Shown here piece by piece: positions 1-64,000 of a DNA stretch of 64,000 nt. The stretch is taken from positions 186,001-250,000 of the IMG/VR virus record IMGVR_UViG_3300032770_000001. One strand, 5' to 3'. How positions within the stretch are numbered: position 1 is the first letter of the stretch; the number at the start of each line of letters is the position of its first letter. The translations under genes were made by a program, and so were the position numbers. The notes under the pieces are model-generated. The model did not search any database. It saw nothing but the letters and a program-made list of their open reading frames with translations, and had not been told where the DNA came from.

Positions 1-2
1 CA

Positions 3-161
3 ACTAGAAACATCGTTGACGCCTGCCGACCATGCAATACTCTCAAGGGCTGCCTTACGCTAGAAGAATTTCGTCTCGTAATTGCGTTCCAAAAGGGTTT
101 GGTCAAACCTGCGAAGATGTTGTTCCCCGGCGAGCTTGCAAGAAAACTTGCGAACGATTGA
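3..161 (+). CDS. HNH endonuclease, C-terminal fragment (5' partial)
   Basis: Frame 3 reads TRNIVDACRPCNTLKGCLTLEEFR..., the NxVxACxxCNxxKG..TLEEF end of HNH nucleases; stop TGA 159-161. Not in the ORF track. Confidence 0.7.
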   Translation, partial: TRNIVDACRPCNTLKGCLTLEEFRLVIAFQKGLVKPAKMLFPGELARKLAND

Positions 162-212
162 AACAAATCAGCTACAAGAATCACTATTGAGTAGACCTCA
201 TTTGGAGGCTTC

Positions 213-500
213 GTGGGAATTCAGCAAGTCGTTCCTTTCAGCATCATTCTTGTCGGCGACGGAGTTACGACCACATTCAAATACACTCCAAGCCAACTCT
301 TCGCAGTCAACTTCGCAGGTCCGAATTACCGCACAATCTATAGTGCAGCAACTCCCAGTGCGGTGACCGCTATGAGCAGCACTCTCGGTCACGTGACGGC
401 ATCGCTTTCAAGCGGAAAGATTCAACTCATCTTCAGCACGCCGCCGCCAAATGGGTTGCAGGCTGAAGTTAACATCAATCTGTTCTTCGTAAGTCAGTAA
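213..500 (+). CDS. small putative virion protein, stand-alone IQQ/GDG domain
   Basis: GGAGG RBS before GTG; MGIQQV...GDGVTTTF is paralogous to the N-termini of 528, 894-2000 and 3473-6298. Confidence 0.7.
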   Translation: MGIQQVVPFSIILVGDGVTTTFKYTPSQLFAVNFAGPNYRTIYSAATPSAVTAMSSTLGHVTASLSSGKIQLIFSTPPPNGLQAEVNINLFFVSQ

Positions 501-527
501 AGATAAAAAGAAAGGTGCCCGACTCAC

Positions 528-893
528 ATGGCGATTTACATTCAGCAGAGCATTGAGCTTGGACTTTTTGGGGATGGTCTTGCTACGACCTTTTCCTATG
601 ATTTCAACAAAGCCCCGATTACTGCGGATTCAGACGGGGTTGCTTTAGCGGTAGGAAGCCCATCTTCACTCGGACCTGTGGTCTGGGTTGCCACGCCGCA
701 GGTTGGGATTGATGGACAGGGAAATGCCATCTACGATGAACCGAGCATCAATGCTCAGATCAACGGCACTATCGTGAGTTTTACTTTCGGTTCCGCTCTT
801 AAAGCTTACGGATCGATCTTCACGGATGGAAATAGCAATCCGTGGCAAATTGGGCCGTACATTCTCGACGTTGCGTTCAACTACAATGGGTAA
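528..893 (+). CDS. small putative virion protein, stand-alone IQQ/GDG domain
   Basis: AAAGGTG RBS; MAIYIQQ...GDGLATTFSY; beta-rich. Confidence 0.7.
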   Translation: MAIYIQQSIELGLFGDGLATTFSYDFNKAPITADSDGVALAVGSPSSLGPVVWVATPQVGIDGQGNAIYDEPSINAQINGTIVSFTFGSALKAYGSIFTDGNSNPWQIGPYILDVAFNYNG

Positions 894-2000
894 TTAGAAG
901 TTCGAAGTCTGCTTCACAGCGATAACTGTTATGTGCGTTGTGGTTGAGGCGCTCGTGGTTAACGTCCACGCTGTGTTCGCGGTCGTCGCCGGAAGCGGCG
1001 GATCGAAGTCCATGTTAAGGAACTGACATCCTACCGCAGCGTCAACGTTCATATCGAAGATGTATGACACTGTTCCATCGGAAAGCGTCATAGTCAAAGC
1101 CGCTGCCGTTGCTGAGGAAGCAACGGAGATATTCAAGTCCGTGATGTCAGCAAAAACTCCCGCGCCCTGCGCTGCCAGAATCGTTTTAGCGCCTGTGGTA
1201 GTGCTCGTAGTTGACTGCGTTACGATCTGACTGCGGCGGTACTCCTGCACAACTAGGTTGCCGTTGGGAGAACACTGGATCGGTGTTTGACTGCCGTTCG
1301 TGGGTGTGGGAGACGTGGTGCTGAACGTTGTCACCGCCCCGGCACTGACCAAACCGTTCGACGCAGTAGCCAAGCTGTTCATGCTGACAGCGGCCTGAGG
1401 ACTGGTTCCCGTGAGAACGCTGCTGAGACGTGCACGGAAATAGGAATACCCCGTAACCGTGAATGTGATGAGTGTGCTGCCTGCGGCAACTGCCCATGAG
1501 GAGATTGGTTGGAAGTTCGCCGGAATGGTGCCTGTAATTGTGAACCAATTCGTATTGTCCGGCGATGCTTCAAAGACAATGGCCCCGCCCGTGACTGTTC
1601 CACTCGCGATGATCGGCACTACTACGGTTCCTGATCCGCTGAGGGCGATACTGATCGTGGTGTTGGCAGCCGTTCCGCTAGTCCATGTCGCAGTCGCACC
1701 GGAGAGGCTGGCTGAACCATTGAAGAGCAGATCGCACCAGATCGAGATGACCTGACCGTTTGCGGGTGCGCTGTTGAACGTGATCGTCAGATTTCCGAAA
1801 CTATCAACGGTAGCTGTTGCGTTGATGGGGGAACTTCCATCATTGTGAAAACTTGCACCGGACGGCACTGTATTCATGTTCAGGAGAGTGCCGACCTGCG
1901 TACTCGCCTGCATGAGTTTGTTGATGCCGAACGTAAAGGCGGTGGAGGAGCCGTCGCCTTGAATGGCTAAATTGATTGTGACGATTTGCTGGATTGACAT
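894..2000 (-). CDS. Ser/Thr-rich fibre/decoration-like virion protein (368 aa)
   Basis: IQQ/GDG N-domain; FEASPDNTNW...YFRAR module shared with the larger fibres; AAGGGG RBS. Confidence 0.7.
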   Translation of the reverse strand: MSIQQIVTINLAIQGDGSSTAFTFGINKLMQASTQVGTLLNMNTVPSGASFHNDGSSPINATATVDSFGNLTITFNSAPANGQVISIWCDLLFNGSASLSGATATWTSGTAANTTISIALSGSGTVVVPIIASGTVTGGAIVFEASPDNTNWFTITGTIPANFQPISSWAVAAGSTLITFTVTGYSYFRARLSSVLTGTSPQAAVSMNSLATASNGLVSAGAVTTFSTTSPTPTNGSQTPIQCSPNGNLVVQEYRRSQIVTQSTTSTTTGAKTILAAQGAGVFADITDLNISVASSATAAALTMTLSDGTVSYIFDMNVDAAVGCQFLNMDFDPPLPATTANTAWTLTTSASTTTHITVIAVKQTSNF

Positions 2001-2197
2001 TGTACCGCCCCTTTATAAAGGGGACGGGTAGTCCGTCGATGGAACCAGCAATGCATGTGGGGACATCGGGGGAAGCAACCCACGTCGATTGAATGCCTTG
2101 GAAACCCCAACCAAAGAGTGATGTAGAACTCAAAGCGACAGCAAAGCGGTATACGGGGTTGTTGCGGTCGAAAGCTGCTAAGGACGCTCACGAGCTA

Positions 2198-3454
2198 TTA
2201 TAGCTTTTTTCGGGGCATGAAGTAATACCAAATTCTTCCGGCACCCTTGCGGTGTCCGGGCAACAGTTCTTCTACCGCCTGAGTGACACCGGGAAAGTGT
2301 GGGTGTTCATAGTCATGTCCGCAGAGAAGTCCGCCCGGTTTGAGCAATGGTTTCCACGCCTTGATGTCAGCTTTGACACCCTCGTAGTTGTGTCCGGCGT
2401 CGATGAATACCATGTCGAACTTCTTCTTTTGCGTCTTCAGCTTTTTTGCAGCTTTGACAGAGCGCATCTTCATGGGAGTAAGGTTCTTTACTCCCTTCAT
2501 ATTCTTCATGAAGATTTCGAAGATTTTTGAACGGTCGAGATCGTTAGGTAATTGAGTGTCGGGTTCGCTTTCAAAGGACGCTTTGAAAGTATCAACAGCG
2601 ATAACTTTTCCCGGCGTGTTGTCAGCCAATGCACGAGTGCTGCGTCCTAAAAATGAACCGATTTCCACGATGGCTTTGTGTTTTTTAGCCATCCGAGCTA
2701 ACCACAAGAGTTCATCCAGTTCCATCCAGCCCGTGATCTTTGCGGCTTTCATAATTCGTTCATCGACTGAAGGTTCCGGCCATGCCGCGAGATTCGCTCC
2801 CTGACATGGGTAAGAATCAAGGGGCAAGGTGAAGCACGAGCCATCAATGTTCATGTGAACTGGAAGAACCCCACCATGTGCCATGATCTTAAACCCAGCA
2901 TCGGAAACTTTCTTGCAAAAGTACAGGTCATCAGTACCAGTTGCGCGGGTGACTTCACCATCCACAAAAACTTCATCGGGTTCATAGAACCACGGTTCGG
3001 GAATCTTGTCGAGGATGCTGGTGCGGATGAGCATACACCCGGTACCGATTCCCGCACATTCAAACACTTCACCGATTTTCCAACGGTAGAACGGGCCGCC
3101 TCCGAGAGTCTTGAAAACGATAGGAGCCGGGGGGTCTTCCTTGGTGCAGTAAATTCCACCTATTACGCCAATGTTGGGGTCTTTTTCCATTTCCGCGTGT
3201 AGCCAACGGATGGCAAAAGCGGGGATGGCGGTGTCATCATCGAGACAAAGAATAAATTCAGCGCCTATTTTCTTGGCTTCGTGGGCAAGGAAATTGCGGT
3301 TTTCAGCACGATCCGTTCCCTCTTTAACAAGCCAAGCGACTGACATCCCAACGGGGTAGGCTAGTCCGGTCAGGCTAATCGCCCATCGAATGTTCACCGG
3401 ACGTTTAGACGAGGGTACACAGATTGCAAGACCAGCTTTTGTGGGAAGAGCCAT
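2198..3454 (-). CDS. glycosyltransferase (GT-A/GT2-like) fused to class I SAM methyltransferase
   Basis: N-half CLDDD, GTGCMLIR, TDDLYFC; C-half VEIGSFLGRST, FDMVFIDAGHNYEGV, GGLLCGHDY (Methyltransf_24-like). Confidence 0.85.
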   Translation of the reverse strand: MALPTKAGLAICVPSSKRPVNIRWAISLTGLAYPVGMSVAWLVKEGTDRAENRNFLAHEAKKIGAEFILCLDDDTAIPAFAIRWLHAEMEKDPNIGVIGGIYCTKEDPPAPIVFKTLGGGPFYRWKIGEVFECAGIGTGCMLIRTSILDKIPEPWFYEPDEVFVDGEVTRATGTDDLYFCKKVSDAGFKIMAHGGVLPVHMNIDGSCFTLPLDSYPCQGANLAAWPEPSVDERIMKAAKITGWMELDELLWLARMAKKHKAIVEIGSFLGRSTRALADNTPGKVIAVDTFKASFESEPDTQLPNDLDRSKIFEIFMKNMKGVKNLTPMKMRSVKAAKKLKTQKKKFDMVFIDAGHNYEGVKADIKAWKPLLKPGGLLCGHDYEHPHFPGVTQAVEELLPGHRKGAGRIWYYFMPRKKL

Positions 3455-3472
3455 ACACTGTGTAATACTCGA

Positions 3473-6298
3473 TTATTCAAAGAAGAACACAGCGCAAACG
3501 CCCGTACCGCCAGCCGTGGTGTTCGAGGTTGAAGTTGCGTTAACCACAACCGTAATACCATTGCTGAAGTTCGCCAAAGCGTAAGAACCGGGCGAAATGT
3601 TCATCTGAGCACTGGTAGACGCACTGGACGGTGCCGGAATCGGGACCGAAAACAACCAAGTACCAGTGGTCAAACCAGTGGTCGTGCTGGTATTGAAGAA
3701 GTGAATGAACAACGTACCTGCCGACGTTGATGTCGTTTGCAAGCTGATTGCCTGCACGCCATACAAGCTACCAGCCGAGTTCTTGATAACCGCAGATGCC
3801 GTGCTGTTGATGTACTTGGCTGTCAGTGAGCCTTGCGATACGGTTACCGGGGCGTGCGCCGTCCAAATGACGTTTGCCGGAGCCGCACCGGAGTTGACCG
3901 CAGCATCCACTGAAGCTCCAGCGTTGCCGCTGATGCCAACTTTCTGAACACCGGACGCAGCCGTGACTACGGTTGTTCCGTTCACCGATGCGAGGTCCTG
4001 ACGCAAACCACCGCCAGTCGTCAGCGACAGGGCGTTGAACGTGGTTGTGCTATATGCTGGAGCCGCCGTTGTTACCCAGCCGCCCATTTGTGCAATAGTT
4101 GGAGGCTGCACTGTAGCAGCAACCAGACCCGTGAAGATCAGCGTGGGATCGTGGATTTCGTTAGCACGCAGGGTGCAGCTTGCCGTACCGCTGGTGAAGG
4201 CTGAAACGCGAACACGGTAGTTGGACGCACCAGCCGCACCGATGATTGAGAAACTGGTAGCGGTGTTGGCAGAACCGAACACAATGCTGGGGACTTTGTT
4301 TCCAGTATCAAAGTACGTGCTTGTCCATGTGGTGCCGCCGTCAAACGAGACTTCCGGTACGATGGTGCCGATCAGTGTCCCAGCCGCCAAGAAACCGCCC
4401 ACAGCCAAATAGCCGAAAGCGTTGATGGTTGCTGCGGCGTTGAGGGCATTCAGGGTTCCTGTGCTACCGACCAGATCAGCCAACGCCCCAGCCGAAGCTG
4501 TGATAGTTCCCGAATCTACAACAACGTGCAGGTTGCTGCCCGTCGCTTGTACGACTGTCGCATTAAGGTTCGCCGCAGTCGCTTGAGTAACGGTGTTTGT
4601 CCATGTGCCGGACTGAGTCGCAGCGACCGTTCCGGTGACTGTTGCGTTCAGGTTCGCTGCCGTCGCCTGAGACACTGTGACTGCGTTGGTGATGGTGGTT
4701 AGGGTTCCGATGTTCCAAGTGCCGCTTTGCGTGACTGCTGCGGTACCGCTGACCGCAACCGTGAAGGTGTCAACGCCCGTCGCTACGATTTGTGCACCAC
4801 GAGCCGTCATCTGAGCATCGACGGTCTGTCCGTTCGTTACCGTGGGCTGCGTAGTATTGAATGCCCCGCCGATTTTGACAGGGTTCCCTGCGTTCGACGC
4901 ACCGGAGGCGGAATCGCCAACCACTGTGACGGGGTTGGTGACCGTGGTCAAGGTTCCGATGTTCCATGTTCCGGATTGGGCTGCCTGAACAGCAAACGTA
5001 CCAGTGCCCACTACGGTAGCGTTCAGGTTGGATGCGGTCGCCTGCGTGACAGTGTTCGTCCACGTGCCAGATTGGGTGGTTGCGACCGTGCCTGTAATCG
5101 TTGTTGAAGCGAGGGTAACAGCCTGCGCAGATGGGAAAATGACGTTGAGTTGTCCGCTGGAATTTGTAGACAAGCCTCGAACGTTAGTACCGTCGTAGCC
5201 GAGCGCAATGGTGCCGAGTGCGGATGAGGATTGGGCACTGCCCATTGCAAACTGTGATCCGCCGCCGAAAGATGTGATCTGGTTACCGCTGGCATCCACG
5301 ATAGCCGTTGCCATTGCCTTGGAGTTCGTGAGCGAGAAGCCTGTGACGCCGACAAGGTTTCCGGCGATGTTTACGCCCGTGTAGCTTGCGGAGGCTGGAA
5401 CCGCCGAGCCTGTCGCCGAGGCTGCGGCGTTGCCACTAGAACCCGCTTTTACATTGACCAGCAAGTTGCCTGCGGAGTCCAATTGAAGTGGTGAGGCGTT
5501 ACCGGAAGTAATGGTAGTTGGGGTCGTATTGAATTGAGCCCCGATCAGAATCGCGTTTGCTGGGGACGATGCATTCTGTCCCGCGAAATCAAGCACCGCA
5601 CCGCCATTGCCGACGATACGCGAAGTCCAGTTGCCAGACTGAGTTGCTGCTATTGTTCCCGTGACCGGGAAAGTCCCACCCGTACCTGTTACTAACCAAG
5701 CGGTCGTATTCGCTGTGTTTCCCGGCTGAACCGTCCATGTACCGCTTTGCGTTGCCTGAACCGCGAATGTGCCTGTCCCAACAACCGTAGCGTTCAGGTT
5801 GGCTGCGGTTCCCTGTGCAACCGTGAAAGACCCGGTTCCAGCGTTCGCAGTAACGGTGCCGGAGACGGGCTGGGTGACTGCTGATCCATCCACCTTGAGT
5901 GCACCACCCGCTGAAATGCTAGCTTTGTTGGTGCCGCCACTATCAAGAAGCTGTGTCGCAGAAGAACCCACGACCGTAACGTTTGTGGTTTGCGTCGGCG
6001 ATGAAGAGGTAGACGAGCCGGATGCAAATGTCAGATCAAGTTGGAACGTGTAGACGTTGGCAGGTAGTGGCGATGTTGTCGTAAGCGTGATATTGCCGTT
6101 CGCATCCGTCGTCACGGACGTGACAGGAACCGGGGGGTTATTGGCAGAGATAGCAGTCGGGACTACACCCGCTCCACCGAATGGCACAGCAATGCCGTTG
6201 CTGAACTGATAGAGGTTCTGCAAGGCGAAGCTAAACGTTGAAGCTGCACCGTCACCTTTGAGGTTCAAATAAACCGATATTACCTGTTGAATTGCCAT
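3473..6298 (-). CDS. long Thr/Ser/Ala/Gly-rich fibre-like virion protein (941 aa)
   Basis: IQQ/GDG N-domain, repeated QATAANLNATV and TQSGTW motifs, beta-sandwich-like C-terminus. Confidence 0.75.
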   Translation of the reverse strand: MAIQQVISVYLNLKGDGAASTFSFALQNLYQFSNGIAVPFGGAGVVPTAISANNPPVPVTSVTTDANGNITLTTTSPLPANVYTFQLDLTFASGSSTSSSPTQTTNVTVVGSSATQLLDSGGTNKASISAGGALKVDGSAVTQPVSGTVTANAGTGSFTVAQGTAANLNATVVGTGTFAVQATQSGTWTVQPGNTANTTAWLVTGTGGTFPVTGTIAATQSGNWTSRIVGNGGAVLDFAGQNASSPANAILIGAQFNTTPTTITSGNASPLQLDSAGNLLVNVKAGSSGNAAASATGSAVPASASYTGVNIAGNLVGVTGFSLTNSKAMATAIVDASGNQITSFGGGSQFAMGSAQSSSALGTIALGYDGTNVRGLSTNSSGQLNVIFPSAQAVTLASTTITGTVATTQSGTWTNTVTQATASNLNATVVGTGTFAVQAAQSGTWNIGTLTTVTNPVTVVGDSASGASNAGNPVKIGGAFNTTQPTVTNGQTVDAQMTARGAQIVATGVDTFTVAVSGTAAVTQSGTWNIGTLTTITNAVTVSQATAANLNATVTGTVAATQSGTWTNTVTQATAANLNATVVQATGSNLHVVVDSGTITASAGALADLVGSTGTLNALNAAATINAFGYLAVGGFLAAGTLIGTIVPEVSFDGGTTWTSTYFDTGNKVPSIVFGSANTATSFSIIGAAGASNYRVRVSAFTSGTASCTLRANEIHDPTLIFTGLVAATVQPPTIAQMGGWVTTAAPAYSTTTFNALSLTTGGGLRQDLASVNGTTVVTAASGVQKVGISGNAGASVDAAVNSGAAPANVIWTAHAPVTVSQGSLTAKYINSTASAVIKNSAGSLYGVQAISLQTTSTSAGTLFIHFFNTSTTTGLTTGTWLFSVPIPAPSSASTSAQMNISPGSYALANFSNGITVVVNATSTSNTTAGGTGVCAVFFFE

Positions 6299-6301
6299 CT
6301 G

Positions 6302-6745
6302 TTATTTCCCGCTTGCCGCAGCCATCGAAACTTCTTTCCATTTACGAAGATAGTCAATGGCGCTTTGTAAAATTTCTAAGTTATCTACCGCAAAACCAAT
6401 CATCCTGTTGCATCTCCGGCAAAGAAGCTGCCGAATTCTGCCCGTAGCATGGTCATGATCCACGTTTGGGTCTAACATTGGATCGTTGCATATTGCACAG
6501 CGACCTTGCTGCTCAATTATCATGCGGTCGAACTCTCCGGACTCGAAAGCATATTTCCAGTTCTTGCTCATTGTGGCTTTACAAGCTTTGCAAGCGTTCT
6601 GTAGGCCATCCTTCATGTGGCGATTTCTGTTAAAATTCTCTTCCACAGAAAGCAGTCGTGTACATGAAGAGCATCTTTTTAGTCCATTAGCAGACTGTGC
6701 TTCGCCCCTTACGGCTCTTTTATCTGTTTGCTTATTTAGACTCAT
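6302..6745 (-). CDS. endonuclease VII-family HNH (probable free-standing homing endonuclease)
   Basis: CSSC...CKAC zinc motif, then QQGRCAIC, VDHDHATGRIRQLLCRRCN, AIDYL; ATG 6745 overlaps the upstream TGA. Confidence 0.85.
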   Translation of the reverse strand: MSLNKQTDKRAVRGEAQSANGLKRCSSCTRLLSVEENFNRNRHMKDGLQNACKACKATMSKNWKYAFESGEFDRMIIEQQGRCAICNDPMLDPNVDHDHATGRIRQLLCRRCNRMIGFAVDNLEILQSAIDYLRKWKEVSMAAASGK

Positions 6746-9700
6746 TCTTCCGTCCACTCCACCCAGCAATCCCCTACCGGGGTTGTGCCTACCGCGCTGA
6801 GGCGAATACCAGCAAATTCACCTGTACCGCGAAGCACCAATCCTTGCTCGTTGTTGTCTCCGAATTTCCATTCGATTTCACCCGGTTGAACGCTGACCGC
6901 AGCGGTGACAATTTCGAAGCGTTTGGAGTTCAAGATACCCGCTGAAGTCGCCGTTGTTGCTGCCGCCGACCACTGGTTGACCACAGCCGTCTGTGCTGCA
7001 TTGTTGGAGTCCAGTTTCGCAACGTTTGCAGCTTGTGAGTTCGGCGTGCCGCCCGTCAGAGCCGAATAACGAAGCAACTGGATATCGCAAATCGTACCAG
7101 TCGCAGCCGATGCACTGAAGACGATGCGCGTGATGCGGATTGTCTTAGTTGCACTTCCCGTAATAGAGACTGTGGGTGCAGTTGCCGAAGCAATTGGCGT
7201 GAAGGCAACAATACCTACGCGGTAAGTCTGCTTACGACCTTCTTGGTTGACGTACAGACCACCTGTCGAGTCCACCTGAATTGCCACTGTTTGTGCAGCG
7301 GTCGGGGCCGGGATGGTGGTGTTGTACTGACCCAAAATTGCGAGGGCGTTAGTTGGCGCTGTACCTGCCGCGACCGTCCCATCGAGTGTCGCACCCGCGT
7401 TTCCAACGATTCGAGAAGTCCAGTTGCCGGATTGCGCAGCTTGCACGGCGAAGGTTCCGGTGCCAACCACAGTCGCATTCAAGTTCGCAGCAGTTGCCTG
7501 CGAGACAGTGACGGCGTTCGTGATGCTCGTCAACGTGCCGCTGTCGAGCACAGTATGTAGGTTGGTTCCGGTCGCTTGAGCGACTGTAACGGTGCCCGTG
7601 ACGGCAGTTGTGCTGCCGGAGTCTGCGATGACGTGTAGTTGACCCGTGGTACTCGTCAAGAGCGCACGAAGGTTCGTACCATCCGTGCCGCCGATCATCA
7701 ATGCGTTGGCAGGAACCGCAGCGCCCGTGGCTCCATCAACTGCCACACCAGTATGACCTGCGATACCGACCAAAGCCTGACCAGCGGTCCCAGTCGTGGT
7801 GAGTGCTGTTGTGCCGATATAGAGCGAGGCGTTGACAGGCAATGAACCCGCAACTGCACCCGGCCCTGTGCCGAATGTGCCGGATGGAACTGATTGGGTT
7901 CCGACAAAGATTGAAGCATTGACACCCTGTACGCTGCCTGTGGGGGCGGAACCGAAAGTGCTCGGTACTGCCGTGAGTGCTGTACCAGCCACGGAAGTAT
8001 GGTCAGTACGAACTGCACCCACCGTATTGAATGAGAACGTGTTCTGCGTTGCCGTCACGTAGGTTGGGTTGGCGGTCGTGACTTGACCACCGACCTGAAT
8101 CATGTTGGCAGGCTGCGAGCCGCCGATAGCGGCATCGAGCACTGCTCCAGTGTTACCTACGATGCGGGTTGTCCAGTTACCACTCTGGGTGACCGCAGCG
8201 GTGCCCGTGACTGAAATTGGCAGCGGGTTGCTGCTTGATACTCCGACGAGATTCCCACTGGAGTTGAAGCCGACGTAATCGGCATAGCTGGGAACCGGAC
8301 TGCCTGTAGCTCCGTTAGAGGCGGCAGTAAATGTGCCGCTGACGGAATTGACGTTGACTTTAAGAATACCGTTAACGTCGGTCTGGAGAGGCACCATTGT
8401 GCCATCCGTATAGGTCGGCGGGGTGAGGTTGTATTCTGCTCCGATTGCCGTACCGATGCCGGGGAATGCTGAACCAAAGTTCGAGGATGTACCGCCGCTC
8501 GCACCCGTTGCAACGATCTTTAGGTTGCCGTTAACGTCGAACTGGAATGGCCCTGTCTGACCGTTGGTAAATGTTGGAGCAACGGTATTGTAGACACCAC
8601 CGACAATCGATGTGCTTGCAGGAGCCGTACCCGGCGTCGTGCCAGTCATGTCGGAAGCGTCTTTCGTATTGAAGGTGCCCGTCCCAGCGTTTGCCGTCAC
8701 AGTTCCGATGGCGTTTGAGCCTGCCGGAAGTGGCGTGTTCGGGCTGAGAGCAACGACCAAAGATGTGTCGGTTGTTTGTGCTGCTGTGGATACATCCTTG
8801 ACCGTGGCTTTGCGCCAATAGTATTGCCCATCCGAGATAGCTTGGTTATTGCGAGCCGTGTCACCGAGTCCGCAACCATCGACATGCAACTCTCCGGATG
8901 TGCCATTGGAGATGTTGATCGCGGTCATGTGCATCGTGCGATTGTTCGGCCCGAATGTCGCATTCGGTAAACTGGCTACGATGTTTTCCGCACGGTCGAT
9001 AGCCCAGAACGCGGTTCCCACATTCCACCACAAGTAGTAGATGTGGACATTCCCATCCATAGGCTGTACGTTAGTGCCGGAGGGAGAAAGGTCTGCAATT
9101 TGACTACGTGTAGTGCTGGTGCCGCTGTTACCGGAATACAAGACAGCGTACAGGTTACCGTCGATACCGATTTCCCAACCGATACCATCGAGAACAGGCG
9201 TTGTCAGCGTCGGTGTCGCGAGCGTGTTGCCCAGACCCCAGAAACGATAGCTGTTAGTGGTGATCGGGTTATCCAGCACAACCCCCCACGTCATGCGCAA
9301 ATGCGTTGGAGACAGGAGTGGGAAGAGTGCTTGACTTTGCAATAAGCTGTAACCATTGACGGTTGTTCCCGGTACAAGGCTGGTAAAGCGGATATCAATG
9401 CCGCCCGATGTCGGATTGCTGCCCCCACTGCCGGAGCCTACATTCCAACGGTTTGTGGTATCAAGCCCATTGCCGAAGAAGTCACTGAACAGTTGGCTAG
9501 CTTCTTGAGTAATGTTGAGTGCATTGAATGGAGAAACAGTTGCCGCAACGTCGTTAGTGCGGTACGGTCCGCTGAGTGAGAACGGCATCGGCTCATCGAA
9601 CGAATTGGTGACTTCAAGACGATCTACATCGTTGAACCAAATCCAATCAATCGATATGGTCGTGCTTCCGGATGGGATGCCCGTATTTTGAATGTAAGCA

Positions 9701-12081
9701 ACCGGGCTCATCTCCGTGTAAGGTGCAGGTAAATCGACAGAATTTGTGGCTACTACCGTATCGTCAATGGACAATTCAGCACGGTTGCCCGAAAGCCCAA
9801 TGCGGTACTTATGGTCACCGAGAAAATTTGCTCCTCCATCGAAGTTAAATGGGGTGGACTCGATCTCCGTGCCGTTAGCCGTTGTGATGAAATTACCAAC
9901 AGTCGGATCGGTTCCGGAGAATTGAATAACGGCCTGCTCCATTGCGCTCGAACCGAATTGATCTTGCAACCCAAACGTAATAATCTGATTGGCGATGGCT
10001 TGATCGATGTTCAAATAGAACTCAATCACTAACGGTAGATAGTCGGCAAGACCCGCGACGATACCCGTGGTTGCTCCGGAGGAAACGCCGGAAGAAATGT
10101 TGACGCTGGAAGTAGAGACAGTGATGCTGCCGCCCGAACCTGTCTGTGAAGCGAATAGACCCGCGACAGCGGTTGAAGGTGCTGTCGTACCCTGATATGG
10201 TGAGGCTAGCGTTAGCTGGGTATCGCTGATGACTTTAGCAACGACAACATAGTCGCTTTCCGGATCGGCGGATTTTTTGATCCAATAACCAATTTGGACT
10301 TCACTGGTAAAAGCTGTGCCGGAACCCGTAATGTTAGTGCTGCTATTGGTGAAGTTCACCGTTCCGGTCAACGTGGCGACGAGACTAGACCCATTGAAAT
10401 GGTCACGGAATGAACCCTCATCTGTGAAAACTGCCCCGCGAACAGCAAACTGACCTGCTGCGTCCACGACGGGTGGTACGATTTGACCAGTAGAATACTG
10501 AGCGCCCAGATTCGGGAAGAATCCACTTATCTGTGGCGTCTGTTCTGTGACAGTACCACTCACCACCCAAGGCGATGTTCCTTGGGTCGTCGTTACTGTT
10601 CCACTTACGGGAAGAGGAGTTTGATCGCTTGCAACGGTGACTGGCACAGAGGCAGACATTGTGGTCTGACCAAGGGCGATAGGAGTTCCGCCAATCTGCG
10701 CGATGTTCGTGCTCGCGTTATTGGGTGGGTTGACGGAAACTGCACCCCCAGCGGTGACTTTGACCGCTACATAGGAACTGCCGCCAGCCGTGTTGTGTCC
10801 GTAGAGTACCGACTGTGTGATCTGCGCGGTATCCGTGTCTTCCGGTGCCTGACCGAGGAAGTTGCGATTGATCTGTACAGCAATAGATTGCAGAATAGTC
10901 TGCACGCGGAACGCAGTTTGTGGCGTAGCTCCGTTCGTGTAGACGATTCTGAAGTATTGCGCTTGGCGTCCGAACGGTACGGAAATGGCATCGCCAGCGG
11001 AAACCGACACGCTGCTGATAATGTCCCAGTTCGTGCCATCTTCGGAGAACTGGAATTGAAGCCCGTTGACAGCCGAATCTTGATCGCTAAAAACTGATGT
11101 ACGAATGGAAGTGTACGGCAAGATATTCGTTGCTGTACCTGTGAACACCCCACCAGCACCGAGCGGGGTAGTAGTAGAATTGTTCGAGTCAACAACGCCG
11201 TCAGCCCCCACATCACCGCTGTCAACAATGACATGCTGCGGCGTAGCGAAAGCGACTGTCGGGGTGTTTTGAACGAGAACTTTAAGTTGTCCGGTACTGT
11301 CGGTACTGAACACGCGGAGGTTCGTACCGTCGCTTCCGCCTACTTGTAGAGCATTGACCGGAGCAAGCGAGCCGGGGGTTCCATTGGAAATGTCCTCCGT
11401 GGTGAACGTGCCTGTTCCGGCATTCGCTGTAATCGTACCGCTGACCACCCATGGGCTGGTGCTTTGGGTAACAGCCACAGTCGCCGGAAGCGCATCGACA
11501 GTGACATGAAGATTGGATGGGTCAAGCTGGAAAACCTCACTGATATTATTTGCCTGACCAGCTTCGAGAGTGATGGTTGCCGTGCCCGTCCAAGGTGCGG
11601 ACGTGCTGACGCGGAACATGTTCAACCCGCCAGCGTTGATCGCCCATTGACCGTTGGTGGTTGTGTTTGTGACTGCTGAACCTGTGGCGGGGAATCGCGG
11701 AAGAACGTAGGCCGGACTCCAGTTTGTGCCATCGACCGAAGCCTCAAAATTCAGGGTTCCAGTCCATGTGCCAACGACATTAAACAGAATCGTTCCCGCA
11801 CCTTGACCACTAATTGCGACATTCGATGGGCTGGCAGTGATGGTGCCTGTGACAATGCGGTCAGCGGAGGGGGCAGAAGATACAACTACGGGATGCGCAA
11901 TTGTGCCAATGACATTTGACCCATCCCACATCTGAAACTTGGCGGTGCCGTTCGTCAGGGTGGAATCCGAGGCAGGAGACACCACAGCACCAGTGATGTC
12001 GTATAGAGTAACGTGCGCTGCTTTGCTAATCGGATCAATTGTTAATTGATCTGTCGAATTGCCCGATTTAATTATTGCCAT
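6742..12081 (-). CDS. very long fibre-like virion protein (1779 aa)
   Basis: T/S/A/G-rich; FEASVDGTNW and FQFSEDGTNW modules; TGTVNFTNSSTNITGSGTAF tail-fibre-like segment; repeats shared with 3473-6298. Confidence 0.75.
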   Translation of the reverse strand: MAIIKSGNSTDQLTIDPISKAAHVTLYDITGAVVSPASDSTLTNGTAKFQMWDGSNVIGTIAHPVVVSSAPSADRIVTGTITASPSNVAISGQGAGTILFNVVGTWTGTLNFEASVDGTNWSPAYVLPRFPATGSAVTNTTTNGQWAINAGGLNMFRVSTSAPWTGTATITLEAGQANNISEVFQLDPSNLHVTVDALPATVAVTQSTSPWVVSGTITANAGTGTFTTEDISNGTPGSLAPVNALQVGGSDGTNLRVFSTDSTGQLKVLVQNTPTVAFATPQHVIVDSGDVGADGVVDSNNSTTTPLGAGGVFTGTATNILPYTSIRTSVFSDQDSAVNGLQFQFSEDGTNWDIISSVSVSAGDAISVPFGRQAQYFRIVYTNGATPQTAFRVQTILQSIAVQINRNFLGQAPEDTDTAQITQSVLYGHNTAGGSSYVAVKVTAGGAVSVNPPNNASTNIAQIGGTPIALGQTTMSASVPVTVASDQTPLPVSGTVTTTQGTSPWVVSGTVTEQTPQISGFFPNLGAQYSTGQIVPPVVDAAGQFAVRGAVFTDEGSFRDHFNGSSLVATLTGTVNFTNSSTNITGSGTAFTSEVQIGYWIKKSADPESDYVVVAKVISDTQLTLASPYQGTTAPSTAVAGLFASQTGSGGSITVSTSSVNISSGVSSGATTGIVAGLADYLPLVIEFYLNIDQAIANQIITFGLQDQFGSSAMEQAVIQFSGTDPTVGNFITTANGTEIESTPFNFDGGANFLGDHKYRIGLSGNRAELSIDDTVVATNSVDLPAPYTEMSPVAYIQNTGIPSGSTTISIDWIWFNDVDRLEVTNSFDEPMPFSLSGPYRTNDVAATVSPFNALNITQEASQLFSDFFGNGLDTTNRWNVGSGSGGSNPTSGGIDIRFTSLVPGTTVNGYSLLQSQALFPLLSPTHLRMTWGVVLDNPITTNSYRFWGLGNTLATPTLTTPVLDGIGWEIGIDGNLYAVLYSGNSGTSTTRSQIADLSPSGTNVQPMDGNVHIYYLWWNVGTAFWAIDRAENIVASLPNATFGPNNRTMHMTAINISNGTSGELHVDGCGLGDTARNNQAISDGQYYWRKATVKDVSTAAQTTDTSLVVALSPNTPLPAGSNAIGTVTANAGTGTFNTKDASDMTGTTPGTAPASTSIVGGVYNTVAPTFTNGQTGPFQFDVNGNLKIVATGASGGTSSNFGSAFPGIGTAIGAEYNLTPPTYTDGTMVPLQTDVNGILKVNVNSVSGTFTAASNGATGSPVPSYADYVGFNSSGNLVGVSSSNPLPISVTGTAAVTQSGNWTTRIVGNTGAVLDAAIGGSQPANMIQVGGQVTTANPTYVTATQNTFSFNTVGAVRTDHTSVAGTALTAVPSTFGSAPTGSVQGVNASIFVGTQSVPSGTFGTGPGAVAGSLPVNASLYIGTTALTTTGTAGQALVGIAGHTGVAVDGATGAAVPANALMIGGTDGTNLRALLTSTTGQLHVIADSGSTTAVTGTVTVAQATGTNLHTVLDSGTLTSITNAVTVSQATAANLNATVVGTGTFAVQAAQSGNWTSRIVGNAGATLDGTVAAGTAPTNALAILGQYNTTIPAPTAAQTVAIQVDSTGGLYVNQEGRKQTYRVGIVAFTPIASATAPTVSITGSATKTIRITRIVFSASAATGTICDIQLLRYSALTGGTPNSQAANVAKLDSNNAAQTAVVNQWSAAATTATSAGILNSKRFEIVTAAVSVQPGEIEWKFGDNNEQGLVLRGTGEFAGIRLSAVGTTPVGDCWVEWTEE

Positions 12082-12084
12082 AGG

Positions 12085-12504
12085 TTATCCCACGATGTAG
12101 TTGAGCATGAACTTGTCGGACACGTACCCTTCCAAGCCAATCGCATATACCTCGAATTGTCCCGTTGAGCACTGACCGAACTTCAAATCGATTGCGTCCA
12201 TCTCGAACTCATCTAAATCCTTACCCGTCGTCCCCACGTCATAGGCAATCTGCCCAGTGATGTGGGAGCCCGGTGATACAGCCGGATCAGAAATCATAAA
12301 AAGCATTTCACTCACAGGCAGTGTGCCGAAATCAATCTGCACCTGTGTGACTTTATTCCCCGAACTCGGCAGCAACGACGGATCGATGGTGCCGCTCGGT
12401 GTCGTACTGACGATTACCTCAGACGCGGGTCCAGTTTCGGTCGCGATAACCTCTTGTACTTGCCCCGATACTGGATCACGTTCTAAATATTTCGGTGCTG
12501 CCAT
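12085..12504 (-). CDS. putative virion protein, MAAPKYLERD family
   Basis: First ~46 aa nearly identical to those of 12508-13008. Confidence 0.7.
   Translation of the reverse strand: MAAPKYLERDPVSGQVQEVIATETGPASEVIVSTTPSGTIDPSLLPSSGNKVTQVQIDFGTLPVSEMLFMISDPAVSPGSHITGQIAYDVGTTGKDLDEFEMDAIDLKFGQCSTGQFEVYAIGLEGYVSDKFMLNYIVG
12476..12504 (-). repeat. duplicated gene start (other copy at 12980-13008)
   Basis: TCACGTTCTAAATATTTCGG(T/G)GCTGCCAT, 28 of 29 nt identical. Confidence 0.85.
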
Positions 12505-12507
12505 CGT

Positions 12508-13008
12508 TTAACTCGCGAGGATAATCCCGTCCTCAATGTTCACATCTATTGCCGTTGTGCTTGTTGATGTACCGAGCAACTGAGCGATAACACCCACACC
12601 TGTCGGAACCACAGCCGTCACACCACCCGGCGTTGCTTTGTCGCCATAGTAGCGCGTACCCGCCGTCAAGCCAGTGAGTGATGTGTTCTGTCCACCGCTG
12701 TAATAGGTCGCCGTTGCCGCACTGCTGTAGCTGTTCAAAACGTAACCGATAGCCTGATTTCCACCCGACGACCAGACGGCGTTGTAGAGCTTGCCATCTG
12801 AAGCCTTGATGTATACGAAGGCTCCCGCCGCCAAGCTCTCGCCAGCAGTGGCGGTCGCCGCGCCAGATGCGGGAAGCAGGCTTGGGTCAATCGTTCCACC
12901 CGCAGTAGTTGAGACGACCACTTCTGCCGCAGGACCGACCTCAGTTGCGATGACTTCTGTGACTTTGCCACTCGTGGCGTCACGTTCTAAATATTTCGGG
13001 GCTGCCAT
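12508..13008 (-). CDS. putative virion decoration/cement-like protein, MAAPKYLERD family
   Basis: TAGESLAAGAFVYI...AIGYV...GLTAGTRYY resembles DUF2190/capsid-cement-like modules. Confidence 0.65.
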   Translation of the reverse strand: MAAPKYLERDATSGKVTEVIATEVGPAAEVVVSTTAGGTIDPSLLPASGAATATAGESLAAGAFVYIKASDGKLYNAVWSSGGNQAIGYVLNSYSSAATATYYSGGQNTSLTGLTAGTRYYGDKATPGGVTAVVPTGVGVIAQLLGTSTSTTAIDVNIEDGIILAS

Positions 13009-13020
13009 GATCTATTTCCT

Positions 13021-13581
13021 TTATGAGAGGACAATCGGTAGACCGATTTGAACCTCTATCTGAGTGTTTGAAAGCACAGTTCCAATTGGCAGTTCAAAAG
13101 CTGCCGCTGGAGACTGCGGGACTGTTGTCGTCATTGATCCCCCGGTGCTCAAATAAAGCGTCTGTCCCGGCGTTGTCCAATTCCAACCGAGGTTCGACAA
13201 AAAGCCCAACTGCTGTACCTGAACCGGGTCACCGGGGTTGACTGCACTCGTGATCGCAATCCCGATGGTTTGAGATGTATCCTGTAAATCCGTGACATCT
13301 GCCAAATAAGCGCCTCCATCAGAATGAACGCTGACCACCTGAAAAGCGTTAATCACTTCCTCTGCGGTCAAAGTTGTGACGATAGCCGAGGACGTAGTGC
13401 CGGGAATCAGGCTTGGATCAAGCTGTCCGGTGTTGGTGGTTATCGGAATCGCCCCCGGTGTGCCGCCTTGCTGGACGACAGGTACGCGCCACTCGGTGCG
13501 TCCTTTCTGACCGGGTTTGTCCTTGCGATCAACTACGACAGAAACGTCAAGGGCGTCCAGAATGGGGTTCTCGGTGCTCAT
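13021..13581 (-). CDS. putative virion decoration/cement-like protein
   Basis: Start re-called at ATG 13581 (TAATG overlap); GQLDPSLIP and TAEEVINAFQVV...IGIAI...GQTLYL parallel 12508-13008. Confidence 0.65.
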   Translation of the reverse strand: MSTENPILDALDVSVVVDRKDKPGQKGRTEWRVPVVQQGGTPGAIPITTNTGQLDPSLIPGTTSSAIVTTLTAEEVINAFQVVSVHSDGGAYLADVTDLQDTSQTIGIAITSAVNPGDPVQVQQLGFLSNLGWNWTTPGQTLYLSTGGSMTTTVPQSPAAAFELPIGTVLSNTQIEVQIGLPIVLS

Positions 13582-14090
13582 TAGTAGAACAATGCCTCCA
13601 TGTCGTATACAAACAGGGCGGCAGCCGTCCCGGTAAGGGTCTGTGGGGTCTGCGAAGTTCCGATGTTGGTCTCGGCGTAGTACAGCCACACCTTACGATC
13701 CCCGGCGTCGAGTGCCTGCGCTCCGGCAGGTTCGGCTGTCGGACCGTAGTCGGCGGTGGTGAATGGGAAAGTGATCGTGACTGAGTCCTGTACCGTGGCA
13801 TTCACGACTACCCGGTTGAGAAAATCCGCGTTCGTGAGCCCGGTCAGGATGATGCGTTGAGTCTTCCGCATGTTGCTGGTGGAATCGACCGTCAGCGTGA
13901 CGACGTTGCTGAGTACCGTTACGCTCTGGATGTTGCCGAGAATAACTTCCGGGTTCGATTCGATCTTTTGAAGCGAATTGATCTCGATAAACTGTTCTTT
14001 TTCTTGTGGTTGTGTGGCAGGATCGGGTTTGTAAATCCAGAAAGCCGCGTGAATGGTCGTATTTGCTTGGAAACCAGTTGTGATTGCCAT
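13581..14090 (-). CDS. putative structural protein with small beta-barrel (FCCH-like) module
   Basis: Start re-called at ATG 14090 behind GGAGAG; NVVTLTV...IILTGLTNADFLN...TITF. Confidence 0.6.
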   Translation of the reverse strand: MAITTGFQANTTIHAAFWIYKPDPATQPQEKEQFIEINSLQKIESNPEVILGNIQSVTVLSNVVTLTVDSTSNMRKTQRIILTGLTNADFLNRVVVNATVQDSVTITFPFTTADYGPTAEPAGAQALDAGDRKVWLYYAETNIGTSQTPQTLTGTAAALFVYDMEALFY

Positions 14091-14278
14091 GGGCTCTCCG
14101 AATTGGGCACACGTCGCCGTAGCAACGAAAACGTGCCTGTCCACAGCCTTGTGATTGGGGCTGCGGCTCTAACTAAAGGATCGAAAGTCGGATCAGGCTT
14201 TCACTCGTTTTCTCGTCTTCACCGAGCGGTGAAAGTCCATAAAGTGGTGAAAATAAAGACAAAAAACCCCTAAAATTC

Positions 14279-14309
14279 CTACCCTTTTGAGAGCTTAGAC
14301 TGGTAGAAT
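14279..14309 (+). promoter_or_regulatory. phage promoter, CTAnC-N18-GGTAGAAT class (leaderless)
   Basis: CTACC...TGGTAGAAT; ATG at 14316, 6 nt after the -10 box, no RBS. Confidence 0.75.
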
Positions 14310-14315
14310 GTAGGT

Positions 14316-14792
14316 ATGAAATGTTCACGGACACACTACAGCCGGATGATCGACTACTCAGCCGTCGCGGGTGGTCGGATAAAGCTGAACCAAGCCATCT
14401 ATCAGTATGTCCTCGGCATCAACGGTCGCCGCAGCACCGGGCGCACCCGCAGCCAGATCATGAAGTGGTTCCACGGTACGCCTGAATCTTTCGTGGTCGC
14501 CTCCCTGAATGAAGTTTCCGGTGACCGCATCCTGTTCGATACCACTACGCGCAAGTTCCGCGTGCGGACGTTCGGTGACGTGAAGCGAGAGCGGGAAATG
14601 GAGGCCCTCAGTGCCGCCCCGCCTCCGACGCCGCTCTTCCTGAACCATTGGATTGGGCAAGCCGAGGACGCCATCCTGCAAGGGCAGACCAAGGCGCAAT
14701 TCCTCGCCGCCTGCCATATCGAGAATCGCATCATCGCTGGAATTGCCTATAATCAAGCCAAAATCGCTGCTAATCGCCGGGGGTCACTATGA
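14316..14792 (+). CDS. hypothetical protein
   Basis: First gene after the strand switch; directly behind the promoter. Confidence 0.65.
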   Translation: MKCSRTHYSRMIDYSAVAGGRIKLNQAIYQYVLGINGRRSTGRTRSQIMKWFHGTPESFVVASLNEVSGDRILFDTTTRKFRVRTFGDVKREREMEALSAAPPPTPLFLNHWIGQAEDAILQGQTKAQFLAACHIENRIIAGIAYNQAKIAANRRGSL

Positions 14793-15163
14793 TGAATCTG
14801 GACAAGGTCCGGGTACAATTTCAGTCTAAGAACCCGCACGACACGATATTTATCAAGGTGTGGGCTGATGTTAACAACGAGCCGAAGGAACTGTACAAGG
14901 CTCTGGAGAAGGTCGGTTTTGAACAGGAGAAAACCTTCCCCCTGCCGCCCATCGCCGCCTCGTGCTATTATGACGCTGGCTACGCCAAGGGCGATCAGAC
15001 GCAGATCATCACCCGGTACTTCTGCAAGGACGGTACAGGGTTGTTCGGCGGCTGGACGAAAGAAGAGAAGAGGGTCAACCGTGCCGCCGCACGCAAGGTT
15101 CTCAGCAAGTTCGGTTTTATCAGCGTCACGCATCGCAAGCTGACCATTGCCGATATGATGTAG
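14789..15163 (+). CDS. hypothetical protein
   Basis: ATGA overlap in the + strand gene chain. Confidence 0.65.
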   Translation: MMNLDKVRVQFQSKNPHDTIFIKVWADVNNEPKELYKALEKVGFEQEKTFPLPPIAASCYYDAGYAKGDQTQIITRYFCKDGTGLFGGWTKEEKRVNRAAARKVLSKFGFISVTHRKLTIADMM

Positions 15164-15172
15164 GGGAATTCT

Positions 15173-15484
15173 GTGACCGACAACGCATTGCTCGACGTAA
15201 TCCGGGAGATTCCACAGCAGGCTCAGCGGCAATATGGCACCGACGAGCAGCTTCGGTACGCGATGGCGGCTGCCAATAAGCTTGGTCTGTACGACGCCGC
15301 CGACGTGATCCGCCGTTACGCGGGATTGGACGAGTTGGCGAATTTGGCGCAGAAGCACACCTGCACGTATCCCTGTGAGTTCTGTGCGGCTACCGATCCG
15401 AACTACAGCTTGAAGAAGCACGCAGAGCGCCCCGGCGAAGATTGGCGGGATGTCCGGGCAGCACGAGATTTCCGGAGGGACTAA
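15173..15484 (+). CDS. hypothetical protein
   Basis: AGGGG RBS before GTG; HTCTYPCEFC motif. Confidence 0.6.
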   Translation: MTDNALLDVIREIPQQAQRQYGTDEQLRYAMAAANKLGLYDAADVIRRYAGLDELANLAQKHTCTYPCEFCAATDPNYSLKKHAERPGEDWRDVRAARDFRRD

Positions 15485-16014
15485 TGGGTAGCTTCAAAGA
15501 GAGAACGATTCCGTGGCGTTTGATCCGGTGGACCGACGCCAACAATAAGGAAGTCCGCAGCCTCGTGTTTCACGTGGATGAACTGAAAGAGGTTGTCGAT
15601 CTGCCATTCCCTGAGGGAGCCGCCTGCCGGGAACCGATCTACGAATGCTCGACTCTCGCCGGGGCTCGGTTCTTTCGTCGCGACCTCACTAACATTGGTG
15701 ACTGCTTCACCGAGTTTATCAACCAAGGCAACCGGGACTGTCAGGTGGTCGCCATCGACAACAAGACATGGCGTGTCCTGTACGAATACACCATGCCTAA
15801 TGAAACGTCCGCCCTCCGCTGGTATCAGTGGGAGAACGGCGTCATGAAAACCGGGCAGATTGCCTACAGCACCCTATCGAAGAAGTGGCTCGACCTGATT
15901 GCACAGGAAGGCATAGGCATCGATGGACTGGTTGGCAACCCGCAGTCCGGCAAGTACGCCATGAAACGCAATTTCGAGAAGCACGGGTACGGAGCCTATG
16001 TTAAACACATTTGA
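15484..16014 (+). CDS. hypothetical protein
   Basis: Start re-called at TAATG overlap behind GGAGG. Confidence 0.65.
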   Translation: MGSFKERTIPWRLIRWTDANNKEVRSLVFHVDELKEVVDLPFPEGAACREPIYECSTLAGARFFRRDLTNIGDCFTEFINQGNRDCQVVAIDNKTWRVLYEYTMPNETSALRWYQWENGVMKTGQIAYSTLSKKWLDLIAQEGIGIDGLVGNPQSGKYAMKRNFEKHGYGAYVKHI

Positions 16015-16483
16015 GATCGAACTGCGCAAGCGGACGATGGGCATGACGCTCGGCTTCTCCAAATTTTTCGAGCCGAACGAGAAGTTCGTTGCCTACATGA
16101 AGAAGCATTTCGCCGAAAAGGTCGTGTTTGATGTGGGTGCCGGGGCGGGACATGTGAGCGCGATCCTGAGCGAAAAAGGCATCAAGACCATCGCCCTCGA
16201 CCTGCACATTCACAGCAACCCGGAGTTCGCCGTGTTGACGGCGGATGCCGCCACGTTTAAGTACACCAAGCGGTCGGTGGTTATGATCTGCCGCCCCTGC
16301 CACGGCAATTTTGTCGAGCAGACGATTGAGCGTGCCAAGGAATGTAAGGCATCGGTAGTGCTTTACATCGGCTTACATCGCAACATGGCGAACGATCTCG
16401 GTGATTTTGCCGATGGCTTTGAGGAAGTAGCAACCAAGGTCGGCAACGACGGCGAATCGATCTGGAGATACGACATTGGCTAA
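15998..16483 (+). CDS. class I SAM-dependent methyltransferase
   Basis: VFDVGAGAG motif I, IALD motif II, ADA. Confidence 0.75.
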   Translation: MLNTFEIELRKRTMGMTLGFSKFFEPNEKFVAYMKKHFAEKVVFDVGAGAGHVSAILSEKGIKTIALDLHIHSNPEFAVLTADAATFKYTKRSVVMICRPCHGNFVEQTIERAKECKASVVLYIGLHRNMANDLGDFADGFEEVATKVGNDGESIWRYDIG

Positions 16484-16700
16484 AAGACGCAATTTCGCGA
16501 AACGGTGCTGCCGCAAGTGCGGGGGCAGGGTCGGCGTCATCAAGCGTGACCTGTCGCTGCCGAAGCGCAGTCGAATGGACTTGCTCGGTTGCGTAGAGGG
16601 GCTCCATCTAAACTGGAGCGGAACCACCGGGTACGATCTGTTCGATTTCCCGATGAAAGAATCACACGCCGATCCGTTGAAGGGAGTACGACCGCGATGA
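16476..16700 (+). CDS. small Cys-rich hypothetical protein
   Basis: GGAG RBS before TTG; CRKCG; overlaps both neighbours. Confidence 0.5.
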   Translation: MAKRRNFAKRCCRKCGGRVGVIKRDLSLPKRSRMDLLGCVEGLHLNWSGTTGYDLFDFPMKESHADPLKGVRPR

Positions 16701-17266
16701 GAATCAAAAAGGCAGTGGTCGAACGCAAGCAGAGAGCCGCTCAACTCCGCAAGGCACGGCTGAAACGGGCCGTAGTCAAGAATGCGCACAAGATCAAGAC
16801 CGCCATCGTAGTCGATTACATGGGCTCGGATTTCGGCAATCGCACGCCGGAGATGGAGATCAAAGATCATATTGAGCGGTTCAGTGAGTTCGCGGAGCCC
16901 GTCAAGCTGGACGTATACACGCCGCACACCACCTATCCCGGCGAACTCAAGCCGGGGACTGATCTCGTCCTATTCGACTTCGGCGGCGTCATGTATGGCA
17001 ATGACCTGATGGCGAACAACTCCCGGCACTTGCTCCAGTGGGCTGCCGACAACCCGAATTCTCTGGTAGTCATCGTCTCAGTGTTCACCTACGAAAACTG
17101 CTTGAAGTTCGAAGCGATGGATTTGGGGCTGCTCGGTCAGCTTCACAACATCGTGGTGGACTGCAATCTGGACGATAAAGACCCGTGGTATCGCGGGGAG
17201 CGTTACAGCCCATTTCCAGAATGGTTTGAGAAAGCGCACGGCATTCCCTCGAAGGAATACAAGTAG
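16697..17266 (+). CDS. hypothetical protein, degenerate receiver-like domain
   Basis: Start re-called at ATGA overlap; AIVVD...DLVLFD...LVVIVS pattern. Confidence 0.55.
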   Translation: MRIKKAVVERKQRAAQLRKARLKRAVVKNAHKIKTAIVVDYMGSDFGNRTPEMEIKDHIERFSEFAEPVKLDVYTPHTTYPGELKPGTDLVLFDFGGVMYGNDLMANNSRHLLQWAADNPNSLVVIVSVFTYENCLKFEAMDLGLLGQLHNIVVDCNLDDKDPWYRGERYSPFPEWFEKAHGIPSKEYK

Positions 17267-17274
17267 ACGACAGC

Positions 17275-17303
17275 TTGCATTTTACAGAAAGTTGAGGTAA
17301 CTT
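17275..17303 (+). promoter_or_regulatory. sigma70-like promoter (leaderless)
   Basis: TTGCAT-17nt-TAACTT; ATG at 17310 with no RBS. Confidence 0.55.
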
Positions 17304-17309
17304 GATCTT

Positions 17310-18224
17310 ATGCGCAGAGGCACGAATCCGGTTTTTATCCACGTAGCTGCTGACGGCACCCTTCTCACTCCGGAGCGCAACAACCGGGATCAAAGTGCGG
17401 TGCTCGATCTCGATCCAACCACCAAGATTCTCGGTGTTAACCTCGGCTCCGATTACTGCGCCGAGCACGAGTGGGGCATCAAAGACCTTTACCGGGCGTT
17501 CGGGATCAAGCATGAGATCAACGTCTACGGTCTCAAAAAGCGCAAGATCAGCAAGCTGCCGTCTACGCTGGTGTGGGTAAAGTTGGCGGACGGTCGCGAA
17601 GGTTTCGCCTACCGCAATTTCTGGTACGATAACAAGCCGAAAGAGATTCTCGATAGGGACAGTGAACTGGTGCCCTATGAGACCTACGACCGCACGCTGC
17701 GCAAGATGGTGCCTGCCGCCAAGCAACTCGTCGGGGCGTGGTCTGAGAGCAATTTCGGGGTGTTCTCTAAGAACCCTGACGATATTGCCATGTTGAATGA
17801 GATTTACAGTCATTTCGGCAAGAAGAACATCGTGTTTACATTCTCCGCTGCTCTTCCGGCGTTCGACAATCCGGGGCTCATCATTGCCATCGCCGACCGC
17901 CTGCCAAAGGAAGTCATCAAGATGTGGACGGACGCCGACAAGGAAGCCCACGAGATCGAGAAATTCGTGGTCAAGAGCAAAATTCGCGAGACCCTCGAAA
18001 AGGCTGGCAAGAAGTATTTTGCTTTGAGCCCCAAGCGTGCCAAGGATGGCACCATCGAGTTCTGGTTGAACCCCTACGATCAGGACAAGAACAACTTCGG
18101 CTGGTTCAAGCTTGAAGACCTCCGCGCATGGGCGAAGGGCGAGGGGCGAATTCCGATGTCCGCCGCACAGCTTTTGGAGCAACATGAGCGGCGTCATGGC
18201 AAACAGACAACCGCTGTCCACTAA
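17310..18224 (+). CDS. hypothetical protein (304 aa)
   Basis: Long ORF with phage-like codon bias; no recognised motif. Confidence 0.75.
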   Translation: MRRGTNPVFIHVAADGTLLTPERNNRDQSAVLDLDPTTKILGVNLGSDYCAEHEWGIKDLYRAFGIKHEINVYGLKKRKISKLPSTLVWVKLADGREGFAYRNFWYDNKPKEILDRDSELVPYETYDRTLRKMVPAAKQLVGAWSESNFGVFSKNPDDIAMLNEIYSHFGKKNIVFTFSAALPAFDNPGLIIAIADRLPKEVIKMWTDADKEAHEIEKFVVKSKIRETLEKAGKKYFALSPKRAKDGTIEFWLNPYDQDKNNFGWFKLEDLRAWAKGEGRIPMSAAQLLEQHERRHGKQTTAVH

Positions 18225-18238
18225 ATTCGAGGAGTGAT

Positions 18239-18535
18239 ATGCCTGTTGCGACGAAGACCCTCCCCCTTACCTCAGAACTTCTCAAGCTAACCGAGAAGCC
18301 CTATGAGGAGTTCAACGCAGTGCTGGAAACAGTCCGCACCCGCTTTCCGCTGGATGTCCAGTACGAGACATTCAACAAAGTGCTTTCCGAGGAACTGGTG
18401 AATAACCCGCTCCGGCGTGCGACCCGTATTGCCATTCGTGTAGCAATGGGCGAGAACGTGGACCGTGAACTCAAGCCTTTCAAGTCCTCGCCGCCGTTTG
18501 GAGAAAAGAAAAAGAAGAAAAAATTCAAAAAATAG
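18239..18535 (+). CDS. hypothetical protein with Lys-rich tail
   Basis: GAGGAG RBS; tail is encoded by an A-tract just upstream of the next promoter. Confidence 0.6.
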   Translation: MPVATKTLPLTSELLKLTEKPYEEFNAVLETVRTRFPLDVQYETFNKVLSEELVNNPLRRATRIAIRVAMGENVDRELKPFKSSPPFGEKKKKKKFKK

Positions 18536-18564
18536 TTGACAAACATTTTGAACTACGGTATTGG
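18536..18564 (+). promoter_or_regulatory. promoter of the structured-RNA/TerD-domain unit
   Basis: Perfect TTGACA, 17-nt spacer, then TATTGG (within the recurrent GGTATT motif); A-rich UP-like tract upstream; the -10 match is weak. Confidence 0.65.
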
Positions 18565-18631
18565 TATAGCAGAGAGATTAACGGAGCGCCCTCTTGGTCG
18601 GGGGCTTTCCACTTAAAAAGTTTTGAAGTTC

Positions 18632-18726
18632 GGGTCGGCCATATCAGCCGTTCCTTCTACATTCACTCGGACAAAGAACCCGGAGAATCTCGGCTCCGGG
18701 AAAATACGTCTGGTGATTTCCGACCC
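18632..18726 (+). ncRNA. conserved stem-loop RNA element, copy 1
   Basis: GGGTCGG/CCGACCC outer helix, CCAT/GATTT internal loop, ATCAG/CTGGT helix, TTCCTTCTAC loop, inserted hairpin 18679-18700. Confidence 0.75.
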
Positions 18727-18943
18727 AAAAATGGCCGGGGGAATCGAGAGCCCCCGGTCGAAAAGATTGTGATTGTCAGTACGACTAGCAACCGAACTGA
18801 CCCGGCCTACGGCGGTCCGCGAGGAACCGTGGGGAAATTTTGAAATAGAGCACCCAAAGCGGTCGGGTCTCGTGGGTAGCGGATGGGCAACCAAGCCGCA
18901 CAGAATCCCACCCCCGGAAACGGGGCATTGATTTTTGAAAAGC

Positions 18944-19014
18944 TTGGACGGCCATATCAGCCCTTCCTTCTACTTGACCTTTACTCAAAAATAGGTCTGA
19001 TGCTTTCCGTCCAA
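18944..19014 (+). ncRNA. conserved stem-loop RNA element, copy 2
   Basis: TTGGACGG/CCGTCCAA outer helix, CCAT/GCTTT internal loop, ATCAG/CTGAT helix, TTCCTTCTAC loop. Confidence 0.75.
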
Positions 19015-19035
19015 TTAGTTTGAAAGGATACGCCA

Positions 19036-21258
19036 ATGAGCAACAATTCGATTCTGATCCGTCGTGCAAACAAGTTCCTCGTCGAGGACAAGGGCACCAA
19101 GACCCGTGTATCCAACGCGGCTCTGGCTGCATTCAACAAGAACCTTCAGGACTTGGGTTACACCTTGTCCGCGAAGGCGATTCGCACTCTCCAGAAGCCG
19201 GGTGTGTCTGCCCCGTTCTCCGAGATCGTGGATGTCCTCAAGGAACTCCGTGGCGTCCGCAACTATCGTCCGATGTATCCGAACTTCCCGACTCAGGTCT
19301 TGGAAGCGGACGAAGCAGAGTTGTATCTGAACGCCATCTTCCACTATTTTTCTTTCGTGGTCGCCGACGCTGTGAATGATTCCAGCGTGATTTGGCTGCC
19401 GAAGTACAAGAAGGATCGTCGTGAGCCGCTGGACGAGAAGGTGCAGTTGACCGTTCTCGAAATCGGCACCGAGGACGATCTGGCAGCGATTGCGGCCCGT
19501 ATCGCGATGTCGAACACGTCCATCTCCGCGACGGACAAGGAAGACCTCCGTTCGCTCATCAAGGATGGCTACCTGCACATCGGTGCGGGTCAGGGCAAGG
19601 TCGGTAAGATTCCGAACAAGGAAAATCTCGCGGTCGTGGGTGCAGTCCTGCTGACCGAGAAGATGTCCTTCGGGTTGATTTCTGAGCAGTTCAAGACTGC
19701 CACGGATGTTCTCCGTCTCGCGACGGCGCTCTCCGATGGCGACGTGTCTCTGGCGGCTGACACCAAGTTCAAGTCGCTGCCGCGCTATATCCGCCGTGTT
19801 CTGGTTTCGATTTTGGAAGCTGCGGAGAACCGCGAAGAGGACATGCTGCGTCACGAGAATCGCTGGGTGAAGCTTGGACACTCGCTGCACATGGGCGAGT
19901 TTTACAAGCGTTTCCCGTTCTCCTACGAAGCGATGCTCAAGCTGCGCAACAAGAGCGCAATGCAGAAGGACCCGATCCGCACCTTTGGTGCGAAGGTTGA
20001 GATGGCACTTCGCGAGGGTGAAGTCCGCAAGGCGATCACCCTGTTGGCGAAGCGTCCGGGTGAGTTTGCCCGTCGTCTCGATCACCTGATGCGTCTCGAT
20101 GAAGATCGTGCTGAGGCGACCGTGGATGCATTCGAGAAGGTCGCGGATGACGTGTCCACGCCTGTGTTGTTGCAGGTGATGGCACACTTCAAGGCGCGTA
20201 ATACGTCCTCCATGCGTGTGGCGATGCCGAAGGGCTCTATCGCTAAGGTGCAGGTACTTCCTCCTACGACTTGGAAGCTGGACTATGTCCAGTGCCAGCG
20301 TGTTGCCGAAGTGTGCACCAAGGCATTGACGGCCCGTTTCTCCAAGCTGGCTCCGCTCGGCAAGGTATATGTGGACGAGAAGTTGCAGAACTACCTCGTT
20401 CCGTTCTCGCAGCGTTCCGCCAACAAGAGTCTGCGCACGATTGTGCGCGGTTCGCAGATCGATCTGGCGAAGGACAAGGACACGATCCGCTTCTTCATCT
20501 GGTGGAAGAACATCGACGACCCGGATACGAAGGCAGCGGGTTGGAGCGGCGACGGTCGCGTAGACCTCGACCTGTCCGCAGTCATCTTTGATGAGAACTG
20601 GAAGAGCCTGACCGACATCGCGTGGTACAATCTGCGTGCCGACAGCGGCTACAGCCACTTCCGCAGCTTCAAGGCGTGTCACAGCGGTGATATCACGAAC
20701 GCTCCGAAGGGTGCGTCCGAGTTCATCGACATCGATATTCCGGGTGCGGTTGCCTACGGTGCGCGTTACGTCGTAATGGACGTGCGCTGCTACACGGGGC
20801 AGAACCTCAATACCATTCCAGAGTGCTCGGCAGGCTGGATGCTTCGTGAGAAGCCGAAGTCTGGTGAAGTGTATGAGCCGAAGACTGTTGTGGACCGTAT
20901 TGACGTTGCGTCCGAAGCTACGTCGGTCATGCCTCTGGTGATCGATCTGGTTGAGCGCAAGGTCATCTGGATGGACATCGTGTCCACGAACCGTCGTGCA
21001 TACAACACGGCAGCGGGTAACCGCGAACAGGTCGCATTGCTGGCGGATGCTTTCACCAAGATTCGCAAGCCGAACCTGTACGAATTGCTCTCTGCGCACG
21101 CGAACGGGCGCGGTAAGCAGGTGTTCGATCCGGCGAAGGCGGATGTTGTATTCTCCGTTGAGTCCGGTATCCAGTTCGAACTGGACAAGATCGCTTCTGA
21201 GTACATGCTGAACGAAGCCCCGGCAAAGCCGAAGGCGAAGGCTGCCAAGAAGCGTTAA
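19036..21258 (+). CDS. large helical protein with C-terminal TerD-like domain (possible Ro60/TROVE-like N-terminus)
   Basis: AAGGA RBS; C-terminal DLDLSA, HSGDIT, SEFIDID, RYVVMDV fit TerD; N-terminal ~450 aa looks helical (TATDVLRLA...DGDVSLA); strongly biased codons. Confidence 0.7.
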   Translation: MSNNSILIRRANKFLVEDKGTKTRVSNAALAAFNKNLQDLGYTLSAKAIRTLQKPGVSAPFSEIVDVLKELRGVRNYRPMYPNFPTQVLEADEAELYLNAIFHYFSFVVADAVNDSSVIWLPKYKKDRREPLDEKVQLTVLEIGTEDDLAAIAARIAMSNTSISATDKEDLRSLIKDGYLHIGAGQGKVGKIPNKENLAVVGAVLLTEKMSFGLISEQFKTATDVLRLATALSDGDVSLAADTKFKSLPRYIRRVLVSILEAAENREEDMLRHENRWVKLGHSLHMGEFYKRFPFSYEAMLKLRNKSAMQKDPIRTFGAKVEMALREGEVRKAITLLAKRPGEFARRLDHLMRLDEDRAEATVDAFEKVADDVSTPVLLQVMAHFKARNTSSMRVAMPKGSIAKVQVLPPTTWKLDYVQCQRVAEVCTKALTARFSKLAPLGKVYVDEKLQNYLVPFSQRSANKSLRTIVRGSQIDLAKDKDTIRFFIWWKNIDDPDTKAAGWSGDGRVDLDLSAVIFDENWKSLTDIAWYNLRADSGYSHFRSFKACHSGDITNAPKGASEFIDIDIPGAVAYGARYVVMDVRCYTGQNLNTIPECSAGWMLREKPKSGEVYEPKTVVDRIDVASEATSVMPLVIDLVERKVIWMDIVSTNRRAYNTAAGNREQVALLADAFTKIRKPNLYELLSAHANGRGKQVFDPAKADVVFSVESGIQFELDKIASEYMLNEAPAKPKAKAAKKR

Positions 21259-21274
21259 CGGAAGTCTTTCCTAC

Positions 21275-21307
21275 AGGGCTCCCCCAAAATGGGAGCCCTT
21301 TCTATTT
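21275..21307 (+). terminator. rho-independent terminator
   Basis: AGGGCTCCC-7nt-GGGAGCCCT followed by TTCTATTT. Confidence 0.85.
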
Positions 21308-21333
21308 GCAAAAAACCTTTCCAGTAGTATTAT
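21306..21333 (+). promoter_or_regulatory. sigma70-like promoter, AGTATT class (leaderless)
   Basis: TTGCAA-16nt-TATTAT; ATG at 21341. Confidence 0.55.
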
Positions 21334-21340
21334 CCAATGT

Positions 21341-21523
21341 ATGTACTTCAAACGTGTCAAAACCAAAATCAAGAAGGGTGACAAGGTCGTCACCAGAGTT
21401 GTGTTCAAAGAAGGCGTTGAAGGCACTGGCGTGACGCTCCCGTATTCCTGCGGGTTCTGCAACGAAGTGCACTTCCGTTCGCGGCGGCAGCGAAACCGTC
21501 ATACACAGTTCTGCCCCAAATAA
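21341..21523 (+). CDS. small zinc-finger-like protein
   Basis: CGFC...H...H...C. Confidence 0.6.
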   Translation: MYFKRVKTKIKKGDKVVTRVVFKEGVEGTGVTLPYSCGFCNEVHFRSRRQRNRHTQFCPK

Positions 21524-21524
21524 C

Positions 21525-21788
21525 ATGGAACCGTGGGAAATCGATCCAGATGATCTTCGCAAGATGGCGCTCATTGAGCGATTCACGCTCGGCGACATCA
21601 AAGAAGTCCTCAACCGTGAGGACATGGTCGGTACAGCCCCTCGAATCTATGAACTGCTGGAGCGATTCAGTAAGTCCCTTGACGGCGAGTACAACAACGG
21701 TGAGATCATCTCGTTCGGTCTAGCTCTCATCTCAGCCCAAATGCTGCTGATGTATGAGCACTTCGAGAAGGGCAATGAGACTTCTTAA
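21525..21788 (+). CDS. hypothetical protein
   Basis: Contiguous + strand chain. Confidence 0.6.
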   Translation: MEPWEIDPDDLRKMALIERFTLGDIKEVLNREDMVGTAPRIYELLERFSKSLDGEYNNGEIISFGLALISAQMLLMYEHFEKGNETS

Positions 21789-22353
21789 GCTGGGTTTCAC
21801 GGGCACTAAAGACGGGATGAGCATAGAGCAGAAGCGGCTCTTGGAAGAGCACTTCACCGCCCTGCTTGAGGGCTACGACTGGATTGAATTTCACCACGGT
21901 GATTGTATCGGCGCTGACGCTCAAGCCGCCATCATGTTGCGCGTCCTCAGCAACAAATTGCGGATGATGGAACAGGCAACCTGTCAAGTCACCATCATCG
22001 CCCATCCCGGTTATCCAGTACGAAACCCCAAAGATACTCGCTGGCGTGCATTCACCGCCGAGATCAATGACGAGATTCGAGAGGCGAAGCCATTCATCGC
22101 TCGTGACCACGACATCGTGGATGAAACCACGGATTTAGTCGCTACACCGCTGACTCGCGAAGAGCAGGTGTCGTCCGGCACATGGACAACAGTGCGTTAC
22201 GCACGGAAGAAAAAGAAAAAGATCACAATCATCAACCCGGCTGAGCGCAAGTTTGATCCACATTCTCTTCCGAAAGGGACGAACGCCATCGCCGGACAAC
22301 AGAGGTATTACGGGCCGACATATATGCAGCGAGGTTATCGCGAAGATGAGTGA
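21775..22353 (+). CDS. SLOG-superfamily (YspA/DUF2493-like) protein
   Basis: LGFTGT, HHGDCIGAD, RDHDIV, SGTWTTVRYA. Confidence 0.75.
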   Translation: MRLLKLGFTGTKDGMSIEQKRLLEEHFTALLEGYDWIEFHHGDCIGADAQAAIMLRVLSNKLRMMEQATCQVTIIAHPGYPVRNPKDTRWRAFTAEINDEIREAKPFIARDHDIVDETTDLVATPLTREEQVSSGTWTTVRYARKKKKKITIINPAERKFDPHSLPKGTNAIAGQQRYYGPTYMQRGYREDE

Positions 22354-22690
22354 CACGTTCTACATCCCGTATAGTCACGACAGGTCGAAGCCAGAAGACC
22401 CGAACTGCCATCTATGCATGGCGGGAATTCCAGTTTACACGAGCGCAATGGTGCCAGCTTTTGAACGGGTGCAAGTACGTTTCCCGCGATCCAAAAAAGT
22501 TCGCATCCGCAAAAAATGGTCGAAAGACCCACGGAATTGGAGAACGATTCCTTACGTTCGTTTCATGAGTATGCGTAAGGACAAGATGGATCAGTTGATC
22601 CTAACCCATCGGCAAACGATGGATGCTTGGCTGAAACAGTTCGGCGTAGGAGGTAAGGTGTCGCTAGATACCGAGACCAATGGACTTTAA
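22346..22690 (+). CDS. hypothetical protein
   Basis: Start re-called at ATG 22346 behind GAGG. Confidence 0.55.
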   Translation: MSDTFYIPYSHDRSKPEDPNCHLCMAGIPVYTSAMVPAFERVQVRFPRSKKVRIRKKWSKDPRNWRTIPYVRFMSMRKDKMDQLILTHRQTMDAWLKQFGVGGKVSLDTETNGL

Positions 22691-22910
22691 CAAGCTGCTC
22701 AAGAAACACCCGAAGATGTATCTGTACTACCACGACAACCAGCAGTGGATTCTCTACAAAGAAAAGCCGCCCGAAGGCACCTACTGTGGCGAGGAGGAGC
22801 ACGATAAATTCATTCTTGTCGAGGGGCAGGACTATGACGGCGTTGGTTACGCTCCGCATCTAGTCATCGACCTATGCAAGGCTCTGGGAATCAAGGTAGA
22901 ATCGGCTTGA
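22680..22910 (+). CDS. hypothetical protein
   Basis: Overlapping chain. Confidence 0.6.
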   Translation: MDFNKLLKKHPKMYLYYHDNQQWILYKEKPPEGTYCGEEEHDKFILVEGQDYDGVGYAPHLVIDLCKALGIKVESA

Positions 22911-23212
22911 AGGTTCAGGCGAAATTTCGCAGTCGCTCGATGGGTATTGTGCCATGTACCGTTGTTGACGGTCCTCGTATCGTCTGGAAGAAGTCCGATT
23001 GGATGGAGCGGGTTCAGGTTGAGTGTTACTGCATTACATACACGAATCTGAACGGCAAGCACAGGCACATGGAGTGGGTGAAGAAGTCCCGGATTATTTT
23101 TGATGCAGATGGAACTGAAATACGATGCGAAACAGCCCACCAGCAAGAAGGGGATGCCGCGAGAGATGTTCCTGCCGTGGGGCGGCTGGTTCCCGCACCC
23201 GGAACTCGATAG
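22907..23212 (+). CDS. hypothetical protein
   Basis: TTGA overlap start; overlaps the next gene by about 100 nt, so uncertain. Confidence 0.4.
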   Translation: MKVQAKFRSRSMGIVPCTVVDGPRIVWKKSDWMERVQVECYCITYTNLNGKHRHMEWVKKSRIIFDADGTEIRCETAHQQEGDAARDVPAVGRLVPAPGTR

Positions 23213-23693
23213 AGATATTGAGCGGAGACCGTGGAAAGTTTCTGAAGAACAGAAGCAAACTCTTGCAACCGTTCCGGCTGCGATTCAGTATTTCGTTCCG
23301 AGCGGGATCGGGCTAAGTACGTTTCGCAAGCACAAATTTTCACGTCCTGAGAGTCAGTCTTTAGCCAGCATTGACGCGCATGTTTCACTCGAAAAACTGT
23401 TGAAAAGCGTTGCAAATGAAGATAAAAAACTCATTAGTAAGAAGCCTCTGGACGGTATTTACGCCTATATTTGGCGGGTAGCGCGGTACGTGGCGGGGCT
23501 CGACCGGGCAATGCCGATCACGGCTTTTTGGGATTTGGAAGATGGCGTGCTTGCACTGACGGGTGTGCTGGGTGTTACTGAAGAGACTGTCAAGTTTTTA
23601 GGGCAGCGTGCCGATCAGTTGGTTGAAGCGACAGGCGGCAACAAGTACGCGGCACAGGTCAAATGGTCTAGGTTCCTTGGGAGGGCAGTGTGA
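23109..23693 (+). CDS. hypothetical protein
   Basis: ORF in chain; start uncertain. Confidence 0.6.
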   Translation: MELKYDAKQPTSKKGMPREMFLPWGGWFPHPELDRDIERRPWKVSEEQKQTLATVPAAIQYFVPSGIGLSTFRKHKFSRPESQSLASIDAHVSLEKLLKSVANEDKKLISKKPLDGIYAYIWRVARYVAGLDRAMPITAFWDLEDGVLALTGVLGVTEETVKFLGQRADQLVEATGGNKYAAQVKWSRFLGRAV

Positions 23694-24142
23694 GAAATCG
23701 CCGCGATTTTGAGATGATCCTGCAAGATATCCGAGATGATTTCTACCTCGGTCGGATTCAGTCTGAAGAAGCGCGAAAGACCCTTGAAGATGTGATGCGT
23801 GACTTCGGAATGCTGGCTGCCGACGAATGGTTGGTGGAGTTGCCGGAAAACTTCCGCAGTCGCGATGGCATGATCGGCCCGTTCCGTGTGCAACATGAGC
23901 GGTCGCCGTTTACATGGAACCGTCATTACGGACTCGGCTTCGTTAAGAAGACTCAAGCTGAGGCTGAAGGCAGGCAAAAGAACGGAACATACGCTTTCGG
24001 CTATCATGAAACTGAACTGGTCGGCAACGACGTGATTATAGCTGATTCGCCTCGCGGCCAAGTCAAGCCAATGGTCGAGGACGAGAAAATTTTCTTCGAC
24101 AACTTTGAAAAGCAAATGGAGGGTTTCAAGTGCACGGATTAA
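23690..24142 (+). CDS. hypothetical protein
   Basis: GGAGG RBS, GTGA overlap. Confidence 0.65.
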   Translation: MRNRRDFEMILQDIRDDFYLGRIQSEEARKTLEDVMRDFGMLAADEWLVELPENFRSRDGMIGPFRVQHERSPFTWNRHYGLGFVKKTQAEAEGRQKNGTYAFGYHETELVGNDVIIADSPRGQVKPMVEDEKIFFDNFEKQMEGFKCTD

Positions 24143-24408
24143 CGTGGGTTCGTTGTTTCATCGATCCAGAAGGTAATCGCTCGTGGGTTGCTCTTCGCGG
24201 CGGGGCGACCGGGTTCGATGTCGTGATTTCGCTTCTCAGAAAAAGTGATGTCGCACCAGTGACGCGCATAGTCGCGGAGAAGAGCGGACTAGCGACCATC
24301 GCCGAGGCGACGAAAGGCTTCGAAGATTGCTGCAAGTTCTACAACGATAAAGGTTGGAGACCCGATTCCACCTATCAGAAAATGATCGAGGAGTTGTTGA
24401 GCAAATGA
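24130..24408 (+). CDS. hypothetical protein
   Basis: GGAGG RBS before GTG. Confidence 0.6.
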   Translation: MHGLTWVRCFIDPEGNRSWVALRGGATGFDVVISLLRKSDVAPVTRIVAEKSGLATIAEATKGFEDCCKFYNDKGWRPDSTYQKMIEELLSK

Positions 24409-24677
24409 GTCACGTCGGTCAGTTCTTTGATAACAACCCGTTCTGGACAGTGGCGATCATCTGGCTGTTCGCTGTCGCATTCATGTGTATTCTTGCGGAC
24501 GCGAAGACAGCGAAGGTCAGGCGGATCAAGCGCATTCTGGTATCGGTCTGCATGACTTTCATGATCTGGGGTGTTTTCCTCGCCGGGTTGTACGATGCCG
24601 CCAAACTCATGCCTCCGGTTCCCGCGATCAAGTCCCCGACTATGGATTCCTCCTGCTCCTATACTGTTAAGCCGTAA
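24405..24677 (+). CDS. small membrane protein (2 TM)
   Basis: ATGA overlap; two hydrophobic stretches. Confidence 0.6.
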   Translation: MSHVGQFFDNNPFWTVAIIWLFAVAFMCILADAKTAKVRRIKRILVSVCMTFMIWGVFLAGLYDAAKLMPPVPAIKSPTMDSSCSYTVKP

Positions 24678-24689
24678 GAACTTAAACCC

Positions 24690-24720
24690 CTAACCAAAAT
24701 TGACCTTCGACTGGTAGAAT
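24690..24720 (+). promoter_or_regulatory. phage promoter, CTAnC-N18-GGTAGAAT class
   Basis: CTAACC...CTGGTAGAAT. Confidence 0.75.
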
Positions 24721-24736
24721 TAGGCAGGAGATTTTT

Positions 24737-25183
24737 ATGCCTGACAAAATTACGTACCGTGGCGTCCGCAATGTTGAGGGAGACGTGTATCGCTGCTTCG
24801 TTCACCGCGAAGACAATGTCTCATCGGTCGATTACGAACTCGATCCTCGTAACGACATCTACGACCACAGCCCAACAGGGATCGCGTGGGGCTACGGCGG
24901 CAGCGGTCCGGCTCAGCTTGCGTTGGGCATTCTCGCTGACTATTTCAGTCCGGACGGCAAGAGGGTGCGTTACACCCGCCGCAACGAGTGGGACATGGAT
25001 GGTCGCGACGACCCGAATCAGAAAGCCCTCAAGCATTATCAGGAATTTAAGTGGGCAATCGTGGCGCTATTCCCAATGGATGGCGAGTGGGAGTTGCCCG
25101 GTGAGATAATTGAGAAGTTCGTCACGGGAACGCTGACGGACGAAGAGAGACGCGAGTTTCTCAAGGGTCAAGTGAATGCCTGA
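24737..25183 (+). CDS. DUF6166-like protein
   Basis: HSPTGIAWGYGGSGPAQLALGILAD signature; AGGAG RBS. Confidence 0.7.
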   Translation: MPDKITYRGVRNVEGDVYRCFVHREDNVSSVDYELDPRNDIYDHSPTGIAWGYGGSGPAQLALGILADYFSPDGKRVRYTRRNEWDMDGRDDPNQKALKHYQEFKWAIVALFPMDGEWELPGEIIEKFVTGTLTDEERREFLKGQVNA

Positions 25184-25739
25184 GACCTTACAACTGGTGT
25201 ATTGGGACAACCCGGTTCTTTCGACCGTATGCACTCCCGTCGCCGACAGTGCTTTCGGCGCTGATAAGCTGCGAGACTTTGCCGCCCGGTTGCTGGCGAC
25301 GATGGATGCCAAGAACGGCGTCGGGCTGGCGGCTCCGCAGGTCGCGGTGACTGAGCGGATGTTTGCCATGCATTTCCCGAATAGTGAGCAGGATCGGGAG
25401 CCGTGGAAGCCGATTGTGGTCATCAATCCGACCTTGGAACTGAACGGGGGTACTGTGGCGGCACGTGAAGGCTGCTTGAGTCTGCCGGGGGTGTTTGAAC
25501 AGGTTGCACGGGCTGAGAACGTGGTCATGCGCTATCGGGATGCGGACGGTGACGAATTGGTGCGGGAATTGACCGAAATCGACGCTAGAGTAGCTCAACA
25601 CGAGTTTGACCACCTGAACGGGATCATGTTCTTTGACTATTTGAATATCCGCCCGACTTACGGTCGTCGGATGTCTAAACAGGTCTCGAAACAGGTCATG
25701 CGGATGTGGGAGAAAGAACGCTCTCGACGTGGGCTGTAA
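25176..25739 (+). CDS. def: peptide deformylase
   Basis: All three motifs: GVGLAAPQV, EGCLS, QHEFDHLNG. Confidence 0.95.
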   Translation: MPETLQLVYWDNPVLSTVCTPVADSAFGADKLRDFAARLLATMDAKNGVGLAAPQVAVTERMFAMHFPNSEQDREPWKPIVVINPTLELNGGTVAAREGCLSLPGVFEQVARAENVVMRYRDADGDELVRELTEIDARVAQHEFDHLNGIMFFDYLNIRPTYGRRMSKQVSKQVMRMWEKERSRRGL

Positions 25740-25759
25740 TCTAGGGTAAGATCGGGTTC

Positions 25760-25978
25760 ATGAACAGATCAAAGGCTATAACCGCAGCGGACAATGCGAG
25801 AGCGATTTTCCAATGTTTTGCCAATGCCGTTAATGACAACGCTCTGGTAAAACCGGGGATCGGTCATGCGATCCGGGACTACGAGGATCGGTTCAAGGTG
25901 GAGTTCAATAAATTGCTCGATGCAGTCGATCTCGATAAAGATCAGATCGGCTTCCAGCGAGTGGAGTATCCGAAATGA
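25760..25978 (+). CDS. hypothetical protein
   Basis: Follows a TCGACG-17nt-TAAGAT promoter-like site; probably leaderless. Confidence 0.6.
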   Translation: MNRSKAITAADNARAIFQCFANAVNDNALVKPGIGHAIRDYEDRFKVEFNKLLDAVDLDKDQIGFQRVEYPK

Positions 25979-26160
25979 TGAATGACCGTGGGGTAGTTAA
26001 TGAACCTTCGTTTGTTCTTTTCCCCGGCGACACTGTCAGCATTGTGGTCGATACTAAGACCTATCGTGGCACGCTGATGAACGACAATGGTCGTTGGTAC
26101 GTGAAAGTGCTCGGTGCCGACCCCGGTGAAGAGAAAGAAGTGGTCATCGTTAAGCTATGA
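25975..26160 (+). CDS. hypothetical protein
   Basis: ATGA overlap, GGAG RBS. Confidence 0.55.
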   Translation: MMNDRGVVNEPSFVLFPGDTVSIVVDTKTYRGTLMNDNGRWYVKVLGADPGEEKEVVIVKL

Positions 26161-26432
26161 GAAGTGGAAAAGTCATCCACGTCTGGATTACAAAGTACGC
26201 TTTAACTCAGGGCATTTTTGAAATCGATGCCGAAGAGTGCGTGACCTCAACTGGCGAATGTCAGAACATGATCCAGAAAGTTGGTGGAGCGTATTCCGAT
26301 TATTATCATGGCGAGGGCCGGGAGTGGCATCGTACTGAAGCCGCCGCCAAAGAACATGCGAACAAGATGGTGCGAGACAAGATCGCGAGTCTGAAAAAGA
26401 GTATCGCGAAATTTGAAAAACTGGTGTTCTGA
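26157..26432 (+). CDS. hypothetical protein
   Basis: ATGA overlap; VWITKYALTQGI start typical of small phage proteins. Confidence 0.65.
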   Translation: MRSGKVIHVWITKYALTQGIFEIDAEECVTSTGECQNMIQKVGGAYSDYYHGEGREWHRTEAAAKEHANKMVRDKIASLKKSIAKFEKLVF

Positions 26433-26620
26433 TGACACGAGGAGAGAAAGTTCAATTCGCAACTGATCTCGAACTTATGCATGAACGCCCCATGCGTCTC
26501 GGTCTTTATGCAACCGGGCAGCGTATCCACAATGCGATTCGCATGGTGGGGTTTGAAATCGCCGACGACATCACAGGTTGCATCGCATACGAGGAAGCTT
26601 TAGCGGCAGCGGAGAAGTAA
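26432..26620 (+). CDS. hypothetical protein
   Basis: TGATG and TAATG overlaps. Confidence 0.55.
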   Translation: MTRGEKVQFATDLELMHERPMRLGLYATGQRIHNAIRMVGFEIADDITGCIAYEEALAAAEK

Positions 26621-27762
26621 TGGCAAACCGAGAATACAGAGAAGAGCGTTACGACTACACCGGAGGGCGTGAGCACGCCCCGGAGTTGATCGTTGCAGTC
26701 GGCATCTCCGGCTCAGGGAAATCCACGGAGATCACGCAGATGGTGAAACGGTCACAGGGTAAGACCGTCCGCTTGAACCGTGACGACATGCGCAAGATGC
26801 TTTTCTGCGGAGCCGATTGGAACAAGCGGAACGAGGATTACGTCCGCAAGGCTCAGATGGAAGCTGCACGCATCGCGCTCCAGATGGGCAAGAACGTGGT
26901 GATCGACGACACCAACTGCATCCGGCAGACCCGGCAGAAGTGGGAAGAGTTGGCGGTCGATCTGCACACGCACCTGCGCTTCCTGATCTGGCAAGTGGAC
27001 TTAAAGGTCGCTGTAGAGCGAGATGCACTTCGCGGCGTAATCTGCGAAGCCTGTAAGCGTCCTATGGGCGCAATGGTGGGCGAAGAGATCATTCGCCGCC
27101 AAGCAAAGGATTTGGGACAGTTCAGCATGAGTCACGAAGTCAAGGCAGCGACGTTGACCCGCCCCTATTGGGAGCGGCAACAGCTTCTCAAGGGAGGCTT
27201 CATCCCCCGTCTGCCCGGACGCCCGTGGATTCTGTACGATCTGGACGGTACAGTAGCGAAGCGTGGCGACCGTGGTCGGTTCGAGGAGCACAAGGTCATC
27301 CTCGATACCTACTATGACACCGTCGTGCAATGGATTCGTGCATTGCAGCCGTTCTACAACTTGGCAGCCGTCTCCGGACGGCAGGATTTCTGCGGTGATG
27401 ACACCTGCGATTGGTTGCAGGCTGGTGACGTTCCGTTTGACCGCATCATCATGCGGTACACGCGGGATAACCGCCCTGACTATCAGGTGAAGGAAGAAAT
27501 CCTGAAAGAGTTGCAGGCTGTTGTCGGTCAGTCCGTGGGTTACTTCGACTCGAACGAAGAGTTTCGCGTTCCTGACGAGGGAATCGCGTTCGTAATCGAC
27601 GACCGTCCGCAGGTAGTCAAGATGTGGCGGTCGCACGGCTTGACGGTGTTCCCGGTTCGGGGTGTGGATAAGCATACCAAGGACTGCACGGAGCAGCACA
27701 AGGACAAGCCGTGGTACAAGGACGGCTACTGCGCTGAATGCGGAGCGGTCGAGGACTTCTGA
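26620..27762 (+). CDS. pseT: polynucleotide 5'-kinase/3'-phosphatase (T4 PseT-like Pnkp)
   Basis: P-loop GISGSGKST, RDD, DDTN; HAD domain DLDGT, SGR, K, IDDRPQV; start re-called at TAATG overlap. Confidence 0.92.
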   Translation: MANREYREERYDYTGGREHAPELIVAVGISGSGKSTEITQMVKRSQGKTVRLNRDDMRKMLFCGADWNKRNEDYVRKAQMEAARIALQMGKNVVIDDTNCIRQTRQKWEELAVDLHTHLRFLIWQVDLKVAVERDALRGVICEACKRPMGAMVGEEIIRRQAKDLGQFSMSHEVKAATLTRPYWERQQLLKGGFIPRLPGRPWILYDLDGTVAKRGDRGRFEEHKVILDTYYDTVVQWIRALQPFYNLAAVSGRQDFCGDDTCDWLQAGDVPFDRIIMRYTRDNRPDYQVKEEILKELQAVVGQSVGYFDSNEEFRVPDEGIAFVIDDRPQVVKMWRSHGLTVFPVRGVDKHTKDCTEQHKDKPWYKDGYCAECGAVEDF

Positions 27763-27926
27763 TGCTGCTCGACAGTTTTAGAGGTACGGTCGAGCAGGGC
27801 TGTCCGCTGTGTCGTTGGTTTGGCATTGTCCGGGCGTTTCCAGCACATTGGAGATCGCACAGTGTGCTGGAGCGCATGGTTTATCGCTTACGCAAGCTAC
27901 GGAGGCTTCGATGGGTCGCCAAATAA
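27762..27926 (+). CDS. small hypothetical protein
   Basis: TGATG overlap, GAGG RBS, CPLC. Confidence 0.45.
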   Translation: MLLDSFRGTVEQGCPLCRWFGIVRAFPAHWRSHSVLERMVYRLRKLRRLRWVAK

Positions 27927-28198
27927 TCAAACAGCCAAACGGTCTGTTCGCCCTCTGGTCGTCCAATTCGGACAAGTTTGTCTGGATCGACGCCACGAAG
28001 CAGGAGATGATTGACGCTTTCGCTGAGGAGGCTCGAAAAGAAGCAGTCGAGCGAACCGAGGAGATTTTTGCCGAACTGGAAGCCGGGGGAAGCCCCTACT
28101 ATCAGTGGACTCAGACGTATGAAGAGGCCGTCGCCTACTACGAACGTGTCCATGGGAAAAAATTCAATCCGGAAGAAGTAGGAACAGACGATGAGTGA
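27911..28198 (+). CDS. hypothetical protein
   Basis: Start re-called behind GGAGG: MGRQIIKQPNGLFALWSS. Confidence 0.65.
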   Translation: MGRQIIKQPNGLFALWSSNSDKFVWIDATKQEMIDAFAEEARKEAVERTEEIFAELEAGGSPYYQWTQTYEEAVAYYERVHGKKFNPEEVGTDDE

Positions 28199-28466
28199 AC
28201 CGAATTTAGTCGATGCATACACGTTCCGACTGTGCGGCAAGGAATTGGAAACCTTCCTTGCGTGGGAAGAAGAGCACAACAAGACTTGCAAATATTACGA
28301 TGACGGCACGTCCCCGGTCTGCCCGTCAGGGGCGATTGGTGGGCAGATGCAGTTCTGCTTTACCAACACCGGATTGGGGACCATTGTCGTAGTCGAGTGT
28401 TTGTGTTATACCAATGATGGTGACGAACGAGGCAAAAAGAACGTCACCGACTTTGATAGCTGGTAG
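28191..28466 (+). CDS. small putative metal-binding protein (paralog of 56525-56767)
   Basis: W...H...C, F..TGLG, CLC, TDFDSW. Confidence 0.65.
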   Translation: MSEPNLVDAYTFRLCGKELETFLAWEEEHNKTCKYYDDGTSPVCPSGAIGGQMQFCFTNTGLGTIVVVECLCYTNDGDERGKKNVTDFDSW

Positions 28467-28473
28467 GTAAACT

Positions 28474-28779
28474 ATGGAAACACAGTTGTCCCCCGAAGTT
28501 GCAGTCTCGCAGCCGTCCCCCGATGATGTTGTGGTAACAGTCAGTGAGCAGGAAGAACAAGACCTGCGTTCACGTTTTACGACGTTCATCTCTTCGAACC
28601 CGACCGCCAAACGCCGCAGTGCTTTCTTAGCGGTGCGTTTCCCGTACACCGGGAAGGGTGGTTACGCAAAGCGCCGTGTTGTCCTCGATATGCTGGTTGC
28701 CGAGGGTCAGGTGCCGGAAGTGTTCGGGAGTCCTGAACTTCGCAAGCAACTTAAACAGAATGGACAAAATTCTCGATAA
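28474..28779 (+). CDS. hypothetical protein
   Basis: AGGT RBS, chain. Confidence 0.55.
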   Translation: METQLSPEVAVSQPSPDDVVVTVSEQEEQDLRSRFTTFISSNPTAKRRSAFLAVRFPYTGKGGYAKRRVVLDMLVAEGQVPEVFGSPELRKQLKQNGQNSR

Positions 28780-29146
28780 AGCTGGCGCGACCGCTTCGCT
28801 GATTTGTGCCGTGCACTGTATCAGCCTGCCGTTACTGTTCGCGGTGATCCCGGCAATAGGGCTCACGTGGCTGGATAATGTCTGGTTTGATCGAGTGTTT
28901 CTGGCGGCAGCCGTGGTGTTTGTGATTCTTGCTCATCCACGTGGGTATATAAGACACCGTCGTTGCATTCCAGCGGTGCTGGCACTCATCGGTATTGCTA
29001 CTGTGGTGTTGGCGATCTCGCTGTGGGAACAATCGGAAGCGCACCATTATCTGGTTGCATTGGGCGGCTTAACAATCGCTTCATCGCATTGGCTTAATCG
29101 GCATTTCCTGCATCACGCTTGTTGCGAGGGACATCATGGCAGATGA
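28760..29146 (+). CDS. MerC-domain membrane protein
   Basis: DKAGATASLICAVHC..LP N-terminal signature; 4 hydrophobic segments; GY.RHRR; His/Cys tail. Confidence 0.8.
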   Translation: MDKILDKAGATASLICAVHCISLPLLFAVIPAIGLTWLDNVWFDRVFLAAAVVFVILAHPRGYIRHRRCIPAVLALIGIATVVLAISLWEQSEAHHYLVALGGLTIASSHWLNRHFLHHACCEGHHGR

Positions 29147-29438
29147 GTATTATGTGCTTTCGTTGAAATGGTCGGTCGGTTCCGACTACGTCGTGTTTTG
29201 GGGACCGAATGACGGCGGCTATTTCACCAATCTTGCCGAAGCAGGACGATATTCGCAGGAGCAGATTGACGCACATCGTAGCTACTACGACAACGGCCAT
29301 ACCACCCTCGCGGTGCCATGTAGCGAGATTGACGCATTGGCATGGCGGACTGTTTTCGCTGATCGCCTGCACGACACGATTTTGAAGAATCATGGCGTGG
29401 ACTGGATGAAGGTGCTTGAAGAGCGGAGATGCGGATGA
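29136..29438 (+). CDS. hypothetical protein
   Basis: GAGGG RBS; FWGPNDGGY...AGRY motif. Confidence 0.65.
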   Translation: MADEYYVLSLKWSVGSDYVVFWGPNDGGYFTNLAEAGRYSQEQIDAHRSYYDNGHTTLAVPCSEIDALAWRTVFADRLHDTILKNHGVDWMKVLEERRCG

Positions 29439-29698
29439 GTGAAGTTACACTAACCTGCTCCCATACGATGGGGTTGGAGCGGGGGGATTTTATCACTGTC
29501 TCCGGGTTTGCAAACATAGCCAACAACGGCTCGTTCATCGTTCGCCGTGTTCGTGGCTTTGGGTTGATCGTGCAGCCAGCTTCGTTCTGGGATTATGTCC
29601 GGCACTATGCTCGACGGGTTATGACGTGGGCAAAGTGGTATTACTATGGAATATCCGACTTTGCCAACGAGTTGAGAGACTCGTGGATGGACGAATAG
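29435..29698 (+). CDS. hypothetical protein with FCCH-like beta module
   Basis: VTLT...GLERGDFITVSG...NNGSFIV. Confidence 0.55.
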   Translation: MSEVTLTCSHTMGLERGDFITVSGFANIANNGSFIVRRVRGFGLIVQPASFWDYVRHYARRVMTWAKWYYYGISDFANELRDSWMDE

Positions 29699-29705
29699 GA
29701 AATTT

Positions 29706-29876
29706 ATGGCGCAGCCGAAACGTCGAATGATACGGCAAGAGTGGTATCTTGCTTACATGCTGTGTGTGCTTTCAGGTGCCAGCTTTTTCGACGGGCACCG
29801 GATTAGCGGTGGAATTCTGTTAGGATTTTCGGTTTTGATTGTCGTTCTCTGCGATGGATTCGGAGTTCGATTGTGA
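29706..29876 (+). CDS. small membrane protein (56 aa)
   Basis: AGGA RBS; two hydrophobic stretches; below the ORF-track cutoff. Confidence 0.55.
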   Translation: MAQPKRRMIRQEWYLAYMLCVLSGASFFDGHRISGGILLGFSVLIVVLCDGFGVRL

Positions 29877-29885
29877 AAGGATACT

Positions 29886-31055
29886 ATGCCTGTTTACTTG
29901 AGAGACATTTTGCCTGTCGATTTGCTGATGAAGCACATCGAGGATGGCGTAGTCCGCAAGCAGGTACACCCTCAGTATCCTGATCTCTTCATCCTCAATT
30001 ATTCTGAACATGCCCAGTTTGGCAAGATTTGGGACAACGTCACCAACAACTGCCGTGGGCTGATCGTACACGCACCCACCGGATTGCCGGATGCGGTCGT
30101 AGTTGCACGTCCGTTCAAGAAGTTCCACAACCTGAACACGACCTACATCCCGGAGACGATGGAAGAGAATCTCCCGAAGGATGAAGTTCCGCTTGTGACC
30201 ACGAAGCTGGATGGGTCAATGGGCGTACTATACGTGTGGGACAACCTTCTTTGGATGGCAACGCGGGGCTCGTTCGCATCAGAGCAGGCGCGTTGGGCTA
30301 CGGGATGGTTACGTGCGCACTTCGAGCGTCTCGGTCAGTATCGTCCGTATCATCCTTGGTTGCCGGATACGACTCCGGTATTTGAGGTCATTTACGAAGA
30401 GAATCGAATCGTAGTGGCTTATGATTTCGAGGGTTGTGTGCTGCTCGGAATCATCAACCATGAGGACGGACGTGAGTTCCGCCGCGACTCAGTTGAACGG
30501 TTCGGTGCCATGTACGATTTCAAGGTTGTGCCGAAGTTCGACAAGTCCCTGTCGGAGTGTGTTTCAGAGAACACCCTGAACGAGGAAGGTTACGTGTTGA
30601 CCTATAGTAACGGTACTAAAGTAAAGGTCAAGTTCCTCGATTATTGCCGCCTCCACAAGGTTCTTACTGGTATGAATCCACGGGGGATATGGGAATTACT
30701 AGCCAAAAATCAGACCGAGACGGTAGAATTGATATTGAAGGACGAGAAAATGCCGGAGCAGTTCAAGGCATGGTTCTCCGGCTGGGTTGAGCACCTTCGC
30801 ACGAAGTATCAGGATATCGAACGTCGTGCGCAGGCGGTTTTTGCAACCCGCCCCTTCACTGGTAAGTGGGCGTCGGAGCCATCGCCGGAAGGCTTGAAGT
30901 TGTGGCGTAAGACGCAGGCTTTGCACTTCCAGAAGACCCCGGACTTGTGTTCGGTTCTGTTTGCGATGCTCGACGAGAAGCCGTATGCGGAGATCATCTG
31001 GGACAGACTGAAGCCGAGAGCGGATGAAAGAACGTTCAGAAAGGACGGAGAGTAA
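29886..31055 (+). CDS. RNA ligase, T4 Rnl1 family
   Basis: CRGLI, RPFKKFHN, motif I KLDGS, ATRGSF, FEVI..ENRIV, EGYV, KVK. Confidence 0.92.
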   Translation: MPVYLRDILPVDLLMKHIEDGVVRKQVHPQYPDLFILNYSEHAQFGKIWDNVTNNCRGLIVHAPTGLPDAVVVARPFKKFHNLNTTYIPETMEENLPKDEVPLVTTKLDGSMGVLYVWDNLLWMATRGSFASEQARWATGWLRAHFERLGQYRPYHPWLPDTTPVFEVIYEENRIVVAYDFEGCVLLGIINHEDGREFRRDSVERFGAMYDFKVVPKFDKSLSECVSENTLNEEGYVLTYSNGTKVKVKFLDYCRLHKVLTGMNPRGIWELLAKNQTETVELILKDEKMPEQFKAWFSGWVEHLRTKYQDIERRAQAVFATRPFTGKWASEPSPEGLKLWRKTQALHFQKTPDLCSVLFAMLDEKPYAEIIWDRLKPRADERTFRKDGE

Positions 31056-31270
31056 TGACACTGTTGAATGCACTGTTCGGATGCACGCACGGGAATTACA
31101 GTTTCCCCCGTACACCCAAGGGGCCGAAACGACCTCAGGCAGCAGCAATCACGGGCACATACGTTGTCTGTCTCGACTGCGGCAAAGAAATGCCGTATGA
31201 CATGAACGAAATGAAAATCGTGGACGCTAAGAAGCTGGACGTTTCTTGCGTCCCCGTTCTGGAAGGATAA
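31055..31270 (+). CDS. small zinc-binding protein
   Basis: LFGCTHGNYSFP...TYVVCLDCGKE.PYD. Confidence 0.7.
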   Translation: MTLLNALFGCTHGNYSFPRTPKGPKRPQAAAITGTYVVCLDCGKEMPYDMNEMKIVDAKKLDVSCVPVLEG

Positions 31271-31273
31271 CCC

Positions 31274-31316
31274 ATGAACTTGGCAGCTACAGTCGCTATG
31301 AACTTGGCAGCTACAG
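31274..31316 (+). repeat. 24-nt-period tandem duplication at gene start
   Basis: ATGAACTTGGCAGCTACAG at 31274 and 31298. Confidence 0.9.
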
Positions 31317-32605
31317 CCGTCATGAAGGAACTGCGACGGGCGGGTCATCAGGCTTACCTCGTGGGTGGTTGTGTGCGTGACATCCTTCTCCAGCGTAAGC
31401 CAAAGGATTTCGACGTAACGACTGATGCCACACCTGAGCAGGTTCAGGCTCTTTTTGAACACACGCTGGCAGTCGGTGCCTCTTTCGGTGTGGTGATTGT
31501 TCTGGTGGATGTCGATGGCGTTGACCATCAGATTGAAGTCGCCACGTTCCGAACCGATGGTCAGTATTCTGACGGTCGGCGACCGGATTCTGTCGTCTAC
31601 AGCCTGAGTGCGGAAGAGGACGTGAAGCGTCGGGACTTCACTATTAACGGTTTGTTGTGTCTCGGCGAGGCAGACACGGGCTCCGTAGCGGAGTACGAGG
31701 CCGCTCTTACGGGTGCCACAGACCGCGTCACGGTCGGCAATCATACGTTCGGAATCGTGGATCATGTCGGCGGTATCGCTGACATCCAGCGGGGAATTAT
31801 CCGTTGCATCGGCGACCCGGATGCCCGGTTCGGCGAGGACGCCTTGCGGATGCTTCGGGCGGTTCGGTTTGCTGCTCAGCTTGGCTTCGAGATCGAGAAC
31901 GCCACGTGGAGGGCAATCGAAAAGAATGCCCTCGCGATCAAGCAGGTCAGTGCGGAACGGGTTCGTGACGAACTCTTCAAGCTGTTCGCTGCTCCATTCC
32001 CGGTCGAGGGGTTGGTGCCACTGTTCAGCACCGGGCTGGCGCAGCACGTATTTCCGGTAGAGGTTGTCCGGGAATTGCGGATGGCGTACTGCTTGCGGCG
32101 ATTCGAGCGATTCAACTCTGCGCTGCCGGAAGTCGGCTTGGCGATGTTGCTCAACGACACGAACCCACGGGCGACTGTCGAACTTTGCAACGCCCTCAAG
32201 CTGCCGAACGACGTAAAGGAAGCGGTTGTGAACGGCGTGTTCTACGTCGATACGATTGCTGCCTCTCCGAAGTTCGACATGGCAACCGTTAAGCGCACGA
32301 TGCGCAAGAGGGGGATCAAGATTGCTCTGGAGTTGTTCTTGCAGGATGAAATGGTCGGCAAGACGAACCGGGGCATGGAAGAGACCATGCGCATCTATAA
32401 CCGATTCGCCAACTTGACTCCAGAAGAGATTAAGCCTGCGCCGTTTATCACTGGCGACGATTTGATCGCGAAGGGGTTGACGCCCGGACCGGAGTTCCGA
32501 CGCATCCTCGAAGACCTTGAGACTTACCAGTTGAACGGTGGAATCAAGTCTCGTGCTGATGCTGAGGAACGATTGAAATTCGTGTGGACGGGGGAGGCTA
32601 AGTAA
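31274..32605 (+). CDS. cca: class II tRNA nucleotidyltransferase (CCA-adding enzyme)
   Basis: YLVGGCVRD, DFD, EVATFR, RRDFTING, EDALRMLRAVRF; lacks the poly(A) polymerase GRRF signature; no HD domain. Confidence 0.9.
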   Translation: MNLAATVAMNLAATAVMKELRRAGHQAYLVGGCVRDILLQRKPKDFDVTTDATPEQVQALFEHTLAVGASFGVVIVLVDVDGVDHQIEVATFRTDGQYSDGRRPDSVVYSLSAEEDVKRRDFTINGLLCLGEADTGSVAEYEAALTGATDRVTVGNHTFGIVDHVGGIADIQRGIIRCIGDPDARFGEDALRMLRAVRFAAQLGFEIENATWRAIEKNALAIKQVSAERVRDELFKLFAAPFPVEGLVPLFSTGLAQHVFPVEVVRELRMAYCLRRFERFNSALPEVGLAMLLNDTNPRATVELCNALKLPNDVKEAVVNGVFYVDTIAASPKFDMATVKRTMRKRGIKIALELFLQDEMVGKTNRGMEETMRIYNRFANLTPEEIKPAPFITGDDLIAKGLTPGPEFRRILEDLETYQLNGGIKSRADAEERLKFVWTGEAK

Positions 32606-33150
32606 TGCAGCCAGCCTCCCCATCCCGCTTTAAGAGCCTGACCATACTGGCGGATGTATCCACTCTCAAAGAAGCACAGTCAATCCGCGATCTTCTTGAA
32701 GTCGAATTTACCGATTTGAGTATCCGGCTTCTCCCGGTGCCGGGACTGATCCCTGAGATGTGGGAGAAAATTCTGATCCCTTCATTGCCAACGGATCAAC
32801 TGGTCATTGGGTTCGGGTTGTGCGGCACCGTAGCGGCACGCATTCAGGAAACACACCCGGAGTTGGGTTTGTCGGTGATGGCGATCAACTCTCCGACTAC
32901 GACCGCATTTTGGCAGGTCATCTGGAAATCGGATCAACGGGTTGCAATCTATTCCAGCAACTATGAACCGATCAAGGGCGTGAACTGGACCGGATTGGCT
33001 GAAACGGCTCTGGACGTGGACTGGCTTCAGCACGGGATGTTCTCGGAAAATGGTGGGAACCTTTGCAAATATGCCATCGCTTACTACGTCGCGGCTTACC
33101 TCATCAACCGAAATCTGGAACCAGCGGTTTCTTCATTTTCTGCTCAATAA
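32605..33150 (+). CDS. hypothetical protein (possible degenerate alpha/beta hydrolase fold)
   Basis: GGAGG RBS; LVIGFGLCG resembles a nucleophile elbow without Ser. Confidence 0.55.
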   Translation: MQPASPSRFKSLTILADVSTLKEAQSIRDLLEVEFTDLSIRLLPVPGLIPEMWEKILIPSLPTDQLVIGFGLCGTVAARIQETHPELGLSVMAINSPTTTAFWQVIWKSDQRVAIYSSNYEPIKGVNWTGLAETALDVDWLQHGMFSENGGNLCKYAIAYYVAAYLINRNLEPAVSSFSAQ

Positions 33151-33201
33151 GACTCTTCCCAAAAAGTCTTTCTCGCGTTATATTCAAACAGAGGTTTAAC
33201 G

Positions 33202-33501
33202 ATGAAATTCTATCGCAACGCTTTACTGCTCGTGTTGTTCGCCATCGTGAACTACTACGGTATCCAGTACGGATTCCTCGGACTAAACACTGCTAACGAT
33301 TTCGCGTTCATTGGCGGCTTCGTCGGCCTCGTGATTTTGTTCATCACCGATGTGCTCATCATTTGGCGTGTCATCAAGACCTACGCCAAGAAAGCTGAGG
33401 ATTCACTTTGCCAAGAAAAAGCAACCCTAGCGGCGGAAGCCTCGGCTCCGTCACCGTCACCCGCTCCAACAACCCAACAAGCTTCGGAAACGTCGAAGTA
33501 A
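33202..33501 (+). CDS. membrane protein (2 TM)
   Basis: GAGG RBS; hydrophobic N-half; directly upstream of the SPFH gene. Confidence 0.65.
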   Translation: MKFYRNALLLVLFAIVNYYGIQYGFLGLNTANDFAFIGGFVGLVILFITDVLIIWRVIKTYAKKAEDSLCQEKATLAAEASAPSPSPAPTTQQASETSK

Positions 33502-33512
33502 AGGTTCCCAAA

Positions 33513-34466
33513 ATGTCAATTGGAAAACCCATCTCGTACATCGTCCTCGCGATTGTGTTGCTGATAATCACCATCTCAGTCGGCTGCGCTTTCAATCGCG
33601 TCAGTCCCGGTCATGCCGGGATCGTCGTCAACCAAGCTGGTTCCAACAAGGGTGTGCAGGATCAAGTCGCACGCACCGGATGGTTCTGGATCAACCCGTT
33701 CACCGAGAATCTGATCGAGTATCAGACCTCGCAACGTATGGAGAAGTGGACTAAGGATTCGAATGAAGGCAAGCCCGGTAACACCGAAGTGTCCTTCACC
33801 AACAAAGACTCGATGGTGATTTACGCTGATGTTGCTATCGCGTTCTCCCTCGATCCGAACAAAGTTCCGGCGTTCTACCTCAAGTTTTTGGCGACGAGTG
33901 AGGATGATCTGGATCAGAAGTTCACCAACGGCTACCTGCGCAACGATGTGCGTAACTGCCTCAACGAACTGGCTGGTCAGTACGACATCAAGCAGATCAT
34001 GGGCGACAACGCCGAGTTCTTGAAGCGCACGCAGAAGTGCATTCAGGACGACGTGATTCAGTGGGGCGTCAACATCGATCAGTTTGGTCTGATCGGGGCA
34101 CCGCGTCCGCCGCAGAACGTGGTCGATTCAATCAACCTGAAAGCACAGGCTGAACAGATCGCCACACAGAAACAGATCGAACTGACGCAGGTCCAAGCCG
34201 AAGCCGCAAAGCGTGTTGCCGAAGCTGAGGGCGATGCGAAGGCTCAGGTTACCCGCGCACAAGGTGAAGCTGAGGCAAACCGTCTCCGCAACACCAGCAT
34301 CACAGAGAACATCCTGCGTATGCGTGCACTGGACAACCAGCACGATCTGATCTGGAATTTGAAAGACCATCCGGGAATCATGCCATCCACGCTAGTCATC
34401 AGCGGAGGCGGCGGCAAAGATTCCGTCCCCGGCATCCTGTTCAACGTGGACGCCGGAAAGAAGTAA
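33513..34466 (+). CDS. SPFH/band-7/prohibitin family protein
   Basis: N-terminal TM, VSPGHAGIVV, GWFWINPF, AE/AQ-rich coiled coil AQGEAEANRL; start re-called at ATG 33513. Confidence 0.9.
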   Translation: MSIGKPISYIVLAIVLLIITISVGCAFNRVSPGHAGIVVNQAGSNKGVQDQVARTGWFWINPFTENLIEYQTSQRMEKWTKDSNEGKPGNTEVSFTNKDSMVIYADVAIAFSLDPNKVPAFYLKFLATSEDDLDQKFTNGYLRNDVRNCLNELAGQYDIKQIMGDNAEFLKRTQKCIQDDVIQWGVNIDQFGLIGAPRPPQNVVDSINLKAQAEQIATQKQIELTQVQAEAAKRVAEAEGDAKAQVTRAQGEAEANRLRNTSITENILRMRALDNQHDLIWNLKDHPGIMPSTLVISGGGGKDSVPGILFNVDAGKK

Positions 34467-34468
34467 AC

Positions 34469-34666
34469 ATGGTGCCGACTTGCTGGCTTTGTGGGACTGT
34501 CAATGATTGCAACTGTCCCTCTCCTGAGGAGTACGAGAAGCGAAAACAGGAGCGGGAGCGACGGGAGCAACAGAAGCAGCACGAAGCCAGCATTCGGCGT
34601 CAGCGTGCCAAGATTAAAATTTCACCGTGGTATCATCCGCCCAACTCGTCCGAGGACTCAGAATAG
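34469..34666 (+). CDS. small Cys-rich hypothetical protein
   Basis: CWLCG...CNC followed by a charged helix. Confidence 0.5.
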   Translation: MVPTCWLCGTVNDCNCPSPEEYEKRKQERERREQQKQHEASIRRQRAKIKISPWYHPPNSSEDSE

Positions 34667-34680
34667 TCGCACTTTGGATC

Positions 34681-34848
34681 ATGGTGCTGTTCTTCACCAT
34701 GCTCGGAGTCGTCGGCGCTTTTCTGTTTATCGCCTCGGCGATCACTAATCAGCCTGACGGTGGGGTCATCAGTTTTCTGCTTGTGATTTTCTGCATAAAA
34801 ATGGTATTCTGGCTGCTAGATTCTCTCGTGGAGACAATGGAACGATGA
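34681..34848 (+). CDS. small membrane protein
   Basis: Two hydrophobic stretches; ATGA overlap with the next gene; start uncertain. Confidence 0.5.
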   Translation: MVLFFTMLGVVGAFLFIASAITNQPDGGVISFLLVIFCIKMVFWLLDSLVETMER

Positions 34849-35618
34849 CCGAGAAGTGGCCCTCAACGCTTATCATCTGGCGGCATGGACAGAGCGAAGC
34901 TAACGTCCGCAAGGAAGCGGCAAAGAAAGCCGGACAGGAGCCTGCTTGGACTGGTCGGCTACGTGATATGGATTCCCCTCTCACGTCACTTGGTGAGCAA
35001 CAGGCTCTCGTTTTGGGTCAGGAATTGGGTCGTCGCTATCCGGCGAACGACATCTACCGTATCGAGAAGCACACGTTTGAATATCCTGCGATTCGCAGCA
35101 ACAAGATGATTCAAATCATCCTGTCTTCCCCATACGTGCGCACCAGACAGACTACAGCGAAGATCATCGAGGGTCTCGGTTATACGCCACGGGTTGTTTA
35201 CGATGAGCGTCTCCGTGAAATCGACTTCGGGATGATGGACGGCATCGACCGTGCCACGTTCCGCACGCTTTATCCTCATGAAGCGGACCGTCGCGAGAAG
35301 GACGGCAAGTATTGGTATCGACCGCCCGGTGGTGAGAATCGCCCCGATTGCCGTATGCGCGTGCATAGCCTACTCGACACCCTGAACCGTGATTATGTCG
35401 GTATGTGCGTCGGCATTTCCACCCACAGCGTCATCAAGCTGGGCTTCCGCAGCCTGCTGGAACGCTGGGGCGAGGAAGAATACATGCAGGTTGACCGTGA
35501 GGACGACGTGAAGAATGCCAGTTTGACGGTTTACAACCGTTTTGAACAGCGCAAGCTGGTGCTTCAAGAGTACAATACGATTGTTCCGATTGGAGAAAAT
35601 GATGAAAGGCTGCTCTAA
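34845..35618 (+). CDS. histidine phosphatase (phosphoglycerate mutase family)
   Basis: RHGQS, SSPYVRTRQT, LREIDFG, GGE, STH, NAS. Confidence 0.92.
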   Translation: MTEKWPSTLIIWRHGQSEANVRKEAAKKAGQEPAWTGRLRDMDSPLTSLGEQQALVLGQELGRRYPANDIYRIEKHTFEYPAIRSNKMIQIILSSPYVRTRQTTAKIIEGLGYTPRVVYDERLREIDFGMMDGIDRATFRTLYPHEADRREKDGKYWYRPPGGENRPDCRMRVHSLLDTLNRDYVGMCVGISTHSVIKLGFRSLLERWGEEEYMQVDREDDVKNASLTVYNRFEQRKLVLQEYNTIVPIGENDERLL

Positions 35619-36045
35619 GGCTGCTACCGTACCAGTGTTCGCAAACCGCGCCCCGTGGAACGAATTAGTTCTGCGTGGCAAGCGTCGAGTCAAGACCCTG
35701 AGTTTCAATTGGAAATATCGCGGTCCGATTCTTCTGTATACCTCCAAAGATCGCACCGACGATTGGGGTCTCTTCGAGTACCGCGTTCGCGGTCTCAAGA
35801 TGGCGGACATTCCGACTGGTGCAATCGTCGGCATCGCCGAAGTTGTAGACGTGGTGGAAACTGATGCGTTGCCGCAGACGTTTTATGACAAAGACCCGGC
35901 TCTGTTTGATACGCTCGGACAGTCCCACGTAGTCATCATCGACAACGTGAAGCGATTCAAGACTCCGGTTCCGTTCAAACCGCCGAAGGGTGCCATCCGC
36001 ATCATGAAAGCCCCGGCGTCCTTGCTCAAAAGAGCGACTGCATGA
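35599..36045 (+). CDS. ASCH-domain protein
   Basis: PW..LVLRGK...YRGPILLY...GAIVGIAEVVDV; the usual KxxExR motif is altered. Confidence 0.75.
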   Translation: MMKGCSKAATVPVFANRAPWNELVLRGKRRVKTLSFNWKYRGPILLYTSKDRTDDWGLFEYRVRGLKMADIPTGAIVGIAEVVDVVETDALPQTFYDKDPALFDTLGQSHVVIIDNVKRFKTPVPFKPPKGAIRIMKAPASLLKRATA

Positions 36046-36287
36046 ACGATCTACTCAGCTTCGAGGCTGGCGTCACCGACATAATCACTGGTAAGCCTCG
36101 CTGGACTGGCGAAGTCATCGACGTTGAATCGATGTCTATCGCTGAGGATGTGTTTACCGGGCGAGGATACTACCGCAATCTGGTGGTTCGTCGCGTCGGT
36201 GGGCATCTACCGACCGAACCCTGCTGTAGTCGTGAATCGCGCACCTTCGCTGGAGGGTGTACTTTTTGTGGAGACCCCTGTTTATGA
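36042..36287 (+). CDS. hypothetical protein
   Basis: ATGA overlaps; Cys-rich C-terminus. Confidence 0.55.
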   Translation: MNDLLSFEAGVTDIITGKPRWTGEVIDVESMSIAEDVFTGRGYYRNLVVRRVGGHLPTEPCCSRESRTFAGGCTFCGDPCL

Positions 36288-36655
36288 AACTTATGATTTT
36301 CGACCCCGGCACAAAGCCGCTGGAAGTTGAACTCGCCGACATCAACAATGCCCTACAGTACATCAACCACGCTCAGTATGGTGATTCAGGTTGGGCTGTT
36401 CTAAACGATGACGGCACTGTGTTCAAATCCGGCATGGTTGAGAACTTCAGTCTCAGCGAATTCCTACCTAGTTTCAAACAGGAAGCCCTCTGCGAGAAGT
36501 GCAACGTCAATCTGGGTGTTCAGTACAGCGAGAACGAAGCCGATCAGGTTGACGATGATCTTGCCAACCAGCATCGTGTTTACAGCAGCAAGTGCTCGAT
36601 GACGTATGGTTCTCAGTTCATCGTCAAGGGTGCCGTTGAGGAAGTGGAAGTATAG
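36284..36655 (+). CDS. hypothetical protein
   Basis: Start re-called at ATGA overlap behind GGAG; CEKC...H...C. Confidence 0.6.
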   Translation: MKLMIFDPGTKPLEVELADINNALQYINHAQYGDSGWAVLNDDGTVFKSGMVENFSLSEFLPSFKQEALCEKCNVNLGVQYSENEADQVDDDLANQHRVYSSKCSMTYGSQFIVKGAVEEVEV

Positions 36656-36666
36656 CACGAAAGTGA

Positions 36667-36697
36667 CTAACCGAAATTCCGAATTCATAGGTAGAAT
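36667..36697 (+). promoter_or_regulatory. phage promoter, CTAnC-N18-GGTAGAAT class
   Basis: CTAACC...AGGTAGAAT. Confidence 0.7.
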
Positions 36698-36714
36698 CTC
36701 CTCAGGGGGATTTT

Positions 36715-36882
36715 ATGAACTTCAAGTCGGAACTGCCGGAATCGATCTTGACGGGTGGGTTTTTTCTCCTACTTGCGTGCCTTCCAGTTGCCGCAGTCGT
36801 TTATGCTGGGTACGCATCTAAACCGAAAGAGCGCCCGGTGACGCTGGAAGATCAGTATCCCGATGAGCACCTTGGAGTCTAA
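36715..36882 (+). CDS. small membrane protein (55 aa)
   Basis: AGGGGG RBS; MNFKSELPESILTGGFFLLLACLPVAAVVYAG...; TAATG overlap; not in the ORF track. Confidence 0.6.
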   Translation: MNFKSELPESILTGGFFLLLACLPVAAVVYAGYASKPKERPVTLEDQYPDEHLGV

Positions 36883-37196
36883 TGCGTAGCTTCACCGTCG
36901 TTATTAACGACAAAGAAAGCGGAGCCTTCGCGTTCGAGGAGGGCTTCTCCGTGGCTGCGATGGATATCGTTGATGCCTCGATTAAAGCCAACGACATCTG
37001 CATGGCGGTATCTCAAACCATCCGTGAAGAAAAGCAGATGTACCCCCACATTAACCCCGATTTTATCCGGGTGGACAGCATCGCCGATCAGGGCGTCCTG
37101 CTTGGCAGCGATGCCAACACCCCGACTTCCACATGGATTTCCGAGTACGTTACTGATATACTAAAGCGGAACCTCCCTGAGGGCATTGATGACTGA
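36882..37196 (+). CDS. hypothetical protein
   Basis: GGAG RBS, overlap. Confidence 0.6.
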   Translation: MRSFTVVINDKESGAFAFEEGFSVAAMDIVDASIKANDICMAVSQTIREEKQMYPHINPDFIRVDSIADQGVLLGSDANTPTSTWISEYVTDILKRNLPEGIDD

Positions 37197-37440
37197 GAAG
37201 TTCGCTACCAAGTGCTTCTACCGCGAAAACGGGCTGCACTGCGAGTCTGGTTTGCTTTACCACTCCGACAGCGATAATGCCGCTCTGCTTGAGGGCACGA
37301 TGATGCATTGTCCCGCGTGCGAGGGCAAAGGTGTGATCTTGACTGATCTCGCCAAAGAGTTCATCACGTTTCTGCAAACACAAGGGCGACCGTTCATTTA
37401 TGAACTGGTCACGGAAATTCTGGAGGATAAACTGCGCTAG
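37189..37440 (+). CDS. small zinc-finger protein
   Basis: CESG...CPACEGKG (DnaJ-type CxxCxGxG). Confidence 0.6.
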   Translation: MTEKFATKCFYRENGLHCESGLLYHSDSDNAALLEGTMMHCPACEGKGVILTDLAKEFITFLQTQGRPFIYELVTEILEDKLR

Positions 37441-37442
37441 GT

Positions 37443-37718
37443 ATGCCTCGGTTCGAAGATGAATTTACGGACGAATTGATCCACAAGCACGAGATGGAGT
37501 ATATCCATCCGGAGCCGTTCGATCCTCCCGACTACGGGTACGATTACGAGGAGCCTGTGGAGGGTGAGTTCGAGCATTACGAGGGTGACGAAGGCGTCAA
37601 GCCGGAAGAACCTGACACGATCTGCAAGACCTGTGACGGCACCGGGGAGTTTCCGGACGATCATTTGTGCAAGGATTGCCAAGGCAAGGGCTACACCACG
37701 CCTGAGCCGAAGAAGTAG
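37443..37718 (+). CDS. acidic protein with DnaJ-type zinc finger
   Basis: D/E-rich N-terminus; CKTCDGTG and CKDCQGKG. Confidence 0.65.
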   Translation: MPRFEDEFTDELIHKHEMEYIHPEPFDPPDYGYDYEEPVEGEFEHYEGDEGVKPEEPDTICKTCDGTGEFPDDHLCKDCQGKGYTTPEPKK

Positions 37719-37737
37719 GCTTTCCGGTTCTTTAGTA

Positions 37738-38181
37738 GTGAATCCCCTGCTCAAATCCGCCGCCAAAATAACCCCTGAATTACAGGCGTTCATGGATGAA
37801 TTTTATGCCGGGACGCAATCGAGCCCTATGCGGTCCGCCGACCGAATCTGGCGGGGTAAGGTCATGATTGAAGCACGCCCGTTCGACAAGCGAATCCACA
37901 TTTCCGACATCCTGTCGTTAGAGCGCGGTCAGAAGAATGCTTCCCAAGCGTTACAGTGGCTCTGTAGCCTCGCGGACAAGCACGGGGTGGGTATGAGCCT
38001 AGTCCCCAAAGCTCACGGCACAGGCGGTCTGGATGATGCCCAATTGAGAGCGTGGTACATCCGTTACGGTTTCCAGCCGCACATGGGCTCCAAGCTCGTC
38101 CGGGAGCCGCGCACGACCCTGAAGCTTTCCCCCGGCAAGATGAAAGTCATTCCCATCAATCCGCAAAGTGATGAAAAATAA
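37738..38181 (+). CDS. GNAT-like acetyltransferase
   Basis: IHISDI...RGQKNASQAL..L...AD, LRAWY.RYGF; start re-called at GTG 37738. Confidence 0.65.
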   Translation: MNPLLKSAAKITPELQAFMDEFYAGTQSSPMRSADRIWRGKVMIEARPFDKRIHISDILSLERGQKNASQALQWLCSLADKHGVGMSLVPKAHGTGGLDDAQLRAWYIRYGFQPHMGSKLVREPRTTLKLSPGKMKVIPINPQSDEK

Positions 38182-38201
38182 GGGAATATAGTCCCAAAAA
38201 A

Positions 38202-38232
38202 CTACCTTTTCTGAGCCTCCCGCTGGTATAAT
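38202..38232 (+). promoter_or_regulatory. phage promoter, CTAnC-N18-GGTATAAT class (leaderless)
   Basis: CTACC...CTGGTATAAT; ATG at 38239. Confidence 0.75.
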
Positions 38233-38238
38233 AGAGGC

Positions 38239-38751
38239 ATGAACAACGATCACCTGCCAGAGTCGAATTACTTGCGAGGCGAACGCGAGGCCGAACTGAA
38301 AGCTCTCGATCCCCGCAGTGCCGAACAGGACGCTTTCGGCGACCTCTTGCTGGAGCAGGCTTACATCGAGAGCAACTGGACTTTCTCAGTCGAATCGGAA
38401 CTCGCCGTCGTCGGCCACGATCCTGAGTACGCCGATATGGACAATCCTCGCGGCGAGATCGTCCGCAATCGCTACTTCATGGTCGGCACCACCCCTAACG
38501 GTCGGCAGTATCGCTTCGGTTGGGAGCGCACGCCGGAACTGGCGGAAGCTGCCTTCCGGTATCTGGCTCCTCCGGTCGAACAATGGTCTTTGTGGCGCTG
38601 CATCTACGGCTCCGACGCCTACGTGCAGGACAATTGCGAACTTCAACAGCTTCGCGATGAAATGGACGAAGATTTCCGTGGCACCGGACGCGACTGGATG
38701 GTCGAGGCTCCCGAAGTTGCTGCTCGGATGATTAACGCGGGGGTGTTGTGA
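38239..38751 (+). CDS. hypothetical protein
   Basis: Directly behind the promoter. Confidence 0.65.
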   Translation: MNNDHLPESNYLRGEREAELKALDPRSAEQDAFGDLLLEQAYIESNWTFSVESELAVVGHDPEYADMDNPRGEIVRNRYFMVGTTPNGRQYRFGWERTPELAEAAFRYLAPPVEQWSLWRCIYGSDAYVQDNCELQQLRDEMDEDFRGTGRDWMVEAPEVAARMINAGVL

Positions 38752-39233
38752 TGAAACGCATCTACCTCAACTTCGAGCACCAGAGCACGCATTCGCCGAC
38801 CGAGCCCCGCATGTACACCGTGGACTATGAGTCGGACACCTTTCTGACGGTAACCACGAATTACGGTCACGGCGTGAAAAGCACCATGAACCTGACCAAG
38901 AACGCGGACGGCACGTTTCAGAACGAGCATCGCGTGCGGTTCGTGAAGGTCAAGCCGGATATGCGCAAGAAGCCTTTCTCGGTCGAGAGCCAAGAAGAGG
39001 GTCGCGGTCCGAAAACCGTTCGCAAGTTTGCCACGGTCGAGGAGATTCGCACTTACGTCAAGGGTCACTGGCAGGGATGGGAGTATTACGACGGCGGCAA
39101 CAGCTTCCACAGCGACTACTGCACCTTCACCGTCAAGGGCGTGAATCTCGCCGATCTGGTTCCGCCACGTGAGGAATTCGAGCGAGACGCATTTTTCTCC
39201 AAGATGGAAGAACTCCACGGAGGGACGAACTAA
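38751..39233 (+). CDS. hypothetical protein
   Basis: TGATG overlap. Confidence 0.65.
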   Translation: MKRIYLNFEHQSTHSPTEPRMYTVDYESDTFLTVTTNYGHGVKSTMNLTKNADGTFQNEHRVRFVKVKPDMRKKPFSVESQEEGRGPKTVRKFATVEEIRTYVKGHWQGWEYYDGGNSFHSDYCTFTVKGVNLADLVPPREEFERDAFFSKMEELHGGTN

Positions 39234-39469
39234 TGAAACGCATCGCCACTAATCGCGTACCGGAGCTTCTATCCACTACGCTCCTGAGTGCGATTCCCGT
39301 TCCTTTCAAGATCAACATGGAGCCGGAGATTCAGATTCTTGGCGGCGACCGCCGCAAGGGAATGCTGTCAGTCGAAGTCAGCATCATCACCGACTTGCCT
39401 GCGGATGAACTGCGTGCCGCGCTGGTCGAAGCCGGGTTTTGGGAAGGGTTGGAGTACGTAGCGGCATAG
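39233..39469 (+). CDS. hypothetical protein
   Basis: GGAGG RBS, TAATG overlap. Confidence 0.6.
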   Translation: MKRIATNRVPELLSTTLLSAIPVPFKINMEPEIQILGGDRRKGMLSVEVSIITDLPADELRAALVEAGFWEGLEYVAA

Positions 39470-39480
39470 TGGGGGTTTTA

Positions 39481-39687
39481 GTGAGACGAATCGTGGAACT
39501 GGTAGCGACGATCACCGTCGAGTTTGCGGAAGATGCGACGGTGAAACAAATGCTTGAACTGCGGGAGAGAATCTCGCAGGCAGTACAGCCCGTGATTTTC
39601 GGGCACGATACCGAAGCGATACGGCGTAGCGCAGGACACCATTACGATCTGCACTATCGCGACATCATGCGCGACGAGGAGCGTTGA
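39481..39687 (+). CDS. hypothetical protein
   Basis: GGGGG RBS before GTG. Confidence 0.5.
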   Translation: MRRIVELVATITVEFAEDATVKQMLELRERISQAVQPVIFGHDTEAIRRSAGHHYDLHYRDIMRDEER

Positions 39688-39688
39688 T

Positions 39689-39964
39689 ATGGACAAACCA
39701 GTAATCCTGCTTTCATTCAACAGTTTTGGCACGGCTGGCGGACGCCGGGGTTGCTACGAGGCGCACCTGAAAGATCGCTTTGGCGTTTGGGGAGCCGGAA
39801 CCACAGCAGAGTCCGCCGTCGAAAGCTGTGCACGCACGGCGAAATCATTCGAGATCGACGACCTGCATACCGAGAACCCCGCCGACTACGTCGTCATGGT
39901 CACGGATTTGAAGTCCTTTCCATCGAACAAAGATTTCGATTTGCGGTTGGCAGAACTTATCTAA
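39689..39964 (+). CDS. hypothetical protein
   Basis: GAGGAG RBS. Confidence 0.6.
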   Translation: MDKPVILLSFNSFGTAGGRRGCYEAHLKDRFGVWGAGTTAESAVESCARTAKSFEIDDLHTENPADYVVMVTDLKSFPSNKDFDLRLAELI

Positions 39965-40002
39965 GTCGCTTGTCAACGAGTCTATTGGGGTAGGAGGGTT
40001 GT

Positions 40003-40965
40003 ATGGCGAAAATTCAATATCTCAACAAGCGGCTCAGCGAAAAGAAGCTGGCACTGATCGACCTCTGCAACGAGATCATTGCGACCTATCAGGCGCAGAA
40101 CTTGCGGCTGACGCTCCGGCAGCTTTACTACAGGCTCGTTGCTCGTGGAGTGATTCCAAACATCCAGAGCGAATACAAAAACCTTGGCGATGTCCTGAAC
40201 GATGCCCGGTTGTGCGGACTGATAGATTGGGACGCCATCGAAGATCGTACCCGCGAACTCGGACAAAACTCGCATTGGGATACGCCTTCAAACATCATCG
40301 AATCGGCTCGTGACAGCTACTTGAACGACCTGTGGAAGTTTCAGCCGATCCGCCCGGAAGTGTGGGTCGAGAAGGACGCCTTGGAGGGCGTCATCGAAGC
40401 AGCTTGCCGACCACTGGACGTGCCGTTCTTCTCCTGTCGTGGCTATACCAGCCAGACGGCGATGTGGGAAGCGGGGCAACGCATTCTCCGGCGTCGTCGC
40501 AACATCACGACCTATGAGGGAGAGCACAAGCGCAAGAATGGGAATGAATTCCGGCAGCGCACGCTGATCTTTCATCTTGGCGATCACGATCCGTCCGGTA
40601 TCGACATGACTCGTGACATCACCGACCGCCTTGAACTGTTCAATGGAGCCCCGGTGGAGATTCGCCGTCTGGCTCTGAACATGCCTCAGATCGACAAATA
40701 CAACCCGCCGCCGAACCCGGCTAAGACCACGGACTCGCGGTTCCGGTCGTATCAAGAAAAGCACGGCGACGAGAGTTGGGAGTTGGATGCGCTCGATCCC
40801 AATGTGCTCATCGCCCTGATCCAGTCCAACATCCGCAGCGTCATGGATGTGCCCCGCTTCGAGGAAGCGAAGGCGATTCAGGAGAAGGGACGCACTGAGC
40901 TAACGGCGATTGCCGAGAAGTACGACAAGGCGGTCAAAGCTGTGTTAGGTAAGAGCGGCAAATGA
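40003..40965 (+). CDS. Toprim-domain protein (Topo VI-A/Spo11/DUF2399-like)
   Basis: TLRQLYYRLV winged-helix part, EVWVEKDAL, CRGY.S, HLGDHDPSGIDM, ELDAL. Confidence 0.8.
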   Translation: MAKIQYLNKRLSEKKLALIDLCNEIIATYQAQNLRLTLRQLYYRLVARGVIPNIQSEYKNLGDVLNDARLCGLIDWDAIEDRTRELGQNSHWDTPSNIIESARDSYLNDLWKFQPIRPEVWVEKDALEGVIEAACRPLDVPFFSCRGYTSQTAMWEAGQRILRRRRNITTYEGEHKRKNGNEFRQRTLIFHLGDHDPSGIDMTRDITDRLELFNGAPVEIRRLALNMPQIDKYNPPPNPAKTTDSRFRSYQEKHGDESWELDALDPNVLIALIQSNIRSVMDVPRFEEAKAIQEKGRTELTAIAEKYDKAVKAVLGKSGK

Positions 40966-41408
40966 GCCACGGCAATCGGAATTATAGACAGTGCAAGCGA
41001 CTGTTTGCGCAACAGGGCGGTCTGTGTCATTACTGCAAGGAACCGATGACGCTAGAACGCCCGACCCGGCACAAAAAGGTTGCCGACAACATGGCGACCA
41101 TCGAGCACCTTGAGGATCGTTATGATCCCAACCGGGGGAAGTTCGCCGGACAAAAGCGACATGTGGTCGCCTGTCACAAATGCAACAACGGTCGGAACTC
41201 GGTCCGACAAGCAGACCCCACGGTTGTGTCCAGAGCCGAGCTACGTCGAAGGTCGAGATCGAGTTCTCGGTGGGTGACTTTACGATGGTATCGCTGGCTC
41301 TGGAAGTCGTTTTACCAATGGGTAGTTGACATCTGTTCTCATTCGCGGTATTTTCCGAAATATGGCAAAGCGCAAATCCCGTCCCGCCGACCTGTTGTCT
41401 GCTCCTGA
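40962..41408 (+). CDS. HNH endonuclease
   Basis: QQGGLCHYC, ATIEH, VACHKCNN. Confidence 0.8.
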   Translation: MSHGNRNYRQCKRLFAQQGGLCHYCKEPMTLERPTRHKKVADNMATIEHLEDRYDPNRGKFAGQKRHVVACHKCNNGRNSVRQADPTVVSRAELRRRSRSSSRWVTLRWYRWLWKSFYQWVVDICSHSRYFPKYGKAQIPSRRPVVCS

Positions 41409-41631
41409 ATTGATCGAAGAGGCTGAACTGTCCGGCGAGACTCCGGAAAAGTTTCTTGCTCGATTGCAGGATGATGCTTATGACCGTGAAATGCACCCCT
41501 ACGACCTGTTGCTCGAAATCCGCGAATGCCGCGAAGCCGACAGTCGCATGGTGGTGATCGATGCCAAGAAGCTGGCTGAAATGCAGGCTGGTAACGGTGA
41601 CCCCATCATTGAAGAGCCCGTAACCTATTGA
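41362..41631 (+). CDS. hypothetical protein
   Basis: Start re-called at ATG 41362; acidic. Confidence 0.55.
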   Translation: MAKRKSRPADLLSAPELIEEAELSGETPEKFLARLQDDAYDREMHPYDLLLEIRECREADSRMVVIDAKKLAEMQAGNGDPIIEEPVTY

Positions 41632-41658
41632 AAACAGGGCTCAAATAACCACAAAATC

Positions 41659-41689
41659 CTAGCTTTTTCAGACTCTCCGCTGGTAGAAT
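41659..41689 (+). promoter_or_regulatory. phage promoter, CTAnC-N18-GGTAGAAT class
   Basis: CTAGC...CTGGTAGAAT. Confidence 0.75.
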
Positions 41690-41706
41690 ATGGGCAGGGG
41701 GAAACT

Positions 41707-42138
41707 ATGGGCACAGTCATCACCGTCCTCGTAATTTTGGCGATTATCGGCGGCATCTTCGTGATGCTGCTCAATTCACCAGTCGGCGACCGCAAGACTG
41801 GTTACACGAGCGAGTGGTGCGAACGTTACATCGGTCGCATCAAGGTCGGCGGCGAAGAAATGACTGGACGCTACTCCGGGCTGATGTCAGATGGAAAGCG
41901 CAGCTACGACGCCTACATCGTCATGACGCGCAATGACGATTTGAATCCGCCCTATCAACTTTCGCGCACGATTCAATGTCCCGACTGCCAGATGATTGTG
42001 TTTCCTATTGGCGGCTGTCGTTGCAATGTGACGCGGGGAACCGACGATAAATGGCTCAAGCCGCTTCCGACCTTCAAGAAAACCGCACCGTGCTCGTTGG
42101 CGCATGAATACTTCGTGGGTTGGCCGGAGAAAGCGTAA
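41707..42138 (+). CDS. membrane-anchored hypothetical protein
   Basis: AGGGGG RBS; N-terminal TM; CPDC...CRC. Confidence 0.65.
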   Translation: MGTVITVLVILAIIGGIFVMLLNSPVGDRKTGYTSEWCERYIGRIKVGGEEMTGRYSGLMSDGKRSYDAYIVMTRNDDLNPPYQLSRTIQCPDCQMIVFPIGGCRCNVTRGTDDKWLKPLPTFKKTAPCSLAHEYFVGWPEKA

Positions 42139-42671
42139 TGAACTCGTCTCAATTCACGGAACGTTTCGGCGACCCGGCGAATTATCGATTCAACGGAAAG
42201 TGCTTCGACACAGGCACAGACGGCAAGATGCACTGTGACGTTTGCAACCGGGTCATCCGCTACGTGTACATCATCGTGAAGGAAGGACAGGAGCGCGAAA
42301 AGCTGCAAGTCGGCTCGTGTGAGATCGTCACATTCGAACAGATCGGTCACGCGAAGCTGGCGGCGGCGTTGACGAGCGCCAAAGCGTATCTCGAAGTCAC
42401 AGTCGAAGCGAAAGAGCACGCAATCAAGCTGTACAGCCGTCGTGATCGGAAGCAGGCGTTGCTAAAAGAGTGGCGAAAGATCAAACGTCAAGCACTGAGT
42501 CAGGTGCGCAAGCAACGGCAGACAGCGGACTATGAACGCCTCGGTCGCCTGTTCGAGTTGGAATTGATTGCAAAGAAGCCCCTCCCCCTGTACAAAAAGC
42601 ACGGTCTGACGGTCCGCTGGTTGGAGTTTCAGATCGGTGAAATGCAGACCAAGATGGCAAAAGTCGTCTAA
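42138..42671 (+). CDS. hypothetical protein
   Basis: TAATG overlap; CDVC..VIRY...VGSC. Confidence 0.65.
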   Translation: MNSSQFTERFGDPANYRFNGKCFDTGTDGKMHCDVCNRVIRYVYIIVKEGQEREKLQVGSCEIVTFEQIGHAKLAAALTSAKAYLEVTVEAKEHAIKLYSRRDRKQALLKEWRKIKRQALSQVRKQRQTADYERLGRLFELELIAKKPLPLYKKHGLTVRWLEFQIGEMQTKMAKVV

Positions 42672-42695
42672 TCGAGTATTTTACAGGAGAGGATT

Positions 42696-42998
42696 ATGGA
42701 CAACGTCTATCAGATCAGGGTCAACGGCAAGATCGTAAAGCACCTTCGGGTACAGAACGAACTGGTTGATGGAATGCCAATCGGCAAACAGCAGATCGCC
42801 ATCGAAGATTCGATGGTGGGCTGGATCACCCTCGATGACAACAGCAACCTTCTCCCCGGCCTGCCTCAGTTCGTAATTGAAATGCGGGACGCGACCATTC
42901 CGCCGATTGAGCGCCGATACCTGCCCAACAAGGGCTGGCAAAAGACTTCCGTGGCAAACCTGTTGTATCGTTTAGAAGCTACCGGGGTCTTAAAGTAG
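42696..42998 (+). CDS. hypothetical protein
   Basis: AGGAGAGG RBS. Confidence 0.65.
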   Translation: MDNVYQIRVNGKIVKHLRVQNELVDGMPIGKQQIAIEDSMVGWITLDDNSNLLPGLPQFVIEMRDATIPPIERRYLPNKGWQKTSVANLLYRLEATGVLK

Positions 42999-43014
42999 GA
43001 GGGTAGTTCCCCCA

Positions 43015-43272
43015 ATGGGTTTCTTAGACGACTACGAAGAGGACGAGCGCCCACGTCGCCGCCGCAAACGCGGCAGTGAGGATGACGACAGGGTGGGTTT
43101 CGGCTGGCAGGATATGGTCGCCGGACTCGATCCCGATGCTGAGCCGGAAGAAGAGGAAGAGCCCCTCGAAGAAGAGGATGAAATGCAGGAACTCGAAGTG
43201 GACGACCACGGTCGTATCCGCAATCAGAGTTCTCTCGATTCTAGTTTTTGGGACGAAGAATCCGAGGAATAA
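43015..43272 (+). CDS. highly acidic small protein
   Basis: AGGAGG RBS; D/E-rich. Confidence 0.6.
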   Translation: MGFLDDYEEDERPRRRRKRGSEDDDRVGFGWQDMVAGLDPDAEPEEEEEPLEEEDEMQELEVDDHGRIRNQSSLDSSFWDEESEE

Positions 43273-43551
43273 ATGAAAAGGAAAGCTGCGACAGTCGCGC
43301 TTTTGTGTTTTCTAGTTGGGTTTCTTTCCCTCTACATCTATCAGTCTGTGCGCGACCTCAAGCACGAGATGTCAATCAAGATGCAGCCCGTGAAACCGAA
43401 CGCGCAGTTCCAGTTCGGATATCCTCCAACGACGACATGGCCTACGGTTCCACCAAGCATCAAAGCACCGAAGCCGCAACCACCGCAGGAACCTCGCTTC
43501 GCACCATGCTATGATGAACGGTGTAAGGCACGACAGGTGATCCTGATATGA
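43273..43551 (+). CDS. membrane-anchored hypothetical protein
   Basis: GAGGA RBS; N-terminal TM; Pro-rich. Confidence 0.6.
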   Translation: MKRKAATVALLCFLVGFLSLYIYQSVRDLKHEMSIKMQPVKPNAQFQFGYPPTTTWPTVPPSIKAPKPQPPQEPRFAPCYDERCKARQVILI

Positions 43552-43853
43552 CAATAGCTGAAACATCCACAACACCGGAGCAACGCCGCGAGATGTACAC
43601 CGCGATCTCACCAGAGGTCAAGGCACCAGTGTTGGCAATCCTCCAGAACATGTTGGAACCGATTGCGCCGGAGATTAGAATTGACTTCGCAAAAGACCCG
43701 GCGAATTGGTGGAAGCGCGGTCACTTCCATTTTGGACTTGCGGTCCGGAATCAACTTCGCCGCAAAGGGTATGACGCCTCCTACTTCGGCGTTGAGAACC
43801 TCGATGACATTTACGTTTACCTCGTCGAGGATGCTTTGCAACTCCACGCATAG
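43548..43853 (+). CDS. hypothetical protein
   Basis: ATGA overlap; HFHFGLAVRNQLR...DD motif. Confidence 0.65.
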   Translation: MTIAETSTTPEQRREMYTAISPEVKAPVLAILQNMLEPIAPEIRIDFAKDPANWWKRGHFHFGLAVRNQLRRKGYDASYFGVENLDDIYVYLVEDALQLHA

Positions 43854-43885
43854 CTGGTATTATTCAGGTAGGAGAGAAACCTACC

Positions 43886-44131
43886 ATGAGCCACAAGAAC
43901 GATCCCGATTACCACGACGTTCGCGCCAAGATTCTCCTCGAAGCAGCCCAACACCTTGAGACCGAAGCCGATGAAAAATTCGGCACGGAGCACTTCGGTT
44001 TCATTGAAGCCGCCAAGGAACTTCGCCGTCTGGCGTCCAACGCCCGTAAAGAACACGCCAAGGTGCGCGACCGCAAGCGTCGTGCGACACGAGCAAAGGA
44101 AGTCAAGAAAGCGTTGGAGGCTTGGAGCTAA
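43886..44131 (+). CDS. hypothetical protein
   Basis: AGGAG RBS. Confidence 0.6.
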   Translation: MSHKNDPDYHDVRAKILLEAAQHLETEADEKFGTEHFGFIEAAKELRRLASNARKEHAKVRDRKRRATRAKEVKKALEAWS

Positions 44132-44595
44132 TGGCTAAAACTCAATTGGAACTGGAAGTCGAGCAACAGGAACTCGATGCACAGAAGAAGAGACTCGCCG
44201 CCGAAAAGAAGGCAGTCGAGGACGCCGAGAAGAACCGCATCTGGTCACGCAATCGATTTCGCGAAGCCACGGAGCCTCTGGTCGAATGGGCGGGGGCTGA
44301 GTATACGGGCGATGAATCTCTGAAGTTTACTTTCCGTGGCATTGATTACGTATTGTCAGTAGATTCTCATTGGGTTGAGGGCGACAACGAGAGCGGAATG
44401 CCAGATCATTGGTTTTCGGCGTTTTATCTTCACAGCAAGGGTAAGGAAGCCCACGTCGCCAATAGTGTGGAGGATTTCAAGCCGGATCGCGACGGTCGGT
44501 GGGGCTATCACTGTGGCCCGATCAAAGAGCGCGTCATCGCGTGCATCAAAGAAATCGACGAAGAGGTCGAGCGTGACAAACACCGTCGCTACTAA
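44131..44595 (+). CDS. hypothetical protein
   Basis: TAATG overlap, GGAG RBS. Confidence 0.65.
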   Translation: MAKTQLELEVEQQELDAQKKRLAAEKKAVEDAEKNRIWSRNRFREATEPLVEWAGAEYTGDESLKFTFRGIDYVLSVDSHWVEGDNESGMPDHWFSAFYLHSKGKEAHVANSVEDFKPDRDGRWGYHCGPIKERVIACIKEIDEEVERDKHRRY

Positions 44596-44905
44596 AACCG
44601 AACCCGGCTTCTATCTTTCTGACATCGACCCTGAGTCGAAGCAACACCTGTTCATTTACCGAACGAACCCAACCCGCATCTTCTGTATTGGCTGCTTTGA
44701 GATGTGCACCGCCGATCCTGAGGCAGCTAAAGCGTTCACCGCCAAGCATGGCTACCTCGGTGAACGAGTTGCTTTCCGCCTCGAACCGTGGGTCACCCGC
44801 TGGCAAGATGGTGATCGTCATTGGGCACGGGATGGCAATGGCAATACGGTCTGCATCACCGAACCATTTGAGATCGATCCGAAGGTGATCCGAGAACTAG
44901 AATAG
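44573..44905 (+). CDS. hypothetical protein
   Basis: Start re-called at GTG behind GAGG. Confidence 0.55.
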   Translation: MTNTVATKTEPGFYLSDIDPESKQHLFIYRTNPTRIFCIGCFEMCTADPEAAKAFTAKHGYLGERVAFRLEPWVTRWQDGDRHWARDGNGNTVCITEPFEIDPKVIRELE

Positions 44906-44918
44906 CCGTTCCTTTGGT

Positions 44919-45242
44919 ATGCGGGAGCTACTGGTCTTTCCGACAGAGATCGAGCACCAAGGGACGCGGCAACTGGTTCATGACAGCTTTCCGCAGGCGG
45001 AATTGTGTGACGTGAAACTTGAGGCGGATGAGGACATCATTACCGCCCTCAAAATCGTACCCTTGCGTCCTGCCACGTTTATTCACTGGGCATTTGAGCA
45101 AACCCAGTCCGGCCTACACGTTGTGCGTTACTGCTACAACCTCTCCATCGCCTTGACCGAGCGTCCCATGCCTCGGTGGTTAGTGCGGGAAATCATGTCA
45201 GATTCCTACCTTCGCGAAGTTTTTCAACTACCGAACCTCTAA
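44919..45242 (+). CDS. hypothetical protein
   Basis: Chain; no clear RBS. Confidence 0.55.
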   Translation: MRELLVFPTEIEHQGTRQLVHDSFPQAELCDVKLEADEDIITALKIVPLRPATFIHWAFEQTQSGLHVVRYCYNLSIALTERPMPRWLVREIMSDSYLREVFQLPNL

Positions 45243-45303
45243 TACGTGGGGCGCTTTTGCGACCCCTAGTGCAGTCAAATCACAGTAAAGTACAGAGGTC
45301 GTC

Positions 45304-46146
45304 ATGACACAAATTTCCGCTGAAGTCTCCAAACTCGCTCCGAAACTCTCGGAGAATCTCAAAACCAACCAGAAAAAGCAAGCCGTCAACAACCTAGTTG
45401 CGAGTCTGTTCAACACCGTCCGCATGTCGGAATGGGCGTTTGATTCCAAGCTCAATACCTTTAAGTTCCCGCTCAGCAAGAAGTTATCGCTGATTCTGAC
45501 CCCTACCTCAGTCGAGGTCCGCAAGGGAATCCGCACCTACCCCATCGGCAACGGCAAGGACGCCGGACGCCTGTTCGACAACATTAAGCACGCTCAGGCT
45601 GTGATCGCCAAGGCAGTTGCCGAACAAGATGTACAGGTCAAGCATTTTATGGAGGCTTTCGACATCGAAGAACTCGACCGTGAGCTTGCCAGCGGCGACA
45701 ACGACAACGCCATCACCGCCGATATCGAGAAAGTAGACATCAAGATCAAGGACGCCCCGGACTCAGTCCCGGCTGCTGTCGCCGATCCTATCGCGGAAGA
45801 AGCGGTCAAGGGTCTGGGCGGCATCGGTTTTAAGGACGATGACGGCACCACCGTCACGTTCGATGATGACGCTCCGGACGGTGATCTGTTCGCCGAGGCT
45901 CTGGATAATCCGACGAAGGCCGATCCGCTTCTCGCCATGCTGGGGTCGGAGGAAAATTACGGACCGCAGAGCCCGAAGCGCAGCTTGACGGCGGATGCCG
46001 TCGCTCAGCAGGCGAAAATCAACCTGCAATCCCTTGAGGGTCGCGTATTAACTATTGTGGAAAGTGCGTTTGCCGATAAAGAGCAGCGCACTGCTGTAAA
46101 GACCCTCGTCAAAAAAGAATTCCGTCGCACGATGGACAAACTTTAA
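45304..46146 (+). CDS. hypothetical protein (280 aa, acidic centre)
   Basis: GAGG RBS; leader hairpin GGGGCGC-TTTT-GCGACCCC. Confidence 0.7.
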   Translation: MTQISAEVSKLAPKLSENLKTNQKKQAVNNLVASLFNTVRMSEWAFDSKLNTFKFPLSKKLSLILTPTSVEVRKGIRTYPIGNGKDAGRLFDNIKHAQAVIAKAVAEQDVQVKHFMEAFDIEELDRELASGDNDNAITADIEKVDIKIKDAPDSVPAAVADPIAEEAVKGLGGIGFKDDDGTTVTFDDDAPDGDLFAEALDNPTKADPLLAMLGSEENYGPQSPKRSLTADAVAQQAKINLQSLEGRVLTIVESAFADKEQRTAVKTLVKKEFRRTMDKL

Positions 46147-46358
46147 TGGAGGGTTTCATGGAACTCAGAAAAAAGGTAAGTGAGATCGTCCAACTGTTTC
46201 GCAACGAAGATGGCACCATGGATGTGGTTTTCGATGAAGCGTCCAAGGCGCGTTCGGTAACATTCACTACGGATTACGGGGCGGTAATCAAATTCAAAAA
46301 GCCCCGTCAAACGTACCAGATGAGCGATAGAGTCGTGGGCATCTCCATTCGTGGGTAA
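46146..46358 (+). CDS. hypothetical protein
   Basis: TAATG overlaps at both ends. Confidence 0.55.
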   Translation: MEGFMELRKKVSEIVQLFRNEDGTMDVVFDEASKARSVTFTTDYGAVIKFKKPRQTYQMSDRVVGISIRG

Positions 46359-48385
46359 TGAGCGAAGAGCTTATTGATTGTCCTTTAGTCACACCGTATA
46401 CAACGGCGTGCGATATCTCGGCTGAGACTCTCAGTAAGCTCTACACGCTTCGGAACTGGAACGTGGAGCAGGACGGACCTGTCCCGTTCAAGTGGCCGTC
46501 GTACCTACGGAAGAACATCTACGATATCTCTCGCGGCACGGAATCTGATGCTCCCCTAATCCTCCGGGAGTACCAGAAGCAGGCGATCCACCATCTGTGC
46601 CGTATGCCCCGCTTCATGCTGGGGGATGCGGTCGGGCTGGGTAAGACGCTCGACGCGATTGTGGCGACCTGTTGGTTGAAGGAGCGTTTTCCAAACGCCA
46701 AACTGGTAGTGGTGACAACCAAATCCACGACGTATCAGTGGGAAGAGGAAATCACACGCTACAGCACTCTGCGTCCGTATGTGATGCGGGACACGTACAA
46801 GGGACTTACGTCGTCCAACGCTCGGTACGCGCAGATGATTGCATTCCTAGAAGGGACGAAGAAAGACGCGCTGATCGTCAAGTACACGTCCCTTATAGGG
46901 ACTCGCAAAGAGAAGAAGGCCGACCCCGGCAATCCTGAATTCGACGAAGATGGCAACCCGATTAAGAAGGGTGAAAAGGAATGGCTATCCGACGAAGTCC
47001 GCAATTTTGCGAGGATTTTCAAACAGCACGGCGAGAACATCATTCTCGTTTTCGACGAATGCCACAAATTCAAAGGCATGGGCTCCTCAACTCGGAACCT
47101 CGTGTTCAATCTCTCCCGTTTCGCTGGTCGAGTCTGGGCGATGACGGCAACCGCCATCAAGAACGATCTCGATGAATTCTACGCCATCGCCTCCGGCATC
47201 CGTATCGAGCCACTTGGATATCAGGGGGATTTTCACAACGAATACTGCATTTTCCGGCAGCAGTGGATGGGCTGCCATCGTGGAGAGCAGAAGATTCTGG
47301 TCGGCTACCAGAATATTCCGAAGTTCAAGCGAGAGATGCGCCCCTTCTTTCTTGGACGTTCTCAGCGGCAGGTGAATGAACCGCTGCCTGAATTGACCAC
47401 CATTTATCATCCCATCGAATTGGACGCCAAGCAGACGCAAATTCTGACTGAAGATTTACCCAACGGCACGATCCAATTACCTCCAGCTATTGTCAAGGTT
47501 GCAGGAGAGGTCTACGAGAAGGAACGTGATCCGAACAACCTGATGACTCAGTTGTCGGTTCAGCAATTGGTGACCAATCACTGGTGTCTGCTTGATCGCA
47601 CAAACGAAAAGGACTTTCACACGAAGGTTCTCAGCCCCAAGGAAGAAGCCCTGCTCGACATGTTGGACGGTGATTACCGTGGGGAGAAGGTCATCGTCTA
47701 TACCAAGTACCGCACGTGGATTGACCGCTTACAATGGCTGACTGACAACGGGCACTTCACCAGCCGGAAGTTCCTCCGTATCACCGGAGCCGAGAACGAA
47801 AAGCAACGCAATGAGAACAAGAAGAAGTTCCAAGACCCCGAATCCGGCTACGATCTGATTGTCATCAACGCTGCCGGGATGGAAGGCATCAATCTTCAGC
47901 AGGCAGCCCACATGGTGTTGATGGATGTACCGTGGTCGTGGGGTGATTTGATCCAGCTAGTTGGTCGAATGGTCCGCATGGCGTCACCGCACTCTGCCTG
48001 TACGTTGCACGTAATGGTAGCTCGCGGTACAATCGATGAGTACGCTATCGAGACGTTGAAGGGGAAGAAAGGTGTTTTCGAGAAAATCCTTGGAGAGAGT
48101 CATTCGGCTGGCATCTTGGATTCCAGTGGTAGTAGTCTCGATCTCGGCTCTGGAATGGATGCAGAAGGAACTGAAGAAGAGTTCAAAGAACTCCTCCGTG
48201 CGCACGTAAAGAAAGTCGGGATGAAAACTTTCCTCCTCGGTGATCTGATCTCTGAAGCGAAATCCACTGGCGACGATTACAAGATGGTCTTCGAGAAGGG
48301 CGGCAAGAAGAGTAAGAAGAAAAAGTCCAAGGAAGAGCAAGCCGTCGAGGACGCCAAGCTCGCGTCAAGATGGGATGTGTTCTAG
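46358..48385 (+). CDS. SNF2-family (SF2) helicase/ATPase
   Basis: LREYQ, GDAVGLGKT, DECH, TAT, EGINLQ, QLVGRMVR. Confidence 0.92.
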   Translation: MSEELIDCPLVTPYTTACDISAETLSKLYTLRNWNVEQDGPVPFKWPSYLRKNIYDISRGTESDAPLILREYQKQAIHHLCRMPRFMLGDAVGLGKTLDAIVATCWLKERFPNAKLVVVTTKSTTYQWEEEITRYSTLRPYVMRDTYKGLTSSNARYAQMIAFLEGTKKDALIVKYTSLIGTRKEKKADPGNPEFDEDGNPIKKGEKEWLSDEVRNFARIFKQHGENIILVFDECHKFKGMGSSTRNLVFNLSRFAGRVWAMTATAIKNDLDEFYAIASGIRIEPLGYQGDFHNEYCIFRQQWMGCHRGEQKILVGYQNIPKFKREMRPFFLGRSQRQVNEPLPELTTIYHPIELDAKQTQILTEDLPNGTIQLPPAIVKVAGEVYEKERDPNNLMTQLSVQQLVTNHWCLLDRTNEKDFHTKVLSPKEEALLDMLDGDYRGEKVIVYTKYRTWIDRLQWLTDNGHFTSRKFLRITGAENEKQRNENKKKFQDPESGYDLIVINAAGMEGINLQQAAHMVLMDVPWSWGDLIQLVGRMVRMASPHSACTLHVMVARGTIDEYAIETLKGKKGVFEKILGESHSAGILDSSGSSLDLGSGMDAEGTEEEFKELLRAHVKKVGMKTFLLGDLISEAKSTGDDYKMVFEKGGKKSKKKKSKEEQAVEDAKLASRWDVF

Positions 48386-48394
48386 GAGGATTAC

Positions 48395-48658
48395 ATGATG
48401 CATCGTCAAGTTTTACGACAAGAGCCGGACGGCTCATTTGTTGAAATCAAGTTCGCCGATCTGAAGAAGGGCGACCATTTCCGCCTGATCGGAGAGGAGA
48501 ACGACATCGAGGACGGCAAGGATTTGTATCTCGCCGACACCGATGCTTACCCCGTGGATCAGGCAAAACTGATCTCTGGCGAAGTGCTCATGCTCGCCGA
48601 GGCCGGGGCGAACTTTGCCGTGGACGTTCACGAATCAGAGGAATACATCGGTGCCTGA
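48395..48658 (+). CDS. hypothetical protein
   Basis: AGGAGG RBS. Confidence 0.65.
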   Translation: MMHRQVLRQEPDGSFVEIKFADLKKGDHFRLIGEENDIEDGKDLYLADTDAYPVDQAKLISGEVLMLAEAGANFAVDVHESEEYIGA

Positions 48659-48956
48659 GTTCTGCGATTGCCCCGATTGGGAACCATGTCCGTGTGGCGG
48701 CACCGGGCCTTGCCACTGTCAATATTGTTGCAAGGACTTGACGCCGGAACAAATGAAGGCGTTCGACTTCAACACGTGGGAACATATCCCGCCGCGACCA
48801 ACAGGGTTGCCGCAAGAGATTTATTGCGGTGCCTGCAATACGCGAGTCACAAACCCAACGAAGGAACAGGTTGATTTTCATTTCAACGATGAGCATCTAG
48901 GGCTGAATCAGGTGCGACGTTCCGCTTTGTGGACTCCCCCGGAGAGACGGCGATGA
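48651..48956 (+). CDS. Cys-rich hypothetical protein
   Basis: GAGG RBS before GTG; many CxC/CxxC. Confidence 0.55.
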   Translation: MPEFCDCPDWEPCPCGGTGPCHCQYCCKDLTPEQMKAFDFNTWEHIPPRPTGLPQEIYCGACNTRVTNPTKEQVDFHFNDEHLGLNQVRRSALWTPPERRR

Positions 48957-49627
48957 CATACGAAAAGCTTTACATCAAAGTGTTGAATGCGATCTACCGC
49001 ATCAAGCGGTATTTCAAACCCGCCGATTGCTGTAGTCACTTCAAGAATGCCGATGGTCGGCTGGTGGACTGCGAGGACTGGATTGGCTATCAGGATTGCA
49101 TGTACCCCGGCTGCGGTCACTATTACATCGAGCACGGCTTCGGCGGCTCCAGCGCATTGCTCTACGTCAAGCCGGAGCTAACCAAGCATCAATGGGCCAT
49201 CGATGGACAGGGCGGCGTCTGTACGTTCTGCAATACCGCAATGACCGACGCCAACATGAACGATGAATGCCCGAACACGTTGAAGAAGGGCGACACAGTC
49301 ACAGACCCGATGGGTTGCCTGAACGCGGGATGCGACATGTGTCCCAAATTCTGGACAAAAGAGGACTTGCATGATTTCGTACAACAATTGAGTGTTGCAC
49401 GAAATCATGCATCCCACTGGTTCCACCTTGACGAATGCCCCGGCGTGCTGGGTTCGTATGCGCGAGTGACCACTATTGTAGAAGTAGATGTTACCATGCG
49501 CTACCCCTGCACTCCGGAAGAGTACGCAACCATGATGGACAAATCGCGGGAGCTACAGGCGAAATTCCCCCACATCGCTTTCAACTTTCATGTTCAATTT
49601 GAGTCCCGCAAAGAACCGGAAGAGTGA
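48953..49627 (+). CDS. Cys/His-rich hypothetical protein
   Basis: ATGA overlap, GGAG RBS. Confidence 0.6.
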   Translation: MTYEKLYIKVLNAIYRIKRYFKPADCCSHFKNADGRLVDCEDWIGYQDCMYPGCGHYYIEHGFGGSSALLYVKPELTKHQWAIDGQGGVCTFCNTAMTDANMNDECPNTLKKGDTVTDPMGCLNAGCDMCPKFWTKEDLHDFVQQLSVARNHASHWFHLDECPGVLGSYARVTTIVEVDVTMRYPCTPEEYATMMDKSRELQAKFPHIAFNFHVQFESRKEPEE

Positions 49628-49639
49628 GTATTGTAGGGT

Positions 49640-49954
49640 ATGGGTACCAAGCCTATAATTTCGGCTGTGACGGTCTCCGTGGATTTTGGGGATAAGGAAT
49701 ATGGAAATGGTTCCAATTCCTTCATGAACATCAGCGCCCGTTACCCGGAGCCCGGTGTTCAGCTTGAAGACCTTGGTGATGTAATCGATCAAGGACTCGA
49801 CATGTACTTTGCAGCATGGAAGACCATGCTCTCGGCCCGCTACGCGACCGGAATTCTGGCGGGTAACGACTATAAAACGTACCTCGAAGAAGCAACCAAA
49901 CGAATTGCCAAAGCACGCAAGCATTTGAGGAAGCCGATAGATGAGCAGCAATGA
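49640..49954 (+). CDS. hypothetical protein
   Basis: Follows AGTATT motif; probably leaderless. Confidence 0.65.
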   Translation: MGTKPIISAVTVSVDFGDKEYGNGSNSFMNISARYPEPGVQLEDLGDVIDQGLDMYFAAWKTMLSARYATGILAGNDYKTYLEEATKRIAKARKHLRKPIDEQQ

Positions 49955-50939
49955 CGACCTGCATGGATTTCGAGCCGAGACCCTGCTTGGCGACGATTCC
50001 TACATCCTGAAACAGATTGCCGACTTGAAGCGTGACGTTCGCTACAGCACGGCTGGCAACGAGATTTCCATCGACGACTATTACAAGCGTCTGGAGGATC
50101 AGGTCGCCAAACTGCCCCGTATCGCTCTCGATTATGCGATTCCTCCCGGCACCGAGGATGAGTACGGCACCCGTCTGTCCCACTCTTACGAACAAGTCAC
50201 CGATGATTGTGAGCGGGTTGGCAATCTGGTGCTCGATTTCCAGAGCCGCCTCATGAACGCTCAGAGCTACATCAAGCGCCTGCGCACCGAATTCGGTGCG
50301 TGGTATATCCTCGCGGCTCAGTTGCAGACCTCCAATCTCGGCATCAAGTTTCCGCCGAATCAGGTGAAAGCACTATCCGAATCCGAATTCTGCCGTGTAG
50401 CTGAGGGGCTGGACGTGCAGGTTGAGAGCCTGTTGGCGCTGGTCGCCCATCTATATGAGACGGTCAAGAGCACCAAGAAGATCGGCGGCGAGAAGTACAA
50501 TCAGGGCAAGGATCAAGTCAACTTGAGCTATACCAGCCGCATGGCAAATGCCACGGCACCCATCGCGCCGAGCAAGGCGAATGACATGGCGGTTGTGCCT
50601 GAGGATGAGGACGAGGGAGAAGTCCCGGCTTTCGTTAGCAAGCGTCCACAGGTCAAGGAACCTATCATTGAGGGAACGTGCAATCTCACCGAGATCAAGC
50701 CGCATGTCGAGGCGGAACCCGCGAAGATGCAATCAGTTCTGGATGCGGCGAAACCGGGCGAGACGGTTGTCCTGCAATTCAAAGACGATGTGTCCCCTCT
50801 CATCGCCGGAATCAAGGACGAGGTCGTGGTAGCAGTCGAGACGCCGGACGATATCGCCTCTTTCCTAAACCAACCTGCGCAGGCACCGAGTACGCCTCGC
50901 CGTAAGTTACTTCTGACAGAAGATGAGGACTTAATGTGA
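49941..50939 (+). CDS. hypothetical protein (helical N-half, low-complexity acidic C-half)
   Basis: GAGG RBS; 332 aa. Confidence 0.7.
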   Translation: MSSNDDLHGFRAETLLGDDSYILKQIADLKRDVRYSTAGNEISIDDYYKRLEDQVAKLPRIALDYAIPPGTEDEYGTRLSHSYEQVTDDCERVGNLVLDFQSRLMNAQSYIKRLRTEFGAWYILAAQLQTSNLGIKFPPNQVKALSESEFCRVAEGLDVQVESLLALVAHLYETVKSTKKIGGEKYNQGKDQVNLSYTSRMANATAPIAPSKANDMAVVPEDEDEGEVPAFVSKRPQVKEPIIEGTCNLTEIKPHVEAEPAKMQSVLDAAKPGETVVLQFKDDVSPLIAGIKDEVVVAVETPDDIASFLNQPAQAPSTPRRKLLLTEDEDLM

Positions 50940-51229
50940 TGGAACTGATTACAGGCATTCACAATCGTCGCGTTGCAGAGAATAAGCTGAAGGCGTTGAA
51001 GTGGAAGCTTCGGCAGTCAAAGCGCCAACAAGCACGGCTGGAGAAAGAAATCTTTCAGCTTGAAAACAAGGTTTGGGATTTGGAAGTGCGTCTGGTTAAA
51101 CCAAGCCAGATGTGTCGCAACAACTGGACAAGTGGCTATTACTGCGCCCTGAAGAAGGGGCACAAAGGCGGCTGTCAGGGGCAGGCACCGCCTCCGGTCT
51201 ATAGAAACTTCAAGCGAGTCTATGAATGA
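50936..51229 (+). CDS. hypothetical protein (coiled coil + Cys/His motif)
   Basis: GTGA overlap; CALKKGHKGGC. Confidence 0.6.
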   Translation: MMELITGIHNRRVAENKLKALKWKLRQSKRQQARLEKEIFQLENKVWDLEVRLVKPSQMCRNNWTSGYYCALKKGHKGGCQGQAPPPVYRNFKRVYE

Positions 51230-51762
51230 GCTTCTGTAGCACAATTGAACATCGTCGTAGCGGTCAATTCCTGAGCCTCGCTCTACACACGATTGCGATG
51301 GCCGACCCAATCATGCGTATCGAGGACGCTCGCTATGAGGCGCGAGAAGGTCGGAAGAAAAGTCGTCGCCCTTCGCGCAAAAACGAATCCAAGCAGTTTG
51401 ATCTCTTCCCGCTGACTAAAGAGCAGGCGGAAAGCTTCGCCGGATTCGCCAAGACCCTACGGTACTTCCTTGAGTCTTATCAGGAAGATGTCATCAAGAC
51501 CAAACCGAAGGATAACCGTAAGATGTGGGGACCGGGCGGACGGCTGCACGATCTGGAATACTGCGACTACGAGTTTTACGATTTCTGGTACCACATGATT
51601 CGTGATCTGAGTCCGGAGGTATGGGAGACGCGGGTCAAAGAGCTTGAGAAGATTGGTGAGAACAGCATCGTCGAGGACTATGAGCCGAGCATCAAGTTCC
51701 TGTACCAAATCAACGCCCGTGCCCTTTGGGAACACGAGAGCCATCGCAGAGGTTGCTTCTAA
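51226..51762 (+). CDS. hypothetical protein
   Basis: ATGA and TAATG overlaps. Confidence 0.6.
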   Translation: MSFCSTIEHRRSGQFLSLALHTIAMADPIMRIEDARYEAREGRKKSRRPSRKNESKQFDLFPLTKEQAESFAGFAKTLRYFLESYQEDVIKTKPKDNRKMWGPGGRLHDLEYCDYEFYDFWYHMIRDLSPEVWETRVKELEKIGENSIVEDYEPSIKFLYQINARALWEHESHRRGCF

Positions 51763-52445
51763 TGAATGTTCAAGAGTTTGACATGGATGTACAGGCTCTT
51801 CGGAAGAAGCACCATCTGACCGAGCAGATTCGGGTAAATCAGCGGCTCGCACAGGGCGAGTACCTTCCGATCAATGAACTTTTGATGCTGTTCGATTACG
51901 AACTCGCTGAGAAGCTGCGGAATATGGTGAAGGACAGCTTCAGGCTATTCATGGACGCTCCCGGCTCCAGTCACAACCACCAAGCATGGCAAGGTGGGTA
52001 CATCGACCACGTGACTGAGACCATGAACATCGCCATCGTTGAGTACGGAGCATTCTGCAACCTCGGTCGCTACTTTCCGTTCAGTGTCACCGATGCTCTG
52101 CTCGTTATGTTCCTCCATGATCTGGAGAAACCCTTCAAATCTCAGGGGAGCCTGAGCCGCTGCCAGTGCAAATTCGGTGCGGACTGTGTATGTCCCCTGC
52201 CCGTCAAGGCAACCAAGGAAAACCGCCGCAAATTTCGTGACGATATGATCGCGGAATATGGTATTGAACTAACAGTGGAGCAGAAGAATGCCCTGCGCTA
52301 CGTAGAGGGCATCCCGGATTCCGAGTACAAGCCGGGGGAGCGCATCATGGGCGAGTTGGCTGCCTTCTGTCACACTTGCGACATCCTGAGCGCCCGTCTC
52401 TGGCATGATTGGGGACGCGAGCGATCATGGGGGAGAGTTGAATAG
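51762..52445 (+). CDS. HD-domain phosphohydrolase (YhaM-like)
   Basis: APGSSHNHQAWQGGYIDH, FLHDLEK, HTCD. Confidence 0.8.
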   Translation: MNVQEFDMDVQALRKKHHLTEQIRVNQRLAQGEYLPINELLMLFDYELAEKLRNMVKDSFRLFMDAPGSSHNHQAWQGGYIDHVTETMNIAIVEYGAFCNLGRYFPFSVTDALLVMFLHDLEKPFKSQGSLSRCQCKFGADCVCPLPVKATKENRRKFRDDMIAEYGIELTVEQKNALRYVEGIPDSEYKPGERIMGELAAFCHTCDILSARLWHDWGRERSWGRVE

Positions 52446-52628
52446 TGTACCTGAATCTTCAGATCGGTAAGTTCAACTTCACGGTCGGTAAACCGACCAA
52501 CAAACCCGCGAAAAAGCCAATGGTTATGCAGGTTTCGCACCCTGTGATGAACGGTCGGATCGTCGATCAAGAATTTATTATCGACGATGAATCAAAGCTC
52601 CGCTACCAAAACTAAGAATAGACACACC

Positions 52629-53102
52629 ATGATTGAGATCGTCATCGACCCTAAATTCACGGGTCCGAGCATTATCGATCAGCAGTTCGTTCTTCGAAAC
52701 ATCCAAGACGACGTGATAGAGTTGCGCTGGTCGAACAAGCGTGAAGAAATCGCAGTGTTGAACCGATTTCTTGACTTGAACTTTCGCTTCTTTGTGTCCG
52801 ACGCCTTGATGCAGGAGAAGTCGGCAATCACGCTGGGGCTTCCGGTTGAATTCGAGAACAACACGATGAACGAAGCGAAATTGGCGTTAAATACGCGAAA
52901 ATCGTATGATTGGCGCAAGTTTTGTGAACAACGCTCTCACGTCTACACCCGTAATCTTTTGATCCGCATCGCCGCTGATTCTCTCCGCAAAGGGAAAGAA
53001 TCGTGTCTCGCCGCCGTCGTCGCCGACTTAGCCAAGAAGTCTGGTATTAACCTTGTAGAAGACGCAGATATTCTATTGCGACTCAAAGCCCTACAAGGAT
53101 AA
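52629..53102 (+). CDS. hypothetical protein
   Basis: ORF in chain; start uncertain. Confidence 0.6.
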   Translation: MIEIVIDPKFTGPSIIDQQFVLRNIQDDVIELRWSNKREEIAVLNRFLDLNFRFFVSDALMQEKSAITLGLPVEFENNTMNEAKLALNTRKSYDWRKFCEQRSHVYTRNLLIRIAADSLRKGKESCLAAVVADLAKKSGINLVEDADILLRLKALQG

Positions 53103-53104
53103 GC

Positions 53105-53380
53105 ATGTTTGAAGACGATGACGATGATGAGTTTCCAGCTAAATGGCTGGATAAAAAGCACTACATCCGCATCGATCCTAAGACAGGCAAACCGCAACTG
53201 GTCCGCGTAGAGCCATTCATCACGGAAGGGCAGGAATTTATTCCCTACCAAGTCAAAGTGTTCGTTGATGACACTCAGGAATTGGTCATGGGGCGCGAAG
53301 AAGCCGAGATGTACATAGCGATGACTGGATGCTCACCGCTGGAGGTCGCAGCGCAATGGAAGCACAAAAGCGAACACTGA
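53105..53380 (+). CDS. hypothetical protein
   Basis: AAGGA RBS. Confidence 0.6.
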   Translation: MFEDDDDDEFPAKWLDKKHYIRIDPKTGKPQLVRVEPFITEGQEFIPYQVKVFVDDTQELVMGREEAEMYIAMTGCSPLEVAAQWKHKSEH

Positions 53381-53991
53381 AGCACCAGTGGGTACCTGCC
53401 CATCAACTTCTTTCAACTGAGACCGGGGACTATCCGGTGTGCAAACGTTGTGGCTTCGTCCAGAACGAGAAAAACAAGGACAAACCTTGCGTCGATAAAA
53501 GACTTTCCAAGGGAATTCATGGTATTCTAAGAAAGGAACAAGGTATTCTAAGAAAGGAACAAGAGCAAATGAACGCAAAAGAAGCCAGAGCAACCGCTAC
53601 GAAGCGGGCAACAGAAATCGAAAATGCACGTCAAGAGAAAGAGCGCCGGGAAGCCGAAGCTTCCGCTCAGAAGTGGCGTGAAGAGAAAGCCAACTGGGAG
53701 AAAAATCAAATCCGCTGGATCACCGAGCGGATCGCCGAAGCGGTAAGCAAGGGTCAGCACAGCACCAGCTTCCAGATGGAAGCCAACGATGACGAGGAAC
53801 GATCCGGTGAGAAATGGTTTTGGCAAGTGACTCCGTACAAAGCTGAGATGAAGCGAGTGATGAAGCACTTCGAGGATTTGGGCTACACGCTTGAGTTCTA
53901 TGTCAAGAACCGGGAGAACGTCGATCTTTCGGACTTGAATCCCCGCGACAACTGGATCACTTACGAAACCCGCTTGAAGGTGAGTTGGTGA
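53356..53991 (+). CDS. hypothetical protein (probable second in-frame start at 53569)
   Basis: GGAGG RBS at 53341; internal AAAGGA RBS before ATG 53569. Confidence 0.55.
   Translation: MEAQKRTLKHQWVPAHQLLSTETGDYPVCKRCGFVQNEKNKDKPCVDKRLSKGIHGILRKEQGILRKEQEQMNAKEARATATKRATEIENARQEKERREAEASAQKWREEKANWEKNQIRWITERIAEAVSKGQHSTSFQMEANDDEERSGEKWFWQVTPYKAEMKRVMKHFEDLGYTLEFYVKNRENVDLSDLNPRDNWITYETRLKVSW
53521..53562 (+). repeat. perfect 21-nt tandem duplication
   Basis: GGTATTCTAAGAAAGGAACAA x2. Confidence 0.95.
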
Positions 53992-53994
53992 AAC

Positions 53995-54441
53995 GTGGTT
54001 CACCCAAGCCAGAAAAAGCGTAACCACCCGAACCACGGGCCGAACATCTACGATCCGAATTGCGAGGGCTGTCGCAAATACGGGATGTGGAAGTCGAAGG
54101 TTTGGAATCGGCATCTGCTGGACAAGGATGATCCGGCGTATCTGCCGGAAGGTCGCACGCCGGAGAACCCTCGTAGTCAAAAACGGCTTAACCCCAAGTA
54201 TGGCTATCACGCCGTCAAGATCAAGAAGGGCGTGCTGGGTGAGATCAGCAAGATTCAGGAAGAGCTTGACGAACTGAAGGACGCCGAGAACCAAGGGGTC
54301 AAAATTCTCATTGCTGTTGAGCTTTCTGACCTGTTCGGAGCCATCCGCGAGTACGCGAAAAAGTACGGGCTCAAGATGGCAGACCTGCATGACATGGCAA
54401 AATTGACGCGCAAAGCGTTTGAACAAGGACACCGGAAATGA
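53995..54441 (+). CDS. MazG-like all-alpha NTP pyrophosphatase-domain protein
   Basis: SKIQEELDEL.DA...VELSDLFGAI fits ExxE...ExxD. Confidence 0.6.
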   Translation: MVHPSQKKRNHPNHGPNIYDPNCEGCRKYGMWKSKVWNRHLLDKDDPAYLPEGRTPENPRSQKRLNPKYGYHAVKIKKGVLGEISKIQEELDELKDAENQGVKILIAVELSDLFGAIREYAKKYGLKMADLHDMAKLTRKAFEQGHRK

Positions 54442-54629
54442 ACAAAGACGACAACCCCAACATCGTGAACATCATCACTGAAGGCAACATGGTTCAGGTC
54501 GATAAAGACGGTCGAGTTCTTCTCTCCAAGGAAGACAGCAAGCGACTTAAACGTATCGAGAAGATGTTGGAAATTCTACTTGAGGGCGGCTACCCTCAGC
54601 AGTTTGAGGAGCTACGCAAACTACAATGA
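54438..54629 (+). CDS. hypothetical protein
   Basis: ATGA overlaps. Confidence 0.55.
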   Translation: MNKDDNPNIVNIITEGNMVQVDKDGRVLLSKEDSKRLKRIEKMLEILLEGGYPQQFEELRKLQ

Positions 54630-54982
54630 GCTACATGCAATGTCCAAAATGCGGCGGCTGGTTTGGTATTGTCGGGCCGCAGATTTTTCAATGCGGCTGT
54701 CCACATACACCTAAGCGGTTCTCATTCTCCGGTGTCAAACGTAAAGTCGCCATCGACGACGACATCTGGCAGTCCACACAGCAGTACGTCAAGGATCAGA
54801 TCGCAATCATGAAACGTCATGGTTCCGATCCCGGACTCACTGAGGAAGAGTTCAATGATCTGGCGTACACAGTCGCGGAGTATCCACAAACTATCCGCAA
54901 TCTGCAAAAGAAGGCTGAGGCGAAACTTGCTAACAACGTGGGTGGGACCGGAACAGTACAATCGACTCCTACGGGCGATTGA
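54626..54982 (+). CDS. hypothetical protein
   Basis: GAGGAG RBS; CPKC...CGC. Confidence 0.6.
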   Translation: MSYMQCPKCGGWFGIVGPQIFQCGCPHTPKRFSFSGVKRKVAIDDDIWQSTQQYVKDQIAIMKRHGSDPGLTEEEFNDLAYTVAEYPQTIRNLQKKAEAKLANNVGGTGTVQSTPTGD

Positions 54983-55565
54983 TTATTACGAGCGACACGG
55001 TTTCAAGTACATCAACGTGCCGTGGTGCGTCAGCGAAGAAGCGATGATGATTACTCGTCCGGAGTGGGCGAAATCGAGCATCTGCACGTTAATAGCTGGG
55101 GGTGAGCCCACGTGTCCGGTTGCATCTGCTGAACAGAGTTTTCTTCAACTCCAGATAGATGCAATCGGACGCGGCGAACGCATGGCTGGAAAGTACGTGG
55201 CGATCACGCCGTGTTTCCGAAATGAGCCTGTATTGGATGATTTGCATCAGGCGTACTTCATGAAGGTGGAATTGATCCATTGGGGTGAGACCGCCGATGG
55301 GGTTTGTTTACGAGACGTGTACGATATGGTCAACACGGCTCAGATGCTTTTGAACTGCCACGTGCCGACTATCCGTGTAGTGAACGAGGAGCCCGACCCG
55401 GTTTCGGTTGGCTATGCCTTCGACATCAATGCCAAGTCTACTGGGATCGAACTCGGCAGTTATGGTATCCGCGAATACCCGGCAGTGGGGCGGTGGGTAT
55501 ACGGCACCGGGCTGGCGGAACCGCGAATGACTTATGCCATTGAAAAAGACACGACTGTCGGCTGA
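54927..55565 (+). CDS. stand-alone class II aminoacyl-tRNA-synthetase-like catalytic domain
   Basis: GFKYINVP (motif 1-like), SAEQ, PCFRNE...H...FMKVE (motif 2), IELGS, GTGLAEPR (motif 3); start re-called at TTG behind GAGG. Confidence 0.7.
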   Translation: MLTTWVGPEQYNRLLRAIDYYERHGFKYINVPWCVSEEAMMITRPEWAKSSICTLIAGGEPTCPVASAEQSFLQLQIDAIGRGERMAGKYVAITPCFRNEPVLDDLHQAYFMKVELIHWGETADGVCLRDVYDMVNTAQMLLNCHVPTIRVVNEEPDPVSVGYAFDINAKSTGIELGSYGIREYPAVGRWVYGTGLAEPRMTYAIEKDTTVG

Positions 55566-55866
55566 AGATCGGGCACGGGAAGCTGCTCGCCGCGATCCCC
55601 GGCAGATGGCGCTTCCGCTACCAGAAGATTATTTGAAAGGGTTGATTTTTCCCACTAAATACGTTAAAACTCTTGAGGAACGGATCGAGGGTTTGCCGAA
55701 GTGGGCGCAGCGTCACATAGCAGAACTGGAGGCTAGACTTCAGAATGCTTTAGTATGTGGCAGCGTCGGTGCGGACAATGTGGCAGAGACCTCTACAAGC
55801 ACCACCTGTCTGAAATCATCCGCTGTATCTGCGGGTGGACATGGGGAGATTGATGAAACTCGGTAA
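55534..55866 (+). CDS. hypothetical protein
   Basis: Chain; LPKWAQRHIAELE. Confidence 0.55.
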   Translation: MPLKKTRLSAEDRAREAARRDPRQMALPLPEDYLKGLIFPTKYVKTLEERIEGLPKWAQRHIAELEARLQNALVCGSVGADNVAETSTSTTCLKSSAVSAGGHGEIDETR

Positions 55867-56512
55867 CTGGTATGACATGGTGCCTGTGAGTCAAATCACG
55901 CACCGTATTTTTGTCGGCGGCTACGCGCAAGCGGCACAGCTTCCCATCAACAACCCCCACAAAATCAGCGCCGTGCTCAACGTCTCGACCGAACCACCCT
56001 ACGAGAAAGACCCGAACATCGTTTACTGCCACGTCCCGTTCAATGACGGCGAGGGCATCCCCCGTAGCCAATTCGTAAAGTGTCTCGGTTTCCTCCAGTG
56101 GGCATACGAGACTGGTCACACGATCCTGATCCATTGCGCAGCCGGAATTTCCCGGTCGGTTGTCATCACGGCGTCGTTCATGGAATACGAGAAACTCATG
56201 GGCTTCGATGAGGCTCTGGACCGTATCCGCAAGTGTCGCGCTATCGCGAACCCGGCTCCGGCAGTGCAGGTATCGGCAAAGAAATTCCTCGGAGTCTGGC
56301 CTTACGATGGTTCGATGGGCTCAACTTCACAGGCCGAGCACGAGAAGGTCATCCGCGAGGCGTTCGTGTGGATGGATGCACAACGTGCGGCGGATGCCCA
56401 CACCAAGGACAACTGTCCGATGAAGATTTTCCTGATCTCCCACAGCCCTGAAGACAACACGCCCCGGCACATGATAAAATGTACATGTGACCAACTTCTC
56501 ACTGGGACGTAG
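55853..56512 (+). CDS. dual-specificity (Cys-based) phosphatase
   Basis: IHCAAGISRS (HCxxGxxR), PFNDG acid loop. Confidence 0.92.
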   Translation: MKLGNWYDMVPVSQITHRIFVGGYAQAAQLPINNPHKISAVLNVSTEPPYEKDPNIVYCHVPFNDGEGIPRSQFVKCLGFLQWAYETGHTILIHCAAGISRSVVITASFMEYEKLMGFDEALDRIRKCRAIANPAPAVQVSAKKFLGVWPYDGSMGSTSQAEHEKVIREAFVWMDAQRAADAHTKDNCPMKIFLISHSPEDNTPRHMIKCTCDQLLTGT

Positions 56513-56524
56513 TATTATCCATGT

Positions 56525-56767
56525 ATGGGCAATCTTTCGTATAAGCTGCTAGACAGCGAACAAGCCGCTTTCGAGAAATGGGCGAAAGAGCACGAAGGCT
56601 CGTGTGAGTATACGAGCAAAACCGCAGCGAATCCAGCCCATCCCAAATACTTTACGCCGACCTCTCCAGTTGAGGTCGCTTTCCGCGCAACAGGGGTTGG
56701 ACCTGTCATCCATGTTCGCTGCCTGTGCGGGGCAGAAGTTGACATTACAGATTACGAGGCATTCTAA
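56525..56767 (+). CDS. small putative metal-binding protein (paralog of 28191-28466)
   Basis: W...H...C, F..TGVG, CLCG, TDYEAF. Confidence 0.65.
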   Translation: MGNLSYKLLDSEQAAFEKWAKEHEGSCEYTSKTAANPAHPKYFTPTSPVEVAFRATGVGPVIHVRCLCGAEVDITDYEAF

Positions 56768-57468
56768 TGGCAATCCCGGTTGAAGGACAACTGATTCAGT
56801 TGATGGATTTGAACGGTATCGGTGAAGCGAACCAAGAGAAAATCTTCGCCTATCTGAATGTCGTCGCCGACAAGCACCCCGATACGGCGCAGCACTCCAT
56901 GCGCGTTGGCGTGCTGGCTGCACGCATCGCCCGTGTGCAGGCGATTCCCGGCGTCACTCCCAAAATGCTGCTCTGGGCTGGCTGCCTGCATGACGTGGGC
57001 AAGGTCGTGGTAGACCTTGAAACTCTCAATAAAGTTGAGAAATTCACCAAGAAGGACATGAAGAAAATGGAGCCGCACGTTATCATGGGATGGCAGATGC
57101 TCGATAAACTTCATGATTACACCGCCGCCATCATCGTGCGTCACCACCAGTTCGGCCCGAAACCGTATCCCACGAAATTGCCGGAACTCCCGGATTGGCT
57201 CGAACCCAAGAAAGCCCTCATCAACACGGCGGCACGTCAGCTTGCGCTGGCGGACTACTATGACGCCCTGATGAACCGCAAGAACGACAAGAACAAGGCG
57301 AAGCCGAAGAAGGGTGAGAAGGTCGCAAAAGAACTCAACGGCGAAGAGAAGCGCAACCTGTACTTCAAGGACAACGCCGATCAGAGCCGCCTCATCATGC
57401 TGCTCGAACAGCAGGGTGTGCTCAAGTTCCCCGACGCCTATCAAGACACGGTTGTGCAGGTGCTCTGA
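56767..57468 (+). CDS. HD-GYP-like phosphodiesterase
   Basis: TAQHSMRV, LHDVGK, H...G, HHQ...PYP, LADYYDAL. Confidence 0.8.
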   Translation: MAIPVEGQLIQLMDLNGIGEANQEKIFAYLNVVADKHPDTAQHSMRVGVLAARIARVQAIPGVTPKMLLWAGCLHDVGKVVVDLETLNKVEKFTKKDMKKMEPHVIMGWQMLDKLHDYTAAIIVRHHQFGPKPYPTKLPELPDWLEPKKALINTAARQLALADYYDALMNRKNDKNKAKPKKGEKVAKELNGEEKRNLYFKDNADQSRLIMLLEQQGVLKFPDAYQDTVVQVL

Positions 57469-57719
57469 TGCTTGTCGAACTTCATTGGTACATGCCGTGG
57501 TATCCAATCGGAGACCCCGCGTTTCCGGAACACCGTCCATTTTCCATTGCGCCCGATCAAGTGGCGGACGTATCCGTTCTTCCCCCCTATGCTTACACTT
57601 TCGTTAACGGCGGATCAGGCAGTTATCCTGAAGGCACGAATATCACGATGAAGAATGGTAACAAGTTCGAGGCTAAGGAAAAGTACGCTGAGGTCATGAA
57701 GCTGCTGAGGGGTGAATAG
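57468..57719 (+). CDS. hypothetical protein
   Basis: TGATG overlap. Confidence 0.6.
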   Translation: MLVELHWYMPWYPIGDPAFPEHRPFSIAPDQVADVSVLPPYAYTFVNGGSGSYPEGTNITMKNGNKFEAKEKYAEVMKLLRGE

Positions 57720-58000
57720 TGCTTGCCGAGCTAATCCAAGAAGTCGAAGGATATAAGCGGGGGCAAGAGTACAAGATCAACTACCTAGCCCGGATGCTTG
57801 CCGCCTATGACGATAAAACGTGGGTGCGCCTAAGACGGGATCGCCGGAGAACGTACCTTCGGGCAGCGACCACCCTGTACCACAACTGGGGGGAGTTTGA
57901 GGCGTGGTTGCAGGCCAACAAATTTCCCGGAAAATCTGTGATTTCCGACCCCTTAGTAGAGGGCACACATGGGCAAGAAGGTCGCAGCGACCGAGGTTAA
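57719..58000 (+). CDS. hypothetical protein
   Basis: GAGGGG RBS before GTG. Confidence 0.55.
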   Translation: MLAELIQEVEGYKRGQEYKINYLARMLAAYDDKTWVRLRRDRRRTYLRAATTLYHNWGEFEAWLQANKFPGKSVISDPLVEGTHGQEGRSDRG

Positions 58001-58454
58001 AGCACCCGGTACATATCAAAAGCACCTGAAATACACCATATTCCTCGCCGGGGCCATCGACCAAGGCAGCGCCGTGGACTGGCAGAAAAAGGTGGCTCGT
58101 GCCCTCGACGACTTGGATGTCCTCGTTCTGAACCCCCGCCGTGACGATTGGGACGCCTCTTGGGAGCAGTGCCAAACCTGTGAACCCTTCCGCAGTCAAG
58201 TCATGTGGGAAATTCAGGCGCAGGAAGATTCCGACATGAACATCTTCGTGTTCACCAAGGATTCAAAAGCTCCTATCACTTTTTTCGAATTGGGAGCTTT
58301 CGGAACACGCAAGGAAGCCATCGTTTGTGCTGAGGAGGGTTTCTACCGTCAGGCGAACCTCGACATTTACTGCGAACACTTCGGTATCGCCATGTACCAC
58401 AACCTTGACGAAATGATTGCCGACCTCCATGATGTATTAGAGCAGAGGGCTTAA
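57969..58454 (+). CDS. nucleoside 2-deoxyribosyltransferase-like protein
   Basis: IFLAGAI, DWQ, NPRR, WE...D, PITFFELG. Confidence 0.85.
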   Translation: MGKKVAATEVKAPGTYQKHLKYTIFLAGAIDQGSAVDWQKKVARALDDLDVLVLNPRRDDWDASWEQCQTCEPFRSQVMWEIQAQEDSDMNIFVFTKDSKAPITFFELGAFGTRKEAIVCAEEGFYRQANLDIYCEHFGIAMYHNLDEMIADLHDVLEQRA

Positions 58455-59197
58455 TGGCAGGTCAGGACGTTTTCGTTCTCACATCTATCTTGGAAAACGG
58501 GGAGAATCGCCCCGTCGCCGTCACCACCGACGAGCACGTTGCTAATGAGTGGGTACGGGCTGGCAACGATAACGACTGGATTTCCTTCACGCTCGACGAT
58601 TTGAGCACCACCGGACTCGCCAAAGAAGTCACCCCCTTTAAGCCGAAGCAGAAGATGCCTGCTGAGGAAGCCATTAAGAACATCAATGACCAACTGGTGA
58701 AACAGAATCAAGAGCTTCAGGAAGTCGTCCAGTTGCTTCAGAAACGCATTCAGATGTACGAAAAACGTATGGGCTACAAATCGAGTGCCGAAAACCCGCT
58801 GTTCGAGAAAAGCGCGGGGGCACCGGGTTCCCACCTGTACCACGGCACGTCCGAGAAAGCGTACAAAGCAATCATCCGCAATGACTACAAAATGACGGCA
58901 CCGAGCTACTGGGCTACGCTAGAGGTTGCCGAGTATTACGCCGAGGTCGCGGCAGAAGAAGATGGCAGCAACATCAAAGTCGTAATCGAGATGCCAATAG
59001 GTTTGTTCAGTTCCGACCATTTAGCCCCGGATGACAACTCCATCGCCGAGCCCCTGACCTACACGTTGGGGATGACTGAGACCGACTTGTACGATCAATG
59101 GCAAAGCAGCGATGGCACGTGGGAAGACAGCCTTGAAATTTATGGCAGCGTGAAGTACAACGCCGTCGTCGATATCAGACAGGGGAACCTTGTATGA
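58454..59197 (+). CDS. two-part protein: N-terminal domain + coiled coil, C-terminal ADP-ribosyltransferase-like domain
   Basis: LYHGTS...I...Y.AT..VAEYYA...VVIE pattern after a linker. Confidence 0.55.
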   Translation: MAGQDVFVLTSILENGENRPVAVTTDEHVANEWVRAGNDNDWISFTLDDLSTTGLAKEVTPFKPKQKMPAEEAIKNINDQLVKQNQELQEVVQLLQKRIQMYEKRMGYKSSAENPLFEKSAGAPGSHLYHGTSEKAYKAIIRNDYKMTAPSYWATLEVAEYYAEVAAEEDGSNIKVVIEMPIGLFSSDHLAPDDNSIAEPLTYTLGMTETDLYDQWQSSDGTWEDSLEIYGSVKYNAVVDIRQGNLV

Positions 59198-59385
59198 CTC
59201 GTGAAGAAGAGTTACGGGCGATTTTCTTTCCCGTCATGTACGAATGGTACGAGTGGAAGGAAGACCCGACCATTTTTGTACCCGGCACCGATTTCAACCG
59301 GATGTTGGATGAACTGAGAGAACGGTACAAGGTGACGCCGGAAGAGTGGGAAAAGCTGGAAATTCAATACTGGGAGACACTGTGA
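59194..59385 (+). CDS. hypothetical protein
   Basis: ATGA overlap, AGGGG RBS. Confidence 0.55.
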   Translation: MTREEELRAIFFPVMYEWYEWKEDPTIFVPGTDFNRMLDELRERYKVTPEEWEKLEIQYWETL

Positions 59386-59576
59386 TGGGGTTACGTGATG
59401 ATGATCCGAGCATTTACGAAGATCGTGCGTTGTTAGAGTGGGCACGGCAAGCACCGAGACCACGCGGTTACGATGACGGACCGATGTCCGAGGAAGAGTC
59501 CGCCGCCCGTGACCATGCCGTCCGCGAGCACGCGAAGCGCAAACCTCACGTTCGCCGCTACGCCGACGAGGACTGA
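59385..59576 (+). CDS. hypothetical protein
   Basis: TGATG overlap, GGAG RBS. Confidence 0.55.
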   Translation: MGLRDDDPSIYEDRALLEWARQAPRPRGYDDGPMSEEESAARDHAVREHAKRKPHVRRYADED

Positions 59577-59851
59577 TGCACCTGCACCAACTCCACCTAC
59601 CTGTGGTCTTAGCGGTCTATTGGTTTCTCCAAGACCCGCACGAATACGTGTTTCGTTTCGTCCGCTGGGCTGCCAAGACGGTTATTTTCTGGGTGATGGC
59701 GTTTGTCGTTCTGATGCTCCTCGCCAACATCATCGTGGGGATCATTCATTTCGGGTTCCACGTCCCCATGTCCGTAATCATAGCCACAGTTGATGGCTGG
59801 AATGCCTACGTCCGGCATTGGCGACAATGGTTGGAGGGGCACCAACTCTGA
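59576..59851 (+). CDS. membrane protein
   Basis: GAGG RBS; hydrophobic. Confidence 0.6.
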   Translation: MHLHQLHLPVVLAVYWFLQDPHEYVFRFVRWAAKTVIFWVMAFVVLMLLANIIVGIIHFGFHVPMSVIIATVDGWNAYVRHWRQWLEGHQL

Positions 59852-60049
59852 TGTGGCTTTCCATGATTTGGCTCTGCGGAGCCCTAGTTGTCGGCTGGGA
59901 AGGGCATATTCTTGCTTGTTTGATTTTGTTCGACTGCTACCTTGCCCATCGTATTTTCATTGAAAAAAGATTTCTTCGCAGGCCATAAAAATCCCGCCAA
60001 TTCAGTATTCCTCTGTAGATGCCCCTGAGGGCGTCGGAAAAGAGGAAAC

Positions 60050-60412
60050 TTGAACCCCAAAAAGAAGAGTACCCCTCCGGCAAAACCGGAGGATTTTAAG
60101 TCCTTCAAGGACTTCTGCGAGAAATTCTACCCAATCGACAAGTTCCCACGCCGTAAGCGTTGTCCGCATCCGAATTGTCCGGAGAACGACCGCGACCCGT
60201 GGATCGACGAGTACCGCGAGTGCACACTACACAAGCCGATCTGGATTTCTATCCCCGCTGGCGAGCACATTCATATCGAGTGCCCGGTCCATCCCGGAGG
60301 TCACATTCTACGCGGCTCCAACATCCGTTACGAGATTCAGATGGACAAGGATGACTGGGGCACGCCCCGTTGGTGGAAGGAAAACAATCTTCCCGGAAAG
60401 GTCTGGATGTAA
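60050..60412 (+). CDS. Cys/His-rich protein (paralog of the next gene)
   Basis: KP....IPAGEHIH..CPVHP. Confidence 0.65.
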   Translation: MNPKKKSTPPAKPEDFKSFKDFCEKFYPIDKFPRRKRCPHPNCPENDRDPWIDEYRECTLHKPIWISIPAGEHIHIECPVHPGGHILRGSNIRYEIQMDKDDWGTPRWWKENNLPGKVWM

Positions 60413-60712
60413 ATGAAAATCCGTAAATCAAACCCATGCCCACAGTGTCCGCCTGACGCCCCTTACGAGGAACCGGAGCCGTACAATCCTGCCTGTATTT
60501 GCAACAAGCCGATGTTGCTGTACATCCCGGCAGGACAGCATATCCATTGCCCGGTACATCCGGACGTGGTTATCTACAGTTCCAGTCCGATGTGCATGAG
60601 CACAGGACTGGATTACACGCACGATGCCTCTAAGGATTTGACCTACGATTCGACCAAACCGTTTGGGACGATGACGGGCGCAAATATTCTGTCAGGCAAG
60701 ATCACTTGCTGA
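60413..60712 (+). CDS. Cys/His-rich protein (paralog of the previous gene)
   Basis: KP....IPAGQHIHCPVHP. Confidence 0.65.
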   Translation: MKIRKSNPCPQCPPDAPYEEPEPYNPACICNKPMLLYIPAGQHIHCPVHPDVVIYSSSPMCMSTGLDYTHDASKDLTYDSTKPFGTMTGANILSGKITC

Positions 60713-60727
60713 AGTATTAAGCAGTAA

Positions 60728-61111
60728 GTGAGAACACCGCGTAAGCTTTTCAAGGCAATCCACCGGGCTCTGACCCCTGACCTCTTGAATCCCAAGTGGC
60801 GGGATAAGGTCAAGCCCGGTGACCATCCCACGACCGGGCACTGCTACATCTCTGCCGAAGTCTTGTGGCATCTTTGGGGTAAGCGGCGGGGGTATCTCAG
60901 CTACGTTATTAGCGGCGAAGACTGGACACATTGGTTCCTGATGCACCCGGCGTCTCGGCATAAAGCCGACCCCACAGCCGAGCAGTGGAAGGACGAGCCT
61001 ATTCCTTACGACCGTGGACGTGCCTGCGGTTTCCTCACAAAAAAGCCCTCCAAGCGAGCAAGAATCGTAATCCGCCGTATTAGAGAACATGGGAAATCCG
61101 CAGTTTGTTGA
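60728..61111 (+). CDS. hypothetical protein, possible Cys-His-Asp (transglutaminase-like) triad
   Basis: GHCY...HWFL...DPT. Confidence 0.6.
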   Translation: MRTPRKLFKAIHRALTPDLLNPKWRDKVKPGDHPTTGHCYISAEVLWHLWGKRRGYLSYVISGEDWTHWFLMHPASRHKADPTAEQWKDEPIPYDRGRACGFLTKKPSKRARIVIRRIREHGKSAVC

Positions 61112-61541
61112 TGCCTTGCTGTTCAGCCGTGATCTGAGATTTGTGGTTCTGATCCGCAAGACCAAACCCGCGTGGCAAGCTGGCAAGCTCAACTGCGTCG
61201 GCGGTAAGATCGAGCCCGGTGAGACGCCGGAACAGGCTGTTGTTCGCGAGTTCTGGGAAGAGACGGGTGTCCGGATCGAGAACTGGAAACGGTTTCTGGA
61301 CCTGAAACTCACCCGCGATGACGGCGAGCTTTATTGTTTCTACGCCATCGGTGACACTTACGACATCGATAGCAAGACTGAAGAAATTGTCAGCGTCTAT
61401 AACGTCGAAAGCCTGATGACCCGCACGGATACCATCCCTAATCTTCGTTGGCTGGTGCAAATGGCGTTGTCTTTTGAGTATGGCGAGTCCTCCGAAAAAT
61501 TTGTTGCACAGGAAGTCGCTCCAGTCGGTATTACTCAATAA
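61089..61541 (+). CDS. Nudix hydrolase
   Basis: Nudix box GGKIEPGETPEQAVVREFWEETG. Confidence 0.92.
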   Translation: MGNPQFVDALLFSRDLRFVVLIRKTKPAWQAGKLNCVGGKIEPGETPEQAVVREFWEETGVRIENWKRFLDLKLTRDDGELYCFYAIGDTYDIDSKTEEIVSVYNVESLMTRTDTIPNLRWLVQMALSFEYGESSEKFVAQEVAPVGITQ

Positions 61542-61582
61542 GCTCGCAATGAGCCCACAATTCAACGAGGAGGCTTCAAGAG

Positions 61583-62188
61583 ATGTACGAAGCGCAAAGT
61601 TTTCGCAACCAACTCGTCGAATGGATGAAGGAAATCATCCCCTACTCCAACTTCGACAAATACGCTCGCAAAACACGCGAGGGTATCGAGACCAACCCAC
61701 ACAACACCGACCGTCACGCTAACCACGTGAACTACGTCATCTACACCGCACGACACAGCTACAGCATTTCGGCTACGCCGACGTACCTTGGCTGCATCGC
61801 CTCGACCACATACTATCGCCCCGGTGAGAACTGGACACGCGGCAACGATCTCCCGGATGGCAAGTTTTCCCGTGAGACGTGGGAAGCCATCAAAGACGCG
61901 ATCATCCGCTTCGAACTGGAGAAGATCGAACAGACAGTAGTGGGCGGGGTTCCCGATGGTCCGCCAAGCAACTACAAGCCGACGCCCATCGACGAGGAGT
62001 ATTTCGCGGCTCGTCATGCGGCTTTCTTAGCACAGGAACGCCTGAGCAAGGCCGAGCGTGCCATGAACGGGCAGGACAAGAAAGACCCCGAAATGCCGTC
62101 CACTCGTGCAGCCGTAGAGCCCGAAGTGGATATGGACGCTTTCGTAGTTGTAAAAACACCCGACAACGAACCCAAGGTCAGCGCATGA
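61583..62188 (+). CDS. hypothetical protein
   Basis: GAGGAGG RBS; YLGC...R.GENWTRGNDLPDG motif. Confidence 0.7.
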   Translation: MYEAQSFRNQLVEWMKEIIPYSNFDKYARKTREGIETNPHNTDRHANHVNYVIYTARHSYSISATPTYLGCIASTTYYRPGENWTRGNDLPDGKFSRETWEAIKDAIIRFELEKIEQTVVGGVPDGPPSNYKPTPIDEEYFAARHAAFLAQERLSKAERAMNGQDKKDPEMPSTRAAVEPEVDMDAFVVVKTPDNEPKVSA

Positions 62189-63126
62189 AAATCGAAAGCA
62201 AGTTGATTCTCGCAAGCAAATCAGCGGTGACAGGCGTGAACCTGTACACCTTCGTTCTCACCTATCCCCGCGTCATCCTTGCGGAAGTCAACACGCATCG
62301 TATGCTGAGCCGCAACACTGCGTCTTCGCGTGCGATTCCTTCAAAGAAACAGAGAGAGCGGGTCTTACAAGACCCGTTTCTCCCTGTCACCATCGGGCAA
62401 AACCAGAAGGGGATGCAGGCCGGGGCGGAACTTTCCGGCTGGCGTCGTACTGCCGCCTACAAGACGTGGGAGTACACCCGTTATGTTAACGTCTTCGCCT
62501 CCTACTTGCTCGACAAGCTGGGAGCCCACAAGCAGGTGGTCAATCGCATCGTCGAGCCGTGGACGTACACCCAGCAGGTAGTCACCGCGACCGACCTGAA
62601 GAATGTATTCAAGCTCCGCAACCACAAGGATGCTGAGCCCCACTTCCAGATCATCGCTAAGCAGATGCAAGAGCAGGTTGAGTACGTCGAGCTTCTGTTT
62701 GAAAAAGCTTTGCCGCCTGAGATGTGGAAAGATGACAAGCTGTACCGCCGCCGTCTGGAACTGTATGGGATGCCGAAGGGTATCGGTGTGATCCAAGTGC
62801 TTCGCCCCGGTGAGTGGCATCTACCATTCGTCGATGACGATGAACTCTGGCCCGGCCACAACTACGATTTGGCGATCAACTGGGAAGAACTCAAGCAGGT
62901 CTCAACCGCCCGTGACGCCCGTGTCAGCTACTTCCTGCCGGAGAACGGGCAACGTTCCGACTACAGCCGTGATCTCGAACTATGCGGTCGCCTGTCCACA
63001 TCCGGGCACATGAGCCCGTTCGAGCACATTGCCACGCCTCTTGAAACTGCCACATATATGGGCAATTTCAAGGGCTGGAAGCAGTACCGCAAAGAATTTG
63101 AGCAGGAGGCTGGCGGCGACCGCTGA
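62185..63126 (+). CDS. thyX: flavin-dependent thymidylate synthase (phage ThyX-like)
   Basis: AEVNTHRMLSRNTASSRAIP (RHRx7SxR variant), LRNH..A.P, ARVSY, HMSPFEH; start re-called at ATGA overlap. Confidence 0.85.
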   Translation: MKIESKLILASKSAVTGVNLYTFVLTYPRVILAEVNTHRMLSRNTASSRAIPSKKQRERVLQDPFLPVTIGQNQKGMQAGAELSGWRRTAAYKTWEYTRYVNVFASYLLDKLGAHKQVVNRIVEPWTYTQQVVTATDLKNVFKLRNHKDAEPHFQIIAKQMQEQVEYVELLFEKALPPEMWKDDKLYRRRLELYGMPKGIGVIQVLRPGEWHLPFVDDDELWPGHNYDLAINWEELKQVSTARDARVSYFLPENGQRSDYSRDLELCGRLSTSGHMSPFEHIATPLETATYMGNFKGWKQYRKEFEQEAGGDR

Positions 63127-63144
63127 GTCGCAGTATTACTCCGT

Positions 63145-63657
63145 ATGGCAACCTTGTTTGTACCGGGGCTTTACCCCACAAAAGACGTTACACCTTCACG
63201 GTGGGATATCTTCTACCTCAAGATGTCCCATCTGGTCTCTCAAATGTCGAAAGACCCCTCGACTCAAACTGGGGCGGTTATTGTCCGCCCGAACAAGTCC
63301 GTGGTGTCGGTCGGCTTCAACGGCTTCCCCAAGGACATGCCGGATAAGCCGGAATACTACGCCGACCGCGAACAAAAATACTCTCGCATCGTGCATTGCG
63401 AGATGAACGCCCTGCTGTTTACGAAAGAGTCGGTGCTGGGTTACACTCTCTACACGTGGCCGTTTGCTTCCTGTGACCGTTGCTGCGTATCCATGCTTCA
63501 GGCTGGGATTACACGTTTCGTCTTTCCGGAACTGCCGGAAGACAAGAAAGAACGCTGGCAGAAGCCCTTGGATTTGACCAAGAAGTACATTGAGGAATGC
63601 AACCACCAGTGGCTTGAGATTGGGCTGAAGGAAATCTATCCTGATGGCACGGTGTAA
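63145..63657 (+). CDS. dCMP deaminase
   Basis: SKDPSTQTGAVI, GFNGFP, HCEMNA, CDRC. Confidence 0.92.
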   Translation: MATLFVPGLYPTKDVTPSRWDIFYLKMSHLVSQMSKDPSTQTGAVIVRPNKSVVSVGFNGFPKDMPDKPEYYADREQKYSRIVHCEMNALLFTKESVLGYTLYTWPFASCDRCCVSMLQAGITRFVFPELPEDKKERWQKPLDLTKKYIEECNHQWLEIGLKEIYPDGTV

Positions 63658-63753
63658 ACGGCATCGCTTCGACACGTTGATTCGCAGCGCAACACGCCCG
63701 TGGATGTGCGGCAAGTGCGGATACTGGCCCCCAGCCAATAAACAGCCGAAGAA

Positions 63754-64000
63754 ATGATTAAGAACTACCCCAACCACCGCTGGCAGGATGTCTACCGCCA
63801 TGGACGCATCTACAGGGAATGGTACCGCTTAAAGCCGGAATACGGCGAGAAATTGCACCTGACGCGGGCGGACGTTTCCAAGGGGCGGGCATTCTTCGAC
63901 ACCTTCCAGTTCTGGATTAACCTCAAGCCTTGGAATGGGTTCCGCAATAAAGCAGGAGAACGGCACGCCAATACTATGGTCGCTCTGCCGTTATGGTACC
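63754..64000 (+). CDS. hypothetical protein (3' partial)
   Basis: Open from ATG 63754 to the window end. Confidence 0.5.
   Translation, partial: MIKNYPNHRWQDVYRHGRIYREWYRLKPEYGEKLHLTRADVSKGRAFFDTFQFWINLKPWNGFRNKAGERHANTMVALPLWY

What the first reader, a model, noticed from the sequence alone, without database searches (positions are those of the whole stretch)
18632..19014. Two covarying copies of an unassigned stem-loop RNA directly upstream of a large TerD-domain gene: candidate phage ribonucleoprotein
Seen: copies at 18632-18726 and 18944-19014 share CGGCCATATCAGCC[GC]TTCCTTCTAC (24 of 25 nt) and AAAATA[CG]GTCTG[GA]TG[AC]TTTCCG. Their outer helices differ in sequence yet both pair fully (GGGTCGG/CCGACCC versus TTGGACGG/CCGTCCAA). 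The inner helix swaps a U-G for a U-A pair, and the loop tolerates an inserted hairpin. This is the pattern of selection on RNA structure. Promoter (18536), RNAs, 740-aa gene and terminator (21275) form one closed unit. Established: Y RNAs have paired ends, an interrupted helix bound by Ro60/TROVE proteins and a pyrimidine-rich loop, and in bacteria are encoded beside Ro60. Inference: these are Y-RNA-like partners of the downstream protein, though the canonical Ro-binding sequence is absent. Alternative: autoregulatory binding sites, since the loop TCCTT can pair with the gene's AAGGA RBS (19024-19028).
Basis: partly seen in the sequence, partly recalled or inferred. Interest (0 to 1): 0.88.

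Follow-up and report, generated by a model that had tools for sequence, protein, structure and literature searches.

The report
Conserved small RNA partnered with TerD protein
The two stem-loops are real copies of a widespread, undescribed small structured RNA that in phages and bacteria almost always sits beside, and on the same strand as, one uncharacterised 700-residue TerD-domain protein, which points to a new RNA-protein particle resembling the Ro60/Y RNA system.

Summary
Both copies exist as described (18632-18726, 18944-19014, + strand) and are the only two in the window. They belong to a large RNA family absent from Rfam 15. Its layout is closing helix P1, a CUA/UUU internal loop, helices P2 and P3, and a large loop opening with an almost invariant UUCCUUCUA. 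Covariation is overwhelming: 93-97% of cells paired against about 60% in shuffles.

Linkage to the 740-aa protein family is almost obligate. Starting from the protein, 77 of 79 metagenomic loci carry the RNA. Starting from the RNA, 166 of 190 validated loci carry the protein, and most of the rest are cut short. Of 418 copies, 417 lie on the gene's strand. About a quarter lie downstream of the gene, and some have their own promoter or terminator, so this is more than an mRNA leader.

The protein is a helical domain with no structural match, followed by a TerD beta-sandwich. It is not Ro60/TROVE. A few relatives of the RNA carry a YrlA-type tRNA-like module. The loci sit among tRNA genes and RNA-repair genes (RtcB, Pnkp-Hen1, Thg1-like; in this window Pnkp, Rnl1, a CCA enzyme and Band-7).

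Best reading: a Ro60/Y-RNA-like particle built on an unrelated protein. Binding and function are untested.

The parts
18537..18577 (+). Promoter-like region: TTGACA (18537-18542), then TGGTATAGC and CAGAGAGA. The TGGTAT...CAGAGAGA block is shared with the orthologous position in the related megaphage locus L014.
   Evidence: Sequence. It did not pass the sigma-70 consensus scan because of a weak -10. That it functions as a promoter is inference.
18632..18726 (+). RNA copy 1 (95 nt). P1 is 18632-18638 paired with 18720-18726. The conserved loop core UUCCUUCUA is at 18651-18659. The variable loop holds an inserted hairpin at 18679-18700.
   Evidence: Fold z -3.28. R1 scores 80 bits and R2 scores 51 bits, E 4e-10. 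The orthologous copy 1 in L014 also carries an inserted hairpin.
18727..18943 (+). Spacer between the copies, 217 nt, non-coding and G+C-rich, with hairpins. It contains a terminator-like hairpin CCCCGGAAACGGGG followed by CATTGATTTT at 18912-18935. The spacer is not conserved in L014, where it is about 100 nt.
18944..19014 (+). RNA copy 2 (71 nt, the minimal form). P1 is 18944-18951 paired with 19007-19014. The loop core UUCCUUCUA is at 18964-18972.
   Evidence: Fold z -3.34. R1 scores 90 bits and R2 scores 69.9 bits, E 8.5e-15.
19024..19028 (+). Shine-Dalgarno-like AAGGA, 7 nt before the ATG at 19036.
   Evidence: The closest homologous locus, L014, has no counterpart.
19036..21258 (+). Gene for the 740-aa partner protein. 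It has an N-terminal alpha-helical domain (about residues 1-440) with no structural match, a linker with the invariant PFSQRSA motif, a TerD-fold beta-sandwich (about residues 480-650, nt 20473-20985), and a small C-terminal domain.
   Evidence: PHROG 33734, E 2.5e-88. NCBIfam NF041916 at 413 bits, below its cutoff of 600. More than 4340 homologues. AlphaFold2 model with pLDDT 83. Foldseek matches TerD structures. The N-terminal domain alone has no PDB match better than E 0.05.
21275..21309 (+). Intrinsic terminator closing the unit: a 9-bp stem with 7 G-C pairs, followed by TTCTATTT.

Best explanation
The two elements are paralogous genes for a conserved structured small RNA of about 70-100 nt. 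This RNA is the dedicated partner of the TerD-domain protein encoded just downstream.

The RNA has two parts. The first is a conserved protein-recognition scaffold. The 5' and 3' ends pair to form P1, ending in two invariant G-C pairs. A conserved 3x4 internal loop (CUA opposite UUU) follows, then the covarying helices P2 and P3. The large loop opens with UUCCUUCUA and closes with AAAnUAG. The second part is a variable module inside that loop. It can be nothing, a simple hairpin, or in some relatives a tRNA-like T arm, closed acceptor stem and D arm.

In this phage the RNAs are transcribed with the gene from the promoter region near 18537. They are probably cut out of the leader, or partly terminated at 18912-18935.

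I infer that the protein binds the scaffold to form a stable ribonucleoprotein. I further infer that this particle acts like Ro60/Y RNA, as an RNA-tethered platform for surveillance or repair of tRNA and other stable RNA, during phage infection or under stress in bacteria.

Shown here: the RNA family, its structure, and its near-obligate same-strand linkage to the protein. Inferred: physical binding, processing, and the role in RNA repair or quality control.
For: Structure: 7 of 16 pairs already covary among four copies. On 92-115 distinct sequences, 93.2%, 96.7% and 94.1% of cells pair, against 60-64% in shuffles and 37-52% when partners are slid, with 482-655 double-change cells.

Linkage, starting from the protein: 77 of 79 metagenomic homologue loci (39-56% identity) carry the RNA within 2 kb. 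All 127 copies are on the gene's strand, 98 upstream and 29 downstream. Both negative loci are cut off at the gene's 3' end.

Linkage, starting from the RNA: 68 of 81 viral loci and 98 of 109 bacterial loci hold the protein. 290 of 291 copies are on the gene's strand, and most negatives lie at the ends of stored stretches.

No other protein is conserved across the loci.

Stand-alone RNA features: a perfect TTGACA-17-TATAAT promoter lies inside a downstream five-copy array in L093. Pseudomonas, Achromobacter and Gemmata copies have their own intrinsic terminator. Downstream copies use P1 plus a U-run as the mRNA terminator. One copy abuts tRNA-Val in L018.

Y-RNA-like design: relatives carry T, acceptor-stem and D-arm inserts that the Rfam YrlA model hits at 51, 38 and 29 bits.

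RNA-repair and tRNA context: Pnkp-Hen1-Thg1-like genes lie beside the bacterial locus L129. RtcB occurs in 5 loci and Thg1-like in 12. tRNA arrays, a tmRNA and a CCA-adding enzyme occur in phage loci. In this window Pnkp, Rnl1, a CCA-adding enzyme and Band-7 lie 5-15 kb downstream.
Against: No experiment shows transcription, processing or binding. The protein has no recognisable RNA-binding domain, and its N-terminal domain matches nothing solved. TerD domains are known as Ca2+-binding stress proteins, not RNA binders. RNA-repair neighbours occur in only a minority of loci, roughly 10%. The tRNA-like module is rare (4 of 201 distinct copies) and absent from both window copies. A few loci have the RNA with no detectable protein nearby (L147, L194). 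Most bacterial copies lie in the 5' leader, which also fits cis-regulation.
Confidence: 0.6

Rival explanations
1. The element is purely a cis-acting leader, that is, an autoregulatory operator. The protein binds the structured element in its own mRNA to control translation or stability, and the RNA has no role of its own.
For: Most copies lie upstream: 98 of 127 starting from the protein, and 123 of 137 in bacterial genomes. In many bacteria P1 ends 1-11 nt before the start codon with no Shine-Dalgarno sequence in between; 8 of 10 short gaps lack one. In Paenibacillus the GGAGG lies 5' of the last copy, so the RNA fold would bridge it to the ATG.
Against: About a quarter of copies (103 of 418) lie downstream of the gene. 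They include arrays of 4-5 copies with long spacers and an internal consensus promoter. In Pseudomonas, Achromobacter and Gemmata the RNA has its own terminator before the gene. Some copies carry tRNA-like modules, and one abuts a tRNA gene. Several divergent paralogues per locus are not needed for an operator. Autoregulation may well exist alongside a trans role.
Confidence: 0.17
2. The RNA is a decoy or antitoxin-like RNA in phage-host conflict. It would mimic tRNA or the 3' end of 16S rRNA (the pyrimidine loop UUCCUUCUA resembles an anti-Shine-Dalgarno tail). It would either absorb nucleases or keep the TerD protein, acting as an effector, inactive until the RNA is damaged.
For: The arrangement recalls type III toxin-antitoxin loci: tandem RNA copies upstream of a protein gene, with a terminator-like hairpin between RNA and gene. 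The system occurs in jumbo phages and is scattered patchily across bacterial phyla. It lies near anticodon-nuclease countermeasures, Pnkp and Rnl1. Some relatives carry tRNA-like inserts.
Against: PADLOC finds no defence-system match. The protein has no nuclease or toxin domain. The copies are divergent paralogues, not the near-identical short repeats of type III antitoxins. The resemblance to the 16S tail rests on memory and on a pyrimidine-rich 10-mer, so it is weak.
Confidence: 0.1
3. The element is a riboswitch-like sensor, for a metal or a nucleotide-like ligand of the Ter pathway, that controls the TerD-domain gene.
For: It has highly conserved unpaired nucleotides in an internal loop and a large loop, and its usual position is 5' of the gene. 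Ter systems are linked to metal and nucleoside-like signals (PMC7824862).
Against: It has no consistent expression platform. The element can sit before a terminator, abut the ATG, follow the stop codon or occur in arrays. The variable loop accepts inserts of 16-87 nt. It is linked to one protein family only, not to a regulon.
Confidence: 0.04
4. The RNA acts in trans as a base-pairing regulator. Its invariant UUCCUUCUA loop would pair with purine-rich sequences (GAAGGAA, Shine-Dalgarno-like) in mRNAs, including the partner's own ribosome-binding site.
For: The loop is single-stranded, invariant and complementary to AAGGA at 19024-19028.
Against: The nearest relative L014 has no Shine-Dalgarno sequence at its gene, and many bacterial genes in these loci also lack one. 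Invariance of a 9-mer from Pseudomonas to Paenibacillus to phages fits recognition by a conserved protein better than pairing with varied mRNAs. The pairing idea also does not explain the equally conserved CUA/UUU internal loop.
Confidence: 0.06

Closest known systems
Ro60 (Rsr, TROVE) with Y RNAs, especially bacterial and phage YrlA (Rfam RF02553; Chen et al. 2014, PMC4201824)
   Same: The ncRNA genes lie within a few hundred nt of the protein gene and on the same strand, often as several paralogues. The 5' and 3' ends pair into a closing stem that carries conserved protein-side nucleotides. A variable module in the loop is, in some members, a tRNA-like T arm, closed acceptor stem and D arm. 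The system occurs in bacteria and in phages near tRNA genes, and associates with RtcB-type RNA repair genes.
   Different: The protein is not TROVE plus vWA. It is an unmatched helical domain plus a TerD beta-sandwich. The Ro-binding motif GNCGAAN0-1G / GGUCCGA is absent, replaced by GGCUAU ... UUCCUUCUA ... UAG ... UUUCC. The YrlA model hits only the tRNA-like insert of rare relatives, below its threshold, and never hits the window copies.
TerD-family proteins (PF02342; PDB 3ibz, 2qz7, 2kxt)
   Same: The C-terminal beta-sandwich superposes on TerD structures (E 8e-6, TM 0.70). Acidic positions are conserved (D510, D512, D552, E562, D565).
   Different: Classical TerD proteins are single-domain proteins of about 190 aa, encoded in ter operons with no known RNA partner. 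Here the domain is fused behind a helical region of about 450 aa, and the gene stands apart from any ter operon.
NCBIfam NF041916, MXAN_6230/SCO0854 family RING domain-containing protein
   Same: It is clearly homologous over residues 126-697 (E 1.7e-123).
   Different: The score of 413 bits is below the equivalog cutoff of 600, and the first 166 or so profile positions are not matched. I suppose, but did not check, that those positions hold the RING domain named in the family title. I found no literature on this family.
SPFH/Band-7 module with a tRNA-like RNA, and other RNA-repair scaffolds (Burroughs and Aravind 2016, NAR 44:8525; recalled from memory, since the paper could not be read here)
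   Same: The concept is the same: a non-enzymatic scaffold protein with a cognate ncRNA embedded in RNA-repair gene neighbourhoods. A Band-7 gene lies in the same repair cluster of this window.
   Different: The protein family is different. I could not check whether that paper mentions this TerD-fusion family.
Type III toxin-antitoxin loci (ToxIN-like)
   Same: RNA copies lie in tandem upstream of a protein gene, sometimes separated from it by a terminator.
   Different: The RNAs are long, structured, divergent paralogues rather than short identical repeats. The protein is 700 aa with no endoribonuclease fold, and it has no PADLOC match.

Membership tests
Y RNA / YrlA (RF02553) | Encoded near, and on the same strand as, a Ro60/TROVE gene | tested here: not met
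   The neighbouring gene is the TerD-domain protein. No TROVE hit appeared in Pfam for it or for 35 homologues. No other protein is conserved across the loci.
Y RNA / YrlA (RF02553) | Ro60-binding motif GNCGAAN0-1G (bacteria) or GGUCCGA bulged helix near the 5' end (PMC4201824) | tested here: not met
   Neither window copy contains CGAA at all (sequence). The family consensus at that position is GGCUAU.
Y RNA / YrlA (RF02553) | 5' and 3' ends pair to form the closing stem | tested here: met
   P1 has 7-8 bp in both copies and covaries across the family.
Y RNA / YrlA (RF02553) | tRNA-like domain (T arm, closed acceptor stem, D arm) | tested here: not met
   It is absent from both window copies. 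It is present only in rare relatives: L093 copies 3 and 5, L029 and L016.
Y RNA / YrlA (RF02553) | Score at or above the Rfam gathering threshold (69 bits) | tested here: not met
   The window gives no hit even at E<=10. The best relative scores 51 bits.
Ro60 / TROVE protein | HEAT-repeat ring (TROVE) followed by a vWA domain | tested here: not met
   No Ro60 chain appears among the 50 listed Foldseek matches, whether for the full model or for the N-terminal domain alone. A profile search of PDB sequences finds none.
TerD domain (PF02342) | TerD beta-sandwich fold | tested here: met
   Foldseek gives 3ibz at E 8.2e-6, TM 0.70, probability 1.0, and also 2qz7, 2qng and 9a6r_B. Pfam TerD hits 4 of 35 homologues, though not this sequence.
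NF041916 (MXAN_6230/SCO0854 RING-domain family) | Full-length match at or above the curated cutoff, including the N-terminal part | tested here: not met
   The score is 413.5 bits against a cutoff of 600, and only profile positions 167-758 of 842 are matched.
cis-regulatory 5' leader / riboswitch | Always located in the 5' untranslated region of the regulated gene, with an expression platform | tested here: not met
   29 of 127 copies (protein-first set) and 61 of 154 (viral set) lie downstream of the gene. Some copies have their own promoter or terminator.
Type III toxin-antitoxin | Near-identical short tandem RNA repeats plus a small endoribonuclease toxin | tested here: not met
   The copies differ in helix sequence. 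The protein is 740 aa, has no nuclease domain, and has no PADLOC hit.
New RNA family defined here (TerD-protein-associated RNA) | P1, CUA/UUU internal loop, P2, P3, loop starting UUCCUUCU and ending UAG, then UyUCC; encoded beside and co-oriented with the protein gene | tested here: met
   R2 scores the window copies at 69.9 and 51 bits, E 8.5e-15 and 3.9e-10. The consensus comes from the protein-first set.

The most novel reading that the evidence does not exclude
This would be a previously unrecognised, ancient class of ribonucleoprotein found in many bacterial phyla and in large phages. A TerD-fusion protein and one to six dedicated small RNAs would form a particle that does for tRNA and stable-RNA repair or surveillance what Ro60/Y RNA does, but built from an unrelated protein and an unrelated RNA scaffold. 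The occasional YrlA-type tRNA-like module would show that such modules are exchanged between, or evolved convergently in, independent RNP systems.
Probability: 0.45. Interest if true: 0.9.

Novelty: new variant of a known kind. Interest (0 to 1): 0.86.

Why it matters
Stable bacterial RNPs with a dedicated small RNA are few: the ribosome, RNase P, SRP, tmRNA-SmpB, 6S-RNAP, Ro60-Y RNA and CRISPR complexes. A new one with thousands of protein homologues would be a substantial addition. The homologues span Bacillota, Pseudomonadota, Bacteroidota, Acidobacteriota, Cyanobacteriota, Planctomycetota, Patescibacteria and jumbo phages.

It would assign a first functional context to a large family now annotated only as 'TerD family protein', 'cytoplasmic protein' or 'stress response protein SCP2'. 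It would give the TerD fold an unexpected link to RNA biology. It would also add a component to phage tRNA-maintenance and RNA-repair islands, which bear on anticodon-nuclease defence and counter-defence.

The covariance model can be used at once to annotate a missing RNA gene family in genomes and viromes. Cultured carriers make the hypothesis directly testable. They include Paenibacillus amylolyticus, Brevibacillus, Pseudomonas antarctica, Achromobacter kerstersii, Xanthomonas phage XacN1 and, at weaker model scores, Rhodococcus phage Weasels2 and Lactobacillus phage LpeD.

Tried and rejected
- **Rfam:** gathering and E<=10 scans of the window, and of 10 related loci, found no family at the RNA positions. 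The weak RT-17 and anti-hemB hits (E 3-5) are chance.
- **tRNA search:** ARAGORN found no tRNA or tmRNA in the window.
- **First exact-pattern scan (CCATATCAGCCNTTCCTT):** 11 of the 12 viral hits were chance matches that the covariance model did not confirm.
- **Near-identical DNA in cultured phages:** none.
- **Pfam, PDB sequence and PADLOC searches of the protein:** no TROVE, no nuclease and no defence family.
- **Foldseek on the N-terminal domain alone:** only insignificant matches to generic helical repeats.
- **A conserved third gene:** ORF clustering found none. The apparent second and third clusters look like antisense ORFs inside the main gene, judging from the coordinates of their example members.
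- **Loop pairing with the Shine-Dalgarno sequence as a general mechanism:** rejected.
- **Listeria phage CKA15 ncRNAs and CKA15_055 (PMC12282133):** the protein is 56.8 kDa and matched Rsr by HHpred, so it is a true Ro60-type system, not this family.
- **Steps that failed:** the look-up of the Bacillus sp. OV166 homologue found no record. Burroughs and Aravind 2016 could not be opened.
- **Literature:** eight full-text searches found nothing linking this protein family to an RNA.

Full report
**Observation.** The region 18536-19035 is a 500-nt non-coding gap before a 740-aa ORF (19036-21258, + strand). Both copies are exactly as described, at 18632-18726 and 18944-19014. They share 24 of 25 nt in the 5' block and most of the 3' block. 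Their outer helices differ in sequence yet both pair, one inner pair changes from U-G to U-A, and copy 1 has an extra hairpin at 18679-18700. The 24-nt core occurs twice in the window, against none in shuffles. Both copies fold better than shuffled sequence (z about -3.3). The terminator at 21275 is confirmed. The promoter at 18537 has a perfect -35 but a weak -10. A terminator-like hairpin lies between the copies at 18912-18925. Rfam 15 and ARAGORN find nothing here.

**The RNA is a family.** The window comes from a 455-kb phage contig. The closest relative is a 463-kb contig, L014, whose protein is 56% identical. It has the same two copies in the same places, and copy 1 again carries an inserted hairpin. 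Its helices P1 and P2 are rewritten compensatorily, while the loop CUUCCUUCUAC is kept. A covariance model built from these four copies (R1) found copies next to more distant homologues, both upstream and downstream of the gene.

RNA-only pattern scans followed by model validation gave 81 viral loci and 109 bacterial genome loci. The bacteria include Paenibacillus, Brevibacillus, Bacillus, Pseudomonas, Achromobacter, Gemmata, Acidobacteriota, Bacteroidota, Cyanobacteriota/Melainabacteria, Chloroflexota, Nitrospinota, Armatimonadota and Patescibacteria.

The consensus from the protein-first set, which no pattern biased, reads as follows. P1 ends in two invariant G-C pairs. It is followed by the internal loop CUA opposite (n)UUU, then P2, a 1-nt bulge and P3. 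The loop begins with UUCCUUCU (113 of 115 sequences) and ends with UAG, followed by UyUCC. The variable part of the loop ranges from 16 to 87 nt.

Covariation is decisive. 93.2%, 96.7% and 94.1% of cells are paired, against 60-64% in shuffles and 37-52% when partners are slid. There are 482-655 double-change cells, and no shuffle reached the observed values.

**Linkage to the protein.** I first started from the RNA. 68 of 81 viral loci and 98 of 109 genomic loci contain a homologue of the 740-aa protein within the stored stretch. Most of the remaining loci have the RNA close to the end of the stretch. 290 of 291 copies are on the gene's strand, at a median distance of 71-188 nt.

I then started from the protein, with a profile scan of metagenomes that used no RNA information. 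77 of 79 loci carry the RNA, and all 127 copies are on the gene's strand, 98 upstream and 29 downstream. Both negative loci end at the gene's stop codon.

A broader model, R2, also finds copies beside homologues of 25-36% identity in Xanthomonas phage XacN1 (three copies) and in a gut phage contig (four copies). It finds them more weakly in Rhodococcus phage Weasels2, Lactobacillus phage LpeD and L020. No other protein is conserved across the loci. Only two copies exist in the 64-kb window.

**More than an mRNA leader.** Copies occur immediately after the stop codon, where P1 plus a U-run acts as the terminator. In Pseudomonas, Achromobacter and Gemmata, copies sit upstream but are followed by their own intrinsic terminator. 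Downstream arrays of four or five copies occur with long spacers. L093 has a perfect TTGACA-17-TATAAT promoter inside such an array. In L018 a copy directly abuts a tRNA gene.

There is also evidence for coupling to translation. In many bacteria P1 ends 1-11 nt before the start codon with no Shine-Dalgarno sequence in between. In Paenibacillus a GGAGG lies on the 5' side of the last copy. So a cis effect, or the production of a leaderless mRNA by processing, may coexist with a trans role.

**The protein.** Pfam gives nothing for this sequence. It matches PHROG 33734, of unknown function, and NCBIfam NF041916 below its cutoff. It has more than 4340 homologues, named at most 'TerD family protein', 'cytoplasmic protein' or 'stress response protein SCP2'.

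The AlphaFold2 model (pLDDT 83, pTM 0.82) shows a helical N-terminal region, a beta-sandwich and a small C-terminal domain. Foldseek matches only TerD structures, to the beta-sandwich. The N-terminal domain, modelled alone (pLDDT 85), has no PDB match better than E 0.05. Predicted viral structures match only uncharacterised phage proteins. There is no TROVE, vWA, nuclease or defence signature. Many invariant arginines and lysines and an invariant PFSQRSA linker are compatible with nucleic-acid binding, but that is inference.

**Clues to function.** First, rare long variants carry a T arm, a closed acceptor stem and a D arm in the variable loop. The Rfam YrlA model recognises these at 51, 38 and 29 bits, through that module only. 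This is the design of bacterial Y RNAs (PMC4201824).

Second, in phages the module sits within stable-RNA gene clusters. These include tRNA arrays, a tmRNA and a CCA-adding enzyme next door in RpAliso.

Third, RNA-repair genes recur. A divergent kinase, Thg1-like, Hen1 and Pnkp operon lies beside the Pyrinomonadaceae locus. RtcB occurs in 5 loci and Thg1-like in 12. In this window a T4-type Pnkp, an Rnl1 RNA ligase, a CCA-adding enzyme and an SPFH/Band-7 protein lie 5-15 kb downstream. These neighbours are present in only a minority of loci, so they suggest a functional area rather than prove one.

**Conclusion.** The element is a member of a large, apparently undescribed RNA family that is genetically inseparable from a TerD-fusion protein family. 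It most probably forms a Ro60/Y-RNA-like particle on an unrelated protein.

It is not a member of the Y RNA/YrlA family, because the Ro60 partner, the Ro-binding motif and the Rfam threshold all fail. It is also not a classical leader, riboswitch or type III antitoxin.

My confidence that the RNA family and its linkage are real is about 0.97. For direct protein binding it is about 0.7, and for a role in tRNA or RNA repair and surveillance about 0.45.

Novelty rests on the absence of an Rfam match and on eight full-text searches that found no description. One relevant paper, Burroughs and Aravind 2016, could not be read.

Noticed in passing
window 25176-34466: An RNA-repair and translation-maintenance island lies downstream of the unit: peptide deformylase (25176-25739), a T4-type polynucleotide kinase-phosphatase (26578-27762), a MerC-like membrane protein (28658-29146), an Rnl1-type RNA ligase (29886-31055), a CCA-adding tRNA nucleotidyltransferase (31274-32605) and an SPFH/Band-7 protein (33408-34466).
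   Followed up: partly
window 18239-18535 and L014 about 2340-2660: The 98-aa ORF just upstream of the RNA unit is conserved in the related megaphage (ORF cluster; sequence). It has no Pfam or PHROG match. The block TGGTAT...CAGAGAGA after it is shared by both phages and may be a phage-specific promoter or transcript start.
   Followed up: no
window 21754-22353: The 199-aa ORF after the terminator matches PHROG 289, 'GTP-binding domain' (E 7e-6). Whether it relates to the unit is unknown.
   Followed up: no
window 3473-12081 (- strand): Very large ORFs of 941 and 1779 aa lie on the minus strand. The window contains no tRNA gene at all, although homologous loci in other phages sit inside tRNA arrays.
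   Followed up: no
L093 6205-6846: Five tandem copies lie downstream of the gene, with the variant loop CAUCCUUCUA and 5' GGCU(U)AA. A consensus sigma-70 promoter lies at about 6559-6587 inside the array. Copies 3 and 5 carry YrlA-like tRNA mimics.
   Followed up: partly
L256 (MT835874.1) 710-2114: In this gut phage contig, a tmRNA and four tRNA genes directly precede four copies of the RNA and the protein gene, all on one strand.
   Followed up: partly
L139, L173 (Paenibacillus), about 2060-2170 and 270-400: The Shine-Dalgarno sequence GAGAGGAGG lies 5' of the second RNA copy, and the ATG follows 8-10 nt after P1. This is a split ribosome-binding site that only the folded RNA would bring together.
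   Followed up: partly
L147 3951-4038; L194 1961-2041: These are strong RNA hits (49 and 64 bits) with no detectable TerD-fusion gene within 8 kb. The neighbours are methyltransferases and an RNase T-like exonuclease in L147, and a response regulator and a histidine kinase in L194. They may be orphan copies or assembly artefacts.
   Followed up: partly
L129 1-3421: The Pyrinomonadaceae MAG has a divergent operon of an AAA_33 kinase, Thg1-like, Hen1 and Pnkp, 440 nt from the first RNA copy. A TTACAG-17-TATCTT promoter lies just before that copy.
   Followed up: partly
L133, L144, L160, L173, L180, L191, L194, L197: Hybrid histidine kinase / response-regulator genes recur near the module in eight bacterial loci. 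These genes are so common that this may be coincidence.
   Followed up: no

What the first reader, a model, noticed from the sequence alone, without database searches (positions are those of the whole stretch)
19036..21258. 740-aa protein: possible Ro60/TROVE-like helical ring fused to TerD instead of vWA
Seen: ~450 aa of Arg/Lys-rich helical-looking sequence followed by a TerD-like domain; strongly biased codons suggest high expression. Established: Ro60 is a TROVE helical toroid plus a vWA domain; TerD is a metal-binding stress domain. I recall TROVE-like/TerD fusions from comparative work on RNA repair but cannot verify the match here. Inference: a metal- or stress-sensing RNA-binding scaffold rather than a tellurite-resistance gene, as no other ter genes are in the window.
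Basis: partly seen in the sequence, partly recalled or inferred. Interest (0 to 1): 0.68.

Follow-up and report, generated by a model that had tools for sequence, protein, structure and literature searches.

The report
Ro60-like ring–TerD protein with partner RNA
A jumbo-phage gene encodes a basic helical domain that most resembles the RNA-binding Ro60 ring, joined to a TerD domain, and it is flanked by copies of an uncatalogued small structured RNA that accompanies this protein family in almost every phage and bacterial locus examined, which points to a widespread Ro60/Y-RNA-like particle.

Summary

The main new result lies outside the ORF. The 500-nt gap upstream holds two copies of an ~80-110-nt RNA with a two-part terminal stem and an invariant UUCCUUCU loop. 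A covariance model finds 341 copies, all on the gene's strand, in 77 of 80 phage loci and 77 of 80 bacterial loci. Covariation is very strong: 96.7% of cells are paired against 58.6% after shuffling, and 13 of 15 pairs show compensatory changes. No copy matches Rfam 15.

The context is RNA repair. The window holds PNKP, an Rnl1 ligase and a CCA-adding enzyme. Related phages place the gene inside tRNA arrays and next to Thg1-like genes.

Best reading: a Ro60/Y-RNA-like ribonucleoprotein with autoregulation through a leader copy of the RNA. RNA binding itself is inferred, not shown.

The parts
18537..18570 (+). Promoter-like site (TTGACA, 17 nt, TATTGG) just after the stop of the preceding ORF and about 60 nt before RNA copy 1
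   Evidence: Read from the sequence. It aligns with the TTGACA-17-TATTGT promoter in front of the third RNA copy elsewhere in the genome. The consensus scan did not flag it because its second hexamer ends in G.
18622..18734 (+). Structured RNA element, copy 1. P1 pairs 18632-18638 with 18720-18726; P2 pairs 18642-18650 with 18707-18715; the invariant loop TTCCTTCTAC lies at 18651-18660
   Evidence: Covariance-model hit of 86.3 bits; repeat D1 and inverted repeat I4; covariation across 124 copies.
18912..18935 (+). Terminator-like hairpin (CCCCGGAAACGGGG followed by a T-rich tail) between the two RNA copies
   Evidence: Consensus scan. The related phage L131 has a comparable hairpin and T run between its two copies.
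18935..19021 (+). Structured RNA element, copy 2, inside the mRNA leader. P1 pairs 18945-18951 with 19007-19013; the loop TTCCTTCTAC lies at 18964-18973. It ends 22 nt before the ATG, and the Shine-Dalgarno AAAGGA lies at 19023-19028
   Evidence: Covariance-model hit of 92.3 bits; sequence read.
19036..19476 (+). ORF residues 1-147: an N-terminal α/β domain of unknown fold that replaces the RING-bearing N-terminus of the SCO0854-type relatives
   Evidence: Model secondary structure. The NCBIfam match starts only at residue 126, which corresponds to profile position 167. No fold match covers this part.
19477..20340 (+). ORF residues 148-435: a basic α-solenoid resembling the HEAT-repeat ring of Ro60
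20341..20460 (+). ORF residues 436-475: a linker carrying the invariant motifs PFSQRSA (456-462) and RGS (471-473); it is confidently modelled only when TerD is present
   Evidence: Invariant columns. pLDDT falls below 50 for residues 458-468 in the N-terminal-only model but stays mostly above 70 in the full model.
20461..21015 (+). ORF residues 476-660: the TerD β-sandwich domain
   Evidence: Foldseek and VIA matches to TerD structures. The profile alignment to 2kxt keeps the DLDLSA and HSGD motifs.
21016..21258 (+). ORF residues 661-740: C-terminal helices (663-723) and a disordered Lys-rich tail
   Evidence: Model. The Ro60 alignment of the full model runs to residue 727. In Ro60 the last helix returns to the HEAT domain after the inserted vWA domain.
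21275..21307 (+). Terminator-like hairpin (9 pairs, 7 of them G-C, then a T-rich tail) 17 nt after the stop codon
   Evidence: Consensus scan.
26578..27762 (+). Context: polynucleotide kinase-phosphatase (PNKP)
   Evidence: PHROG 505, 2.6e-65; Pfam HAD_PNKP and AAA_33.
29886..31055 (+). Context: T4 Rnl1-type RNA ligase
   Evidence: PHROG 562, 2e-57; Pfam RNA_lig_T4_1, 1.8e-16.
31274..32605 (+). Context: tRNA nucleotidyltransferase (CCA-adding enzyme)
   Evidence: PHROG 2244, 5.6e-58; Pfam PolyA_pol, PolyA_pol_RNAbd and tRNA_NucTran2_2.

Best explanation
The gene encodes the protein subunit of a Ro60/Y-RNA-like ribonucleoprotein. The protein has four parts: an N-terminal domain of unknown fold (residues 1-147), a basic α-solenoid most similar to the Ro60 ring (148-435), a TerD β-sandwich where Ro60 has its vWA domain (476-660), and closing helices (663-723). 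Its proposed partner is a small RNA of about 80-110 nt encoded on the same strand beside the gene. That RNA has a closing stem P1 of 7 bp, a conserved internal loop (5' C-UAU, 3' UUU), a second stem P2 of 8-9 bp, and a large loop with the invariant sequence UUCCUUCU.

Shown here: the domain folds, the existence, covariation and gene linkage of the RNA, and the RNA-repair and tRNA context.

Inferred: that the ring binds the terminal stem of the RNA as Ro60 binds Y RNA; that the copy in the mRNA leader is an operator through which the protein controls its own translation (in the window it ends 22 nt before the ATG, and in Paenibacillus it sits between the Shine-Dalgarno sequence and the AUG); and that in phages the particle works in tRNA or RNA quality control, or in blunting host ribonucleases, alongside PNKP, Rnl1, the CCA-adding enzyme, Thg1-like enzymes and the phage tRNA arrays. 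TerD would supply a divalent-cation or ligand-dependent interaction surface in place of the vWA metal site. Whether the ring is a diverged TROVE homolog or a convergent look-alike is left open.

For: RNA. The 24-nt core occurs only twice in the 455-kb genome, both times just upstream of the gene, and a more divergent third copy has its own promoter. A model built from 4 copies finds 216 hits in the window plus 80 phage loci and 125 hits in 80 bacterial loci. All 341 lie on the gene's strand, and nearly all lie within about 1 kb upstream or 2 kb downstream. Across 124 copies, 96.7% of cells are paired against 58.6% after shuffling and 32-52% when the partners are slid; 13 of 15 pairs carry compensatory changes. 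RNAalifold predicts the same helices on that alignment, which was itself fitted to the model's structure. In 121 Bacillales genomes the protein occurs in 4 and the RNA in 4; 3 are shared, and in each the RNA lies 60-415 nt from the gene. No hits lie beside 25 genuine TROVE genes. The RNA is also present next to a RING-type relative.

Context. The window holds PNKP, Rnl1 and a CCA-adding enzyme 5-11 kb downstream on the same strand. Of 80 phage loci, 48 carry tRNA genes within 6 kb, and all 345 of those tRNAs are on the gene's strand. The commonest protein neighbour is Thg1-like, in 18 of 81 loci. Y RNAs are known to be encoded next to Ro60 genes in more than 250 bacteria and phages (PMC4201824), and a phage Ro60 binds phage-encoded Y-like RNAs and attenuates host PNPase (PMC12135203).
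Confidence: 0.6

Rival explanations
1. The RNA is a cis-acting leader, either a riboswitch or an attenuator that is often tandem, which senses a small ligand or ion and switches on a TerD-type stress protein. On this view the helical domain is a protein-protein scaffold that does not bind RNA.
For: In 80 bacterial loci the copies lie almost always directly upstream, in one or two tandem copies, and the last copy ends a few nucleotides before the start codon. Many copies are followed by a U-rich tract, so P1 could serve as a terminator stem. TerD domains are associated with metal or ligand binding (PMC7159879; PMC7824862).
Against: Among 79 aligned phage copies, 30 lie downstream of the gene, and arrays reach 6-7 copies, as in L175 at 8247-9832. 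One copy in this genome lies 72 kb from the gene, has its own promoter and precedes a tRNA-Pro array. Copy 1 in the window and in L131 is followed by its own terminator-like hairpin. The most conserved bases form a single-stranded pyrimidine loop and an internal loop in a long helix, rather than an obvious ligand pocket.
Confidence: 0.2
2. The resemblance to Ro60 is only the generic curvature of a helical repeat. The protein is a TerD-family protein with a family-specific helical domain, and the adjacent RNA is an independent small regulatory RNA, for example an anti-Shine-Dalgarno-like pyrimidine-loop sRNA, that is co-inherited with the protein but not bound by it.
Against: All three Ro60 representatives rank in the top 45 of 48,161 chains and have the longest alignments, which generic HEAT proteins do not achieve. 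The domain order matches Ro60. An RNA held next to one protein family on the same strand across several bacterial phyla and many phage lineages is most simply explained by a direct partnership.
Confidence: 0.15
3. It is a tellurite or xenobiotic-resistance (Ter system) component that the phage uses for superinfection exclusion.
For: The TerD fold is present. Stand-alone TerD genes in jumbo phages have been read this way (PMC7824862).
Against: There is no other TerD match in the genome, and no Ter genes appear among 20 scanned neighbours. The TerD domain makes up only a quarter of the protein and lacks the acidic GDGDDE-type loop of classical TerD. The conserved context is RNA and tRNA genes, not membrane or Ter genes.
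Confidence: 0.05

Closest known systems
Ro60/Rsr (TROVE helical ring plus vWA) with Y RNAs, including the Ro60 of Thermus phage phiLo (PDB 9l5y; PMC12135203)
   Same: It is the best structural match to residues 148-435. Both have a non-helical, metal-binding-type domain inserted near the C-terminus, followed by returning helices. In both, small structured RNAs with a long terminal stem are encoded beside the gene on the same strand. Both occur in phages and in RNA-repair contexts.
   Different: There is no detectable sequence similarity to TROVE. A TerD β-sandwich stands in place of the vWA/MIDAS domain, and there is an extra 147-residue N-terminal domain. The RNA is a different family, with no YrlA tRNA-like domain, no Rfam match, and an invariant UUCCUUCU loop. 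It does not occur beside 25 genuine TROVE genes.
MXAN_6230/SCO0854 family RING domain-containing proteins (NCBIfam NF041916; Pfam Prok-RING_4)
   Same: They share the central helical module and the TerD domain (E 1.7e-123 over profile positions 167-758; ESM Atlas structural neighbours with TM 0.63-0.87). The same RNA element lies upstream of a true family member.
   Different: The score of 413.5 bits is below the 600-bit cut-off. The N-terminal 166 profile positions, which include the RING finger, are absent and replaced by another domain. From memory, not verified here: the Pfam note for Prok-RING_4 already describes a fusion to ROT/TROVE-like repeats and TerD and predicts an RNA-processing role. 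If that is correct, the protein architecture was anticipated around 2011.
TerD/TerE/TerZ stress proteins (Pfam PF02342; PDB 2kxt, 3ibz, 2qz7)
   Different: Classical TerD proteins are single-domain proteins of about 190 aa found in ter operons. Here the domain is one module of a 740-aa protein, its acidic Ca-binding loop is altered, and there are no ter neighbours.
Translational operators that mimic an RNA-binding protein's normal ligand, and split ribosome-binding sites bridged by a hairpin (for example the thrS operator and T4 gene 38; from general knowledge)
   Same: One copy of the RNA lies in the mRNA leader next to the start codon. In Paenibacillus it sits between a strong Shine-Dalgarno sequence and the AUG, so that folding brings the two to a normal spacing.
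   Different: Neither regulation nor binding has been tested. In the window itself the Shine-Dalgarno sequence lies downstream of the element.

Membership tests
TROVE / Ro60 (Pfam PF05731) | Significant match to the TROVE sequence profile | tested here: not met
   No hit at E<=1 on the protein, in the whole phage genome or on any of 60 homologs, and none at E<=0.001 in 5 bacterial genomes that carry homologs, although the candidates were scored. The positive controls matched.
TROVE / Ro60 (Pfam PF05731) | Profile-profile similarity to an alignment of genuine TROVE proteins | tested here: not met
   hhalign probability is 0.2-1% with E 0.055-0.55. The score of 22.8 compares with 15.2 and 15.7 for reversed profiles and is reached by 2 of 20 block-shuffled templates.
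TROVE / Ro60 (Pfam PF05731) | HEAT-like α-solenoid with the Ro60 ring fold | tested here: inconclusive
TROVE / Ro60 (Pfam PF05731) | Closed toroid with a basic central hole that takes single-stranded RNA | not testable with these tools
Only the net charge is known: pI 9.55 for residues 148-435.
TROVE / Ro60 (Pfam PF05731) | vWA domain with a MIDAS metal site inserted near the C-terminus | tested here: not met
   The domain at that position is a TerD β-sandwich. There is no vWA Pfam hit.
TROVE / Ro60 (Pfam PF05731) | A small structured RNA partner encoded next to the gene | tested here: met
   Only linkage is met, and the RNA belongs to a different family: 341 same-strand copies in 154 of 160 loci, with strong covariation. 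Binding was not testable. There is no Y RNA or other Rfam match.
TerD domain (Pfam PF02342) | TerD β-sandwich fold | tested here: met
TerD domain (Pfam PF02342) | Match to the Pfam profile | tested here: inconclusive
   The protein itself gives no hit, but 10 of 60 homologs do, with a best E of 8.4e-6. The family profile against PDB 2kxt gives E 0.54 and aligns the DLDLSA and HSGD motifs.
TerD domain (Pfam PF02342) | Ca2+-binding acidic motifs of classical TerD | tested here: inconclusive
   D510, D512, S514, G551, D552, E562 and D565 are invariant or nearly so. The GEGDGDDE-type loop of 2kxt is replaced by SAPxGAxE. Metal binding cannot be tested here.
MXAN_6230/SCO0854 RING family (NCBIfam NF041916) | Score above the curated cut-off of 600 bits | tested here: not met
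   The score is 413.5 bits with E 1.7e-123.
MXAN_6230/SCO0854 RING family (NCBIfam NF041916) | N-terminal RING finger (Prok-RING_4) | tested here: not met
   Profile positions 1-166 are unmatched, and there is no RING Pfam hit.
MXAN_6230/SCO0854 RING family (NCBIfam NF041916) | Shared helical module plus TerD | tested here: met
   Residues 126-697 match profile positions 167-758. The structural neighbours in the ESM Atlas are RING-family clusters.
Ter (tellurite-resistance) system | Co-occurrence with other ter genes | tested here: not met
   There is no other TerD match in the genome, and no Ter families appear among 20 neighbouring ORFs. Genome-wide profile searches for TerB, TerC and TelA were not run.

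The most novel reading that the evidence does not exclude
This is an undescribed and very widespread ribonucleoprotein class, with more than 4,300 protein clusters across several bacterial phyla and many large phages. Its RNA presents an invariant pyrimidine loop (UUCCUUCUA) that imitates the 3' end or anti-Shine-Dalgarno region of 16S rRNA, or acts as a sponge for Shine-Dalgarno sequences. The Ro-like ring and TerD protein would use it to watch over, protect or repair ribosomal RNA and tRNA ends that are attacked by ribonuclease toxins. Phages would then carry the system inside their tRNA and RNA-repair islands as a counter-defence.
Probability: 0.15. Interest if true: 0.92.

Novelty: new variant of a known kind. 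Interest (0 to 1): 0.8.

Why it matters
Ro60-Y RNA particles are the model for RNA quality control guided by a non-coding RNA, and in bacteria they are known only with TROVE-vWA proteins. The evidence here suggests a second, structurally parallel system. It would have a Ro60-like ring joined to TerD and its own partner RNA family, which is absent from Rfam 15. It is found in Bacillota, Acidobacteriota, Actinomycetota, Planctomycetota, relatives of Cyanobacteria and many large phages.

If confirmed, this would have four consequences. It would move thousands of proteins now labelled 'TerD family' or 'stress response protein SCP2' from metal stress to RNA biology. It would add a new, well-supported RNA family with more than 300 copies already in hand. 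It would give the RING-bearing SCO0854 proteins an RNA context. It would identify a further component of the tRNA and RNA-repair islands that jumbo phages use against host ribonucleases. The system can be tested directly in cultivable hosts such as Paenibacillus, Brevibacillus and Bacillus, and in phages such as Rhodococcus phage Weasels2 and Xanthomonas phage XacN1.

Tried and rejected
**Weak or meaningless protein matches**
- The Pfam DRMBL hit (E 0.036, below its cut-off) was dismissed as chance.
- Foldseek rows for clostridial neurotoxins and Tc toxins on the full model have rmsd 30-58 and probability at most 0.12, so they are meaningless.
- Foldseek against PDB with the N-terminal model gave nothing below E 0.06.

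**Sequence tests against TROVE**
- hhalign against 8 and then 25 TROVE proteins was not significant, and shuffled controls reached the same score.
- I therefore withdraw the motif correspondences I had noted by eye, such as RLGE.LHP against rD.l.L.HpkP, as evidence.

**Other protein searches**
- The ESM Atlas searches by shape and by language-model features returned only family members and no TROVE.
- Eighty bacterial loci showed no conserved protein neighbour.
- The large representative-protein search was not used, because its 150 listed hits would all have been close family members.
- Complex prediction was not used, because it does not take RNA.

**Alternative readings of the RNA**
- A small peptide (MxxLPST) was considered, because many copies carry an ATG in register. 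It was rejected because both window copies have ATA there, many Paenibacillus copies also lack the ATG, and the synonymous third positions of CTT CCT TCT are invariant.
- A tRNA-like T-loop in the variable region occurs in only 3 of 124 copies.
- Rfam gave no match to any copy at gathering thresholds or at E<=1.

**Literature and expression**
- The two papers most likely to have described the protein architecture (PMC4104200 and PMC5938088), and PMC5062991, are not held.
- No held paper mentions TerD together with Ro60, Rsr or Y RNA.
- Seven wetland metagenome DNA runs hold the locus but no RNA run does, so I did not lay reads.

**Data exclusion**
- Genome G053 (locus L087) is unpublished.
Full report
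**The observation**

The window is bases 186,001-250,000 of a 455,708-bp virus record that is rated complete, a jumbo phage from wetland metagenomes. An ATG-started ORF of 740 codons lies exactly at 19036-21258 on the + strand. It has the strongest codon bias of 14 long ORFs tested: Nc 36.7, against 44-55 for the others. K+R is 14.7% overall. Residues 148-435 are basic (pI 9.55, net +10), and residues 476-660 are acidic (pI 4.95).

**The family**

- Pfam gives no credible hit on the protein itself.
- PHROGs places it in an unannotated family, phrog_33734, at 2.5e-88.
- NCBIfam matches the MXAN_6230/SCO0854 RING-domain family at 1.7e-123. The score of 413.5 bits is below the 600-bit cut-off, and profile positions 1-166, which include the RING finger, are missing.
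- The word-based search found more than 4,340 relatives. Where they are named at all, they are called 'TerD family protein', 'cytoplasmic protein' or 'stress response protein SCP2'.
- Relatives occur in at least 591 bacterial genomes, including Paenibacillus, Brevibacillus, Bacillus, Pyrinomonadaceae, Gaiellales, Gimesia, Sericytochromatia, Kapaibacteriota and Chthonomonadaceae.
- They also occur in at least 126 viral contigs, many of them 100-460 kb long, and in isolated phages such as Rhodococcus phage Weasels2, Mycobacterium phage WXIN and Xanthomonas phages XacN1 and Xoo-sp13.

**The TerD domain**

**The helical part and Ro60**

I folded residues 1-475 separately (pLDDT 88.4). I then searched all 48,161 representative solved chains with an aligner that does not rely on Foldseek.

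- Nearly all the other rows are local matches of about 95 residues to generic HEAT repeats over model residues 316-438; two reach 154-164 residues, but only at rmsd 11.

The paper on phiLo Ro60 describes the vWA domain as an insertion in the HEAT-repeat domain, with the last helix returning to that domain (PMC12135203). The order here is the same: ring (148-435), TerD (476-660), then helices (663-723).

The evidence against is substantial.

- Foldseek finds nothing for the N-terminal model.
- Every sequence test fails. The Pfam TROVE profile hits neither the protein, nor the phage genome, nor any of 60 homologs, nor homolog-bearing bacterial genomes, while its positive controls match.
- I collected 25 genuine TROVE-vWA proteins from bacterial genomes (the unpublished genome G053 was left out). 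Profile-profile comparison with them gives a probability of at most 1%.
- The best hhalign score, 22.8, is colinear with the structural alignment, but 2 of 20 block-shuffled controls reach it.
- The ESM Atlas searches return only members of the family itself.

My conclusion is that the domain looks more like a Ro60 ring than like any other solved fold, and that TerD stands where the vWA domain would be. Homology with TROVE is not demonstrated. I could not read the coordinates, so ring closure and the central hole are unverified.

**A structured RNA beside the gene**

The gene is preceded by 500 nt that contain no plausible ORF. This gap holds two copies of a stem-loop element with a shared 28-nt core (18633-18660 and 18946-18973). 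The 24-nt core occurs nowhere else in the 455-kb genome.

The closest related jumbo phage, L131, whose protein is 56% identical, also has two copies upstream of its homolog. Its closing stem differs in sequence but still pairs: GGCGG with CCGCC and GGTCGG with CCGACC, against GGGTCGG with CCGACCC and GGACGG with CCGTCC in the window.

I built a covariance model from these four copies, with 15 base pairs.

- It finds 216 matches at E<=1 in the window plus 80 viral loci, covering 77 of the 80 loci.
- It finds 125 matches in 80 bacterial loci, again covering 77 of 80.
- All 341 matches lie on the strand of the protein gene. Nearly all lie within about 1 kb upstream or 2 kb downstream of it.
- Phage loci hold 2-7 copies, and 30 of 79 aligned phage copies lie downstream of the gene. 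Bacterial loci mostly hold one or two copies directly upstream.

An alignment of 124 copies shows very strong covariation. Of all cells, 96.7% form standard pairs, against 58.6% after shuffling (0 of 500 shuffles reach the observed value) and 32-52% when the 3' partners are slid by 1-3 columns. Thirteen of 15 pairs carry changes on both sides, in 719 cells, and most positions use all four Watson-Crick pair types. That alignment was fitted to the model. RNAalifold, run on the same alignment, predicts the same two helices, and 14 of its 16 pairs show compensatory changes.

The consensus structure runs as follows:
- P1, which always ends in GG on the 5' side and CC on the 3' side;
- an internal loop, C-UAU on the 5' side and UUU on the 3' side;
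- P2;
- a large loop that opens with the invariant cuUCCUUCUa, continues through a variable hairpin, and ends in an A-rich stretch;
- often a U-rich 3' tail.

Specificity is good.
- Across whole genomes of 121 Bacillales, the protein occurs in 4 and the RNA in 4. Three genomes have both, and in each the RNA lies 60-415 nt from the gene. The one RNA-only hit is marginal, at E 9.6e-4.
- There are no hits beside 25 genuine TROVE genes, even with filters off.
- A search of this phage's whole genome gives only the two local copies and one further copy, at genome position 132,586-132,679.
- That third copy has a TTGACA-17-TATTGT promoter that ends about 8 nt before P1, and four tRNA-Pro genes follow it. 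It therefore looks like a free-standing RNA gene.
- A similar promoter-like site precedes copy 1 in the window, and a terminator-like hairpin separates copy 1 from copy 2.
- The element also lies about 60 nt upstream of a true RING-type SCO0854 gene. The model score there is weak, but the stem and the CUUCCUUCUC loop are plain.
- No copy matches any Rfam 15 family.
- No held paper links TerD with Ro60, Rsr or Y RNA.

**Context**

In the window, 5-11 kb downstream on the same strand, lie three RNA-repair genes: a polynucleotide kinase-phosphatase (26578-27762), a T4 Rnl1-type RNA ligase (29886-31055) and a CCA-adding tRNA nucleotidyltransferase (31274-32605). Together these form the classical tRNA-repair set.

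In 48 of 80 related phage loci, tRNA genes lie within 6 kb, and all 345 of them are on the strand of the gene. The commonest protein-coding neighbour is a Thg1-like 3'-5' nucleotidyltransferase, in 18 of 81 loci. Bacterial loci have no conserved protein neighbour.

**Mechanism**

Three things are shown: the domain folds, the RNA with its structure and linkage to the gene, and the RNA-repair setting. The rest is inference.

I infer that the basic ring binds the long terminal stem and its conserved internal loop, as Ro60 binds the stem of Y RNA. Y RNAs are likewise encoded next to Ro60 genes in more than 250 bacteria and phages (PMC4201824). The phiLo Ro60 binds phage-encoded Y-like RNAs and attenuates host PNPase (PMC12135203).

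The copy in the mRNA leader probably serves as an operator. In the window it ends 22 nt before the ATG. In several Paenibacillus loci it sits between a GAGAGGAGG Shine-Dalgarno sequence (1-2 nt before P1) and the AUG (6-8 nt after P1). Folding would then bring the two to a normal spacing, and a bound protein would block the ribosome.

In phages the particle would act with the tRNA arrays and repair enzymes, either as a quality-control platform or as a decoy for host ribonucleases. The role of TerD, as a metal-dependent or ligand-dependent interaction surface in place of the vWA metal site, is the weakest inference.

I put this reading at about 0.6. The main rival, at 0.2, is a purely cis-acting leader or riboswitch for a stress protein. 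It fits the bacterial arrangement. It does not fit the downstream arrays in phages, or the distant copy that has its own promoter.

**Novelty**

The protein architecture was probably anticipated. From memory, which I could not verify because the papers are not held, the Pfam note for Prok-RING_4 mentions fusion to ROT/TROVE-like repeats and TerD, and predicts an RNA-processing role.

Three things appear to be new:
- the structural support for that reading;
- the RING-less phage and bacterial form of the protein;
- above all, the partner RNA family, which is absent from Rfam 15 and from the papers I could search.

I rate this a new variant of a known kind, namely a Ro60/Y-RNA-like particle. Interest is high because the family is large and widespread, is currently mislabelled as a metal-stress protein, and can be tested directly.

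Noticed in passing
window 25176-35618 (+): A same-strand block holds peptide deformylase (25176-25739), PNKP (26578-27762), a MerC-like membrane protein (28658-29146), an Rnl1 RNA ligase (29886-31055), a CCA-adding enzyme (31274-32605), an SPFH/Band-7 protein (33408-34466) and a histidine phosphatase (34845-35618). It looks like an RNA-repair and translation-support island.
   Followed up: partly
G000:C1:132586-132679 (outside the window; locus L198 1501-1594): A third copy of the RNA element has its own TTGACA-17-TATTGT promoter. About 200 nt downstream lie four tRNA-Pro genes with anticodons UGG, CGG, GGG and UGG.
   Followed up: partly
L020, L036, L037, L069 and other Paenibacillus loci, about 7905-8003: The proximal RNA copy lies between a strong Shine-Dalgarno sequence (GAGAGGAGG, 1-2 nt before P1) and the AUG (6-8 nt after P1). 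There is no Shine-Dalgarno sequence next to the AUG itself, so the ribosome-binding site appears to be split and bridged by the folded element.
   Followed up: partly
RNA loop: window 18651-18660 and 18964-18973: The invariant loop UUCCUUCUA is complementary to purine-rich Shine-Dalgarno-like sequences. From memory, it also resembles the 3' terminal CCUCCUUUCUA of Bacillus 16S rRNA. This may be a coincidence and was not tested.
   Followed up: no
L175 9023-9141; also L175 8183-8250: One phage copy of the RNA carries a perfect tRNA T-arm-like hairpin (CAGGTTCAAATCCTG) in its variable loop. In the same array, Rfam calls a tRNA-like sequence that abuts the first RNA copy. A T-loop-like motif occurs in only 3 of 124 copies.
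   Followed up: partly
L175 4421-4495: A phage tRNA with a CUA anticodon (ARAGORN labels it 'tRNA-Pyl') sits in the tRNA array next to the gene. It may be an amber suppressor and hint at stop-codon recoding in that phage.
   Followed up: no
G781:C47:301321-303384 and G765:C11:226219-228297: Two of the four Bacillales homologs carry a single in-frame stop, TAA and TGA respectively. These could be pseudogenes, sequencing errors or read-through.
   Followed up: no
window 3473-6298 (-) and 6742-12081 (-): Two very large ORFs of 941 and 1,779 aa have no PHROG match at 1e-5.
   Followed up: no
window 18545, 18620, 18837, 18932: A short motif, (A)TTTTGAA, recurs four times in the gap upstream of the gene, twice just before an RNA copy. 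L131 shows the same motif before its copies. Its function is unknown, and it may be a promoter or a protein-binding site.
   Followed up: no
P0001 residues 456-462 and 471-473 (window 20401-20421 and 20446-20454): The motifs PFSQRSA and RGS, in the linker between the ring and TerD, are invariant in 60 homologs. They are modelled confidently only when TerD is present, and their function is unknown.
   Followed up: no

Follow-up and report, generated by a model that had tools for sequence, protein, structure and literature searches.

A probable two-arm RNA end-repair block with variable cargo in a clade of huge soil phages

The T4 enzymes Pnkp and Rnl1 are established as a repair system that counters the PrrC anticodon nuclease (PMC7824862), and the question raised by the present locus is whether a longer run of RNA-related genes in a far larger phage constitutes a comparable system and, if so, which genes belong to it. 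The window, by which we mean the entire 64,000-nucleotide stretch that was analyzed, derives from a 455.7-kb IMG/VR contig of a soil phage belonging to a huge-phage clade, and in it the genes for Pnkp, Rnl1, a CCA enzyme, a two-transmembrane (2-TM) protein, an SPFH protein, and a histidine phosphatase all lie on the + strand (Table 1). A sequence-only reading had proposed that these genes, together with an ASCH gene and a putative ribonucleoprotein (RNP) encoded upstream, form a multi-part, possibly membrane-anchored counter-defense against tRNA-cleaving immunity. Its gene list, coordinates, and co-orientation were reproduced with catalytic motifs intact (ASCH, which is marginal, excepted), and the 5-17 kb that it placed between these genes and the RNA/TerD unit was measured as 5.4 to 17 kb, with the 740-aa ORF as the reference point. 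Its interpretation survived only in part, in that the genes are not distributed independently of each other and the fold of the upstream protein resembles Ro60, but neither a core role for SPFH/2-TM nor a single machine was upheld. Gene identities, motifs, synteny, and recurrence instead point to a two-arm RNA (most likely tRNA) end-repair block plus variable cargo, a reading that we regard as probable; its substrates, the role of its phosphatase, and a counter-defense purpose are what we infer.

Table 1. Features of the block and its flanks (window coordinates)
Position	Strand	Feature	Basis
18536..19035	+	Conserved non-coding region upstream of Ro60-like gene	Repeats, RNA fold, alignment with L233
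19036..21258	+	740-aa protein, Ro60/TROVE-like helical ring plus TerD-fold domain	NCBIfam NF041916 E 1.7e-123; AF2 model
24737..25183	+	DUF6166 protein, syntenic marker of block	Pfam E 6e-20
25176..25739	+	Peptide deformylase (PDF), always 5' of Pnkp in clade	Pfam E 1e-43
26620..27762	+	Pnkp, T4-type polynucleotide 5'-kinase/3'-phosphatase, end-healing	AAA_33 + HAD_PNKP; phrog_505 E 2e-65
28760..29146	+	MerC-like small membrane protein, between Pnkp and Rnl1	Pfam MerC E 2e-22
29886..31055	+	Rnl1-family ATP-dependent RNA ligase, end-sealing	PF09511 61 bits (cut-off 28 bits); phrog_562 E 2e-57
31055..31270	+	71-aa ORF separating Rnl1 from CCA, retained in some relatives	
31274..32605	+	Class II CCA-adding tRNA nucleotidyltransferase, 3'-end rebuilding	Three Pfam domains
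32605..33150	+	181-aa UPF0227/YqiA-like alpha/beta-hydrolase-fold protein, nucleophile serine replaced	Alignment A2; AF2 pLDDT 85
33202..33501	+	99-aa protein, two transmembrane segments, SPFH partner	Hydropathy
33513..34466	+	SPFH/Band-7 protein, predicted membrane-anchored	Band_7 85 bits; phrog_200 E 1e-60
34845..35618	+	Branch-1 histidine phosphatase, complete active site	His_Phos_1 91 bits
35602..36045	+	Probable ASCH-like small protein	Three-orthologue profile vs ASC-1 ASCH domain in PDB, E 5e-4

The first arm would be Pnkp and Rnl1, acting as in T4 to heal and seal the anticodon loop: the ends left by a cut there would be a 5'-OH and a 2',3'-cyclic phosphate, Pnkp would phosphorylate the 5' end and remove the 3' phosphate, and Rnl1 would then reseal the break. 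All expected catalytic motifs were found in these two proteins, as well as in the CCA enzyme and the histidine phosphatase. Like its T4 counterpart, Pnkp combines an N-terminal P-loop kinase (G28ISGSGKS) with a C-terminal DxDxT phosphatase (D207LDGT); the ligase has the motifs I, IV, and V of the Rnl1 family, with K107LDG, E234GY, and K245VKVK showing no variation across 32 homologues; and the two genes lie no more than 2.2 kb apart on the same strand. Unlike the T4 system, Pnkp (380 aa) carries a Cys-rich C-terminal extension, and the ligase is ∼34% identical to known phage Rnl1 proteins and scores 59 bits, under the T4 RnlA equivalog cut-off of 242 bits. All clade members examined (L002-L006, L013, L016, L065, L066, and an 894-kb contig) have PDF-Pnkp-Rnl1, with Pnkp orthologues at 47-88% identity and the DUF6166 gene kept upstream of PDF in L002-L004, L065, L233, and the 894-kb contig. 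Elsewhere in IMG/VR, Pnkp was within 10 kb in 21 of 63 other Rnl1-containing loci, and an independent lineage (L162) has a Pnkp, CCA, and Rnl1 triad inside 4.5 kb.

The second arm would comprise the CCA enzyme, the 181-aa protein, and the histidine phosphatase, and would heal and recap 3' ends. Each of the three domains of the CCA enzyme (PolyA_pol head, RNA-binding, and NucTran2_2) exceeds its Pfam cut-off, the motifs GGCVRD..DFD, RDFTIN, and EDALR are present, and the NCBIfam CCA model scored 264 bits versus 198 bits for PcnB; Pfam found no HD domain in it. In the E. coli-type CCA enzyme, the HD domain reportedly has phosphodiesterase and phosphatase activities, a result attributed to Yakunin and colleagues in 2004. 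The window resembles that enzyme in the proposed pairing of a CCA-adding polymerase with a phosphoesterase that would clear blocked 3' ends but differs in that the phosphoesterase would be a separate protein, encoded two genes away in relatives. By analogy, the histidine phosphatase may substitute for the fused HD domain, clearing a 3' or 2',3'-cyclic phosphate off a trimmed acceptor end that the CCA enzyme would then restore. Its residues R13-H14-G15, R99, E125, and H194 are invariant, and we consider it a candidate RNA 3'-end phosphatase; no RNA-acting relative of it is known, and among named families it comes closest to PhoE, CobC, and PGM-like enzymes, so a metabolic or signaling substrate is possible. 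The conserved 181-aa gene had been absent from the sequence-only reading. Foldseek matched the model of its product to YqiA and YdeN, its relatives carry the names esterase or UPF0227, and the nucleophile position is Gly or Glu; lacking the catalytic serine, it would be a non-catalytic accessory.

It could be argued that only Pnkp and Rnl1 cooperate and that the CCA, histidine phosphatase, 181-aa, SPFH, and ASCH genes are unrelated auxiliaries kept by clade-wide collinearity. Most of the synteny is indeed confined to a single phage clade and could be due to common descent instead of selected linkage, the histidine phosphatase resembles metabolic phosphatases, and enolase and iPGM genes lie a few kb upstream in L065. 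Moreover, L013 and L016 retain the 181-aa gene with no adjoining CCA gene, placing it directly after Rnl1 and one small ORF away, respectively. However, the 181-aa gene is 3' of CCA in most relatives and directly so in the window, L065, and the 894-kb contig, and in the window the two genes overlap at ATGA (stop codon of CCA, start of the 181-aa gene). The trio is contiguous in L002, L004, L005/6, L065, and the 894-kb contig, is interrupted in a 463-kb contig solely by contig ends, and in L151 (a 453,890-bp genome) has been relocated and inverted together, ∼6.5 kb upstream of PDF. The order of the block reflects more than chance, since the enzyme genes retain it in relatives with just 45-70% protein identity, whereas the small intervening ORFs come and go. 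At least 24 contigs (paired by equal size) were common to the top-120 Rnl1 and top-120 histidine phosphatase matches, short contigs of 3.9, 5.6, and 5.9 kb among them. Outside the clade, linkage of the histidine phosphatase was seen at one locus: in an unrelated phage (L152), RtcB and a CCA enzyme are encoded 4 and 6 kb, respectively, from a 51%-identical homolog. A phosphoesterase near a tRNA nucleotidyltransferase is itself recurrent, as HAD_PNKP in L068, as a fused HD domain in L152, and as Metallophos in L081 (adjacent-but-one to the transferase) and L024 (after Rnl1, ∼3.5 kb upstream of the transferase). We therefore find cooperation restricted to Pnkp and Rnl1 unlikely; co-occurrence, which had been suggested as a check, led us to reject independent distribution among relatives, with Pnkp-Rnl1 and CCA/181-aa/histidine phosphatase as conserved sub-modules.

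Both arms might nevertheless serve the phage's own tRNA and other RNA rather than counter-defense, maturing and maintaining these molecules over a long infection through CCA addition, end trimming, and the mending of spontaneous damage. In favor of this, huge phages have tRNAs in large sets, a 24-tRNA array of L152 encloses its histidine phosphatase, RtcB, and CCA genes, and the conserved block includes PDF, another translation-support gene. However, CCA is already encoded in 23 of the 24 tRNAs of that array, which would make the L152 enzyme needless for maturation and favors repair. The window itself contains no tRNA genes, nor were tRNA-like RNAs or Rfam families found in it, which speaks against housekeeping but also against the tRNA-repair reading. 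In addition, breaks with 5'-OH and cyclic-phosphate ends, the substrates of Pnkp and Rnl1, are typical of toxin RNases, as in T4 versus PrrC (PMC7824862). A housekeeping purpose thus appears rather doubtful to us. PADLOC gave no hint in favor of the two-arm reading.

The 2-TM and SPFH genes, which the sequence-only reading had counted as part of the toolkit, are a two-gene cassette and not a core part of the block. They sit between the 181-aa and histidine phosphatase genes, and close relatives (L002-L006, L065, and the 894-kb contig) had no SPFH gene within 10 kb of the block. A small ORF with two or three transmembrane segments is found just 5' of SPFH, itself hydrophobically anchored at its N-terminus in the window, in L068, L024, L063, L062, L081, and L122 as well, immediately so except in L081 (where a 142-aa 1-TM ORF intervenes). 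Two other lineages have a comparable cassette next to tRNA nucleotidyltransferases and phosphoesterases; SPFH adjoins a CCA enzyme or tRNA nucleotidyltransferase in L068, L024/L063, and L081, and the adjacent order in L068 is HAD_PNKP phosphatase, 2-TM, SPFH, and CCA. Three lineages (the window, L068, and L024/L063/L081) thus have the pair at most two genes away from a tRNA nucleotidyltransferase, as might be expected if all six genes and the RNP formed one membrane-anchored counter-defense machine, with SPFH as scaffold and the Ro60-like RNP capturing substrates or acting as a decoy. An earlier prediction (Burroughs and Aravind 2016, as cited in bioRxiv 10.1101/312249) had also linked Band-7 to RtcB. 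Compared with the Band-7/b7a-tRNA/RtcB association as cited there, the window likewise has a Band-7/SPFH gene within an RNA-ligase neighborhood, but its ligase is Rnl1 and not RtcB, the nearest repair neighbor of SPFH is a CCA-type nucleotidyltransferase, no tRNA-like RNA is detectable beside SPFH, and the cassette has a small 2-TM partner and is dispensable in close relatives. Furthermore, SPFH was within 10 kb in just 5 of 79 CCA-ascertained phage loci, which is not clearly above expectation, and the majority of SPFH loci lack repair genes in their vicinity. A single machine is accordingly not supported and strikes us as quite improbable; in the two-arm reading, the pair would be a mobile cassette that landed inside the second arm and that may assist repair but would not be required.

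The Ro60-like fold of the 740-aa protein and the true TROVE/vWA gene that the 894-kb relative has at the corresponding position would also be consistent with one machine. Although a member of the MXAN_6230/SCO0854 family, the protein has no RING domain, and at the sequence level it has no Pfam TROVE or TerD match. Its AF2 model (pLDDT 85) matched TerD structures with Z 11-15, the TerD-fold domain covering approximately residues 476-673, and among 48,161 chains searched the top non-TerD matches were Ro60 chains 9l5y, 1yvp, and 2nvo (Z 10.2, 9.5, and 8.5 over 316-324 residues), which supports the proposal of an upstream RNP protein. In this model, the ring superposes on those of Ro60/Y RNA RNPs, including phage phiLo Ro60 (PMC12135203, PDB 9l5y), with TerD replacing vWA. 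As in such RNPs, a conserved non-coding region lies directly 5' of the gene, though no Y RNA or tRNA-like fold was detected in the window. This region includes a pair of 28-nt direct repeats, at 18633 and 18946, as well as a promoter-like TTGACA..TATTGG, has an RNA fold z-score of -2.1, and aligns in conserved blocks with intergenic DNA upstream of the L233 orthologue; with no Rfam or tRNA match, it is a candidate ncRNA or leader. The protein and this region probably belong to the same RNA-surveillance neighborhood as the repair block.

The sequence-only reading had held that the combination of enzymes was the point. That combination is not new, because jumbo-phage kits of Rnl1/Rnl2/RtcB, PNK-HAD, CCA enzyme, and ROT/TROVE were catalogued together in 2021 (Iyer, Anantharaman, Krishnan, Burroughs, and Aravind; PMC7824862), and the window shares with them its ATP-grasp RNA ligase, PNK-HAD, CCA-adding enzyme, and ROT/TROVE protein. 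It differs in that TerD takes the place of vWA and in that the CCA gene has fixed partners, the branch-1 histidine phosphatase and the serine-less YqiA-like protein; PMC7824862 makes no mention of histidine phosphatases, SPFH, or ASCH, and the histidine phosphatase and esterase-like partners may be new.

The MerC-like and ASCH-like genes are variable cargo, the former being common to L065 only and the latter found among relatives in L065 and L002 only. The earlier ASCH call drew no Pfam match at E ≤ 0.01 and is marginally supported by the profile match given in Table 1. The 71-aa ORF is 77% identical in L065, with weaker copies in L002 and L016.

The contig that carries the block (IMGVR_UViG_3300032770_000001, also Ga0335085_10000040) is 455,708 bp long, and a megablast search with the 10.5-kb region found no nucleotide relative among 50,697 deposited phage records. 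Pfam and PHROG scans bore out the Pnkp, Rnl1, CCA-adding enzyme, 2-TM, SPFH and histidine phosphatase genes that a sequence-only reading had named, all on the + strand. The ASCH call made in the same reading held only marginally: there was no Pfam match at E ≤ 0.01, and a profile of three orthologues, when compared with PDB, reached the ASCH domain of ASC-1 at E 5e-4 and EOLA1 at E 0.22. A conserved 181-aa gene had been overlooked. PADLOC matched none of ten proteins to a defence system, and the window yielded no match to tRNA, Y RNA or any further RNA family in ARAGORN or in Rfam, whether gathering thresholds or E ≤ 1 were applied. Promoters and terminators in the scan showed no excess over the shuffled expectation, with the exception of a strong terminator after the gene for a 740-aa protein upstream of the block.

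Genes of the putative RNA-end repair block (positions in the window)
Feature	Position	Strand	Support or remark
Pnkp	26620-27762	+	Pfam and PHROG scans
Rnl1	29886-31055	+	Pfam and PHROG scans
Class II CCA-adding enzyme	31274-32605	+	Pfam scan
181-aa protein	32605-33150	+	Start overlaps CCA stop codon; conserved
2-TM protein, 99 aa	33202-33501	+	Next to SPFH
SPFH/Band-7 protein	33513-34466	+	Pfam scan
Branch-1 histidine phosphatase	34845-35618	+	Pfam scan
ASCH-like protein	35602-36045	+	Marginal support

The Rnl1 gene has more than 100 homologues at 45–69% identity, many of them on contigs of 185–894 kb. We fetched 64 Rnl1 loci from IMG/VR (the window's own included) and several contexts from other collections, and the window's proteins were mapped onto all of them in a view of 10 kb on each side of the gene. 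Clade members keep the order DUF6166-PDF-...-Pnkp-...-Rnl1-...-CCA-181aa-...-histidine phosphatase, but not the small ORFs lying between these genes. The most informative relative is a 453,890-bp genome in which PDF, Pnkp and Rnl1 are in place while the CCA gene, a 95-aa ORF, a 190-aa homologue of the 181-aa protein and the histidine phosphatase stand together, inverted, ∼6.5 kb upstream of PDF. In two further loci the 181-aa homologue follows Rnl1, directly and with no adjoining CCA gene in L013 and with one small ORF between them in L016. From the kept order, the relocated trio and the position of the 181-aa gene in these two loci, we conclude that the block consists of a Pnkp-Rnl1 arm, a CCA/181-aa/phosphatase arm and variable cargo (MerC, ASCH and an SPFH cassette). 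As a crude lower bound on co-occurrence, the lists of the best 120 Rnl1 and best 120 histidine phosphatase matches have at least 24 contigs of identical length in common, some of which are only 3.9–5.9 kb long.

The closest relative is a 185-kb contig (L065; GCA_020073485.1, JAIQFB010000006.1) that was binned as an Acidobacteriia MAG and has all of the block enzymes as well as MerC-like and ASCH-like genes, without the SPFH pair. Directly upstream of its phage-like block (positions 1–4411) are genes for iPGM, enolase, a GlmU-like nucleotidyltransferase and ribosomal protein S21; it may be that the contig belongs to a huge phage carrying metabolic genes and was mis-binned, or its binning may hint at the host. 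The block order of the window also recurs on an 894,233-bp contig (JGI 3300035696), which reads TROVE/vWA, DUF6166, PDF, Pnkp, Rnl1, CCA, histidine phosphatase and SNF2 helicase, its genuine TROVE/vWA Ro60 gene lying ∼9.5 kb upstream of Rnl1. This contig would be exceptionally large for a phage and may be a concatemer or a misassembly. On another (IMGVR_UViG_3300033405_000001, 463,033 bp; loci L003 and L148), Rnl1, CCA and the 181-aa gene are at the contig end and the histidine phosphatase is at the start, as would fit a complete genome that is circular or circularly permuted.

The repair of tRNA cut by toxins is a classic phage counter-defence; to our knowledge, detailed studies have been confined to its anticodon-loop arm, Pnkp plus Rnl1. 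Both enzymes of this arm retain their motifs in the window. Pnkp has the N-terminal P-loop kinase motif GxxGxGK[ST] (G28ISGSGKS; AAA_33, 73 bits against a cut-off of 27) and the C-terminal HAD phosphatase motif DxDxT (D207LDGT; HAD_PNKP, 93 bits against 27.6), and its residues 22–347 match phrog_505 at E 2e-65. By these motifs it is a T4-type polynucleotide kinase-phosphatase, with predicted 5'-kinase and 2',3'/3'-phosphatase activities on RNA ends. At its C-terminal end (about residues 355–380; window 27700–27762) it extends beyond T4-length Pnkp by a Cys/His-rich tail, C..H...C..C, that may bind zinc. In Rnl1, motifs I (KxDG; K107), IV (EGYV; E234-G235-Y236) and V (KxK; K247/K249) are invariant among 32 homologues, the family score is 61.2 bits (PF09511, cut-off 28.3), and residues 17–380 match phrog_562 at E 2e-57. 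Because it scores 59 bits against a cut-off of 242 on the T4 RnlA equivalog model TIGR02308, the sequence places it as a divergent family member and not as an equivalog of T4 RnlA. The two enzymes would repair anticodon-loop breaks as in T4. Between their genes is one for a MerC-like small membrane protein (28760–29146; Pfam E 2e-22), odd cargo for a phage, which is 80% identical in the closest relative (L065, 8611–9015).

The block is suggestive of a further arm, separable from the first, that would deal with damaged acceptor ends by means of an end-healing phosphatase of a new kind and a conserved partner that is non-catalytic. The head motifs A, B and D of its CCA enzyme (GGxVRD..DxD, RDFTxN and EDxxR) are present as G31GCVRD with D45FD, R120DFTIN and E188DALR, and they are invariant among 11 homologues; the enzyme, putatively specific for CCA rather than poly(A) addition, scores 264 bits on the NCBIfam CCA model NF009814, just below the cut-off of 290, and 198 bits on PcnB. 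Unlike the E. coli-type multifunctional CCA/repair enzyme, which has a fused HD domain, it gave no Pfam match to an HD phosphohydrolase domain and scored only 62 bits against 451 on PRK10885. The histidine phosphatase scores 91 bits on His_Phos_1 (cut-off 21.7), and its catalytic set R13-H14-G15, R99, E125 and H194 is invariant among five orthologues, which identifies it at the sequence level as a member of branch 1 of the superfamily with a predicted intact active site. An alignment of eight sequences gave a confident predicted model of the 181-aa protein (pLDDT 85), whose best structural matches are small alpha/beta hydrolases of the YqiA/YdeN type, and distant relatives carry the annotation esterase or UPF0227. 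An active esterase was rejected because all eight sequences have Gly or Glu in place of the nucleophile, and the protein reads as a serine-less, YqiA-like pseudo-esterase, presumably a non-catalytic accessory. In the arm as we picture it, the histidine phosphatase would clear a blocking 3' or cyclic phosphate off the trimmed acceptor end, the HD-less CCA enzyme would then rebuild that end, and the 181-aa protein would act as an accessory. An end-healing role for the phosphatase is suggested because a phosphoesterase, of varied family, repeatedly adjoins or is fused with a tRNA nucleotidyltransferase: HD in L152, HAD in L068, Metallophos in L081 (three loci from other contigs) and a histidine phosphatase in the window.

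Neither the heal-seal-recap triad nor the histidine phosphatase is confined to this clade. The triad is not unique to it because a 123.6-kb contig (L162) carries Pnkp, CCA and Rnl1 within 4.5 kb, with a CCA enzyme 35% identical to that of the window. On the 303.5-kb contig L152 (GCA_030012885.1, JASCQV010010426.1), an array of 24 tRNA genes encloses genes for an RtcB ligase, for a CCA enzyme that contains an HD domain and for a 51%-identical histidine phosphatase, the last lying 4 kb from the ligase gene and 6 kb from the CCA gene. CCA is already encoded in 23 of these 24 tRNAs, which speaks for repair of ends, as opposed to maturation, in L152. The array also holds an AlaRS-like fragment.

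Jumbo-phage repair kits that combine Rnl1/Rnl2/RtcB, PNK-HAD, a CCA enzyme, RlaP and ROT/TROVE have been described (Iyer et al. 2021, PMC7824862), so the combination of enzymes that the sequence-only reading had stressed as the point of interest is of a known kind. Histidine phosphatases, SPFH and ASCH are not mentioned there, and our literature searches turned up nothing that connects histidine phosphatases with RNA repair. The present analysis establishes the gene identities, the intact active sites, the two conserved sub-modules and the reappearance of the triad and of the histidine phosphatase outside this lineage, and its value lies in a testable CCA/pseudo-esterase/histidine phosphatase trio, the recurrence of SPFH with nucleotidyltransferases and a TROVE-TerD protein. 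Should RNA ends prove to be substrates of the histidine phosphatase, RNA repair would gain a new enzyme family, and the block would point to soil-bacterial host defences that attack tRNA 3' ends.

The sequence-only reading had counted the SPFH gene in a possibly membrane-anchored toolkit. The SPFH product scores 84.9 bits on Band_7 (cut-off 23.6) and has a hydrophobic N-terminal membrane anchor. As a core component it was rejected, since the cassette is missing from the block of every close relative within the 10 kb examined to either side. No NfeD partner is found next to it: the neighbour is the 2-TM protein, which has a low-complexity tail and matches no Pfam or PHROG family significantly (its sole match, DUF1418, was below the cut-off), and NfeD was rejected for it in the absence of an OB-fold and a family match. 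The association of Band-7 with RtcB predicted by Burroughs and Aravind, as cited in bioRxiv 10.1101/312249, is echoed by the suggestive link of SPFH with tRNA nucleotidyltransferases described next, but the window's SPFH comes without a tRNA-like RNA (ARAGORN, Rfam) and the ligase of the block is Rnl1, unlike the b7a-tRNA/RtcB system.

The 2-TM/SPFH pair is a real cassette because a small ORF with 2–3 TM segments recurs just upstream of SPFH in six loci from other phages, directly preceding it in five; in the sixth, L081, a 142-aa 1-TM ORF separates the two. The closest SPFH homologue, 59% identical, is on a 215-kb contig (L068), where genes for a HAD_PNKP phosphatase, a 2-TM protein, SPFH and a CCA enzyme are all adjacent. 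Downstream of this cluster (L068, 14684–16712) are membrane-stress-type genes encoding a TPM-domain protein and a PspA/IM30 homologue. In a third lineage, loci L024 and L063 share the order Rnl1, Metallophos, GT2, short tRNA nucleotidyltransferase, 86-aa ORF, 204-aa protein, 2-TM and SPFH. Apart from its 142-aa ORF and the lack of the 86-aa ORF, L081 follows this order from Metallophos on; L122 and L126 show just the right-hand part, cut off by the contig ends. SPFH cassettes next to tRNA nucleotidyltransferases are in this way seen three times independently. Set against these cases, the majority of the 79 SPFH-ascertained loci lack repair genes, and SPFH lies within 10 kb in only 5 of 79 CCA-ascertained loci. 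The link is suggestive and not established, and SPFH would be an optional add-on to the repair arms.

Upstream of the block, the 740-aa protein (19036–21258) has no Pfam match at all, TROVE and vWA included, and neither the protein nor its profile matched PDB sequences. It matches NCBIfam NF041916 (the MXAN_6230/SCO0854 family; E 1.7e-123) without the RING domain of that family, which more widely comprises ∼2,900 representative clusters and is uncharacterised; some bacterial members have N-terminal ankyrin fusions. In a comparison of its predicted model (30-sequence alignment, pLDDT 85) among 48,161 PDB representative chains, residues ∼476–673 showed the TerD fold (Z 11–15), and the three hits after TerD were Ro60 proteins from phage phiLo (9l5y, Z 10.2 over 316 aa), Xenopus (1yvp, Z 9.5 over 324 aa) and Deinococcus (2nvo, Z 8.5 over 323 aa), followed by a hit of Z 6.9 over 57 residues. 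Because TerD and then Ro60 are the top structural hits, the model indicates a Ro60-like helical ring with TerD in place of vWA. The TerD module is separable, since a 500-aa Ro60-like version in a relative (L233, 4001–5503) stops before that domain.

The intergenic region upstream of the L233 gene (3618–4000) aligns with window 18536–19035 in conserved blocks, among them a promoter-like element, a 28-nt repeat (found twice in the window, at 18633 and 18946) and a hairpin with a kept stem and a differing loop. This conserved 500-nt region has no Rfam or tRNA-like match, and its motifs, when sought in viral and metagenome contigs, were found only on the window's own contig; as judged from the two sequences compared (window and L233), it fits a candidate non-coding RNA or leader. 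The Ro60-like protein probably acts in the same RNA-surveillance setting as the repair arms. The fullest reading would give the CCA enzyme two previously undescribed partners, a histidine phosphatase that heals tRNA 3' ends and replaces HD in trans and a pseudo-esterase cofactor, in an arm organised at the membrane by 2-TM/SPFH in some phages and fed by a new Ro60-like TROVE-TerD RNP with its RNA encoded at 18.5–19.0 kb; taken whole, we consider it improbable. Antisense across the whole 740-aa gene runs a 694-codon ORF (19015–21099, - strand), which is most likely not a gene and only a consequence of composition.
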